Shown: piece by piece, positions 1-64,000 of the stretch
Layout: each line of letters starts with the position of its first letter
Numbering within the stretch: the first letter of the stretch is position 1
Translations under genes and position numbers: made by a program
The notes under the pieces: generated by a model
The model's database searches: none
What the model was told of the DNA's origin: nothing
Seen by the model: only the letters and a program-made list of their open reading frames with translations
Source of the DNA: Phoronis australis
Lineage: Eukaryota > Animalia > Phoronida
Reading direction: 5' to 3'
DNA length: 64,000 nt
Assembly (NCBI GenBank): GCA_002633005.1
Contig: NMRA01000042.1
Span: 828,388 to 892,387, forward strand

Positions 1-1155
1 TGCCGGGTACTTGGGTGGCCGATGCCAGTTACTCCTTTGTCAATTTCTGGCAGACTGCTTAATCCTGGCCTGTGCATGCACTGGTTTGTGGTGCTACATC
101 TGATGGCACGCGTGCCGGAGCCGAACCGTTCGGTGTGGGCCCTGTCTTTCGACTGTGGTTCAAAAGATGTACAGTCCTTACCTCCGCCATTTGTAAGTCA
201 ATCGACCGCGTCTTCTGCTGTAAAAACTTATGCAAGTGCCGCTCGAGCACCATTGAAGGCTCCTGTACTTCCGTCAGCTACAGTACCTCAAGCATTAGAG
301 TCCGCCATAGACTCCCATTTTCATATTGATCGTTTAACAGCAGCCTATCGTTCAAAAGGCAATATTTGCAACAACCGTTTCCTGTCCATACCGGACCTTA
401 CTGATGCGACCCTTCACCGTTCGTCGTCGCATCCTATTAAACTAGTGGGTGGCATCATTGTTTTTTGCGATCCAGCGGAATACCATCGTCGCTCTATTAA
501 GGATTATGTAAGAGCTCTTCCTCAAGGGTTCAAGGCGGTGGTAGGTGTGCACCCAAAACAAGTAAGCAATTTCTCGGAGGCTGCCAGAACAACACTCTTT
601 CAGCTTCTCCGGGAAACTTCCGTCGCTGGTCTTGGCGAAATAGGATTTGAACAGTCCCTGGGTAACGAACGTGAACAGGCTCGGTTCATTGAAGATCTGC
701 TCCGGGACTTCGCAAATCTTACTCGTCGCCATGGAAGTGTGAAGGACAAGACTTTGGTTTTCCATATCCGTTCGGCCTCCCCTGGTTCCCACTATGACTG
801 GGGCTTCCGAACCGTGTTCAACATCGTTGCAGATATTCTTCCGTCGACCCAAAGGATCCACCTTCACACTTTTACGGGGGATACCAATGCTGTTGTGAAT
901 TTTTGCCGACAGTTCCCGAACTGCTATTTCGGGTTCTCCGGCAACTGTAATACCTTCACAAGATGGCAGGTTGATGCTTTGCGGAAGGTACCTGAAGATC
1001 GTCTCCTTTTAGAGACCGACGCGCCTCACTTGTCATTGAAGGAACGCCCAAATTATCCTCAGTTCGTTGGAGAGGTGGCTGAGGTGGTGGCCAAACATCG
1101 CGGCACGACTGTTGCACAAGTCCTTCGTCAGACCGCTAGGAACGCCCGCCGATAG
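1..1155 (+). CDS. TatD-family metal-dependent nuclease (TIM-barrel amidohydrolase fold), intronless, reading frame open past the window's 5' edge; probably retrotransposon-borne
   Basis: Frame 1 is open from base 1 to TAG at 1153-1155. All TatD motifs occur in order: IDSHFH (HxH), GVHP, GLGEIG, VFHIR, IHLHTFTG, YFGFSG, LLLETDAP. No introns, unlike the host genes in this window. Confidence 0.85.
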   Translation, partial: CRVLGWPMPVTPLSISGRLLNPGLCMHWFVVLHLMARVPEPNRSVWALSFDCGSKDVQSLPPPFVSQSTASSAVKTYASAARAPLKAPVLPSATVPQALESAIDSHFHIDRLTAAYRSKGNICNNRFLSIPDLTDATLHRSSSHPIKLVGGIIVFCDPAEYHRRSIKDYVRALPQGFKAVVGVHPKQVSNFSEAARTTLFQLLRETSVAGLGEIGFEQSLGNEREQARFIEDLLRDFANLTRRHGSVKDKTLVFHIRSASPGSHYDWGFRTVFNIVADILPSTQRIHLHTFTGDTNAVVNFCRQFPNCYFGFSGNCNTFTRWQVDALRKVPEDRLLLETDAPHLSLKERPNYPQFVGEVAEVVAKHRGTTVAQVLRQTARNARR

Positions 1156-1750
1156 TATTAAGCTGTAGGCTCGTCGACGGTGATTCCAGCGTGGTTTTGT
1201 TTTGTGTAGTAGCATAGCTAGTTAAATTTTAATAGTTCACTTGAAGTAGCAAAAAGCTACCAGTTATTACCTTTAACATTCCTTTTAAAATTTGTTTTTT
1301 TTCAGTCACTTCAAAACAAAAAATAAAAGAGGCTGATCCAGGGATACTCGTTCGCGGGTAGGTCTGTTCAGTTTCACCAAACTATGCTACCTTATTGTTA
1401 TCTGTTGTGTTAAGTTGATTATCAGTTTCTTTGTTAATTAAGTTGACAATTAGGGTACTCAACGTTCAGTTTTTTTTTATTATTAGCTCATTTTGTTTTT
1501 TTCGTTGTTTTGACTTTTTGCCAAGAATTGGCACTTTTCCTCACATTTTTAGTCGTAAGTTAGGATCCTCAGTCACATTTTTTTTTATAGTTTAGTTACC
1601 GGGCGCCATTGTTGTACTATCATGTCTCATGCTTGAGGCTGTTTGTCCACTAATTAGTAGGTAGGGGGGAATAGTTATAGTTTTTTTTAGTTCCTGTTCA
1701 CATTCACTCCTCATTGTTTCTTTTTCCAATCAGTTCATTTAGTCATTTTT

Positions 1751-1764
1751 AGAGAGGGGAGGAA
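1751..1764 (+). other. Polypurine tract (plus-strand primer) of a putative LTR retrotransposon
   Basis: AGAGAGGGGAGGAA, preceded by a T-run and followed directly by TGTCGTG, the canonical PPT-TG junction. Confidence 0.65.
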
Positions 1765-2256
1765 TGTCGTGAACCTAGGTAGGTATTCGTTGTCCAGTTT
1801 CAATGTCGTCCGTCCTTGTTCGTATGAGTGTTATGGTCGTCCAGATATAGTTATTGTCACGTGACTGGGGAGTTGCCTGCTGGTGTGGATCTTCGCTCTC
1901 TCGTGTGTTGTCCTCCATGGAAAGAGGACGTATTTCTGACAGCGTGTATAAGTCAAGGAATGGACAAGGGTGAGTAGCCTGAAAAGAACCTAAATAGCCA
2001 CCATTCACTACAGTGTGAATAACTCGAGAACAATAGTCAGAACAAGAAATGGTAGCACAAGTGCTACTCCAAGAACTGTATGATGACACTTGGCTTTCCT
2101 CAATTTTCAACTGCAGCCCACTGATCGCTTTTCCATTCGAGGTGAAAGTTTTAACGAAGTTGCGGTAAGTGAGAGAGGCTAGCCCCGGTAGTTAATCTGC
2201 AAGTGAAACTTCGCTTAAAATACTAAATAGTAGGATTTAAGTGCTAGTCCACGAGA
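1765..2256 (+). mobile_element. Putative 3' LTR (~490 bp)
   Basis: Begins TGTCGTGAACCTAG right after the PPT. Ends near CTAGTCCACGAGA (2244-2256), an imperfect inverted copy of the start (expected CTAGGTTCACGACA). The partner LTR is outside the window, so the TSD cannot be checked. Confidence 0.55.
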
Positions 2257-4742
2257 GCACCAGCCATCCAGCAGCAAGGTGGGGGTCAACCAATTTTCAC
2301 CAAATTTGCCACATAGGTAGTCCTATGGGATCCATTAACAGTGGTAAAATATTTCCTCAAAATATTACATTTTACCAAAGTTATAGGCTCAAACACATTT
2401 TATGGCTTCGCAGTCATGTTTTCACGGCATAAAAACTGTCCAGTTTTAACTCTTTATATTTTTCCTTGAATGAAAGCTACTGAACTATTATTCACTTGGA
2501 ATTGTTTAGTGGTGCCTATGGATTGTTATACTGATGTCGTGAAAAAAAGATTCCGATTGACCACCCTCATTTAGTAGTTTTACTACACTGCCCCCCCGTT
2601 ATGCCATTTTGAGGTTATGTTCAGTATCCTGCTGTACCAAATATGCCCCCACTGCTATGAGACTGAAACTTGGCCAAAATGTTGACAAAACATGTTACTT
2701 TCATTGCATAAAATAAAAACTTTGTCAGCCAGTTTATTAGTTTTTCATTTTGACACCTCAAATGTACTAAAATGAGAAATTTTCAAATATGTGAGATCGA
2801 TGCGTGAGAACGTAAAATCAGATTGTCCTTCATGTTTTCGATATCTTGCAACGAATTTGTTCCTCCTGAGTGTTTTAAATGTGTTTCTACTAACCACTTA
2901 GGGCTACAGTACTCCTAGATACCATACATGGCTCCATTTTGTAAAAAGCCGATTATGTCCTCCACAGTGAACAAGGTTAGACACGAACTCGACAAATGTA
3001 GGTTATTATAATTTACGGTTGTTATGGTTTGCAATTTCTTCATGGGTATTTCTTCACACATATTCAAGTCAGATTTTTTGTTGATCAAATGTTCATGCGA
3101 TGCATTGTAATATCAAATGAATGATAAGTTTGGTGGCATAATCGCGGTTTTTCCCACGACTTAAAACAAAAGACTGCAGAAATTTTCCTGACGGAATACC
3201 GGGTTTGCAGTTCTCTAAAAACATTCGAATGACCATGCGTGCACCCAGGGAGGGAGTTCAAGCCCCCCGCCTCATTTGGTGAAGTGAGCAAAAAGGTCCG
3301 CCTCTGAGAAACAACAAGTCTGAGAAAATGAGATAAAAGTCCATTAAACAAGCACAAACGCGCAATTCACAGTGGTGTTACCTTTTTTTTAGTCTGCTGG
3401 TTTTTGTTACCAAAAGGTCCACAACGCCACGAATTCGAGCCCCCCATAATAAAGGCTGGGTGCGCACATGGGAATGACAAGACTCCACTGTCCACCCAGC
3501 GGTTTTCCTTTGTTGTGTCATTGTTGGATATAACGACACAGGTCGCATGGATATAGAACCTCGCATACATCAGACCGTTTCCGATAAATTATCTTTATTA
3601 TAACAACGGGAACAATGAAGATGCTAATCTATTGTTCTCTATGCGACTAGATTTCCCGTGGATGACCACAGACGAGGAATCCAAAAGTATCCACAAACAA
3701 TGACCACGCACCTCAGTAACTATTAATGCGAACACAAATCCTTTCCGTGGAACCTAAACACCAAATTTTTATGTCCATGTACTGTGTTGTATTGCTCATG
3801 GTACGGGTTCAGACTCCATTGTATTAAGATTCAATAAACTTAAGGTAACTGACCGGGCACCAAGGCCGTGTGAGCGCATGCTAATTCAGTGTTTGCTGAC
3901 AAAAAGCTGTTGTGAAACAGTAACTCGATTTCATATGCTATGGTCACATGTTAGAGGAATGTTTATTTAGATATTCAAATACATTATTCACATCATTGTT
4001 ACTATACAACTTTTGCCCTGATGGTTCTGTAAAAGGGCAACTTGACTTCACGACCCCCGACACGTAAATAGATTAATTTTGCAGTTTCGTGGCTAATTCA
4101 CCAAAATAATTACGTGCACCATAGACATCACATAGACCGGGCGCACGCCACTCAGATAAATGAAGCTCACGTTGTCAATATGACGCCATATTGGAGAGTG
4201 TTACACATGACAAAAATGGCGGAAAACAATGGGAGCCCTACGGCATCAATCAGAAAATGCGGGGGCTCGTAGTGTTATGCCTGCAGCCAAAGAGTTAATT
4301 TTTTTGGTCCAGCCCTCGAGTCATGGGTTTTTTGGTTCAGCCATGGAGCTTAGTGGTGCTGCAACTAGGTTTTTATGTTCTGCCACCATTGTTTAAGCGG
4401 AGCAACTATGCATTGTTTCCACATCAGTCTTGGTGATTGAGGACATACAAGATCAATTAAAAAGACAATTATTGACCAGCATATGCTGTTATCCAATGAT
4501 GATCCTGTTTGTTAATTGTAATTAAGTAAATATTTGGCATTAATGAAAATCATAAGTATTTTTACTCGTACTGAAAAACAACATCCCCGAACTTTCTCAC
4601 CAGCCTTCAAAATCAGTACATCTAAATGAATAATGTTCTTTATTGAAATATATACTGCTTTAAAAACTCATTTCTTAACATGTATTTCAAAATCAGATGT
4701 TTTCTGTTATATCAAAACAAATACCTGCAAAATCTGTACTTA

Positions 4743-7625
4743 TAGTCTAGACGCATTTCTGGAAAATGTGCATGTTAGAGGCATTTTTTAGTAAAAGTGG
4801 AGAACCTATCTTTTTAGTATAATTATGGTATGCTGATTTCGATTATGCCTGTTCCCAAGCTGGATTTTGAGTTTTTGACCATCTAATTTGCATAAACAAA
4901 ATAGCCGCCAAACCAACAAGATAAGAAACATTCGTAAGTTCAGGAGTACAATACGAGATGAATAATTAGGAAATTTATGCTTCAAAAACATACTATAAGT
5001 GTGTTTAGATCACTTAAATTTAAGAGCATATTAATGAACGTCATTATATTCCCCAATTATGCTAATTAGCCTCTGCCATTACCAAAAAATTCAAATTTCG
5101 ATGTAACTTTATCAATTTGCAGGCAAACATGACAACTAAGGTGTCTATACCTATGTTTTGAAGGTCTAGAAAAATCATTATGACACATGTGAAGCTTTTT
5201 ATTTCATCTTCACTAAGTTACAAATGCTCATTAATAAAGTCTGAAAATTAAATTAGAAATCATAATCATCAATGCTTTTTTGCGAACATCTCACTATTTA
5301 GATAAGACATAAAAGTATTGTAAACATAACAACATGACTTTTAAATACTGTTGTAAAGAGATGCATGGCCATATCGTCCCATTTTGGACAGGAACATACC
5401 GTCCTCACAGTCGACCAAGCACTCTGCTGCAGATTAATGGAGCTTACGTGGTCGGTCCCAGAATACCAAAATATGTTAATACAGTACCTCGTTTAGTGGC
5501 TCTTCACATATCAATGAACTTTATCAAGGCCATAGAAGATCACATGAGTGATTCCGGAATAGCTGAGGTGTGTATAGAGAGTGCAATACTTGGTCAAGAC
5601 CTATGGAACTGGTCCTCAGTGGAAAGTCGTACAGCAAANTTGCGCACTGGAGATAAATCTTCACTTGCCGAAGTATTAATAGTTAACACATCGACTGTCC
5701 TGAAACAATTCAACTTCATGACTCGCCCGCTTGTCTCATTATTGATGGCGAAGCATTGCTGGTAGCTCTTGGGAAGCTTGATGGTGATGTGACCTTCGAG
5801 AACCTGGCTGATTCATTCATGAAAACAGTGCTAAACATTGGATTTCGATATCATAAAATTGTCATTGTATTTGACAGATACAGACAAGAAACTATGAAAT
5901 ACACAACAGGAAAACAGCGTAATAAAGGAATACAGAAAATCAGGTGATTTTTGGAAGGCCGTGGTGTACCTCTTCCTCAAAACTAGTCAAATTTTCGGGC
6001 ACTGGCTGATAATAAAGAAGACCTAGCACATTTCTTATCAGGGGATCTGTGTTTGTAGACGCCTGAAGATAAAGAGTTTATGGTTGCAGGAGGGTTCAAA
6101 GATGAGCTGGAAGTAAATTAAATCATCTAAGGTTATGGCTGATTTGAGGACTCTGAAATCCACACATGAAGAAGCAGATGCAAGATTGGTACTGCATGCT
6201 GTCCACAGTCAGTCGTATTTCCAGGGACCCCCGATGTTCTATTTCTTCTGGTATCGCACTTCCAACAAATGCAAAGTGAGCATATCTGTATGATGTCAGG
6301 CACATCAAAGAAGTGTCGATATATACATACTGAAGCACTTTTCAACAAACTACTAAGAGACTCAGCAACATCCTTGTTTGCTTTTCATGCCGTGACACCA
6401 ACTCGTACTTTGCCAATCATACGAAACAATCATCATGGAAGGTGTTCCTGGACCATCACAGATTGCTTAAGAACCCCTGCATTGGTGAAATCACTGAGCA
6501 AATTACGGTGGCTTCAGAAGTATTTGTCTGCAGAATATACAACAGGACCTGTAGATGTAGCACGCCATTTACTATTCTCCAACCCCGTGAACCCAGAAGT
6601 CCTTCCCCCTAACCCATAATGCCCACCGTTTCCATCTGATGAGAGTGCACTATCAGGTCAAGGTATGGCGAAATGATCATTATTCCATACCTGAGCTCCC
6701 AGCACCCTCTGATATGGGAGGGACACACAAACTTATGCTTGCAGCCCATACTGATGACACAGAGTTCTATCCCAGACAGCTGCCTAAAGATGGTATTGTG
6801 TGCATGCCAGAAACAACGCAACAGCAGACAATGCATATCATTATGCTCATGCCAGCAGCACATTCCTTGTATGCACACAGTTTGTTTTGCCTGGCTTTAG
6901 GCATGTTAAAAAGTAACAAAAAGTGAATGCTAAAACTGTGTTCAGCAGGCCTGAAAATAATTCATGCAACTGAGAATTTAATGTCTTCAATAGCAATAAC
7001 TATATTGATTTTTTATGAATGGAAGATAACGGGATAGTGTAAACATTTGTCCTATATTCCATCAAACTAGTGACACCTTGCTTGACGAGCATTGCAGATT
7101 AATGACTATTTTTTCCACATTCTGAAAGTATACATCTATAACCCAATAAATATGAAATAAATTGTTCCAAAAAATGTCTTTAGCATGTTTGTTGACCATG
7201 AAAATATAAGTATAAACAACTCATTTTTCAAGTTAGCCTGCAGGAACACAAACTTAAGACACAAATTACATTGTATGGTAATGGCGGCACCTAATTTGCA
7301 TAATTAGTTTTCAGAATTGCATTTTTTAGTGTTCAGAAGTGATTATTGCTCAAGAAGTATTTATAAGAAGTGTACAGGTGAGACATTTCACCATTTTAAA
7401 TGGTATATGGTGATTTCTATTACAAAAATACATCTGAACTTGACAATTTGGCCGCCATTTTGTTTATGCAAATTAGATGGTCAAAAATGCAAAATTCGGC
7501 TTGGGAACAGGGTTAGTTGAATTCGCCATACCTTGATTGTGTGAAAAACTCTTGTTCCCAACTTTTACTAAAAAATGCTTCTAGAACCTTATACAGGGCT
7601 CTTTTCAGGAAATGCGTCTAGACTA
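4743..7625 (+). mobile_element. AcademX-type DNA transposon relic (DDE transposase, XPG-like nuclease and Cys-rich fragments), internally deleted and frameshifted
   Basis: Long TIRs starting TAGTCTAGACGCATTTC / GAAATGCGTCTAGACTA, with inverted homology extending several hundred bp. 3-bp TSD TTA (4740-4742, 7626-7628). Degenerate peptides: LHISMNFIKAI..HM..SG, VIVFDRY, NKEDLA.FL, HEEADARLVLHA, AFHA, YQVKVWR, CACQK..C..CSC. Confidence 0.75.
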
Positions 7626-8968
7626 TTATATGTCGAAGTTGATGTTGGAAATTTTGCAGATTTGCACCGCTTTCTTACGAGCTCAATTGTTTTGCGATTC
7701 AAAACTTGCGCAAAAAGTAAAGTGCATACTAGTAATCAAAATATCAGACCTGTATGACTGAATTGCGCGACCAAGCTATAGTATACCCAAAACACAGAAT
7801 TTCCCACTCGAAACCAAGTGGAAATTAAATTTAAGTTGTTAAATGCATTTATCGTCATTATTTTGACATTTGTCTCTTTATTTTGACATCAGTCCTTAGG
7901 TTTTATTAAGCATTACTCATCTCTATTTATAGCCTCAAGGGCCTGCTTATGTATTCATACATTTCTCTATGCGACACCTGATTGGTCGCCCGTATTTCCT
8001 TTGTTCAGTTCAACGTGGTCTCTCTCATTCAGCCACCTACCTCGTCATCTACAAGACCTACGTTCGTTCTCTGCATTTTTTCCCCACCCCCCATCCCGGG
8101 TGTTGGTTCTTCTTTCTCTTTTCTCAGTTTTTCACAAGGTCTAAATTTAATGTCAAAAATTTTCAGCCCATGATAAAAATTACCTCACGTCCGTGAAAAC
8201 CTGTCTCGTCATTATTCAACAGCTCCTCCACAACAGGGGGTTAGGATAAGCAGATATGGTACCCGCAATTGGTGATCTTTCAACAATGTTCGATACGAGG
8301 ATGTTTAGGTATCATGGGGGGTCACCTGAGTTGGCGCGCGGCAAGGGAAATCTTGCATTTTCAATATATGCTGTAATTAGGGAGTGAAATTACTGAGCGG
8401 CGTGCAGACCAGGAATATGGTGTGGGAGAGTTGCGCTGAAGCGAAAACGATCACTATTTTTTAACAGGCCTTCATTCAGTTGCCCAAATTAGCAACTCTG
8501 GCCATTTTTGCACTGCTCGTGCCAGGATATATCTGGCTACTGAACTGCATGAAGACCAATCCAAAATACTTGGCCACATGTTAAGAATCTTCCGATCGCA
8601 GCCAAATTTTCTTACTATCAAAGTCAAAATTGATACCGAGAGAAGGCCAAGCGTGCATGAGAGAATTTACTTTAAATTTCTCGGCTGAGGGACGTGCAGT
8701 ACGTATATCTGATTAAGGGCGGAGAGGGGCTGATCTCTTAGTTAGCACATAATTTAACGGTATGGGGAAACTACAAAATGCCAACAAGTGCCTGGCACTT
8801 GATTGGGGGGACTTCAGATCCATGAGAGAGGAATATTTGTATGTTGGAAATCCCGAGTAATGCACAGGAAAGAACTGAGTCAGTGTTCTTTGCTTTTTAC
8901 ATCACGACCTTCTCCCCTTGAGTCTAACTAGGTTGTATAGCACAACAAGTTGGGCGGATGACCGGTGC

Positions 8969-9039
8969 ATGGGCGGCGCAGCAATGAAAAAAGTGGGGAG
9001 CTATAGCTCCCCCAGACCCCTATGGTGCACCGCTCATGC
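8969..9039. mobile_element. ~70-bp miniature inverted-repeat element (CATGGGCGG...CCGCTCATG); related copies at ~22888-23033
   Basis: Short TIRs flank AAAAAAGTGGGGAGCTATAGC. Two tandem, reverse-oriented similar copies lie at ~22888-22962 and ~22963-23033. Confidence 0.4.
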
Positions 9040-10684
9040 TCTGTAGCCAATATCTTAGTACACTGACGATTCAGAATTCCATTTGGCAATTAGGGAAGAA
9101 GGGTCAGCTCTCTTTTGTTCGATAATTGGTCTAATCTCCGATAACATGGTACATGTTTGAACATAAACCAATAACATTTCTGAATTCCCCATCAAATGCT
9201 CAGATCATGCTTATAGTTTTTGAATCACCAAAATCGCCCAAACACCATTGAAGATAAAAAAATCTATTCTGTCGAACGTACCAACGCACTGGTTTTGACT
9301 GTGATCGGTAATAAGTCTTGTAGATAATTGAACTACATGCTGTTATACCAGAGAAAAGACTGTGCTTGGCAGTTAACAAAGGAGCTAGATGTTATCACAC
9401 GCCCGCAACCGTTGTATGTCTGGTGAAGTCACTGAACGTGATCTTTAAAAACTTCAATGTCACTTATTTACATGACCCCAATGAGGTCAGTTTTCACAGT
9501 AGTTCCCATTAAATTTAGACCCTCATTAAAAGTGACCCAGGTCATATTTTAATTTTAGAAAGTTACCCGGGGTCATTGTTCAGACTGAAAAGTCTCCTAT
9601 TGGGGCACCACAAAAGTACGTCCCAAGTGAATAATACGTCTCCCGGATATAATGTATTTGCATCAAGCGACATGAATTAAATGTTAAATTTGCGCGATCT
9701 TACTGGTTTCTTTTGAAAAAACGAAAAAATAAAACGCTTGCAGTGGATTGACAAGCATGCAACCGCTCAGGCAACTCGAGAATCTTACTCACTGGTTGTG
9801 ATCTTCCATTAGCTTGATATTCTCCCTATCGACTGAATGACTCTTAAAAATGCATATAAGTACTACGTCACATGTTTGTTTTATGTTTCTGGAAAAAATC
9901 ACTCTTCAGTCTCTTTATTTGTTAGATATTGCGCTTTGAAAAGGGCAATTTGCGCTGTTTGTTTACACGACAAATAGCCGTGTCATGTGACTAGTAACAC
10001 TCTCCAATATGGCGTCAAGTTGTCAGCTGCAGTAGCGCGTGCGTCCAGTCTATAGTATAAGATGTCTATGACGTACACATTATTTTTCTGGCTCTCTAGT
10101 ATTGTCTTTTCGTGACTGGAGGTTTAGTTTATGTTCGTGATGTTCAGTCCCGGCTGCCGCGACGGGCCCAATCGGGTTGCGAGGCACTGGCAGGGATAAC
10201 AAGCGTTTGGTGTGTTTAGAAACGAAAAAATCGCAAGTCTAAAAGTACAACACACAGCTATCTTTCATGTCTGTATTTCAAGGAAGAATGATTCGAATTT
10301 ACCAAACAGACCCAAACTCCCACAATCGACCTTGACCGAACTCTGTAGGCTACCGTACGTTCAAATACCTATAAATCTGTAGCAGTGAAATAAAACAGCA
10401 CGTTTGCTCAAGAACTCGATCTATTTGTAAGGGTTTCACATGGAAATCTGATGATTTATTGGTGTAAAACGATGCATTCAAGCAATAAGTTGACACCTGA
10501 GTCATGTTGTGAACGGCTGAACAGACTGCGTTTGAACCGATAACGTCATTGGTTAATTTCAACACCTTCATCTGCCATCAGTTGTCAGGTAAAACAACTG
10601 AACTTGCTGTTATCGAGTGGAACTACTCAACCTACATTCATTTGACACAAAATAGGTTGTTTTTTGGGTGGCATTCTCCTTTAA

Positions 10685-12720
10685 GGCGGCAATGCTGAAA
10701 AGCAGACATCCCTGTCGTGTTGAGTCAGCTCGTCTAAACAAAGGTATGATGTGCATCAGCTGCGCAGATGCTGCTACCTTTGAGTATCTCAAGCAGGAGT
10801 GCCAGAATTTGACTCCAGCTGAGGCAGACCCAAGGTCTGCATACCATGTCATGAGTCCCGGGGTCCTGCCCCTCATGCATAAGGCCATCTGTCATGTCTC
10901 GGTCGACATTGCAGTGAGCAAGGAGGAATATTTCAATCTCCTTGATATCAGCAATCCAGATCAGGACGTGACAAAAGTTCACTATGTATCAGTTTGAGAG
11001 AACAAACCTAGTGCACAGTGCCCTACCAAGGGTCTAAGCTTTGTAATGGCCATAGAAGAATCTGCATGGCTAGTGCTCAAGGCAGTGGACTTCAAGCCTT
11101 ACTGCGGTCTTGGCAGGGTCCCTTTTAGGAACAAGACGGCTAAGCCTGCAGCTTGGAAAGTTGTAGCTGCTACGGCCACTAGGCCTTGTGCAGTGGTCGA
11201 GTCAGCCACAGAAACTGGTGCCGAAGATGTGGATAACACCAAGTTGACCTACGTGGAAGAAGGCGTCAAAGCTGACAAAGGCCGTGTGGTGGCCAAAATG
11301 GTCATTTCTGGCCTTCATCCAGTTGTAGTAACAGGTGATCAGCTGCGTGCCAACACCCCCAACTTGGTCGACCACACTGCAATTTTTGCAGTGTCGGGAG
11401 ATTCTAGTGAGGGGATGCATGTGAGTGACTGGTGACACACTAGCACGCTTCATGATGAGGAGCAGTTAATATTTTTACATTATAATTATGCTGCCTTTTC
11501 TCAAGTTTGGCATATAAATCTGCATCATGCCAGAAAAATCATCTGTTCTCCTGCAGCAGACTGAATAAAGATACTTGTTGTTTGTCTTTGATTCAGGAGC
11601 CTCACTGCAAGGGGAACACCATGATTGATGTTCCTAGAAAAGCCAAATTACATACATCATGGCTTGACACCAATTTGAGGCCAAGAGCAGCTGTTTTGGT
11701 GTCCAAAGACATATCATCAAGACCACTGCCAGACTTCTGTGACAGAGACAGAATGGCTGTACATGGAACCTTACTCGTCCAAATAGACTTGCCCGCACTG
11801 TTTGGTGGGTTTCGGCATACATGCCGGGTGACTCAGTTGAGGAACCTCCACCTGAGATGGTGCAGCACATTACACAACATTGTAGCAGCAATGGCATTCC
11901 ACTTGTAATTGGCTGCGCGGATGCTAATGCACATCATAACGTGTGGAACAGTACTGTCACTAACTCGAGAGGTGAATCCCTGTTAGAGTTCATTGTCAGC
12001 ACTCTACTGAATATTTGCAACAGAGGTCACAAACCCACTTTTGTTGTTCAGAATCGCCAAGAGATTCTAGATCTTACTTTGACTAGTATACCTGCAGCAG
12101 ATCTGGTGAAGAACTGGAGAGTTGACCTTTGTCCTCTCTCTCGGATCACAGATATATCAGGTTTGAGATGGCATTTTCTGCTATCCCCTTCTACACTGAG
12201 TACAGGGATATCAAAAAGGCTGATTGGCATATCTTCAATGAAGATTGTTCCAACTCACTTGATAACCTTGACAGTGGAAAACTCAACACTTTTACTGATG
12301 TTGATTTGCTGGCAAATAATGTCACAGCTGTGCTGACTAATGTCATCAATGTTGCCTGTCAAATGAGGATGGTGAGGCTTACTGGTAAACCTAATCGCCA
12401 AATATGGTGGACCAAAGAACTTGCATCTCTTCAGAAGAAGACAAGAAAATCTCATTGGAATGCTCAGCGAGTAGACACTGAAGAGGACTGGAACGCCTAC
12501 CATCAGGCAAACAGAACCTTCAAGTCTGCTACACAAAGGGCAAAAAGGAGCTCGAGGAGAAATTTTTGTTAGCAATCTTCAAGTTGGTCAGCAACAGCAA
12601 AACTTGTTCAGATTCGGAAGAAGGACAAGACTGCTCAGTTGGAGACTGTCCAAGTCCAACGAAAAGACGGTTCATACACCAGTTCACCTGGCGAAACTCA
12701 GGGCCATGCTAGATAAACAC
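10685..12720 (+). mobile_element. Non-LTR retrotransposon relic (LOA-like): ORF1 remnants and APE endonuclease, truncated before RT
   Basis: Frameshifted APE motifs LIQEP, RPRAAVLVSK, (S)AYMPGD, IGC-DANAHH..WNS..TNSRGESL, ILDLTL, SDHRYIRF, then WWTKEL. No RT core is seen. Confidence 0.8.
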
Positions 12721-13049
12721 TAAAAATTAAAACCGAGACCAGCAAGAGATCTTTTATCTAATGCAGCTGCTACAATATGGAATTCTCTTAACCCAGAAAT
12801 TAAACGTTCCAATGGGGCTATTCGGAAAATCTACAATAACTAGAGGGCGCATGAGGAACCCTTTCCAGCTGAAAATTGACCGTCGGACGGCCTTCGTCCG
12901 ACGGTTGGAGTTTGCTAATGCGAACACAATAGCCCATTGAATTCAGTCCAGCTGCCTGGGCTGCTTGGTCAGGTACGTAATCCTTTAATGACACCTCATT
13001 ATGCCATAAAACTACGTGCCTGTCGACTATTGGCAAAAAAAATAAAGTA

Positions 13050-16000
13050 GCCTAAGAGCTACGTCGGAGCCTGCCTGCGCCGCCTCCGGCAGCTTGGCTG
13101 AGGCCCGCCTAAGTGCTACGTCGGACCCTGCCTGCGCCGCCTCCGGCGGCTTGGCTGACGCCCACCTAAGTGCTACGTCGGAGCCTGCCTGCGCCGCCTC
13201 CGGCGGCTTGACTGAGGCCCGCCTAAGTGCTACGTCGGAGCCTGCCTGCACGGCCTCCGGCGGCTTGACTGAGGCCCGCCTAAGTGCTACGTCGGAGCCT
13301 GCCTGCGCCGCATCCGGCAGCTTGGCTGAGGCCCGCCTAAGTGCTACGTCTTAGCCTGCCTGCGCCGCCTCCGGCCGCTTGGCTGAGGCCGCCTAAGTGC
13401 TACAACGGAGCCTGCCTGCGCTGCCTCCGGCTGCTTGGCTGAAGCCCGCCTAAGTGCTACGTCTGAGCCTGCCTGCGCTGCCTCCGGCTGCTTGGCTGAG
13501 GCCGGCCTAAGTGCTACGTCGGAGCCTTCCTGCGCTGCCTCGGGCTGCTTGGCTGAGGCCCGCCTAAGTGCTACGTCGGAGCCTGCCTGCGATGCCTCCG
13601 ACTGCTTGGCTGAGGCCCGCCTAAGTGCTACGTCGGAGCCTGCCTGCGCTGCATCCGGCTGCTTGGCTAAGGCCCGCCTAAGTGCTACGTTGGAGCCTGC
13701 CTGCGCTGCCTCCGGCTGCTTGGCTGAGGCCCGCCTATGCGCTACGTCGGAGCCTCCCTGCGCTGCCTCCGGCTGCTTGGCTGAGGCCCGCCTAAGTGCT
13801 ACGTCGGAGCCTGCCTGCGCTGCCTCCGGCTGCTTGGCTGAGGCCCGCCTAAGTGCTACGCCCGGGCCTGCCTGCGCTGCCTCCGGCAGCTTGGCTGAGG
13901 CCCGCCTAAGTGCTACGCCCGGGCCTGCCTGCGCTGCCTCCGGCAGCTTGGCTGAGGCCCGCCTAAGTGCTACGCCCGGGCCTGCCTGCGCTGCCTCCGG
14001 CAGCTTGGCTGAGGCCCGCCTAAGTGCTACGCCCGGGCCTGCCTGCGCTGCCTCCGGCAGCTTGGCTGAGGCCCGCCTAAGTGCTACGCCCGGGCCTGCC
14101 TGCGCTGCCTCCGGCAGCTTGGCTGAGGCCCGCCTAAGTGCTACGCCCGGGCCTGCCTGCGCTGCCTCCGGCAGCTTGGCTGAGGCCCGCCTAAGTGCTA
14201 CGCCCGGGCCTGCCTGCGCTGCCTCCGGCAGCTTGGCTGAGGCCCGCCTAAGTGCTACGCCCGGGCCTGCCTGCGCTGCCTCCGGCAGCTTGGCTGAGGC
14301 CCGCCTAAGTGCTACGCCCGGGCCTGCCTGCGCTGCCTCCGGCAGCTTGGCTGAGGCCCGCCTAAGTGCTACGCCCGGGCCTGCCTGCGCTGCCTCCGGC
14401 AGCTTGGCTGAGGCCCGCCTAAGTGCTACGCCCGGGCCTGCCTGCGCTGCCTCCGGCAGCTTGGCTGAGGCCCGCCTAAGTGCTACGCCCGGGCCTGCCT
14501 GCGCTGCCTCCGGCAGCTTGGCTGAGGCCCGCCTAAGTGCTACGCCCGGGCCTGCCTGCGCTGCCTCCGGCAGCTTGGCTGAGGCCCGCCTAAGTGCTAC
14601 GCCCGGGCCTGCCTGCGCTGCCTCCGGCAGCTTGGCTGAGGCCCGCCTAAGTGCTACGCCCGGGCCTGCCTGCGCTGCCTCCGGCAGCTTGGCTGAGGCC
14701 CGCCTAAGTGCTACGCCCGGGCCTGCCTGCGCTGCCTCCGGCAGCTTGGCTGAGGCCCGCCTAAGTGCTACGCCCGGGCCTGCCTGCGCTGCCTCCGGCA
14801 GCTTGGCTGAGGCCCGCCTAAGTGCTACGCCCGGGCCTGCCTGCGCTGCCTCCGGCAGCTTGGCTGAGGCCCGCCTAAGTGCTACGCCCGGGCCTGCCTG
14901 CGCTGCCTCCGGCAGCTTGGCTGAGGCCCGCCTAAGTGCTACGCCCGGGCCTGCCTGCGCTGCCTCCGGCAGCTTGGCTGAGGCCCGCCTAAGTGCTACG
15001 CCCGGGCCTGCCTGCGCTGCCTCCGGCAGCTTGGCTGAGGCCCGCCTAAGTGCTACGCCCGGGCCTGCCTGCGCTGCCTCCGGCAGCTTGGCTGAGGCCC
15101 GCCTAAGTGCTACGCCCGGGCCTGCCTGCGCTGCCTCCGGCAGCTTGGCTGAGGCCCGCCTAAGTGCTAGGTCGGAGCCTGCCTGCGCTGCCTCCGGCTG
15201 CTTGGCTGAGGCCTGCCTAAGTGCTACGTTGGAGCCTGCCTGCGCTGCCTCAGGCTGCTTGGCTGAGGCCCGCCTAAGTGCTACGTTGGAGCCTGCCTGC
15301 GCTGCCTCTGTCTGCTTGGCTGAGGCCCGCCTAAGTGCTACGTTGGAGCCTGCCTGCGCTGCCTCCGGCTGCTTGGCTGAGGAACGCCTAAGTGCTACGT
15401 GGGAGCCTGCCTGCGCTGCCTCCGGCTGCTTGGCTGAGACCCGCCTAAGTGCTACGTGGGAGCCTGCCTGCGCTGCCTCCGGNAAGTGCTACAACGGAGC
15501 CTGCCTGCGCTGCCTCCGGCTGCTTGGCTGAGGCCCGCCTAAGTGCTACGTCTGAGCCTGCCTGCGCTGCCTCCGGCTGCTTGGCTGAGGCCCGCCTAAG
15601 TGCTACGTCGGAGCCTTCCTGCGCTGCCTCAGGCTGCTTGACTGAGGCCCGCCTAAGTGCTACGTCGGAGCCTGCCTGCGAAGCCTCCGGCTGCTTGGCT
15701 GAGGCCCGCCTAAGTGCTACGTCGGAGCCTGCCTGCGCTGCCACCGGCTGCTTGGCTGAGGCCCGCCTATGCGCTACGTCGGAGCCTCCCTGCGCTGCCT
15801 CTGGCTGCTTGGCTGAGGCCCGCCTAAGTGCTACATCGGAGCCTGCCTGCGCAGCCTCCGGCTGCTTGGCTGAGGCCCGCCTAAGTGCTACGTTGGAGCC
15901 TGCCTGCGCTGCCTCCGGCTGCTTGGCTGAGGCCCGCCTAAGTGCTACGTTGGAGCCTGCCTGCGCTGCCTCCGGCTGCTTGGCTGAGGCCCGCCTAAGT

Positions 16001-16310
16001 GCTACGTGGGAGCCTGCCTGCGCTGCCTCCGGCTGCTTGGCTGAGGCCCGCCTAAGTGCTACGTGGGAGCCTGCCTGCGCTGCCTCCGGCTGCTTGGCTG
16101 AGGCCCGCCTAAGTGCTACGTGGGAGCCTGCCTGCGCTGCCTCCGGCTGCTTGGCTGAGGCCCGCCTAAGTGCTACGTCGGAGCTTGCCTGTGCTGCCTC
16201 CGGCTGCTTGGCTGAGGCCCGCCTAAGTGCTACGTCGGAGCCTGCCTGCGCTGCTTGGCTGAGGCCCGCCTATGTCCTACGTCAGAGCCTGCCTGCGCTG
16301 CCTCCGGCTA
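13050..16310. repeat. GC-rich 57-bp minisatellite, ~57 copies
   Basis: Unit approx. CCTAAGTGCTACGTCGGAGCCTGCCTGCGCTGCCTCCGGCTGCTTGGCTGAGGCCCG. A central block of 23 identical CCCGGG-variant units spans 13861-15120. Confidence 0.97.
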
Positions 16311-18389
16311 CTTGGTTGGGGCGTGGATTGCCTTGTAACAGGTTTTAGCGTAGTTCTCGTCTTTCCCGAATCCTAAAATCACAAAAACGTAGACTCGCAA
16401 AAACCGTGCAAATTCACAAAACTTTGATGGTTTTCTTTCTTTTAGTGACTTTATATATCAATCTGCCATTAATTGGGTCCCTTGACCATATTTTTAATAA
16501 GATTCGGGAAAAGGGAATACATTCATAACAAAACAGTGGAGTCGATAACATGACCAAATTTCTTTTTATATAAATATTCTTTAAGATGGAATCTGAAATA
16601 TGCCGATTCTGTTTTTAGTAAAACCTTTTCGTTTGAGCAATGTTTGTCAGTTTTTCATGAAATTACTGAAAGTCCCTGTTTTAACTAGCCCTCCCATGCC
16701 AAGGTAGATCAGTCAAAAGACAATCTCTAAAAGCCTGATGGGGAACAGTGCATAAAATACAAGATCTGAAAGTTTTTATTGAAATCCTATCAGCCCTTTG
16801 CAAGATATGTTTTCCGCCTTACCAAGTTTAAACATTTGTCTAGGATCTCCCATAACCTTTACCGGATGCTTGAACACTTTTCTTTTACCGCGCAGTGAAT
16901 GATGTCGTATAACTGTTGGTCTTCACATACGCCATATGTTGATCACATCAGGTGTTGACTAACGGGTAAGCAGAAAGTCCTGGGTTCAAACCTTGGTGGG
17001 GACAGAAAGCACTTTATGTGTAACTATGTAACACCTGACGCCAACAAATTGACAGACTTCAACAGAAGTCTCCAAGACTGCCAAATTTGGATAAACTTCT
17101 GGCCAGAGTAATTTGTTAGTTTACGTAGTCGAACTTTCGTCAGAGTTGAATGTCGTCATTGTGTCTAGTCCTTAATTTTTTGCGCAATAAATTGTTTTTG
17201 TTGAGATTAAGCTAGAATTGGATTGGATTCTATTGGAAAAGAAACAAATATTTTATTAGCCTTGTCAAATTACGACATTGTGTAGTTTAGTTTGAAAAAT
17301 ACTGTATGCCAGCCTTTGTGCCTTTACAGAGTATGTTTTATGTTGTATCATAATTTGGTGGTATGTTGGAAAAAATAAAAACTTAGACCTGTCCATGCAG
17401 ACATTGTTAAAGCAAAGACATATTCTTATTTTTAAATATCTTTAAAAACTATCCACCATTTTCGTCGTAACATACATCGTCTCCAGTGAGAGACTCCGGT
17501 CCACCTGCACTAACATGGAGAACATGTTATCCGTGACCCCCTGAGCTTTCCAAAAGGAATAGGCCCAACTCGAGGATTTCATTTTTGTCTATGAAAGTGT
17601 CTCATTAAAGGTATTAATTTTTTATAAAATCGAAAATTTGAAACCCTATACTGTTTTAAGTACTGGTTAAATTTGAAATTATGTAGAAGACGATTGCTAA
17701 TGCGTTAGAGTAGTATCAAGAACAGGAATTGAGTTTACAGTTTATTGTAATCTGCGAGAGAAAGCTTGCTTCACCACTTAGTTTTTTGTGAAATGAAAAG
17801 ACATTGATTCCAAGTTTTCTTATTAAAGGGAACAGTATTTTGTTCTGAATTAATTTAGCATACAGCTTTGTACCAAGACAAGGGCAACGGATGGTGTCCT
17901 ATGTCCGCCCTCTTGGACGACACCTTTTTCGCAGAGTTTGAACAACTAGGTGCCATACAAAAAGGCATGAAGAATTTTTTACTACACTGGCTAACAGTAA
18001 ATAATAAGAATCGGTGATACAATTATAAAACGCGATGTAAACTTTGTCCACCCAATGCCCCAATATGGAGCAGAAATATGTGATAAGCAGTCGATGCCCT
18101 GTCAACCACTGACATATCAGCCAATCAGAGAATGCTGTCAGCATTAGTGTTTTTACAATAAAATGTGAATCAGTTTTGTTTGGAGCGCAACTCGGGCAAA
18201 TGTGAGTTTTATGTGTTTGTTGGAACCGGTTTACTGCTGCATTATTTTTACTACAGTCATCTTTTAAACTTGGCATTGGGTAAAAATTAATCGCCGATAA
18301 TTTACAGGGATAGAAAAAATTGTTCATAATGTCTTGTAATCTTTCAGGGAATGCTTACTTCACAACATAGGGTTTGTAAAGCGAAAATA

Positions 18390-19570
18390 GAATGGCCTGT
18401 TTAAACGTGGAATTCGGAAGAATATAATTGTTAACGTGTTCAATAAAGTCTCAAGATAAGAAAAAAGTTCTGCTTACAACATATTTTAACCCGCCAGAAA
18501 ATGTTTGGTTCACCAAGTGACTTTGTAAAGCTAATAAACAATCATTCCAAATTTAAGCAAGGGTGTGGCTTGCTTAAACTTGGAATTGGGTAGAAAACAA
18601 TTGAGAATGCATTCAGAGGTGTTCCAAACGTAATAGAAAAAAATGCATTTATGACATACTGTAACCGGTCAGAGAATATTTGCTACACCACACGATTTTT
18701 TGTAAAAAAGAAATTGAATTATTCCAAGTTTAAGCCAGGGCGTGGCTTGCTTAAACTTGGAATTGGGTACAAAAAAACTACGAAATGCATTCAGGGGTAT
18801 TTCAAAAGTAGTAGAAAATGCATTTACAATGTATTGCTACCAGTGAAAGAATGTTTGCTTAACCACGTGATTTTTTGTAAGGCGGAAACTGAATTATTCC
18901 AAGTTTAAGCGAGCCACGCCCTTGCTTAAACTTGGAATAGGGTAGAAAAAACTGCGAATGCGCTCAGAAGTGTTCCAAAATTATTATAAAATGCATTTAA
19001 AATGTCTTGCAACCAGTTACCGAATGTTTGGTTCACTATGGGATTTTTTGTAAAGCAGAAAGTGAATTATTTCAAGTTAAAGCAAGGGCGTATCTTGCTT
19101 AAACGTTGAATTTACGGGGTTAAAAAACTGCGAATGCTCTCAGAAGTATTCTAAAGGTAATAGAAAAAAGCATTTAAAATGTATTGCAACCAGTCAGAGA
19201 ATGTTTGGTTCACCACGTGAGTTTTTGTGAAGCAGAAATTGAGTTATTCCAAGTTGAAGCGAGCCACGCCCTTGCTCAAACTTGGAATTGGGTAGAAAAC
19301 AAATGACTGCGAATGCATTCATGTTTCGAAAGTAATAGAAAGTGCATTTATATTGTATTGAAACCATTAAGAGAAGGTTTGGTTCATATCGCGAATTTTT
19401 TAGAGAAGAAATTTAATTATTCCAAGTTTAAGCAACCAGTGCGTGGCTTGCTTAAACTCGGAACTAGGCAGAAAGAACTGCAAATGCGCTCAGAAGTGCT
19501 CTAAAGGTAATAGAAAAAAAAAACATTTAAAATGTATAGCAGCCAGTTAGAGAATGTTTACTTCACCCCT
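18390..19570. repeat. ~176-bp tandem repeat, ~6.5 units, each with an 18-bp inverted-arm palindrome
   Basis: ATTCCAAGTTTAAGCAAG-N7-CTTGCTTAAACTTGGAAT (degenerate) starts at 18544, 18721, 18896, 19069, 19246 and 19419. Confidence 0.9.
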
Positions 19571-19758
19571 TGATCAAAGGTCAAACAGGCACTAATTTAT
19601 ATTGGAATAGGCAGCAACACAGAAATAATACGACTAAAATGACCACCGTAGCCATGGGGCTATGACCTTGAATGCCCGGTGCATTACTGATGGACACGTA
19701 ATCATAACTGATACATTCCTTAATTTTTTTATTCCAGTCCCTCGGTACTAACCAGTAT

Positions 19759-19872
19759 TCATGACCACAGGCGTCCTCAGCTTCTGATCGTTCCCAATAC
19801 ACAACATACAAGTGTAGTATTATATGTAGTGTATTGGGGACGATCAGAAGCTGAGGACACCTGTGTTCATGA
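19759..19872. repeat. Near-perfect hairpin: 50-bp arms, 14-nt loop (probable palindromic MITE)
   Basis: 19759-19808 matches the reverse complement of 19823-19872 with 4 mismatches. Confidence 0.85.
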
Positions 19873-19999
19873 CCAGGCCACGGAAGCTTTATCTCGATTT
19901 TTTAGAAATCTTTTCTCCCCGTAGCCTACCAGTACGTTCAGTAACGATTCAGCTGTAGCCAAGTTTACGTAAGGGGTTTGGCACTGAGTTCACGCAACA

Positions 20000-20115
20000 C
20001 TCACTTCCGGATTCCAAGTTGCAGTACAACATTAGCAAACACTCAAAGTCGTTGCAGACGATCGACCGGCGGTTGAATAAGCAAATCACTCAAATCGGAA
20101 ACCGGAAGTGTCTTG
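20000..20115 (+). promoter_or_regulatory. Probable core promoter of the FAM151B-like gene with ETS/GABP motifs
   Basis: CACTTCCGG (~20002) and ACCGGAAGTG (20101) lie in a CpG-containing patch 100-200 bp upstream of ATG 20215. Confidence 0.45.
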
Positions 20116-20214
20116 CACCGGTGTAACATACTACGGTGTAACACATCGATCCCGTCGATATGGTTCGATTCACATCTGTTGTTTTCACACATTCAGTGAG
20201 AAGATTAACTCGTT

Positions 20215-23200
20215 ATGTTTCGGAGGCATGTTTCTTTTAAGGTGCTCATCGGGATAGCAGTTGTTCTATGGCTCTACCAACTCTATAAGAAGCTCCAAAG
20301 CCTAACAGGTGACTATACTATTAATGTACAACGTACGTCATTAGATTAGTTAAGCGACCTAAATAAATGTCGGATGTTTATGCACATTTTACACTATATT
20401 TAGTTGTTAATACTACGGATTGTTGTAAATTCTTTACTGAAATAAAGACTTGCCTTTACAGAATTGTTCTATTGCTATATCTTGTCACCGAAAGCCACAT
20501 TTATGTTCTGGCTGATCTTAAAAAAACTGACAACTCGCAAACCCTCCGCGGAGAACCTAAACGTCGGTCATCATGTTACTGCATAGGCGGCATAGGCCAC
20601 ACCGCGGAAAACTGACTAACCAAGTGATGGCCGCGGGCACCTTGTCGCCAAATTGCAGCTCATGTGTTTTGATATATATTCTGCTAGAACACAGCTCTGT
20701 TCACAGCAAAATTATCCATAAAATGTAATCTGACAGTGGCGGATCTAGAATACCGTAAGGGGGGCCCCGACACTTTGTCTCGCGCAATCGCGTAAAGCAC
20801 CCAGCCTGAAATGAACAAGGGCTAATTGAGCCTCTGAGAATGTGAATCCCCTTGCTGTAATGCAACCGCACGACTAAAAAGAAAAAAAAAATTAAAAATG
20901 GGAGACGCTTCCTACACCTCGTTTTGGCCGCTTCTATCAGGGTTAAAATTTTAATAACATTAAAGGAGAATGCCACCCGATTTATTAAGTTTTTTTTTGC
21001 CGTCTTAATCGGTCTATATCCACATCGCCTCGTATACGGTCGACCTTACCTTGCCAAGAGGTATCGCGTTAACCTGTGAGAAACGTGAGAAACGACGCTA
21101 GCGACGTCAGTGGTTCATGTGCAGAGTGAATGCCGCTATGTTGCAGTGCATCGTTCCCGCTTGTCCGAACTAATTAAGCAACTACAAGGAAAGTGGGTAT
21201 ATTGTTTTTTTTTACTTCCTCGAGAGTCTGAAATGCTTAGGAAGTGGCTCATGGTAGTGAGCAAGTATGAGGCCGTGAAACATCTCCGTGTCTGTGGCCT
21301 GCAGACGTCGAAAGTGCCTGACAAATGCCGGCTTACCAAATAACTCCATACGTTCCATTGTCTGAGCTTGTTCACGGCGCCTGTCTAGTATTTCTTCATC
21401 ACTGTATTCCTGTTCGAATTGATAGCCTGTAAAACTTAACGAACCACCTGCGAAGTCGGGACTGATGAGCTCTAGCTCGTCCTAAGTCGGGCCTGTGAGT
21501 TGTCATGTTGGCGTTTATTATAACAGCTGAGTGAGCGTTCTGTTTCAAAATGAATTATTCTCACCCTATAAAACTGAAACAAAGTCTGCCTCATTAGATG
21601 TAATTTGTATTGCCTTTGGAGTTTTCGTGAGTGCAAATGATTTGAGAAGCCAGGAATGAATAAATCACTGCGTTACCGGCTTAAGGTGCAATAAAACTAA
21701 TTGACCAGACACCGAGGCCGTGTGAACTCATGCTAATTTAGTGTTTGCTGGCAGAAACTGTTGTGAAACAACTCGATTTCCATCCCACGGCCAGGTGTTA
21801 TGGGAATCTTTATTTACATTTACATTACTCAAATAATGATTGTCAATGTACAACTTCTGCCCTGACCGTGATGTGGCCAAAGCGGAACGTGAATTCGCGG
21901 CCCCGGACGATTAAGTAGATTTGCAGTTTCGTGGCTAATTCACCAACGTAATCACGTGCACATTACTTTGGCTCACAAGTATAGTATTTTCTTGACTGGA
22001 AGTTTAGTTTCCACTGAACTTTGGCTGGTTTATGTTCGTGATGTCTGATCAGTTTCCGAGCCACTGGCTGGGATAACGAGTCAATACGGCCTGCCGTGAC
22101 GAGCCTGATCAGGCTCTGAGCCACTGGCCAGGATAACGAGCGTTTTGTGTTTAGAACTCAAAAAATCACAAGTCAAACATTGAATGCATTACAATAGAAC
22201 AAACAACACAGATCTAGGTTCTCCTGTCTGTATCTCACGAAAAATTCTTCAAAATTATCTTCGAACAGACCTCAAACTCCTGCTACGGACATTGGCCTGC
22301 CGAACTTTGTAGGCTACGGTGTGTCCAAATACCAATAAATCCGTAAGAGCGAAATAAAACAACCCGTTTTTATAAGAACTCGGTGTATTTTTAAGGGTTT
22401 TACATCGAAGTTTGATGATTTATTGGTGTTAAACGATGACTTCAAGCGATAAGCTGGCACCAGTAACCCGTGTTGTGAACTCTGCTGAACAGCCTGCGTG
22501 TGAAACCGATGACGTCATTGGATAATTTCAACACCTCCGTCTGCCGTCAGGTGTCGGGTAACGCAACCGTATGTGTCGTTATGGAGTAGAACTACTCGAT
22601 CTAATCTAATACAAATTAGGTTGTTTTTTGGGTGGCATGCTCCTTTAATATTTCCTCACGCTCTTGCTGTCTTCCTGTTTTATTTTTTGGTGGCAGGCAA
22701 CCCGCCTAAATCCGCCTATGTCTGATGACACCACAAAGTTGTTTTGATGAATTAGTGCATTTAGAACGACTAAAGCATGTGCAATCTCATTGCAGTTTTT
22801 AGTACCTCTTTGCCTTCTTGATATGACACTTGCATATGAGCGGCTGGGGTTTGACCGGAGTTTAAAAACAAAGGAAAAAATGAAACAGCATGGGCGACCC
22901 ACTATAGTGGACTGGGGGGGGGGCTATTGCCCTCCATTTTTTCTGTGATGCGCTGCCCATGGTCTATGGGTGGGGCACCACAGTGGGCTGTGGGGTATAG
23001 CCCCTCCACTTTTTTCAGTGCTGTGCCGCCAATGAACAGTGGTGTATTGTCAGCTCATTGAGATGATTTCCTTGTGGAAAAAGATTTTGTTTTCAACTTT
23101 GATAACTGATTTAAGCGATCGTCCACTTTAGGCCAATATGGGGTCTAAATTGCACCCTTTCTCGGTGAAATCAAAATGAGGCAACGCTATAAAAAACAAG

Positions 23201-26200
23201 AGTGCCGAACATTGAATGCATTACAATAGAACAAAAATTGATGTCATTTCTTTCTCAGATTATGTTTCAATTAAGATTTTATGCAACGTCCGATATTTAG
23301 GGTACGTCCGATATTTAGGGTACGTCTGATATTTTGGTACACTATGTGTACAACACTACTAACTAACAGTTACCTAGTTCTAGATCTAGCCTAGGGATAG
23401 GGCCAGGCTAGACAGTACCACTGTCTCGACTGGCCCTAGTAGAGACAGTGACGCTCCTATAGGTGCTTCATGCACCAGAAGCTTTTCGGCAAATTATGCC
23501 TCACACTGATTAAAACATATATATCAAAGTCACGTTGCTATACTTCTGCGCATATTAGAGGGACACCTTGGGATGAGGCTGTCGATGTCTTTCATTCCTT
23601 CCAACCTGAACAAATATTCATGGAATCAAAAAATGTTTTCAAGCAATCCTTCGTTCAGTTGCCCAAATCGGCAACTGGCTGGTTTTTGCACTGTGCGCCC
23701 TCCTATTTTTATACAGCGTGTGCCTGAAAACTTCAGGCATATGAGCATCATGACAAGGTAAAAATTACACAGCCAGTGATGCGGAATCTCTGGGTTCAAA
23801 ATTTAAGAGTTGCGTAGTTTCAAATTTAGTGTTCATTGCACATTGTTCCCAAAAATCATGGGGCAAAAATACGATATTTAGGACGTCCAAAATGCTGTGA
23901 TAACTGAGAAATATTTTTGGACCGTATACGCATTTCATGGACCACAAAAAACATTGCAAATAATCACTGTCCCAAAATGGCAGGTTGCCCATGAGATTTT
24001 ACCGTAACTCAGTGTAGAATAGTTGTCATGCTAAATTTGTATGGAGTCTTCAATATAAAATAGTAACAAGAACAAGGCGAGAGTTGAAATGGGCCCGTGA
24101 ATGCACCGCTTCTAGGGTTGTTTATTTGCATCATAAAATGGCCACTAGATGGCGCAAAAATGTCCATTCCATCCGTGAACGGGAACATGCCATTGCTTCT
24201 TTAATAGAAAACTATTTGTCAATTTTCATAGAAATCTGTCATGGAACTTCAGAGATTCAAAGGTAAACGGAAAAAAATGAAATTTTCACTTGGAGGCACA
24301 GCATTTGTTGGTTCCTCCTGAAAGTCGTCCTCATCTGGTAACGTCATATAAAGTACACTTAAAATTTAATAAAGATCCTTCAGTGGGTTTAGGAGATACA
24401 GCTATAGGGTCAAAACAAAACAAAACCTCCACTAGGAGGCGCCACAGTAGTTGAAGTCGTCATCGTCAATCGTCCTCTTCACATTGAGGAAGGCAATTTT
24501 CAAAATCATCGTTGGAAAGGTTTAGTTGATAGAAAAAAACACCAAAAAAGGCCAATAGGTGGTGCAAACTACGTCAAATCCATCCCAAAACTTAAATTGC
24601 CACTAGGGAGTACACCGGTAGTCGGGTCCGTCCGAAAGTTCGCTCATACCGCCTCATCCATGAAAGGAACACGTGCAAAATTTCATGAACATATGTCAAG
24701 GGGTTGTGGAGATAGTCGCAGACGCTGGACAGACGGACGGGGATGATGGCATAATGTGTACACATATAAATATGTGGCCGCATATAAATAAAACGAGCGT
24801 CGGTATTAAAATATATTTTAGTACCGACGCTCGTAGTTTTCATTGTTACTATTTTTATTTTATATTATTCATCGGTAACTGCACGGCATTCCAGCATCTA
24901 TTTGATATATTTATTAATAATTGAAGGCAATATCATTTTAAGGTTATGTAGGACCTTATTGACAAGTTTTTGTATTTAACTAAATATCTAAACTGTGTGT
25001 ATTTTTTGATTGTTGACTTTTTTCAATGTGCCATTAATTGGGTTATGTGGCTGTGCATTTTTGGTAAAATTTGCAGAGAATAACATTGATAGCAAATCAG
25101 CAGTATCCATGACATGACCAAATTTTTATAGAAGTACAACTTTTGAATTGTTTGTGAAAATCATTTTTCGATAGCCCTTATGCAAAAATAGGTCATTTTA
25201 AAAACAGTTCCCAATAGCATTTGACAGATCATGGGCATGATACAATGGCATCACATGGAATAAATATCTTAGACTGAGTGCTGTTGCAGCGCTACTGACA
25301 CAGTTCATTCATAAAATACCCAATACTACAGTTGACCTTTCATTGGTGAATAAACTGATGGAACCTGCAGCATACCATGATCGCCGATTTACCAGAACAG
25401 GAGGGGTTATTGTCCAACTCTGCTGTACTGCCCCCCTTGCCCATAAAGTGGTTATGTTATAGAATGACAAATCTGCCTTAGCTCTATCACCATGCTTTAT
25501 TTTTTCCAGTACAACTGTCTGATTCTCGGAAAGAAAAACAGGCTAACTATGCTGCTATGTCTCTCCTGGAGTTCTTCAATGTCAGCGACGGCTTAGATAT
25601 CACATGGGCTCACGCTGTGAACAACAAGTTTCAGCTGCAAGATGCTCTCAAAAGTAGGTGTTTATATAGAAATAAAGGCAGAGCAGCACCATTGTAATTA
25701 GAGTCAAGTACAAACCGCAATCTTCAGACTGGAATAAATTAAGTCAGTGGCGATGAATAGTCCTGCTGAAGTAGTCAATGAATTATCATTGGTTTTGTCA
25801 TGTGTAAGGCAAACGCGACCCAAAAGGATGGTTTTCAAGGATGGTGCTACATGGGGCTATAAATATGAACTACCCAGGTATGCTGCTGCTGCTGCTGCAC
25901 TGCATTTAATAAATGAAACTTACAGGAAGGCACAATTGGGAGTGGCACCTGTGATTCTTAAATCTTAATCACAATATCTGGTTGTAGAATTCTAAGCAGG
26001 AGGTGGCAGAGGAACATGTGACAATGTATGCGATTGGATGCGATGTTTCCTCTGGAGGTCACTTGTATCCAGTCCCACATTATCAGTCGCCACATTGATA
26101 CTTTAAAGTTTCCCATTGTCTCTGAAATGTTATTTTTTGTAATCAGAGGTGTTGAAAGGAACACTGAGGGTACAGTGGTGTTCGTCTGCAGTTACCATTT

Positions 26201-27252
26201 TGTTGTGAAACATGCCCCTAGAAATTATTTGGCATTTCCACATGGCACGCTCTCATGTATATTGTGATGATGTAGATAAGAGGCTTAGGCAACCTAATGT
26301 GAATAAGGAGTGCAATCAGTGTGACCACTGCCATCTCTAAGCAAAAGAAACTCATGACAATAAACATGTTTTTGATATGTGCTATTCATCTGTCAGTACC
26401 AGATTTGGAATGCCCGATTCCACGGCGGTTGGGATCTGATTTGGTGTTTTGCCAATGATATTATCGCTGACCACTTTTACCCGATGGAAATGTATAGTCT
26501 TTGCAAATCCTGGGATTGCGGATGCAGTGTTACCCCAGTTGGCAATTCTCAACGTGTCTTATCCCGTTTTAGGTGATGTTATGATGCTTGAGACTGACAT
26601 TCTGCTCAGGGGTCAGGGCACCCCCAATCAAGTAGACATCCCAGTTATGGCTCACCCTCCCCTGGTCGACAGTGATAATACTTTTGAGGACTGGCTGACA
26701 GAAGTTCTTAAAACAACTAAGGGAATGAAGCTAGATTTTAAAAGCATGGATGCTCTTGGACCAGTGTTGGATATTTTAATCTCAAAAAGAGATGATATTC
26801 GCCAACCCATCTGGTTCAACATGGATATACTTACGGGTATAAACACTAACAGCTCCAAAGCCAACGCAAGCCTGTTCGTTCCGACAGTTATTGAAAGGTT
26901 CCCCCAATGTACGCTATCTCTGGGATGGACAACTCATTGGACCAATACGGCTGCGGATAAAGGATACACTCGTGCCATGGTGACAGAAATGGCGGGAATA
27001 TGCAATAAAATAACCCAGCCTGTTACATTTCCTGTTCGTGCTGCCGCGGTAAGGCAATCATGGACACATATTAAATGGTTGTTGGACCAGTCAGATAGGT
27101 ACACGTTGACTATATGGAGTGGTGCTAATGATAGAGTTGATGCTGATGACATGGTATTCGTGCGAAATCAAACAGATATACGACAAGTGTATTACGACCT
27201 ACCTGAGCCTCTGAACACAGAATTTATGAAGAAGCTAAAAGTAAAAACGTAG
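20215..27252 (+). CDS. FAM151B: FAM151B / menorin-like protein (PLC-like phosphodiesterase fold, DUF2181), 305 aa, N-terminal hydrophobic anchor
   Basis: join(20215..20308,25510..25653,26573..27252) = 918 nt with GT-AG introns, both phase 1. Motifs DGLDITWAHAVN, MMLETDI, PVMAHPP..DSD, KGMKLDFKS, PIWFNMDIL, LSLGWTT, VTFPVRA, TLTIWS, VYYDL. Exon 1 (MFRRHVSFKVLIGIAVVLWLYQL) is the least certain part. Confidence 0.88.
20964..22644 (+). mobile_element. Complete Kolobok-like non-autonomous element with decayed THAP domain, in FAM151B intron 1
   Basis: TIRs AGGAGAATGCCACCC / GGGTGGCATGCTCCT with TTAA TSD (20960-20963, 22645-22648). Frameshifted THAP remnant from ATG 21138: MLQCIVPACPN ... FFLLPRE..MLRKWL...HLRVCG. 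Confidence 0.8.
24065..24790 (-). mobile_element. DINE-1/Helentron-like non-autonomous element (HINE), copy 1
   Basis: Reverse complement of the family at 37647, 43121, 45268 and 51888: T-run, subterminal hairpin, GTCY microsatellite, ~145-bp central repeats, 3' stem-loop ending CTTGTT. Confidence 0.75.
24942..25210 (+). mobile_element. Second TTAA-flanked (Kolobok-like) repeat family, left end; other fragments at ~16440-16858, ~27420-27633 and ~57300-57471
   Basis: TTAA|GGTTATGTAGGACCTTATTGACAAGT is the inverse of ACTTCTCAATAAAGTCCTACATCACC|TTAA at 27608-27637. Internal blocks are shared between 16457-16560 and 25023-25125, and between 27427-27515 and 57305-57390. Confidence 0.5.
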
Positions 27253-27816
27253 ACTGTTTTCTTCTGTATCTGCTAATTTTTTGGTTATTTTTATTGAAAA
27301 TACAAATCTTTTGTTACCATAGAAACTTAATCAGTGCATAATTGCTGCTAAAGATTATTTTTAAACTGTTCCACTTTGCATGGCGGATATCAAAGAAACA
27401 GGACTCTCATTTTTGCTCAATTTTACTTAAAAGACATGGTCACATTACCCTATGAATGATAGATTGGTAATTAGTCAAAACTGAAATTCTACAGGCTTTC
27501 TACTTTCAGAAACAATTATTATACTTTCATGGAGTTTTATCTACAAATATTACAAAATGTAGATTTCAAAAAATCTACAGTTTGTAGATATTAGACTAAG
27601 TACGCAGACTTCTCAATAAAGTCCTACATCACCTTAAAACCAGGATTATAATTATTCAAAGGTGTCCAACATCACTGATCATTTGTATTTTTAACAAAGA
27701 GAAAACCTAATGTTGATTTTCTTGTTAAATAATTGGCAATTAAGTTGCTTTACAAATGTCTCTTATGTCATATCTCTAGTATTGTAAAAACAACAAAATG
27801 CAAATAAATATGGATG

Positions 27817-30800
27817 TCACTTTAAATCTCGGTACCTTTTATAACTGTCCTTGTCCTTCCATTTCTGGGAATGGAACGTGAATTCAGATTGTTCAACTAT
27901 ATTTTGCGACTGGCTAGAAATATTGCACTCATTCCCCGAATGCACAACCGCTGAACACTGCCTGTATTTGTCATACTTTTTGGCATCTTTCCATTTTTCA
28001 GAATGAAATGTAAATTCACTATATTCATCATTCGTGTCCACGAGTTGAGGCGTGTCTCTTCTTTGAGTGGAATTCTTTAACTCTTGTGTTACATTCCTGT
28101 AATCACCCATATTTCTATACCTGTCGTACCTTTCATCATCGCTCCATTTTTCAGAATGGAAAGTGAACTCGGGATAGTCATCAGAATTGCATAGTAACGA
28201 TTCAGGCATTTCATCTATTTGACTTTCTGAGCTGCAACTGAGCAAAGAATTTCGACCAGATCTTTCACTGGAAAGTTCCTTACTTTCTTCAGAATGCATC
28301 AGAGATAAACACGGATCAATTTCAAGACGTGTGCCCAAAGGATCCACCTTATCATCTTGTGGCATGCATAACATGTTATCGATGTCACTGCCAGCGTCAA
28401 CTTTTGTCACCCTGTCAGCACACTCGTCAAATAGCACAGAATGCAGCTCAGTTTCAACTAGAAACTCTTTGGATGCAACAGAATGAGGCTCTGTATTACA
28501 GTCATTAAACATCATAGAATGTAAACCTGGAGAACCTTTGGATTCTCCCAAGGTCTTGTTCAGAGAAGGTAATTCAGTTTTGGGTTCTGAATCATACATT
28601 TTACACTCGTCAAATGAACATGTTCCGGTGTGACCTATGTACTCCTTGCAGGGCTGGTGGCAGGGATCGTTTTCTTTCTCTTTCTCAAGCTCAGCTATGA
28701 ATCCACCACTGCTTTGCACCTTGCGGCTGTATTCAGTGGAGTTCACGTCCACATAACCAGTGGTGCTGTTGTGTTGTGGGACTACATCATGACCTGACGA
28801 TACTGTTGTGACTTCACCTATAATAATTGAACACGATGTCATAAGTAAATGTGTAATGTGAAAGATCTTCAATTTTGGACCAAAAAACAATTGCCAAACT
28901 TGTCTCATGGTGCAATAAGTAAATGCATACTGGTACTACAAAAATTCTTCAATTTTGGACCAGAAACTTCTGAAAATATGAAGAAGTGGTGAAAATTCTT
29001 CAATTTTGGGTCAAATATAATTGCTGAAATTTCCAATTTAAAGACTTCCTCGTTTACTGCAAATATTCTAAACTATACCAAAAATCATTTTATGACAGAT
29101 GCAGTTAGCGCATTACTACGGTAACATTTTGTTATTACTACTGACGACTATTCGACAAAATAGAAATTCCCTTTCCATCCACGTTGAGTGTGTACGTCAC
29201 TAACAAATGTAAACACTAGTTATTGGGACTGGTCTGCTTCCCATACACTTATCGGGCATTCTTATTATCAGCATCCTTGTCCTCACGAGCTACATAACCA
29301 TTTCCCACACACAAAAAAATTTATTTGTCATGCACCATATTTCCTGCCTCACGAACAACATTCTGTTCTCATGAACAACATCTGGTGTCCAGTTACTGAG
29401 TAGAAAGTTTCGTCACTCTGTCATAGTGAGTTTAACACTGCTAATTCAGAAGATAAGTTTTTCATAAGAAAATATCTGTGGTCTGAGTGTGAGAACCATG
29501 TTTTTTTTTTTTCAAAAAACAAATTATAGCATGTGAGAAAGGAAATATGGCTGGCAAGAAAAGAAATGTGTTCATAAGATATGGTCAGTGTTAGTTTAGT
29601 ACCCTTGTGCAGTTCATGAAGGCTAAAGTTTAAACTTTAGGGGAGACTTTCAATGAACAATGCTGCGAAAAAGTCCAACAGAGAAGAACACTAGGCTATA
29701 GAACAGAGCATTCTCTCCATTTACAGTAGACCTTATGCAGGAATAATTTTAGGAACGTGTCCCAGCGCATAAAAAATTCACTGACACTATGATTGCTTTC
29801 CTACGGCCAACAGGCACACTAAAACTGTCACATCATCACCTGAATTAGTCTTGAATAATACGCATTACATTCAAAGTCTAAAACAACTACGATATGAGAG
29901 CAGCAGGTGAAAACAAATTTCTAGAGATATCGCGTGTGGCATATTGCGAAAATGCAGATCCCAATTAAATGTGGACTTATGTGTTAAAGTTAAATTGAAA
30001 TGCAGTTAGCCGTTCAGACCAATCACTAATTGTCTTATGAAGAAATATATAAATGACAACCCCAAAATTAATCCAAAAAGGACTTTCGACCCATAGACCC
30101 TAAAACTTGGCCCATAGATTTGAGGTCATGCGGTTCAGTTGACTCAGAGCCACATTTTTCCAAAATGATCCCTGCATATGCCCCTGTGCCCAAACCTACC
30201 TGTTTTTGTCTTGAAGAATGCCTCTATCTTTGACTGCTTTGTAGCTGTGACAGGAACTTTGGTTTGAGTGAATTGCAGCTCCAGAAGTGGTTTCTGGCCC
30301 ATTGGCTTGAAAGGTATTGGTTTAAATCTCCGTTGTTTGTTGCCAGAAATCTACAATTACATAACACTTATCATAAAAATTACTGATAAGAAATCACACA
30401 TACATATTCAGATATTTTAAAGTTGATAAAAACAAGGCTGGATTTAAACTGGTTTGATATGTTTCGGCATTTATTGAAACACCATCCTCAGAAGCATAAA
30501 CAGTGGCCTTCCAGATATATGCCCAACGACAAGTAATGGTACACAGACACAGTCAGTTACAGGGGAGTAATAATAGACTCGGACTAACAATGACAACCTG
30601 AGGTATGTCAGTTACCTATTGTGACTGGGCTTACAGCATGCAGCGCTCCAATTAAGTCAACCGAAATTGTAAACTTCAGTTATTGTTGGTGAATCTTTCC
30701 CTTGAAGCAATATATATAGTTGCACTCTGGTATGGCCCGGAGGTGCCAATACTTCCTCATTAAAAGGTAACAGCGAATCCAATCACATATCCACATTAGT

Positions 30801-32325
30801 TTTAATTAACTAATACCAAAACTATTAAGTTAAGTTTGTCATTTATATGATTTGAACATATCCACAAAATTCTGTTGTTTCGCCTGAGCTTCCCTCGGAA
30901 GGTGTCATGTTGAGATAGCTATGTGAAATCTCATCAGTTCACAAAAAAGCCCCAGGGACACAAATCTCACAAGTTCTTCTGGTACACTGGAGCCCACTTA
31001 CTTCATACCGCCAGACAACAGAACATGCTAGTTACTGTAGTTAAATGTCAAAAATAAATCCTTTCCTATTAATCTCAAGTAAAATAAGCCGAATAATATC
31101 ATGGTTTATTGTCATACTCCTGGATGCATCGCAATTAAAGAGTTAAAAGCCAGGATACTAAACCAGGTTTTGATGATTTAAACCAGCCCTCGTTCTGCCA
31201 CCTACCAATGCATCTATGTTGTCAACTTCCAAGTTAAAGTCAGGAACAACAAAGAGCTACGGAGTACTCCCTATGTCACAGATTGGACATTCATGGTCCT
31301 TGGTGGGTGGCCTTTTCCCACAGTTGCTGTGTAATTAGCTAAAAGTGTAGGTCACACTGCCTGTGTAGCAGACTTATAAGGAGTTATCAGATTTTCCTCC
31401 AAACCTTCGAGGGTCACGGTTGTCAAGGGTTGCAGAGCATTATTTTGTACTGGATGGAAATTAATTTTTAGTATCAGTTTATAGGCCAAAACTGGGTTTG
31501 GTACGATTTTAACAAATTTGATTCTCACCCGCTCACGCATACCTTGGTACGTTTCTATCTAAAAAACAACCTAATTAATTCATTTTCAATTCATTTTTCT
31601 TATTGGGAATATAAAATACAAAAAGGTCTAAGAGTAAAAGGGCAACAGGGCATGTCATAGACCCAGCGACAAACGCATTGCTTAGGGTTGGAAATAACCA
31701 GGAGTTATTTACTACAGGAGCGGATCCATGATTTTGAGTTAAGGGGGCCGGGGCCACAGGGCAAAGTATTAGTATGGACCCCTCCCCCATCCACCACTGT
31801 GCTAATCAGTAGTCATCCCTAGGAACAGCGATAACTTTTGAGTTAATAATTGCTACCTTCAATTTAAATTGTCTGGGACTTGGTTTACCGGTAAACTGCG
31901 GTAAAGCGTTTGACTGCATCTGCTGATTTCTGTAAAATTATTTTTCTCGCTAAGAATGTCCCTTGGCTTTAGACCATGCAAGTTCACAGCTTTTTGGTCA
32001 CATGATTAATAATTTTGCATGTTTATAACAAAAGATAGGCCTGCTTATAACAAGCTTTGTTGGTTTAATCATTGTGAGCCCTTAATTCGCCTAAAAGATT
32101 CCGGCGTATGAAAGGCACTGGGGCTGGGAATCGCCTCTACTCACTGACTGCTGAGACGTTGAGTTGACACAATGTCTAACACCGTCTCATCATATATCAT
32201 TAAATTAATCTGTTTCAACACTTTATACAGTTTTGATCAACGTGCACCTTTTGTTTTCCTATTGTAGTCAGCCATTTATCACATTCCTCTTGAATCTTTG
32301 TCTCTCCTCGCTTTCGTTTTGACAT
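27817..32325 (-). CDS. AUNIP: AUNIP-like protein (Aurora kinase A and ninein-interacting protein N-terminal signature), acidic low-complexity body, C-terminal triple repeat
   Basis: complement join(32325..32248, [possible 30-nt exon 31558..31529], 30350..30200, 28817..27817), with phases 0 and 1 consistent. The N-terminus EECDKWL...LQFTQ...QSKIEAFF resembles my recollection of vertebrate AUNIP (EEACGVWL...IYFTQ...QRSIASFF). The rest of the protein is not recognisably similar. Confidence 0.65.
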
Positions 32326-32329
32326 TTTC

Positions 32330-32520
32330 GTCAAAATACCGCAGTCAACATCATTTTATAATTCCCGCAAATTCACTTCAAGTAATACTTGTCTCGTGAT
32401 ACTTGATTGGTCTAGATTTTGTTTACACTCGGACACAACCAATGAGATGTACAATGTGTTATTTATCAAGGAAGTAAACTTTGAGCCATGGCGTGACGTT
32501 CGGCGGCTGCAAGGTGTGCC
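32330..32520. promoter_or_regulatory. Putative bidirectional promoter for the AUNIP-like gene and GK5, with E2F-like, two CCAAT and CRE-like sites
   Basis: TTCCCGC (32362), ATTGG (32406), CCAAT (32439) and TGACGT (32494). GK5's first coding exon has an acceptor (TTTCAG, 35067) upstream of its ATG, implying an upstream non-coding exon; a candidate donor is GAG|GTATAG at 32744. Confidence 0.4.
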
Positions 32521-32755
32521 GCGATATTGCATAGAGAATACATTGCCTATGTTCTACATGGTGCAAGGGCTTATTGGAATGCCGTCTCTTCTTTGAACGC
32601 AGGCTTTGCAAACAGTACTGGTAAACTATCATCATTCTTGACTGCTCTTGTTGAGGTTTACGACTTCAGTTTTGATGACCACTGCCCGGACTGCCTGGCT
32701 AGCCTTACAGTACAGTGACAAGTTCTGAGAATTGAGTACTGAGGTATAGTGGGGT

Positions 32756-33093
32756 TTAGACATTGACCACTGTCTCTAGTTGAACTACAGATGGTGAAGC
32801 TCCTATATGCGCTTCATACACGGAACAGAATGAAGGACTGCTCGAAGAAAAAGTTTGATAACGGGAGTGTTTGTTCTAGTTGGAAGGAATTAACAAATAA
32901 TAAAATATATCCAGGACCTCCTAAAGGATAAAAGGTGTCCTTCAGTGAGCAAAAGTTTACTTTATAACAACATGACTTTGATGTTATAATCAGTGTGAGG
33001 CATGATTTCTCGAAAAATTTCCGGCGTATGAAGCTACACTATAGGACCTTCACTGTTTCTACTGGCCAGCAAGAGACTGAACGGCACTGTCTA
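32756..33093. mobile_element. MITE with TAGACA termini; related ends at ~23409-23480 and ~32099-32178
   Basis: The left end TAGACATTGACCACTGTCTC...CTCCTATA...GCTTCATACACGGAA is the inverse of the right end TTCCGGCGTATGAAGC...TATAGGA...GAGAC...CACTGTCTA. Confidence 0.5.
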
Positions 33094-33798
33094 AGTCATG
33101 GGTATTTACATGCTGTATAGTCGTGTGGTAGATGTGCTCCCGGAATCATATGAGCCTCTGTTAGCCACTCGCTTATTAGTTGAATGGTTGACACGCTAGC
33201 CAGTTTTATGGGGGTCGTTGGTTTGATTCCCGGGTCGGGTAATCTCGGCTATTACTACAGTAGGTAGAGTGGATACTAGTAGCTCCCTGTCTGTGCTGCC
33301 GCTTCTTGACATGACTGGCGCAAATGGGTGACCTTCTTGTACAATGCTAGTACTGATTAACCCTCTGTTCATTTCCGTTTGACCTTAAGTACATAGACCA
33401 TAACGACATTCAGTGTTCTATTCAACTTCCTTGACAGAACGATGGACTATTCGAAAAAATGTTGATTGTGGGAGTATTTGTTCGAGATGGAAGGTCAATC
33501 AACTGCCTCTAGAGGTTCCAGTGTCCACTGATCTACACTTATACATACGTAATGTAACTTTGATAGTTTAGCCAGGGTTAAGCATAATTTGCAGAAAATC
33601 TTCGACGGTTGATTAGGATACGTGGTGATGTCTATACAGAGGGCAGAATTGGTTGACCAACTTACTAAGATTGTGACTTGCGTGTCAGTTGTGTTGTCAC
33701 TCATCACTATGGTCATCTGTCATTTATTTGTTTTTGAATTAATAAAAATTAAATTAGATTAAATTAAATTATTGCAACCATCGAGGAGACAGCAAAAG

Positions 33799-34395
33799 CA
33801 GGTTCTCAAATTGGGAGAAATTATTCCATTTGTGTGATTTCTGCTGAATTCTGGGAGAAAAAATCTCTATGTTAGGAGAAACTCAAAATTGTGGGAACAA
33901 ATTTCACAGTGTCCAATGGTAATGATATGGTCAATCAGGGAAATTGAAAATTGCACTATATTGCACACGAAAAAGTACTTGGATTGACCGTAAGAATTAA
34001 TTCTTGCGGTCAATCCAAGTGAATAGGTCGGTTCACATTGACACACTGATCACCTGTTTGCTGCCTTGCTGAAGACAACCTGACAGTATGTAAATCAACA
34101 ACCATAGTACATGATAAACTACTATTCAAGTAACAATAAATCACCAGAACTCTTTAAAACATCCGTTTTAACTGAAGTTTTCCATTGGCCAAATCCATTT
34201 TTCTGTGAGCAACAAAAATTAATTGTCAAATGTGAAATCAAATTCTCCTAATTGCGAGATCAATTCATCCTCAAGCCAGTAAAATTCTCCTGAAATTCTT
34301 GCGATCATGTGAAATTCTCCTGAAATTCTTGCGATCATGTGAAATTCTCCTGAAATTCTTGCGATCGTGTGAAATTCTCCCAATTTGGGAACCTG
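33799..34395. mobile_element. MITE with CAGGTTCTCAAATTGGGAGAA TIRs and an internal 30-bp repeat (x3)
   Basis: TIRs at 33799 and ~34375-34395. TGAAATTCTTGCGATCATGTGAAATTCTCC repeats three times at 34291-34380. No clear TSD. Confidence 0.55.
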
Positions 34396-35103
34396 CTTTG
34401 GCTGGTAGAGGTCAAGTTGTGCCTATGTACTGGCATCAATTACCCAACTAGCTCGGATAACTCCCTTACATAGAGTAGATATCCAGTCAACCTGGTCCTT
34501 TGGCATTGTCCATTTGTCAGTTTGTTAAATAGTAAACGTGGAAAATGTGACTGAGTACCTCAGCTGCTGAGATACTTTGTTCATCACATGCATTGTAATA
34601 GGCAGCAAGTAGTCCCTGCTAGTCTGGCATAGGTCGCACCAGAGTGGTGTAACTGCCTATCCTTATTATAAATCCAGAAATATTCTTGTCTCCAGTCAAA
34701 TATCACAAAGATGTGACTTTTTAGACAAGGCTCAGTTCACTAAGTCACTTTTTAGGTATTTTTCTTTACATTTGAAATTAGTATTTAAAAGTTGATATCA
34801 TTAAGTGACATTAAACCCATTCCGTCTGTCAAACAATAGTCATATCTCTGTTTCTTACTAGTACTGTTGTTTAGAAGTAATATCCGAGATCATGAGGAAC
34901 TGACAGTTCATTCTTTTTTCGAAAACAGACCATGAAATTTCAAGTCTCACCGTAAGCCCAAAAACTATCTCTGACCTGCGTAAGGACGAATATGAGACCA
35001 ATGTTATTACGGCATGTGGTCTAAATCATAACTAAAGTGCTCTAATGAATTGTAACTGAACTTTCAGTGACCGTCAATACGAATAGCAGAACAGCCTGAC
35101 AAT

Positions 35104-38100
35104 ATGTCTGGAGGTGAACTTCCCAAGGAACCGTATGTCCTGTCTGTGGATATTGGTACAACCAACATCCGTGCACACATTTATGACAAAGAGGCCACTG
35201 TCAAAGGAACTGCCATGAGAAAGGTATTGCACGGCACTGATATTGAAGGTGGAAATGTTGTAGACTTGAACTTGAGGTGATGTTAGTACTCTTTGAACAC
35301 TCAGTAATTTTAGGCAAAATAAGATGATTTTGTGAACAAAATAGCCATTTTTGGCAAAAAAGCTATAGAACCATAAAATGTCACATATTTCAGACAAAAA
35401 CTATTATTGCCAAAACTGGCCCATTTTCATTTTCAATATCTTAACATTGTTGTGAATAGTCAAACCTTTTTCAAAGTATTGTCTGTTCCCAATAGACAAT
35501 TTAACACATATTGTTTCTCTTTTGTTTTTCCAATTGATTGTCAATTTAAATTGAGTGTCTTAGGTTATGAAGTTAAAATGTGCATGTCAATGAATTTTAA
35601 ATATTTGCCCCAAAATCTTACAAAAAATGCCCCTGAGCAAAAACAGTTGACGGTGTTAGCTTAAAAATACTTCTATTTAGTCAGTCACTAGATTCAAGGA
35701 CAAAATGGTACATGTAAGATCTTAGAAACTTTCAAATCATAGGGCTTGACACTTACTAGTAGCATAACATTAACTAGCCAAATCCAACCTGGCAAAATTC
35801 CCAGGTCTCCACATGGGAACTGGTTGCTATAACAAGACAAGCCACAAACGACTCATAGTAGAGCAAGGACCAGAAATGAAATAAACGAGATACTGGAGTG
35901 ATTTGAGTGGTATGTGTGCTTCTTTTTTCAGATAGAGCTCCTTCACCCAGAGCCGGGCAGCTGTGAAATTGATGAAAAGGTTTTATTGGAGCAGTTTATC
36001 GGAGTTGTGAAAGATGCTGTTAAAGGTAGATCTGTTGTGGCTGACACTGCAGTAGACATCTTGCTTCAATGTTAGACACTGCTCATCGCAGAAAAAATGA
36101 TTAAGAGCGTTAGAATTGCATTGGAGAATGATGAAAGTATTTTTGATTTTGGTGTTTGAAAATAGCTTCTCAATACCCAGCATTCCACTGACCATGCATT
36201 TGTGTTTGTAGTTAATTTACACTTACAAACTGGGACATGAAGACTTTGCTCCATGTAACAGTAAAGTATCACCAATTTTGGACAAACATGGGTCCCAAAA
36301 TTATTGTTTACCAATTATCATAGGCTTATGACGTGGCTGTGAATGCCTTTAATTCAATAAAAAATTGTGTGGTGGTAGTTATAGTATCAAAAACTTTAAA
36401 AATGTTTTCTTTTGGTACTGTTTAACTTTTATGAAAAAAATGATAAGATTTCAATTTCAGTAATATTGCGTGACAGATTGGTGAGGTTTTAGCGTATGCA
36501 ATGTGTATTCTTTTGCTTTGTAGTTGAATGGGTAAACAGGTAAGATTTGAAAGTTCCTTTCAACTGGGTTTTGCATGTTACATACAATAATCATTATCAT
36601 CCTTATACCTGACTTATGCATTAATGAGCACAACATTGAATTACGCAGTAAACATGTATTTTTGCGACAATGGCACAGTTTCATGGTCTGCAGTAATCCC
36701 TATTAATCTTGAATCATCCGAGAAGGTCCTTGGGGCTCCAAGGGGCCAAGACAGCAGTTTTTGGAAGTTCAAAACTGATGTCTTGTTCCGTAATAGTCCA
36801 GGGAGATGCTGCTGTGTTGGCCCATGTTCATCCAGGGCTGTATGTTTAGGTCCACCATGGTCCTTGTAGGTGCTGTGTTAGCCTCTACTCATTCAAGGCT
36901 GTCAATATCACTGCCATTTTGTTCCATTGTTTCATAGTGACTGTCTGGGATGATCCATTGCCATCCATATAGGCACCATGTTGATTCTGTGTTGCTGCCA
37001 CGCTTGCCCAGATTCGTCCTTGTAGCTTGTCTATTGCTACTGGCATGACGGTCGTCTAACAGCCATCAAACCCAAAAAATGAGCCTGGATTATCCCAGAT
37101 CTTGATTCATCGGGATCGGGCGCTTTCCAGGACTGCCGTGTTTATCTGCTTCATGGAACTGAGGCTTAACTAAATTGAAATTCTGCCATTGAATTATCAA
37201 CAAGTAAATGGCTAAACGAGTAAATGGCTAGCAACTTCCGTTATTAGTTTATTAGCACTAGGAATCTGTGTGTGTGATGTTTAAAGTAATCGAGCAGGCA
37301 TTGTCAAAACAAGGTCACCCCGATGATCACTTAGCTGTAAAACACCTGCAGAATTCAGGCCATTTTTGTGGTTGCTGTATTACGTTCCATGGATAGACTG
37401 CAGGGCCAATGTGTATCATTACAGCCACTGCGAATGGATTTGCATCACATTTCATTTTTCATGAATACGGGCAAACTGGTACAAAAATGACAACTTTTTA
37501 ACTCTTAACAATTTGGGATTAGCTACAATGATTCATTTAGTTCCTTTCTTTTGTGTCTCAAGAAAGATAAGCAGTAAGCTCTCATAACTGCACAATGGCG
37601 GTTTAATTTCTGAACAGGTGTTAATTAGGTTTGTCTCTCTCTCTCTTATTATGCCCCGTCATCTCCGTCCGGCGTCCATCCGTCCGGCGTCCGCTGTTCT
37701 ATCTCCAAAACGCCTTGACTTATATTCATGAAATTGTGCACATGCGTTCATTCTGTGGATGGGAAGGCATGAGCGAACTTTCGGACAGATCCGACTTCTG
37801 GTGTGCGCCCTAGTGGCAATTTTATTTTTTTACGGTTACCTCTTCAAAAGTCCTGAACGGATTTTCATAAAATGTGGTATATAGGCACCTATTAGTGAGA
37901 TGACGCTATCCTTTCATTTTCAGATGGATTTGTCATAGTGTGCGCCACCTAGTGGCCATTTTTACTGTTTTCGAGTCTGTTTTTTTGAATCCACCCCTCT
38001 ATCAACCAAACTGCTCAAAGGATGATTGTGAAAATTGGCATGTATGTTCTTACTATAAAGTGGACGGCTGACGATGATTTTCCAACAACTTCAACAACTG

Positions 38101-41100
38101 TGGTGCCTCATAGTAGCAGTTTTTTTGCATCTATGCTTGTATTCCCTAAACCGTTTGCAGGATCTTTACTAAATTTAGTAAGTGTATTTATATGATGCTA
38201 ACAACGGAGGATGATGACTTTCAGATGGTTCTGACTACTGGTGTGCCACCTAGTGGCAATTTTATTTTTTTACGTTTACCTTTATATGTTCAAAGGTCCT
38301 CAAGGTATTTTCATAAAATTTGGCATACAGGCATCTGTTAACGAGTTGACGCTAGCTCTCCATTTTCAGATGGATTCGACCTAGTTTGCGCCACCTAGTG
38401 GCCTTTTTTCCTGTTTTCGAGTCTGGTTGATAGACAAGTGGACGCCAAAAAACAAACGGCTTTCAGGATAATTGTGAAAATTTGCATATATGTTTTTACT
38501 ATGAAGTGGACGGCTGACGACAATTTTCCGACGAGTTCGACTACTATGGCACCTCATAGTGGCAGTTTTGTTTTTTGCGCTCATGGCTGTATCTATTAAA
38601 CCGTTTGCAGGATCTTTACTTAATTTAGCAAGTGTATTTATATGATGTTGACAATGGAAGACAACGACTTTCAGACGGATCTGACTTCTGGTGTGGCCCC
38701 TAGTGGCAATTTTGTTTTTTTATGTTTACCAGTCTGTTTCTTCAAAGGTCCTCAACAGACTTTCATAAAATTTTGAATATAGGCATCTATTGGTGAGATG
38801 ATGCCATCATTCTGTTTTTGGATGGAATCGAGGTATTTTGCGCCACCTGGTGGCCATTTTTGCTGTTTTCAAATCTTGTTTTTGGCGTCCACCCCTCGAT
38901 CAACCAAATCATTTTGAAAATTGGCGTAAATTTCCGTGTGAAGAGGACGTTTGATGATGGTGACTGACTACTGTGGCGCCTCCTAGTGGTAGTTTTGTGT
39001 TGTTGTGCGCCCATAGCTGTATCTTCAAAACCCATTTTATCTTTATTAAATTTAGTAAGTGAATTTATATATTATGAAGATAACAGACGACGACTTTAAG
39101 GCGAATGGAATGGACGCTGTGCCCACAAGTGGCAATTTCATTTTGTTCTGTTTTCCTTTGTTTCTCTGAAGTTCCTTGACAGATTTTTATGAAATATGAC
39201 ATGTTCCTGTTTTTGGATGGATGGTACGTTTTTGCGCCATCTAGTGGCCAGTTTTATGATACAACTAAATAACCCTAATAGCACACCATTACCTTAGGGC
39301 ATCCCATATCATACAATGGCGAGTAGGAACTGTTTTGATTTAATTTTGCCGCCCTTACAAATTAGCACTTCTTGTTTTCTGTACTTTTTGCTGTGTTCTA
39401 TGATGTCTTAATGATTAGAATTGCTTCATTTTTATTTTATCTTACTTTGAAGAAGAATTCGTCATTGTTTATCCACCGAATACACGCTCAGTAAAACTTT
39501 TGTCAGTTGATTTATTGAGATGTGTTTTGATAAAACTGAATGTTTGCTACTGATGGGGCACTTAGAATGTATTTAAAAAATTGGATTACTTTTAGATTCC
39601 AGCCTAGAGGCCAGTGACATTACCTGTATGGGCATCACCACCCTAAGGAACACATTCATTACGTGGGACAGGTAAGAGGACCACTGGATGCGATAGAGAA
39701 TTTAAAATTGTTAGTGTACTTCAAAGCACAGCTTTCGTTCCAATAAAAATTTGGGGACACCTTCTGAAAATTTGGCCTCTCGGCATTTGTGGTCTATGTG
39801 AGCCCCCAAGCTACGTCATTAGTGCAAAGGTCACCTATCTGCAGATTTTTTTGTTTTCACATTTACAAGTTGTCAATGAATACAACTGCACTTTATTTAG
39901 GCGAAGCGTAGAAGATGTTCAAATAGTGTTGTCGTTTAGTTCTTGTTATTCATTAGCATAGGAGCATGCAAATGCATATTTATTAAAATTTGGCATGCAG
40001 TGCTAGAATCATTACATGATTACTTGGAGGGTTGTAAATAGTTAAAGCTCTGTAGTTTTGTGTCTCACACAGGGAGACAGGGCAGCCTTTCCATCACTTT
40101 ATTACATGGCAAGACCTGAGGGCCAAGGACAAAACCGTGTGCTGGAATAACTCCTACGCATTCAGGGTAACTGTCTGTATTGAAGTAAATTGTTTGAAAT
40201 AATATTAACCAAGATTTTCAAGTGACTGCTTGCTTGAGGCCCCAGATTGTAAACACGCATTTGTCTCTCAAGGTTTATTCAGTTTAGTCTGCTGCAGTCG
40301 TGCCAGCGAGGCAGTGTGCCATTGTTAGCCAATTGTAATGTTAATTGCCAAAGCTTCTGGAGACTTTCGAGACTGGCTGAAATTGGTGTGAGTGGTCGCC
40401 TTTTTTCTAAAAGTAGAACCATGCAGGTTTTGGAATAAGTTGAGGTGCGCAAGTAGCTATGTTATGTTTTTTCCCTGGTGTGATGCTTATTGTATTATAG
40501 TCATTCTTTTTAACTCGTTGCAATGAATGAAGGACCCTAATGACTGTTTTGTGCCTCGCTTCTCGCTTCAGAATTCTAGATCTCGTTCAATTTTATGTGT
40601 ACACTAATATATAACTGAATTTTTTATTCATTTCGTGAATGATTTGTATGCGGTATATATACTGCATCATTGTAAAAACTGTGCATACTTTGCCAACTGG
40701 TGGCTCTGTAAACCGTCCATTAATGTTAATTGAGGACTATTGCTGCTGGTAAACACGTATTCTGCTCGGCAATACAGAATGTGGTGGCTCATGAGACAGC
40801 CAGTTTAGAGGCTACTAGCCTCGCAGAACACACAACGGTTATACATCTACAGTAGTTTATAAAAAATGTAATAAAAATTGACTCTCACATCTTTAGAACA
40901 GAAAATTAAGCATTTGTTTATTAATTGTCTAGGAATTTTCTTTTAATTTCTTTGACAAGTTTTCATATTTGACAAGCTTTCATAGAACTTTGACAAAACT
41001 GGGTGCCAATCATGAAATTTTATCATTCTTTTAGAAAATTATCATATCCATAATATCATTATTTCTTGACTTACAGGCATTTAAAGGCTCATCCAAATGT

Positions 41101-44100
41101 GTTCACCTGGTGTCTAGAAGTAACAGATTTCTAGCAGGAAGTGTGCTGAAGTTCATGACCGTACAGGTGAGCTAAGCATTAGAGCGGTAAAACTAATGTC
41201 AGGTGCAGATCCATCATCATGATGGTGGGAGAGACTGATAATGGACAGACATAAGTAGCACTCCATCTTTGCAACACAGAACATTAAAGGATTCTGTGCC
41301 TGGTTGGATGAAACAGTCTCAAATAGGGACTCGACTAAGCTCCCTAAATCTTTATTCATGTGAATCTTCATTTACTCACAAATGTTATGTTTTTCAAAAA
41401 ACAGACAATCACCGCACAAATAAAAAGTTCTCATTGATTCGACGTTTTGTCTATTCATTAGACATCATCAGGTTATAAACAATAAGACATCAAGTGTCGA
41501 CATACCAGTCAGGTTACATCCATGTAGTGAAATGAGTATAGCAAGAAATACAGGGAATAGTAAAAGGGTCATCATTATAGCTGTAGAGTCACTGAGCTCT
41601 GCATGTTATTCAGAGAATCAGCAACATGCTGATCCTGAATGGCCAATGACTCTTTAAGGTACAGTAATTCCTTTGTAGGTTTTTTACAGGTAATACTAAC
41701 TGAACTGGCTTGGTGATTTTTGCTAACACAATGTCTATAGACGTTGCTTTTGTCAGAGGTGTGGTGTTCTTTCAGTCTGTCACAGAGACATCTCTGTGTG
41801 AGTCCGATATAGAATTAATTACAGTTATCACATTCAACTTCATAAACAACATTGTTATTGTTTAACAAAGACATATGTGACTTCAGTTTACACAGCATAT
41901 TGGAAAGTTTAGGAAGAGGTTTGAAAACAACTATCAGCTCAACGGCTGGGTCTATGCAATGTACAAAACGAGATAATTGACGTTTCAACTTCAGACTACT
42001 TGGCCCATATTTTTCTTGGCCAGCTCCTCATTTACTTGACTGTGTATTGTTTTCTGAGCTCTTGTTTCAACGAAAATAAATGGGGACTTTGAAGTAGGGA
42101 CGTTACAGAAAAAGACCCCCATTTATTTTCAGTAATATTGAGACATCAACGTAGAGTTTGAGCATGGTTCAAAGCTAAATACTGACTTTGAAGACAAAGT
42201 AGCATTAGAAAGTTCAATCAGTGTTTTCACAAGTCGACAAATTTGAAAATTTACGGAACATAGTTGTGTCCCGTTCTGGGACCGTTTCATGCAACCAGGC
42301 ACTGGACCCCTCCTCTGGATCTGCACCTGTTGCTCTGCTCTTGTTCTATTACGTGGTGTTTGTTTAGGAATGCCAAATACTTCTGGAATCTTTCTGTATC
42401 ACCAGACGTTTTGTTCATTTTATTCAAGCGATAATTATACTTTCATTCACTAGGGACTAATTTCAGTTAATTTTGATTAGCGGTTTATTCTTTGGTGCAG
42501 GTTTCTTTGCTCCTTTGTTTGTGTCTGATTGTATTTTGCAATTAAGAAAAAACAGTTTTAAAAGAGTAAATAATTCAGGGATACTTAAATGCAAATAATT
42601 TAATTTTGTTGCAAAATCTAATTACGTAAAATTGAAAAATATCTTATTTGTTGATTGGAACGTTGACATCACTGTGATGCTGTTTACATTGTGCTGCCCT
42701 CTGCAGGTATCAATGAGACTACTGTGGTGCTTCGACAACTTCCCTGAGGTACGTGACCTAACTGACCCGCTGGAGGGTGCTGTTTCATTTGGATGTGGCA
42801 GTTAACAATTCTAGCTCGTTACATTGAAATTTAGAATAACAACAGATTTCTTTAAGCTATTCCGTGTGATATGGATCATACTTTGAATTATAGGGGATAT
42901 TTAAGTCAAACTTACTTGACAAAAAGGTATGTTGTGCACTCGATAATGATTTTAGGTGGTGTTTTAATATTCAAAAATAAACGTCAGGTATCCTGGTTGC
43001 TCGAAATTGGCTGGGTCACAATATGGTTAAAAACAGTAAAAGCAGTTTGGCTCATAAATACGGTGAAATCTCACCAAGTTAGGACTCAATACGTTGGAGA
43101 AGTGGATTCTTATTTTTTCATTTTTATGTGCCCGTCCGGCGTCCGCTGCTCTATCTCCAAAACCGATTGACATATGTTCATGAAATTTTGGGCGTGTGTT
43201 CCTTTCATGGAAGGGACGGCATGAGCGAACTTTCGGACGGATCCCACTACCAGTGGCAATTTTAGTTTTTTACGTATCTTCAAAGGTCCTTTTAACATGT
43301 TTTCACAAAATGTGGTATATTGGCATCTATTAGTGAGAATACGGTATCCTCCTATTTTTGGTTGTATTCGGCGTAGTTTGCTCCATTTTTACTCTTTTCA
43401 AGTCTGTTTTTTAGCGTCCACCCCTCAATCAACCAAACTGCTCTAAGCATAAATTGGCATGTATGTTCTTACTATGAAGAGGACGGTTGACGATGATTTT
43501 CCGACAACTTTGACCATTGTGGTGCCTCCTAGTAGCAGTTTTGTTTTTTTTTGCGCCTGTGGCTATATCTCCTAAACCGTTTGCGAGATCTTTACTCAAT
43601 TGAGTAAGTGCATTTATATGATGATGACAACGGACGACGACGACTTTTGGACAGATCTGATTACTGATGTGCCACCTAGTGGCAATTTTATTTTTTTACA
43701 TTTACCTCTGTATCTTCAATGGTCCTCAAGGTATTTTCATAAAATTCGGTGTACTGGCTTCTGTTAGTGAAGTAACGCTATCTTTCCGTTTTCAGATGGA
43801 TTCGACCTAGTTTGCGCCACCTAGTGGCCATATTTACTGTTTTTGAGTCATGTTTTTTGGCGTTCACCCCTCTATCAACCAAACCGCTTTCCGGATAATT
43901 GTGAAAATTGGCATGTTTGTTTTTACTATGAAGTGGACAGGTGACTATGATTTTCTGATGACTTTGACTACCGTGGCGCCTCATAATGGCCTTTTCGTTT
44001 TTTGCGCTCATGGCTGTATCTCCTAAAAGGTTTGCAGGAACTTCACTAAACTTAACAACTGTGTTTATATGATGTTGACAACGGACCACGACGATTTTCA

Positions 44101-47100
44101 GATGAATCTGAATACTGGTGTGCCCCTGGTGATAATTTTAGTGGCAATTTGATTTTTTTACGTTTACCTCTGTATCTTCAAATGTCCTCAACGGATTTTC
44201 ATAAAATTTTGAATACGGGCATCTGTTGGTGAGATGACGCTATCCTCAAGGTTTTGGGTGGATTCAAGGTATTTTGTGCCGCCTGGTGGCCATTTTTGCT
44301 GTTTTTGAGTCTGTTTTTTGGCATCTACCCCTCTATCAACCAAATCATTCTAAGGATGGTTTTGAAAATTGGCGTGTATGTTCTCAGTGTGAAGGCAACG
44401 GTTGACGATGACAACTTTGATTACTGGGGCACCACCTAGTGGTAGTTTTGTTTTGTTTTGTTTTGCGCCCATAGCTGTATCTCCTAAACCCACCGCAGGA
44501 TCTTTATTAAATTTATTAATAAGTGTATTTATATGAAGCTAACAACAGACAATGACGACTTTCAGGCGGATCCAATGAACAGTGTGCCTCCTAGTGGCAA
44601 TTTCATTTTATTCTGTTTTCCTTTGTTTCTCTGAAGTTCGGTCATGAATTTATATGAAATTTGATGTATAGCTTTCTATTAAAGAAGCAAAGACGTGTTC
44701 CCATTTTTGGATGGATTGCACATTTTTGGGCCATCTAGTGGCCATTTTTATTACACATATAAACAACCCTAAAAGCACACCATTTGCGATGCATTCATGG
44801 GCGCATATCAACGCTCTGCGTCGCTCTTGTTTTTACAAAAGATGAGGAGTCTTAAATAATCATTTTCTATAACACAAGCCAATAACCAGACGATGTTTTA
44901 GTAATTGTTGGCATTCACAAGAAGTCTATGAAGAACGCAAAAATATCAATTTTGGTGATTATTTTTGTCCAAATTTTGTCGGTGAGGTTTCATTGTTGAA
45001 TGAGTGTAGCTGGGGGACAGCACGATAGAACCTGTTATAGTATGAACAAAACAGACAGCTGTTTCGTACATATACCGGGTTTTTTATTTTTTCGATTTTA
45101 TGATTAGCCATGGAATGTGTGGCGCTCACTTATTATCCTTCCAGAGGTAGTTTTGCAACCGTATGTATGAGTTATTCCAGTTTGAAGTTGGAAGTATTTG
45201 AGGTAGATTTTATCATTGTACAGTAATTCTCCACTTAGTCCGCAAAACATAATTGCCAAAACTGACATTTTTATGCACTCCCATATTTACATGTGGACGC
45301 ATTATGCTATCATCTCCGTCTGTCCGGTGTCCGCTGCTCTATCTCCAGATGTATATTCATGAAATTGTGCGAACTTTTGGACGTATCTGACTACTGGTGT
45401 GCTCCCTAATGGCAATTTTAGTTTTTACATTTACTTGTGTATATTCAAAGGTCCTCAACGGATTTTCTTAAAATTTGGCATATTGTTAGCTATTAGTGAG
45501 ATGATGCTATCTTCCCGTTTTCAGATGGATTTAGGGTATTTTGCGCTGCCTAGTGGCCATTTTTACTGTTTTTTACCATCCGCCCCTTAATCAACCAATC
45601 CATTCTAAGGATGATTTTGAAAATTGGCATACATGTACTTAGTGTGAAGAGAATGGTTGACGATGACGACTTCGGCTACTATGGCGCCTCATAGTGTCCG
45701 TTTTTTATTGCCATTGCTGTATCTCTTAAACCCACTACAGGATCTTTATTAAATATAGCAAGTATATTCATATGAAGTTGACAACAGTTGAAGACAACGA
45801 CTTTCAGACGGATCCGACGAATGTTGTGCCCCCTAGTGGCAATTTTATTTTTTCCATTTTTTCTGTTTCTCAGAAGTTCCTTTACAAATTTTTATGAAAT
45901 TTACTAAATAGATTTTTATCAAAAAAATGATGACGTGTTCCCATTTTCGGATGGATTCAACATATTTTGCGTCATCTAGTGGCCATTTTTATGATACATA
46001 TAAACACCCCTAGAAGCACACCGTTTGCGTTGCATTTGTGGGCACAATCCAACGCTCTGCGTTGCTCTTGTTACATTTTTCGAAGTCTGATTACTTTGCT
46101 ACAAATAACGGAAGCTTTACTAAGTGTTTTTTCATGGCATCTACATGGTGCAAACCTTGCTAGTAATAGACTAAATTAGTGTTCTTTATCTTTGTTTCTG
46201 TGCAGAAATTTGGCAAAATATAGCTTCACTTGTCGGTCATATTGTGTGCTAAATAAGTGTCCATTCATTGCACAGCTGAAGCGCCGCCTACTGCAGAATC
46301 AAGTGATGTTTGGAACGGTAGACACCTGGCTTCTGTATCAACTGACCGGTGGTCAATCGTACGCCACTGACTTCTCCAATGCTAGTTCTACTGGACTCTA
46401 TGACACATTTATGGTAAAAAAAAAACAAGAATATGGGATCTGAAGACCCTCTTCGCTAGGCTTGCTTTGTTAAAAGTATACTGAAGCAACACCGTGGCAT
46501 TGACATGGGAAAATTTTGTGTAAATTGGGAAGGAAAAAAGAAAAGAAGATTGGTATTAAGGGAGGGACAGATATAGAAATTGACTGAAAAATATGAATTT
46601 GAAGAGAATATGGACGATGGCACAGTGTTGCGACGAGACAAAGAAATCCCATGGTACAATTAAACCAAGAGTGGGAGAACAAAGAGGGTCACTGACCCGA
46701 GAATCCAAACAATATGATAATAAGGACAAAGCATAATGGCTTACATAAAATAATTTACTACTTAACTAATATTTATATGCACTAACTGCAAATCTATACC
46801 GAAGCCGACCTTTAAAGCTCAACATATTGTACAACTTTTGTATTTATTCATATCTGTAGTAGTTTAGTTTGATATAGGACCTTTTATCTCACCTTCACGT
46901 GTTGTTTCACTGTAAACTAGCTTCAGTATCGCTTCGCAGTTAGCGCATATAAAAATAACTTGTAAAGGCGCGAGCCTGATATTTTCTCTTATGCTCCCAC
47001 ATTGCTGTTCATCAATATTTTCTTTTGCCGCGTAGTTGTTAGCAAATCACAGTCTGACAATAATTTACACTATATTCTGTGAATCATTTGCCATGATCTG

Positions 47101-50100
47101 AATATTCTCCGAATCATAGCTTGCTTGAATATGATATTAAATTATTTTTCGAAAATGGTGGTTTGGAGCTTAAGATGAAATTTCGAACACTTTTCGTAAA
47201 ACAGAACCCGAGTTAGCCTTTGTACAAAATTGTATAAAATGTATGTTGATGTTCAGTCATATATGGCTAGCTGTCTGGCTACCTTTTGGTAGATTGTTAA
47301 TATTATAATGTTTCAGGTTTTGAATTTTGCCTGTTACCTGGATAATGCCTGAACTGTAATGCTGGATCTTTTTGGCAAACTAATGGTGGAATCTTGAAAA
47401 AAAACATTTTACTGGCATGTGTAATGTCTGTTACATTTTTAACTTGAAGAGCTATCTATCAGTAGAAAGATTTGAGCAAATTCATATCATGCATTGGGAG
47501 AGTATTGCGCTCCAAAATATTAGATTTAATTTATATGTATGGCATTAATACTTCAGATAGATGAATGACAACATACAATGATCATCTTACTTAGTTTTCT
47601 GCACAACATACTACTTTTGGACTCAGTGTAATTAGCTTTTTCGTGTTCAATTTCAGCTTGAGTGGAGCTCCATAGTGTGTCGCTTGTTAGGAATCCCTAT
47701 CCATATATTCCCACCGGTGCAAAACACAAGGTTTGCATCTTCAGTGTTTCACTGTATGAACTATAAACTTTACTCTTAGTCTAAAAATGTGCACTAGTTT
47801 TAAGAAAGTTTTGCCGAAATCTCTTTTTGTTGAAACTCGGTAACATTTTGATTTAGAGTAATTATTTTTATGTTCGACACTTGGACAGACTAAAGTCATA
47901 CATCACAAGGTCATTTTCAGAAATGAAAAGGAGATCAGAGGTTGGCATGATTATGTCATTTATTATGACTATCCAAGTTGTACAAAACAAAGTAAATAGA
48001 ATATTTAATGGTAATAAAATAATATTATCTTTGGAAATACGGGAAATAATAAAGTACTACAAGAGACGTTGAAAACGGCCTGTATATGTTCAGTTATCGC
48101 TTTTTGAGCTACTTTCAGTGGTGACAAATCTGGATGATGTTATATCGCGAAATTTTATGTTTTACTGATCACATTGAATGTGACTAAAGTTAATTTTATT
48201 TTATCCAAATCTGTGTTTCAGTGGCCATTTTGGTGACACAAGTTTTGACATATTCGGTGCTTCTATACCAATCACGTGTCTTGTAAGTGTATTTTATTTA
48301 ATGGTATTAAAGAATTGATCTCCATTCAGACTGACAGTGAGCACATAAATTGTAATTGCGTGTAATTTCGTATAACAATATTATAAAATGATTATTTCAA
48401 GGCTTAACTTGCATGGTTTCAACAAGATCTGATAAAATACCTGGCTTGGTTTACTTACTGGCATACAATTTCCTTCAACTGAATGAAATAGGCATAAAAG
48501 CCATGAACTGGGCTTTGTTTAACCTTATAGGGAAATTAGATGTGTCAGAATAGCACTGAAACAGTGAGAGTAAGAGCACAAATTACCATTATCTTACAAG
48601 GTAGGGGACCAACAAGGTGCTATGTTCGGTGAGTGCTGCTTTGAGTTGGGCGACGTGAAACTGACGTGTGGGACAGGCACCTTTGTCGACCTCAACACAG
48701 GCAGTAACCCTCATGCCTCTGTAGCCGGTAGGTGTCTAGTGTTTACGACAACATTTTCATGGTTTACCTAAACTGAGGTTGGGTATGTCCCTTACCTTTT
48801 TATTCTGGATTTTTACGTTTATGTCCATTTATATACACATTATTGCATGATAAGGTTGTTAGTTCTTGTGTCTTGACCCTGGGTGTTACTTGTGGCATTT
48901 ATTGCTCGAGGTTGCTAATTCTTCTGAATCTTACGATCGTTCTAGGAAAGGGAAATAATGGGTTAGAATATGTAATAATACGATATTTGTCACCGTGAAA
49001 AAACTGCAAAAATCACAAAACAAAAATCAAAATGTTCAACTTCAGTTGTGCTGTATGCCAGTCACCCCTATACAGGGCAATGGATTAAACCAATGGTTGG
49101 AGTAAGAGAAAGGTGCCCTCTGATTTTATGGGTAATGTGCTGTATGTCTTCTGTGTAGACACAAATACAACCTCACTCACATGTATTAGGTGTAAGAATA
49201 TATGTCATGAGAATTTTGTTTTCTAATTTTTGTGGACACGAAAGATCAATTTTTAGACTCTAAAAATCAGACACGGTTGATTAATTTCTAGCGCATATTT
49301 CTGACAGATTTCTGTTTGCAAAGTTCTGTTTGAATTGAATTGTATAGAATTTAAGAAACAAATTTTAGATGTTATTTTTATATTAAAAACAAATCGTTTC
49401 GACATGTTGGTGGCTCTGAATTGCCTGACAGTTTACATCATTGCCTGTAGGTCTATATCCATTAGTCGGTTGGAAAATAGGGAATGAAATCACATACCTA
49501 GCAGAGGGGATGGCATCAGATACCGGCACAGCCATTGAGTGGGCCAAAAAGATTGGTGTTTTCGATGATGTTTGTGAAACGTCAGATTTAGCCAAGTCGG
49601 TGCCAGGTAAGTAGCACAAGATCATAACAAGATTGTGATGTTTAAGTTTACATGCTATGGATTATGAGATATTTTGGGTTCATAGCAACTGACCATGGTG
49701 CGGCTCAGCAGGGAAAAATGCTACGTTAACAGATAGATGCATTAGAGTTGACAGAAGAAATGACCCATGATTGGTGAGAATATGAATCTTGCCAACAAGT
49801 CCATGTATGTTCGACTCTTCTGCATATACGCAGTTTATGTATACAGAATGACTGTCTTGAATTACTATGACATGGTGCATTTGGTATTTGGTTCATTACT
49901 CTGACTAGAGAAGCAATGTCACGTAACTCTTGGTCTAAAGTTATATGGTAATGACTTCATCAGTGACTTTCAGTAATGAAGACCAACATTTTCTGCAGGC
50001 TTCCAGCCAACGCAGCACCCTGAAAGAAGTCTTACATTATCATAATCATGTGTTTTTTGTTTCAATCTCACCACTCAAGACACATATCTTCCATGCAGAT

Positions 50101-53100
50101 AGTCAGTATGCCTCGTAGTTTAACTAAGAGGTCATGAGTTCAATGTGCCGTGTTGACGAGGTTTTGTTCTTAAGACTCTCAACGGGCCTTTTGACCAATT
50201 CTCTGTGAAAGCACGTCGACTGCTTGCGATATTCATGAGGAAAAAAATTAAGTCACCAGGTACCAATTTGTCTGGTGGTCTTAATTCACGTGTACATGGT
50301 TTTAAAAATTATTTTAAAAGGCTTAACTCAATAAGCTGTATAAAACAGCTATAATCCTGCATTCCGTAAAAACAAGTTTTTACACGTTGTCTGAAGAATG
50401 CTATAAATTGAGTCTTAACTTTCTGGGCTTGGGTAGTTCATTGTTTCATGAGACATTCTTGTTAAGTTGGCTTGTCAGAGTGTATCAGCGTATCTATCAA
50501 GCATGGTCGCAGGCACGTATAATCAAGGCAGGTTTGTAACTGCATTAAGCACTAAGATTGCTGTTGGTATTATTCACATATCTGTGCTTTATTTGTAGAT
50601 AGTGGTGGTGTTCACTTTGTATCGTCTTTCAATGGACTCCAGGTAATTCTTTACGCACTTCTTCCACTCGGGCTACACAAGCAATTAGAAACCTCATGGA
50701 GTTTAAGAAAAGCAGTCGTCATTCTGTTTTAACAATAAACTTTAACATGATGGCATATCTCTACGATGTCTACCAATACCAACTTGGCCTCCTTAAATGT
50801 GACTAGAGACTATCACTGAACTGTGGTGTCTGTTCCTGTCTGACTGTTAATGTCTAGCCGACAAAGAACCATCTTCATGTCTTATATAACATGACGCATT
50901 CAAAACTCTTATTGTGCTTTATGCAGCTCAAGGGCACTTATCAAAACATTACCGATAACATTGACTCATTTTAGACAACACTGTAATATACAAGAAACTT
51001 CAATGTGATGGAGCTGAGTTACTGTATTTGGTACATTTTCACACACTCTTTGATAAACAGGTATATGGAGACATTTGCTACATGGTACCAAGAGTTATCC
51101 ACCATGCCATCTTTTTCTCATGTGTTTAAATTCCATCAATGGTGACAAGGTGTGTGTCATAATGCATAACACTTTCTCCACCTATTGTATGTTAGGCTTC
51201 CATCAGCAGTGACTCCCATGATTGTATTAGTTCAACCGAAGCACATGCTGCCCTCTAGTGTCTACTATACTTTTGTGGGCTGAGTATGGTTGTCAATACA
51301 ATTAATCCAGTGTTAGGCTTCCATCAGCCAAAGCGCATGCTGCCCTTCAAGTGTCTGCAATGCTGAGCATAACCAAAGCAAATGATGCCGCCGTCTGGTG
51401 TCTTCTGTGCTCAGTACAGTGACAACATTTGACACGTCTGTCAACAATGGTGGTTATGGTGTCAGTTATGGTATGATTGTCAGCACAACTTACACTGTTA
51501 CTTTCTGTTTTGTTAGGCTCCCATCAATGATGACAAAGCCTGCGCTCTCATGCTGGGCATGACTTCTAGTACCACAAACGCACACATCGTACGTGCCATT
51601 CTAGAGTCTCTGGCATTCCGTGTCAAGCTTCTTTATGAGGCCATGCTGACAGAAACCAAAATACCTCTCAGGTGTTTAAGGCAAGTGGAAGAGTTGTTGT
51701 AAATGAATAATTTGTATCAATAAAAAGACATTCCTGTGACTTTTACATTTTCATGTCATTTTTTTCGATTGTACTAAATTGTGTTTCATTCATTTCGCAT
51801 TTTACATGTTTATTTATTTTGGACCACCAGGGAAGTAACTTTTTGTTTAACTTTTTTGTTATCCTGTTTACATGCACATTCTCATTTATTTTTATGCGCC
51901 CACATATTTATATGTGGGTGTATATTGCCGTCATCTCTGTCTGGGCGTCCAGCGTCTGCGGCTGTATCTCCTAAACCCCTTGTAGGATCTTATTGAAATT
52001 TGGCAGGTGTGTTCCTATGGGGTTGACGACAGAGGGTGATGAGTTTCGGACTGACCCGAATACGGCTGTGTCCCCTAGTGGCAAGTTTAGTTTTTATGTT
52101 TGCCTCTGTATCTTCAAAGGTCCTCAACCCATTTTCACGAAATGTGGCACATAGGCATCTGTTAATGAGATGAAGCTATCCTTTCGTTTTGGGATGGATT
52201 TGAGGTATTTTGCGCCATCTAGTGGTCATTTCTAGTATTTTCAAGTCTGTTTTTTGGCGTCCGCCCCTCTGTCAACCAAACCACTCAAAGCATGATTGCG
52301 AAAATTGGCATGCATGTTCTTACTATGAAAAGGACGGTTGACGATGATTTTCCGATGACTTTGACTACTGTGGCGCCTCCTAGTGGCAGTTTTGTTTGTT
52401 TTTGTGCTCATGGCTGTATCTCGTAAATGCTCCACAGAATCTTTGTTAAATGCAGTAAATGTGTTTATATTTACAACGGACGACGACGGCTTTCGGACAG
52501 ATCAGACTACAGGTGTGCCCCTAGTGGCAATTTTAGTTTTTTTTACGTATGTTCAAAGGTCCTCGATGGATTTCCATAAAATTTGGCACATAGGCATCTA
52601 TTAACGAGGTGACGCTATCCTCCCATTTTCGGATGGATTTGAGGTATTTTGCGCCACCTAGTGGCCATTTTCATTGTTTTTGGCATCCGCCCCTCCATCA
52701 ACCAAACCACGCTAAGGCTGATTGTGAAAATTGGCATGTATGATCTTACTATAAAGAGGACAATTGTCGATGTATTTCCAATGACTTCGACTGCTGTGGC
52801 GCCTCCTAATGGCAGTTTTTTGTTTTGTTTTGCGCCTAAGTGTACCTGTATTTCCTAAGCCCTCTGCAGGATTTTTATTAAATTTTTAGTTTATTTATAT
52901 GGAGTTAACAATGGACAACGACGACTTTCAGACGGGTCCATCTAAAACTGCCCCCTAGTGGCAATTTTATTTTTTTCTGTTTTCCTCTGTTTCTCTGATG
53001 AAGTTCGTCGACGAATTTTCATAAAATTTGTTAATTAGCTTTCTTTTAAAGAACAGTGACATTTTCCAGTTTTCAGACAGATTCGACATATTTTGCTCCA

Positions 53101-55671
53101 TCTAGTGGCCATTTTTACTGTTTTCGAGTCTGTTTTTGGCGTCCGCCCTCTGTCAACCAAACCACTCTTAGGATGATTGTGAAAATTGGCTTATGTATTG
53201 TTAGTGTGAAGGGGACGGTTGACGATGATTTTCTGGCTTCAGTTACTGTTGCGCCTCCTAGTGGCTTTTTTTTCACCCTTGGTTGTATCTCCTAAGCCCT
53301 CTGTAGAATGTTTATTTATTTTTTGCTAAGTTTCTTGACAGATTTTGATGAATTGTGGCAATAAATAGCTTTCTGTTAAAAAACGGTTACATTTTCCAGT
53401 TTTTTGATGGATTCAAAGTATTTTGCTCTATCCAGTGGCCATTTTTATGATACAAATAAACACCCTAGAAGCACACCGTTTGCAGTGCATTCTTGGGCGC
53501 CTTTCAACGCAACGCATTGCTCTTTTTAATTAATGCATTTTCAATTTGTGTTCTCCAATGTTTCTGTGTAATTGTGCCTATTTGTTATCTGACTAATAGT
53601 CAAATCAAATTCAGAAGATAAGTGCACCCAAGTCATTTATGATAACCACTGTGTTCCTGATAAGTCATCATAAATTACAAAGATTACGTCCACACTGATG
53701 TTTATTTACAAGTCTCTTTCTCTCTCTCCCTCTCTCTGAGCTGAAAATTCAGGTTCTTCTTCTTGTACTTTCCCTCTGATTATCATCACCATCGTTCAAT
53801 CAGTTTTCCACAGGTGTATTGCTCAGACTCCACCACAGCGGTTGTTTCTATCATTATGACTAAGTCAAGCTCAAAGTGTCAGAAGTATTATGTTGTGCAT
53901 TGTTCACACATATCCTACCCTAGAACAACTTGCTGTTGTGCAACTTACCTCAATTTAAGTGGAGCTTCCACACACATATATCCGATTACTAGGGTAAAGC
54001 GGAAGTTGTCTCTCTGTGCATGACAATAGATGGCTGATAAAAATATGCAACTGTTACAAGTTTGATAAGTTGCACTTGTCTAAATAGCATCCACACAGCC
54101 TCCAAACCTAGCGACAACTCTTTCCGGGAGTAATTTGTTCTTTGGTTAGTCTGTGTGGATGGCACTTACTTGTTCAGAAGGTATCCACTTGATTATTTCA
54201 TTGACATAAGCAAAAACGAGGGAAGTGCAATACGTATTATAGAAGATTACAGCTTGCTGGACCTAAAACAGGCACTGTACTCACATTTAGTTACCATAGA
54301 ATGTATTTTATTATTTTACAAAACCATTAATAAATGTTAAGTTGTACCAAGTCAAATGTGCAATATTGTTTCTCAGACATGCTCAAAATATTATTAGAAC
54401 CTTTTATGAGCTATCTATGAATGAATTATGCATTCCAACCTCTGTTATCCATCTTGCAGCGCTGATGGGGGTGTGACAAACAATGACTTCCTCATGCAGC
54501 TGGTTGCTGATTTGTTGGATAAGAAGGTCGATAGGTCAGCCAGGCCAGACCTTCAGACCAGTCTGGGCGGAGCTTTCTTAGCTGGATTAGCTACAGGTAA
54601 GTGGATAGAATATTACCACATTTGTCTTGGTTAATCCCCTGTCACTCAATCATCAGATAAGTATTAAAGGGGTACACAACTGTTTTTGACGTTAGGTTTT
54701 GAAAAAATGCAGATCTAATGGTTATCTTGGAGATACATTATTTGACCTCAATTACATTGCCCTAGCGAGTTTTTCTATCCATGGAACATTAGAATATGTT
54801 GTGGAAGGCCAAGCAAAAGATCGCATGTTAGTTTTACATTCAATTCCTTTGCACAAAGGTAATGTTCTTTGTGTTAATGATCAATGTTTGTGTCAGTCAT
54901 TCATGTTTGCTCAGTGGAAGCGAATTCAGAAACAATATGTGGGCCTTTTTGCTGGGCCGTTTACGCCAACCTTCTATTGTTCTATTTTTCTAAATCCATG
55001 CCAGGGGAGCAGCAATTAACACAATAAAATGTCTCTTCAGAGTTACCAGGGATCTGTATTTTACTAAAGGTAACATTGAAAACGTTTGTTTCACCATTAA
55101 GATGAGCATGGATATTTAAAAAGGTTTTTATTAAAGTACGAGGAGTATGTTAAGTTGAAAAACCATTTTATCGCTAATTTCTTTACAATCAAACATTAAA
55201 TGTGCACAAATTACTACTACTGATTCATAGTCAAAGGCAAGTAGTAAAAGATGGATATTGTGTAGAAACTAAATGTCCCACTTCTGTAAGTTTGTGGGGA
55301 GTGCATAGTACGAATGTGATCTTGAGAGATTGAAAGTTGGAAAATTGGAAAGTGGGAATTGAGCTGAACATGCATCATCAATTTTAACTAACTTTATAAA
55401 TTTTTAACGCTTGATATGGTTTCATTATCAAATATTCTGTTGTTTTGTTGTTCGATTTTGTAGAAAATGTATATTATGAAAAGTTTCACAAGTTTCCAGT
55501 AAAATATTCTGCCATTTTGAAGGTGTGTGGAACACAAAGGAAGAACTATACAGACTGAAGTCGCCAGGCAAAGACTTTGAACCTGACAAGAGTGTATGGC
55601 CAAAATATAGACCAATAATTGTGGAGTGGGAGAGAGCACTGAGGAGGGCGTGTCAGTGGTACAAGCATTGA
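35104..55671 (+). CDS. GK5: Glycerol kinase 5 (FGGY carbohydrate kinase family), 521 aa, 15 coding exons
   Basis: join(35104..35223,35932..36025,39596..39671,40073..40166,41077..41166,42707..42748,46276..46413,47657..47730,48222..48282,48601..48727,49451..49606,50599..50642,51517..51680,54460..54596,55523..55671) = 1566 nt, all phases consistent. Motifs VDIGTT, FITWQDLRA, FGTVDTWLL, ATDFSNASSTGLYD, GDQQGAMFGECCF..GDVKLTCGTGTF, LYPLVGWKIG, VRAILESLAF, ADGGV. Confidence 0.95.
37647..39295 (+). mobile_element. HINE copy 2 (GK5 intron 2), 3' stem-loop missing
   Basis: CCGTCCGGCGTCC microsatellite-like head, 11 ~145-bp subunits each containing a CC(A/C/T)CCTAGTGGC-type motif, and the tail AACCCTAATAGCACACC. 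Confidence 0.8.
41200..42329. mobile_element. TIR element with CAGGTGCAGATCCA ends in GK5 intron 5
   Basis: CAGGTGCAGATCCA (41200) / TGGATCTGCACCTG (42316-42329), plus inverted subterminal blocks at 41291-41330 and 42268-42305. No TSD is evident. Confidence 0.5.
43121..44832 (+). mobile_element. HINE copy 3 (GK5 intron 6)
   Basis: TTTTTATGTGCCC start, central trimeric repeats, and end TGGGCGCAT-ATCAACGCTCTGCGTCGCTCTTGTT. Confidence 0.85.
45268..46072 (+). mobile_element. HINE copy 4 (GK5 intron 6), short
   Basis: TTTTTATGCACTCCCATATTTACATGTGG hairpin, CCGTCTGTCC, 5 subunits, and end CAACGCTCTGCGTTGCTCTTGTT. Confidence 0.85.
51888..53526 (+). mobile_element. HINE copy 5 (GK5 intron 13)
   Basis: TTTTTATGCGCCCACATAT-TT-ATATGTGGGTGTAT hairpin, central repeats, and end TGGGCGCC...CAACGCAACGCATTGCTCTTT. 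Confidence 0.85.
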
Positions 55672-56005
55672 CATGAATGGCCAGTTACATGGTGGGAAGG
55701 TGCGTCTGCAGCATAGGCACTTGCATGATTGACATATTATTAAAGGAAAAGGGCGTGTCTGAATATAGGCACTGTTGTGTTTGAGAGCTTGTTAATGGTG
55801 TGACTGAGGTTTCAAGGCTCGTGATTGATTGATTGTTGATGGGAAAGGGCGTGTCTGTTGCACAAATGGAGACATGATTTTTCATATCCTAAATATTGCT
55901 CATTCCATTTATCCGGGTATTCTTCTTTCCCTATAGTCTTTTGACTATTACGACATAATTATCATTTTGAGCTCAGCCATAGAATTAATGTTACTGAGTA
56001 AGTCA

Positions 56006-56379
56006 TAGGGGATCCCCTTATACACAAGGTAGAAATATCCTTTTGGGGATTCCATTACCCATGAGGTGGAAATATCCTTTAGGGAATTCCCTTACCCCTG
56101 AGGTGGAAATATCCTTTAAGGGATCCCATTACCCATGAGGTGGAACTATCCTTTAGGGAATTCCCTTACCCATGAGGTAGAAATATCCTTTAGGGGATTC
56201 CATTACCATTGAGGTGGAAATATCCTTTAGGGAATTCCCTTACCCACCAGGTGGAAATATCCTTTAGGGAATTCCCTTACCCATGAGGTGGAAATATCCT
56301 TTAGGGGATTCCTTTACCCATGAGGTGGAACTATCCTTTAGAGAATTCCCTTACCCACGAGGTGGAAATATCCTTTAGG
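56006..56379. repeat. 37-bp minisatellite, ~10 copies, downstream of the GK5 stop codon
   Basis: Unit ATCCTTTAGGGAATTCCCTTACCCATGAGGTGGAAAT; GAGGTGG recurs at 56063, 56100 and onward at 37-bp steps. Confidence 0.95.
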
Positions 56380-59300
56380 AAAATATGATTTAGTTTTGAG
56401 TTATTAAATGCTATTTAGGTACAACTCTGCATACCATTCACAAGCTCATTTTGTCTGCTTAAAGCCTGTGCAGTGCCATCTTTGAAAACCATTATTTTGA
56501 CTCATGCTTTGAAGGAACCTTCTGTTTTGGTTTTATTATATGACGTAGCTATTCTAATTATGCATGGATCAAATGATTCAGCAGTCCTCTGATTCCATTT
56601 AAGGATAGATTCGCTGTTGCTTACTTGATTTATTCTGAGTTGTATTTAACTACTTGTTGCATTCTCATCAATGTCACTTTGATGTAAAAAAGCTGTTGAA
56701 ATATACTATTTTATAAGTTTTGGACTGCATTGTTTAAGTCTGGTTAAAGTATAATTTTTAATTTTCAAAAGGTAGTTAGAATTTGCCATGTAATCTACTA
56801 TGCCACAAGAAGCCTAGTAATGAGACCGCTGGTTGAGGTTTACTGTAACACTGTGTTCTTCAAAGCGGATCATTCGAAAAACGTTCCTTTGAATGCTGTT
56901 GATTGAGTCTATGTTCTTCTTCCTTTTTCTCTTTGTCGGAATATTTTGGTAACGCAGATACTTCATCCACATACAGTATAATCCAGAAGTATTCTGGCAA
57001 AATGTCCCGGCATTCCCCGTCGTTATCGTTCATTTGTGCTGGTAACAGAATTAACCAGTCGTGACAGGAAACACTATTTTGTTTTGTTAGTTTGGTCTTG
57101 GACTGTACTGTGCATATTTTTCTCACTCGCACTGTTTGTCATATGCAATCAACTGAGTCGATCATTGGCATGAGGTAAATACTGCAGAAAATTTTAGCAG
57201 TGTTTTTAAGAATTAATCTTGAACATTTGTATCAAACAAAATTTGGTCACGTTAGTGACACCTTTGTTTTGCTATGACTGTACCTTTCTGTTTTGGTAAA
57301 GTTTACTTAAAAGACATGGCACGTGACTCAATGGCAGATTGGTATAAAGTCAAAAGTCTACAATTTTACAGGCTCTCTAGTTTCAGAAATGTTTAGTTTT
57401 AATGCGTTAAATTTCATAGTTTTCTAGATATTTGGCTGAGTGCAGACTTGTCAAGAAGGTCGTACATTACTTTAATCTATGGGTTCTTTATGATATAATT
57501 GTACTTCTCTGTGTTGTCCCGTATTACACAGCTATAGAACTCTTTGTTCTGCAAGTGCTTCACTTTCGAATGTCGGGCACATTTTCAGAGGTCTTGTTGG
57601 AAACCGTCAAGGTGTATGGCCACAGAAATATTCTGGATTTCAACCGTACTTGATTTATCCTCTAGCTCCGAATTTTCTTGTCTTTGATTGATGTTCGGAA
57701 GGCAAAGAACCTAACATAATGCATATTTGCCAAGTTTATCCACCTTTCTTCCATTGGAGTTGCTGCCCACAGCACAGCAGTAATACCTCCTTGGCATTGG
57801 AAGGATGAATTGGGTAATGCAGCTATGAAAAACTTGAAAACAATGCGACAACAACAAAGAACTCTAAAGCCATGAGGCCGCAAAAGTGTTTGATGGATAT
57901 TCTGCGTAAATACAGCGAGATTCGAGTGTCTGTGTAATCTGGGACGGACCTATTGCTTACATTCACTAGACCCATCACTGAATAGGTTCATCTAAGACTA
58001 TGAGAAGAAAATGTGTGTCTATGGTTTGGTATTGTTTGGATTGATGGGAGTATAAATGGTTGGAGATTTGTATCTGTGCTATTACTGGCGTGGAGGATGT
58101 GTCTCAGTTGCATTGACAGAATTACTAGATTTCATGTGCCTTTTTTACAGAAATTTAATTGGCAATAACAGGCAACCTCTGAAAGTTGTAATTGAAGCAA
58201 CTATTATTGTACTCATTCCAGGTAATGCCCGTACCTGCCTTAACGTCCTGATAACAAGTGCTCTCGCATTACTCATGTAATTTTTGGAGGAATTTACTTA
58301 TTCAAAGGTTGTGCATCCAAGCATTTATTTTTTGAACTCTTTAAGTAAAAATTTTTGAAGAATCCATACTTTAAAGTCTCGTGAACTTGTAAAGAAATTT
58401 TAGATTGACTATGCAATTCAAATTTTTGTTGTTAGGAAATTCATTGTGTTCACATATTTTTCGTTGTGTTGTGAAACATATTTCACACTTTGTTGAATTG
58501 AACCTTACCTATTGTGTTCAATTACTAACTAGCCACGTACTTGGAGGTTTACCTCAGACTATGATGTCATTAGAAAATGGAGAACAGGTGCTGATATGAC
58601 TATAGCTTGCATACTTGAAATTGAGTACAGCAAGAAACCGTTCATATAGCAATACACTCGCTGAGTAACAGGCAGCTGAAATAAGTTATGTTGTATCACT
58701 ACAAGGATTTTGTCATTAAGTTCCTGCTATACATTACCATAGTTAGGAGCATGCGAATACATCTTAATCATCAAGTGCATAAAGGTGAATAATTAGTAAT
58801 TAAAAGTGCATGAATAATAATGATGCAAATGTTTTCTATTTGATACAATTATTTTATTTTTTGGTGACAAATAAATAATCTTACGTATGAAACAACATAT
58901 TTATAGACTCGCATATCTTAACTACATAATAAATGCACTTACATACTAATCATGAACACGAGAATAATACGAGTGCATAAGGTGAACAGGTGATTGTGTG
59001 CAGGTGTCAAGTTTCATTTGTGACATGTGCAACAAAATACATCTTAAAGGAACTGCAAACTAATGTTTAAGATACAGGGAGGGTTTGAGCTGCAGTAAGA
59101 CTCACAAAGCCTGATCCATTCGGACACATTTTGTCTAAGTGAGGCAAATTCTGACATAACAGAAGGCCAGAGTACATGAACAACAATAACAGTATCGTGG
59201 AACTCAGTCCAGGTTAACCAAAACTCCGACATCAACATGTCCAATTTAGGTGATTTTACTGTACTTATCATTATCAGCACAACAATGCATTTTGCAACAT

Positions 59301-59989
59301 ACATGCCACTTTGCACTCATAACATTGCAATGCAATCGTGGTTAGATCTGTTTGTAGTAACACAGCTATGTACATAATGAAATGATGATTCACCACTAGA
59401 GGTCACAGTTTAGCTTCAGACCGTTATGTCAGAAGCAAATGGATTGTCAAGAATACTACCAACCATTGGTACTTGGTCCCAAGATAGGTCTAAAAACAAA
59501 GCCTGGGTGTGTCCCCTAACAAAAAATATCCATCGTACGATTTATGGTCCACTTACAATCAACATGCAGCCTATACATAGTTAACAGTGACCAACCTACG
59601 TAAGGCTCCCATAAATAAACTAATCTAATAAAAGAGGCTACAGTATTGAATACTTAAGCATAAAATGAATGCACAAAACGGGAATTACAAGAGGTCCTGC
59701 AATACAGATCAACACTGGGAGGATGGAGAAAGACGTAAATGGGGGTATACATGCAATCTATTACGACTAAAATTCTCTTCAGAAATATTTGTCTCCAGCT
59801 GCCCACTTAAATAATTATACATCACTAACTATGGACAGGGATGAGGATGCATGATTTTGCACCACTGACAAAATACTGAGGAGTTAGCAAAATTATGAGT
59901 GCGTGTCTAAAGATGATTTTCTGTTAAAGCAGCTACAAGCAGCACTTCTTCAAAGAAACATAGTCTTGATTTAGGCCAATTACAGTGGT

Positions 59990-60094
59990 AATGGTCTGAT
60001 ATAACGTGCCCGAATTTTGAGAACCAGTTTTCCCCACTAAATAACGGGCGTCAAACCTGGTTCTCAAAATGCCGACACGCTATATTAGATTATT
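59990..60094. repeat. Imperfect inverted repeat (~42-bp arms)
   Basis: AATGGTCTGATATAACGTGCCCGAATTTTGAGAACCAG pairs with CTGGTTCTCAAAATGCCGACACGCTATATTAGATTATT. Confidence 0.7.
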
Positions 60095-61054
60095 GACAAT
60101 TACAGCTATAAAACTGATCTCGACTTGCACCCAACTAAGATGAGAAGTAGTCTCTTGGTTTGGAAAAAATGTCAGTCTGATATTGCAACTTGTCTGACTC
60201 CAGCAATAACTGTCACTTGCTTCAGAGACCAGAAATCACCTCTATTTAGACTAAAGCACAGTTTGAGATCAATTTAATAACAGCAAATGTCTAAACCCTC
60301 GATGTGTAGGTGCTTTAACTTACAGTATAACCATCCAATAACATAAAACGTTCACCTGATCACAGCACTCCACCAGTCTTTTAGTGCCCGCACACACGCC
60401 TTACACATAGTTTTGTAAAAATAACATCACAACTCCTGCTCTACGGCACTTAGCACTGTTGGCAGTCTTTAATTAATACTAAAACTGGAACTCAAATAAA
60501 CAAGATACGTGGTCCTATTACAACATAAGTACACGATTTCATAAATATGTCATGAACCGTGTTTTGGTACTTAAAACATTTTCTTCACAGGCTTATTTGC
60601 TCATCCAAAGCATCGTTGTGTCATTCATCCACTTCGTTTCAACTGAAAGTAACTCGATCGCAATAAGCCTGGAATGAAGGAATAACGACCCTATGTTCAA
60701 GTCTAGAAATGTTTTCTTATCTAATAAAGGAACAAGACGAGAGCAATGCCATAATGACAAGTTGCTTATACCAAAAGATAATGGTATGTTACACCTTGAA
60801 CATCAGTTCAGTACTGCCACATCCTGACCAGGAACATCATGCACTAAGTAAAATCTCACCAATTTTGGACAAAAATAATTACCAATAGGTCTTTTTTGAT
60901 TTTTTCACAGACTTCTAACATTACTTTGAATACCTACAGTTTCCAGAATCATTGTAGCTTTGGTAACACATTTATTTGGTTGGACTATCTTTTATGAACG
61001 AAGAAAAAGTAATTTCACTTGCTGGACACATTTTGTCCTAAATTGGTAACGTTG

Positions 61055-61160
61055 AGATTTTACCATAATGAGGTATGTATATTTTCAGTTTCTGAACAAT
61101 GTCAAAGATTTTACCATAATGAGGTATGTATATTTTCAGTTTCTGAACAATGTCAAAGAT
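61055..61160. repeat. Exact 51-bp tandem duplication
   Basis: AGATTTTACCATAATGAGGTATGTATATTTTCAGTTTCTGAACAATGTCAA occurs at 61055 and 61106. Confidence 0.9.
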
Positions 61161-61582
61161 CATATTAATGTTGCACCACTTCTTCATCCCTGTGAGTAAC
61201 AAATAAAGCTTCCTTGGGTTACCAGTCAATGAGTAAGAGTTGTGCAAATATTCCGAAGACTGACATTTCTTCATTAGTGAAGTCTACACTGGATCTTTAA
61301 TGACCAACAATACGCAATTCACTTTTGGTCTGTTTTCATTATGTTGAAATGCAAGTACACATTGTTGCTTCAACAACACACTATATTATAATCTTCATCT
61401 AGGTGGGCTAAGTGTCAGTATAGACAGATGTGGCAAAATTTCAATTTGGCCAAATAAAAAATGTGCTCCATTTCCTGTTAAAAACCTTGGAGTGGCCAAT
61501 TCAATTGCTCGTTCACACAGTCGTCATCTCCTACCAACAAGTCCTCCATCTTTCTACCATCCATCCTGATGGCACTCACTTT

Positions 61583-63405
61583 TCACACTTGGTATATATG
61601 AGCAGTCCTCATTTCTCGACTCGCATTGCAGGATAACAGCGAACACAGCAAAGCACTTCCTGACGCTGCCATGGTAACGTAATACGCCCAAGCTAACTGG
61701 CATGTACCTGTAAAGAAAAAAAATGCAGTTCAAGCATTTATATTTAAATTTCCGAAATTTTACGGACAACAGCCAAGTACAATGGATTTTCAAATCTACA
61801 AGAACAATATTAATCTCGCTTAAAAGGATAGCAAACTCTGCTGATTTCAACTAATTCTCATTTTGTCACCTGCTAATCCAGCATTGGCATCCCAACTTGT
61901 ACAATCTGTACCACAGGTTGGATATTATGGTTCTTGGAGGGTAGTCTTTCCCTACAGTTGTCATATGCAACTTGCCTAAAGCATAGGTCACCCTCGCCCA
62001 TTTAGCAGACGTTGAAACAAGTTTTCATATTTTGCTCCAAACTTTTGAGGGTTGTGGAAGGTTACACATCATTATTTCGTTTCAGAGAACTGCCTGGGAA
62101 AGTTTGTTAATGTTTGTTAATACGCCAAAACCGAGTTTGGCAACCATTTAAGAGAAGTCAATACTTCTATGTGAAAAACGCTGGAAGGAATACTTGTCTG
62201 AAGTGACTGATGTTCCATTAAACCTTTGAGACATCGAACAACAGTAAGAATGTGTATTGCATAAAGACAAGGGGCCTGTTCCAAGAAACTGACTTAAGTT
62301 CATTTTTTACTTAAATTTAAGATTTGTCTGAACTTCCAGACTTTGAAACTTCCACATTCGGTAAGTTAGTCAAAATTAAGAAAAATTTATGTTAAACACT
62401 TAAGTCAAACTTAAGATCTCTTTCTTGAATTAGTTTTGAGACAAATTTAACTTTTATTTTAAAATTTACTCAACTTTAAGATTTGTCTTAGCTACTGAAG
62501 TCAGTTTCGTTGGAACGGGCCCAAGGTCTAAAGAAATTGGCAGCAATGCAGAATCAAACCCACTAACTCTGCATTAACAGTGGACCACCCTACCCAGTGT
62601 TCTCCACAAAAGAAAATTCAAACTCTACTGAAATTACAAAATTCAAGAATACGTTTAGAAGTCCATGTTCACGCTGTGGGTAGTTTGTGTGTTGTCTTAG
62701 CATTGAACTGTTACTGAAAATCCACACTGTCCTAATTTGCTTAAAAATAACTAATCTCTAATACTTTGAACTTATTTGCATAGATTTCAACTCGACGCAA
62801 GTAAGCCAAACTCGCCACAACAAAAGCCAAACTCAACGCAGTGACAAGTCAAAGCAGCTTGTAGAGAGCACTGCTACCACTAAGCCCAATCCCACTCCAA
62901 GAGTTAAATACCAGAGTAATTTAAACGTATCTAAATGGTAAAGACATCAGCTTTAATTTTAGCGTATGTCTGGAAGACAATGAGAGCATTGACGACCACA
63001 AAAAGACAACAGATTTTGTTGTTTTATACTTCTGGTCAAAGCTAACAACTGCAAGAAGTCTATTCATTGAATAGTCATCCGAAGTATGTTTTTTTTTTGG
63101 TTGCAAAAATGACAATATCCCTTTAGTTTCTTGATGATTACAATTGACCAGCTTACAATCAACAGGGGTCATTGGAGTCTGGTGCTGTGGTGCATCCCAC
63201 TTTTTTACACCCAGAGCTCCAAGTTGTCAGTTACCATTTTGACAAATGAGAAAAAACCTGATCCAACACAAGCCCCTCCCCCTCCCATCTTGCACTGCTA
63301 TCTTACCTAGATGGTATGCCTCAGATGACCCTCCACATGCTGCCTTTACCTCCATGCTGTCCCAACCATTGGGATAAAGTACACAGCCTGCACCAATCAG
63401 TAGTC
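61583..63405 (-). CDS. LHFPL6: LHFPL tetraspan subfamily member 6-like, last two coding exons (5' exons lie beyond the window)
   Basis: complement join(63405..63307,61707..61583) translates as GLLIGAGCVLYPNGWDSMEVKAACGGSSEAYHLG|TCQLAWAYYVTMAASGSALLCSLLSCNASREMRTAHIYQV*. This matches the LHFPL6 pattern GLLIGAGC.LYP.GWDS.EV...C.......LG.C...WAYY. Phase-1 GT-AG intron. Confidence 0.85.
62272..62522. mobile_element. PIF/Harbinger-type MITE in an LHFPL6 intron
   Basis: TIRs GGGCCTGTTCCAAGAAACTGACTT / AAGTCAGTTTCGTTGGAACGGGCCC with a 3-bp flanking duplication AAG. Confidence 0.65.
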
Positions 63406-64000
63406 CTGTAACAACATGTATACTGACTGAACCAATCAATTGACTTGTAACAAAATGTTGGACAGGCCTCTTTTGCTGTTAATTGTACAGTACAAGTAAA
63501 GCTATACATGAGAGCATTTTAAATTGCAACAACCAAAAGAATCCCATTATTTGCAAACTCTTGTATTCCTAACTTATTGACACACCTGCTAGATCCTATT
63601 GCAATTCGGTTCTGTATCTCTTAATCACAAAGATTGCAGCTGCAAAGTTAGAATGCCCGGCTGTTCAGAAAGTAGGGAACATCTGCAGAGAAATTACCCT
63701 TTCACAGGGGTTTAATCCAGAAATACTCCACCCTTGAGTTAATTCCATGAACCTAAACCTTTTGAAGGAATGCTTGGATAGTTGGATTCTCAAACCATGA
63801 GCTTGAAACAATACAAAAAAATATGCTGTGTTTTCAAGAAATGAGAATATCTATTACAACAAATTTTAAAAATATAGGAAACAGTAAAAATCTATGTAGC
63901 TTTGAGTGTTAGGAGAAGGAACCTTTTGTAGATTTTCAAATTCACAAAGTTACGTAATCCTTTCCTAGGGAAACATGGCTTGTGAGCAGCACACTCCACA

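Follow-up and report, generated by a model that had tools for sequence, protein, structure and literature searches.

The TatD ORF at the start of the window

The window, that is, the whole 64-kb stretch of DNA analyzed here, opens inside a protein-coding gene, which we refer to as ORF3. Its frame +1 is unbroken and intronless from base 1 to the stop codon at 1153–1155 and is followed by a T-rich spacer, a polypurine tract (PPT), and a segment that is likely the 3′ long terminal repeat (LTR) of a retrotransposon (Table 1). The Pfam family TatD_DNase matches amino acids 103–384 of the ORF (E = 3e-33). All six metal ligands are kept (H106 and H108 of the HxH motif, E213, H255, H289, and D340), as is E338; the N-terminal HxH together with the E, H, H, and D ligands places the domain in group II of the TatD proteins. 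An AlphaFold model of the window ORF had a pLDDT of 84.8 and matched TatD structures at E about 1e-14, so that both the model and the structure searches assign a TIM-barrel TatD fold to the protein.

Table 1. Features at the left end of the window (all on the plus strand).
Feature	Position	Details	Basis
3′ part of ORF3, 5′ end open	1..1155	384 aa, frame +1	
Zinc-finger/helical domain of ORF3, terminal piece	1..129		Profile positions 88–128
S/A/P-rich linker, predicted disordered	130..306		pLDDT under 50 for aa 52–82
Group II (HxH) TatD domain	307..1152		Pfam, ligand residues, predicted model
Ligand codon H106	316..318		
Ligand codon H108	322..324		
Ligand codon E213	637..639		
Ligand codon H255	763..765		
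Ligand codon H289	865..867		
Codon E338	1012..1014		
Ligand codon D340	1018..1020		
Stop codon	1153..1155	Two codons earlier than is usual in the family	Family alignments
T-rich spacer	1156..1750	595 bp, 43% T	Composition
Polypurine tract, family type	1751..1764	TG follows at 1765	
Likely 3′ LTR	1765..2012	248 bp, TG...CA, 8/10 terminal inverted repeat	3′-end matrix
Splice-donor-like motif	1967..1975	46 nt before LTR end	Shared with relatives' LTRs
LTR extension proposed earlier; flanking DNA more likely	2013..2256		Inverted repeat, 3′-end matrix

An earlier note on this DNA had described the region upstream of the TatD domain as unrelated to it. This description does not hold: residues 1–43 match the end of a zinc-finger/helical domain that is characteristic of the family, weakly (10.0 bits) but better than the best of 1000 shuffles (6.6 bits).

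The PPT and the LTR of the window copy

The spacer had been put at ~600 bp and called T-rich, in agreement with the values in Table 1; in relatives, the distance between ORF3 and the PPT is about 70 to 760 bp at most loci. A matrix of the PPT-LTR junction was built from the junctions of 13 relatives, the window being excluded, and used to scan both strands of the 64 kb. The junction at 1749–1773, which contains the PPT recognized previously, ranked first with 24.2 bits, just below the leave-one-out range of the matrix (25.8–35.1 bits); the next scores were 15.6 and then 5.7 bits. In the window, a PPT is thus immediately followed by a likely 3′ LTR that starts with TG, as is found in Ty3/Gypsy elements. 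Weaker look-alikes of the junction were seen at 4252–4276 (15.6 bits) and, on the minus strand, at 2570–2605 (4.8 bits).

The LTR had been proposed to span ~490 bp. Its TG start and its terminal inverted-repeat similarity were borne out, but its end more likely lies at 2012 than at 2256, judging from sequence comparison with relatives. The inverted-repeat match is 8/10 for both candidate ends. In a matrix of relatives' LTR 3′ ends, 2012 was the top among 800 positions (8.7 bits), while 2256 scored −2.1 bits. The LTRs of 13 relatives, bounded by the PPT or flank and by a primer binding site (PBS)–like motif that starts with TGGCG in 11 of the 13, are 221–340 bp long. The alternative end at 2256 is disfavored by the resulting length (492 bp), by termination in GA, and by its negative score. 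We therefore provisionally take 1765–2012 as the LTR, given its length, its CA end, its top rank in the matrix, and the donor-like motif close to its end.

Neither the spacer nor the LTR recurs within the window or among the relatives' loci, and no pol or gag match was obtained anywhere in the 64 kb, downstream sequence and the opposite strand included. A DNA profile built on relatives' LTRs did not match the window LTR; since LTR bodies are too diverged, only LTR ends were usable for comparison.

Relatives carry ORF3 downstream of Gypsy gag and pol

The window copy begins inside ORF3, and the element context was read in the loci of relatives. A search with a family-specific alignment retrieved 43 loci from metagenomes, and a further 14 came from bacterial genome bins. 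Two of these (L040 and L041) were false matches with no TatD match and a bacterial-type context and were dropped. Among the remaining 55 loci, 31 have a pol end upstream, 23 are too short upstream, and 1 has no pol. Thus, the end of a Gypsy pol (integrase and/or PHD finger) lies on the same strand just upstream of ORF3 in 31 of 32 informative loci, the sole exception (L043) being a truncated TatD piece. Where both were mapped, the distance from the pol end to the zinc-finger domain is 467–1644 bp. Gag, pol, and ORF3 are found together at 10 loci, in this order on eight contigs and permuted on two.

Pfam analysis of 29 ORFs from 11 long loci revealed HhH, PNMA-like (capsid), and CCHC domains in gag and PR-RT-RH-IN, the Gypsy order, followed by a C-terminal PHD finger in pol. 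Gag followed by PR-RT-RH-IN is present in L012, L029, L035, L053, L059, L062, and others, and paired LTRs were recognized in L053 (96.8%) and L062 (98.9%). In viral contigs, the first alignment detected five generic TatD loci; the family-specific alignment detected none. By these comparisons, the 3′ end seen in the window (ORF3, spacer, PPT, and LTR) very probably belongs to a Ty3/Gypsy retrotransposon.

Two further observations concern these loci. In L012, L029, L035, L053, L059, L061, and L062, integrase ends in a PHD finger and gag, in most of them, starts with HhH; no paper on this combination in Gypsy elements was found in the literature searched. Public bacterial bins (Sedimenticola, Ca. 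Thiodiazotropha) contain 14 contigs, L049–L062, that are Gypsy retrotransposons of animal type, several of them nearly full length, in which ORF3 is annotated as bacterial TatD. These contigs are likely host DNA contaminating the bins.

ORF3 proteins share two domains upstream of TatD

The closest homologues of the window protein, encoded by ORFs that reach about 1100 aa, are neither host TATDN nor bacterial proteins. Their names point to molluscs (Dreissena, Ruditapes, Saccostrea, Pinctada, Haliotis, and Plakobranchus), sea urchins (Lytechinus), a hemichordate (Ptychodera), and a brachiopod (Lingula). Several homologue clusters contain many member sequences, with 47 in one Dreissena cluster.

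Full-length relatives, of about 670–1100 aa, are built alike: a helical N-domain comes first, followed by a disordered stretch with clusters of basic residues and then by a C2H2-like zinc-finger/helical domain, and the TatD domain forms the C terminus. In the model of a full-length relative, the folded parts lie at about aa 6–90, 256–405, and 443–720, and one relative's model matched TatD structures with Z of 26–29. Since the fold searches used the full-length model, their result lists were filled by TatD, and the upstream domains were hardly probed. The zinc-finger/helical domain had no match in Pfam and no Atlas match at 0.9 or above. Its profile matches 678 protein clusters (50% identity clustering); among the best 150 of these, TatD is present in 51 of the 54 that have at least 300 aa after the domain. 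A word-based search with the same domain returned only four proteins, others being crowded out.

ORF3 contains no transmembrane segment (19-residue hydropathy maxima of 0.97–1.72 in 18 proteins), and neither hydropathy nor predicted models show the transmembrane anchor of an envelope glycoprotein. Clusters of basic residues, defined by a loose pattern, occur in 15 of 17 full-length ORF3 proteins.

Origin of the ORF3 TatD domain and selection acting on it

The phylogenetic relations were assessed on quick trees, which do not include TATDN1, TATDN3, or eukaryotic outgroups; three motif-lacking proteins were omitted from the first tree, and the domain alignment left out five rows (four with stops and one near-duplicate). 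The window TatD falls inside the ORF3 clade (support of 92 in the first tree and SH-aLRT of 100 in the later one, where it stands loosely beside the full element L021), and this clade is separate from the TATDN2-like and bacterial TatD sets. A branch with support of 99 and 95 separates the TATDN2-like set from the window protein, which is thus not a TATDN2 orthologue on these trees. ORF3 is a sister to the TATDN2-like set and is not nested within it.

ORF3 shares sequence signatures with TATDN2-like proteins. H287 is present in 49 of 53 ORF3 and 8 of 8 TATDN2-like proteins and in 0 of 23 bacterial ones; W301 is present in 53/53 and 6/8, respectively, and is not among the commonest bacterial residues; C156, found in 48/53 and 8/8, is likewise not a bacterial signature; and an F305-P306 insertion is common to ORF3 and TATDN2-like proteins and absent from the bacterial sample. 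Median scores against the ORF3 profile were 171 bits for TATDN2-like proteins and 114 for bacteria. In the reverse test, the TATDN2 profile ranked bacteria above ORF3. The family profile put TATDN1 and TATDN3 far below YcfH. On balance, the signatures suggest that the ORF3 TatD domain is probably of TATDN2 type in origin.

For 11 elements in which both domains are available, the integrase and TatD trees have 6 of 8 inner branches in common, with a single supported conflict (L050+L057), and the distances are correlated (Mantel rho of 0.73, reached in 0 of 2000 permutations). This co-inheritance fits one capture followed by vertical inheritance. The proposal, made earlier from the window alone, that a lineage of LTR retrotransposons has captured a TatD gene is therefore upheld at the level of the lineage by the pol upstream of ORF3, the PPT and LTR after it, and the agreement with integrase.

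Selection on the captured gene had also been postulated. The dN/dS values of the TatD domain in four close pairs of relatives are 0.39, 0.29, 0.13, and 0.12; one distant pair gave 0.14, and synonymous sites were saturated in the other 7 of 12 pairs. ORF3 is thus under purifying selection in the relatives.

State of the window copy

The claim that the window contains an intact, intronless TatD ORF has to be qualified. The frame is open and all motifs are there, but the stop codon precedes the usual end by two codons (48/56 relatives retain the C-terminal motif), and E217 and F301 replace D217 and W301, which are invariant in 53/53 and in 56/56 relatives. The terminal branch of the window protein is also long (0.98–1.06). 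This copy's ORF3 may therefore be entering decay.

A stronger version of this view accepts the capture in the lineage and regards the ORF3 of this particular copy as a recently dead, unselected passenger, with which the slightly low score of the PPT junction would also agree. We consider this a real possibility, somewhat short of an even chance: 384 codons are open without a frameshift, the ligands are complete, the model is confident, and the CpG observed/expected ratio is 0.94, while the long branch may merely reflect an unsampled host lineage.

Metal ligands are conserved in most and lost in some relatives

Among the loci retrieved, the invariance of the ligands is in part a product of the pattern used for searching. 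Another set consists of proteins chosen by the zinc-finger/helical domain alone from the best 150 clusters. In this set, all six ligands are present in 43 of 56 near-full TatD domains. In the other 13, which represent at least six separate lineages, ligands were lost, three or more of them in 9 proteins. Since 43 domains retain the full ligand set across roughly 30% identity, catalysis appears to be the norm; the 13 losses imply that it is not always needed. Long open frames with at least three ligands lost include P0147, P0148, P0170, P0197, P0209, P0244, P0280, and P0287; in P0147 and P0148, the zinc-finger domain is present twice.

Expression and possible functions of ORF3

A donor-like motif is found in the final 95 nt of 13 of 13 LTRs (mean of 1.3 and maximum of 7 in shuffled sequences), compared to 1 of 13 in a control stretch. 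A pyrimidine-rich, acceptor-like AG follows the pol stop at about 14 of 15 junctions, as judged by eye and without a control. The combination predicts that ORF3 has its own spliced, env-like mRNA, with a donor near the LTR end and an acceptor just past the pol stop. If so, the protein would not be made as part of Gag-Pol. With its basic clusters and without a transmembrane segment, it is likely nuclear.

TatD enzymes are 3′→5′ exonucleases and AP endonucleases (PMC10085689), and in humans TATDN2 breaks down the RNA strand of R-loops (PMC10711561). By analogy with TATDN2, ORF3 could strip R-loops of their RNA strand or trim single-stranded DNA or RNA, possibly at the transcribed or newly integrated copies of the element. 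That ORF3 is an accessory nuclease whose substrates are RNA:DNA hybrids or single-stranded by-products arising from the element is a prediction that we make tentatively, at rather less than even confidence; the RNase H that the element already encodes speaks against a catalytic role. As a whole, we favor the reading that the window holds the 3′ end of a Gypsy element whose ORF3 was captured once from the TATDN2 family and serves as a predicted accessory nuclease, and we consider this combined reading probable.

As the main alternative, the same element may use ORF3 as a putative counter-silencing factor that binds or degrades small RNAs or the nascent transcripts targeted by silencing, with binding mattering more than catalysis. 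Metal ligands have been lost repeatedly in long open ORFs, while the structural residues D217 and W301 are invariant (56/56). This would fit the alternative, as would the two extra folded domains, and PMC5408684 raises silencing roles for DEDDy ORF3s, citing the catalytically dead Maelstrom and EXD1. Retention of all six ligands in most relatives despite their low identity argues for catalysis, however, and we find the alternative rather doubtful. Also speculative, and in our opinion unlikely in its entirety, is a broader scenario in which an old Gypsy lineage, with hundreds of divergent families in marine invertebrate phyla, would have captured the host R-loop RNase TATDN2. The captured protein, nuclear and tethered to chromatin, would remove the RNA:DNA hybrids or nascent RNA through which hosts detect and silence the element, and it would repeatedly have been turned into a binding-only pseudonuclease. 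If true, this would be an undescribed transposon counter-defense, concealed in databases under the labels of host, and even bacterial, genes.

That the window ORF is a host TatD gene or processed retrocopy with a purine run after it by coincidence, or else an ORF3 that has been domesticated, is very improbable: in databases, relatives do appear under host gene names ("YcfH-like" or "TatD") and the window has no second LTR copy, but the protein belongs to the element clade rather than to the TATDN2-like host proteins, retains the element-specific upstream domain, and is followed at the usual distance by the family's PPT-LTR junction.

Comparison with known systems

Returning to the favored reading of a captured accessory nuclease, the closest known case, by analogy, is the DEDDy 3′→5′ exonuclease encoded by ORF3 of the Juno and Vesta LTR elements of bdelloid rotifers (PMC5408684). 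In both cases, the ORF3 slot holds an enzyme gene that is not env, the enzyme is of the 3′→5′ exonuclease class, and catalytic residues are kept; the bdelloid ORF3s are described there as separate spliced units, whereas splicing is predicted here. The fold is DnaQ-like in the rotifer enzymes and a TIM barrel in TatD, and the TatD ORF3 is fused to two extra domains without a Pfam match. While the bdelloid ORF3s are family-specific, the TatD ORF3 appears, from protein names, to have been passed on vertically together with pol in molluscs, echinoderms, hemichordates, and brachiopods. The word "TatD" occurs 0 times in PMC5408684.

With group II TatD proteins (TATDN2, TATDN3, YcfH, and YjjV; PMC10085689 and PMC10711561), ORF3 shares the HxH motif, the full ligand set, and the fold, as well as TATDN2-type sequence signatures. 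Unlike these proteins, ORF3 is intronless, multicopy, and mobile, forms its own clade, differs in N-terminal architecture, and has lost ligands in some lineages.

The resemblance to env is one of position and predicted expression. The env ORF3 of errantiviruses and retroviruses sits between pol and the PPT. The TatD ORF3 occupies the same place and has the predicted splicing from an LTR donor to a post-pol acceptor, but it carries an enzyme domain, not a fusogen, and no transmembrane segment.

That TatD is not known as a described cargo of LTR elements, as remarked in the earlier note, agrees with our literature search, which covered sources other than Repbase and subscription journals and found no relevant paper linking TatD to LTR retrotransposons, Gypsy, or transposons. 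A review of accessory domains lists the chromodomain and a DnaQ-like exonuclease (PMC6338049), and the main texts of mollusc and annelid LTR-clade surveys (PMC6238403 and PMC8556966) do not contain "PHD," "TatD," or "ORF." Enzyme ORF3s are already known, and the TatD ORF3 is real and widespread.

Accessory genes reveal what retrotransposons need beyond gag and pol. Here, a nuclease that keeps its active site is spread over at least several hundred divergent families, judging by the clusters that hold the linked domain, and the defined, expressible ORF3 protein makes it possible to study how LTR elements in animals deal with RNA:DNA hybrids or evade silencing. The results also correct the annotation of these ORFs, which are entered as TatD genes of hosts and, where symbiont bins include contigs of animal retrotransposons, as bacterial genes.

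Other features of the window

Elsewhere in the window, a pair of 151-nt inverted repeats (78%) surrounds broken ORF pieces without a Pfam match at 4776–7583. This segment looks like a decayed DNA transposon, perhaps one resembling Academ. A frameshifted fragment of a non-LTR endonuclease (Exo_endo_phos_2, E = 2e-17) lies at 11743–12572, and a GC-rich 57-bp tandem array of about 57 copies, many of them identical, occupies 12940–16350. The long open frame at 26440–27252, which matches Menorin (PF10223, E = 4e-81), is likely a host exon. A repeat of roughly 450 bp is present in many diverged copies scattered over 37700–53300, with an inverted copy at 24135–24792.
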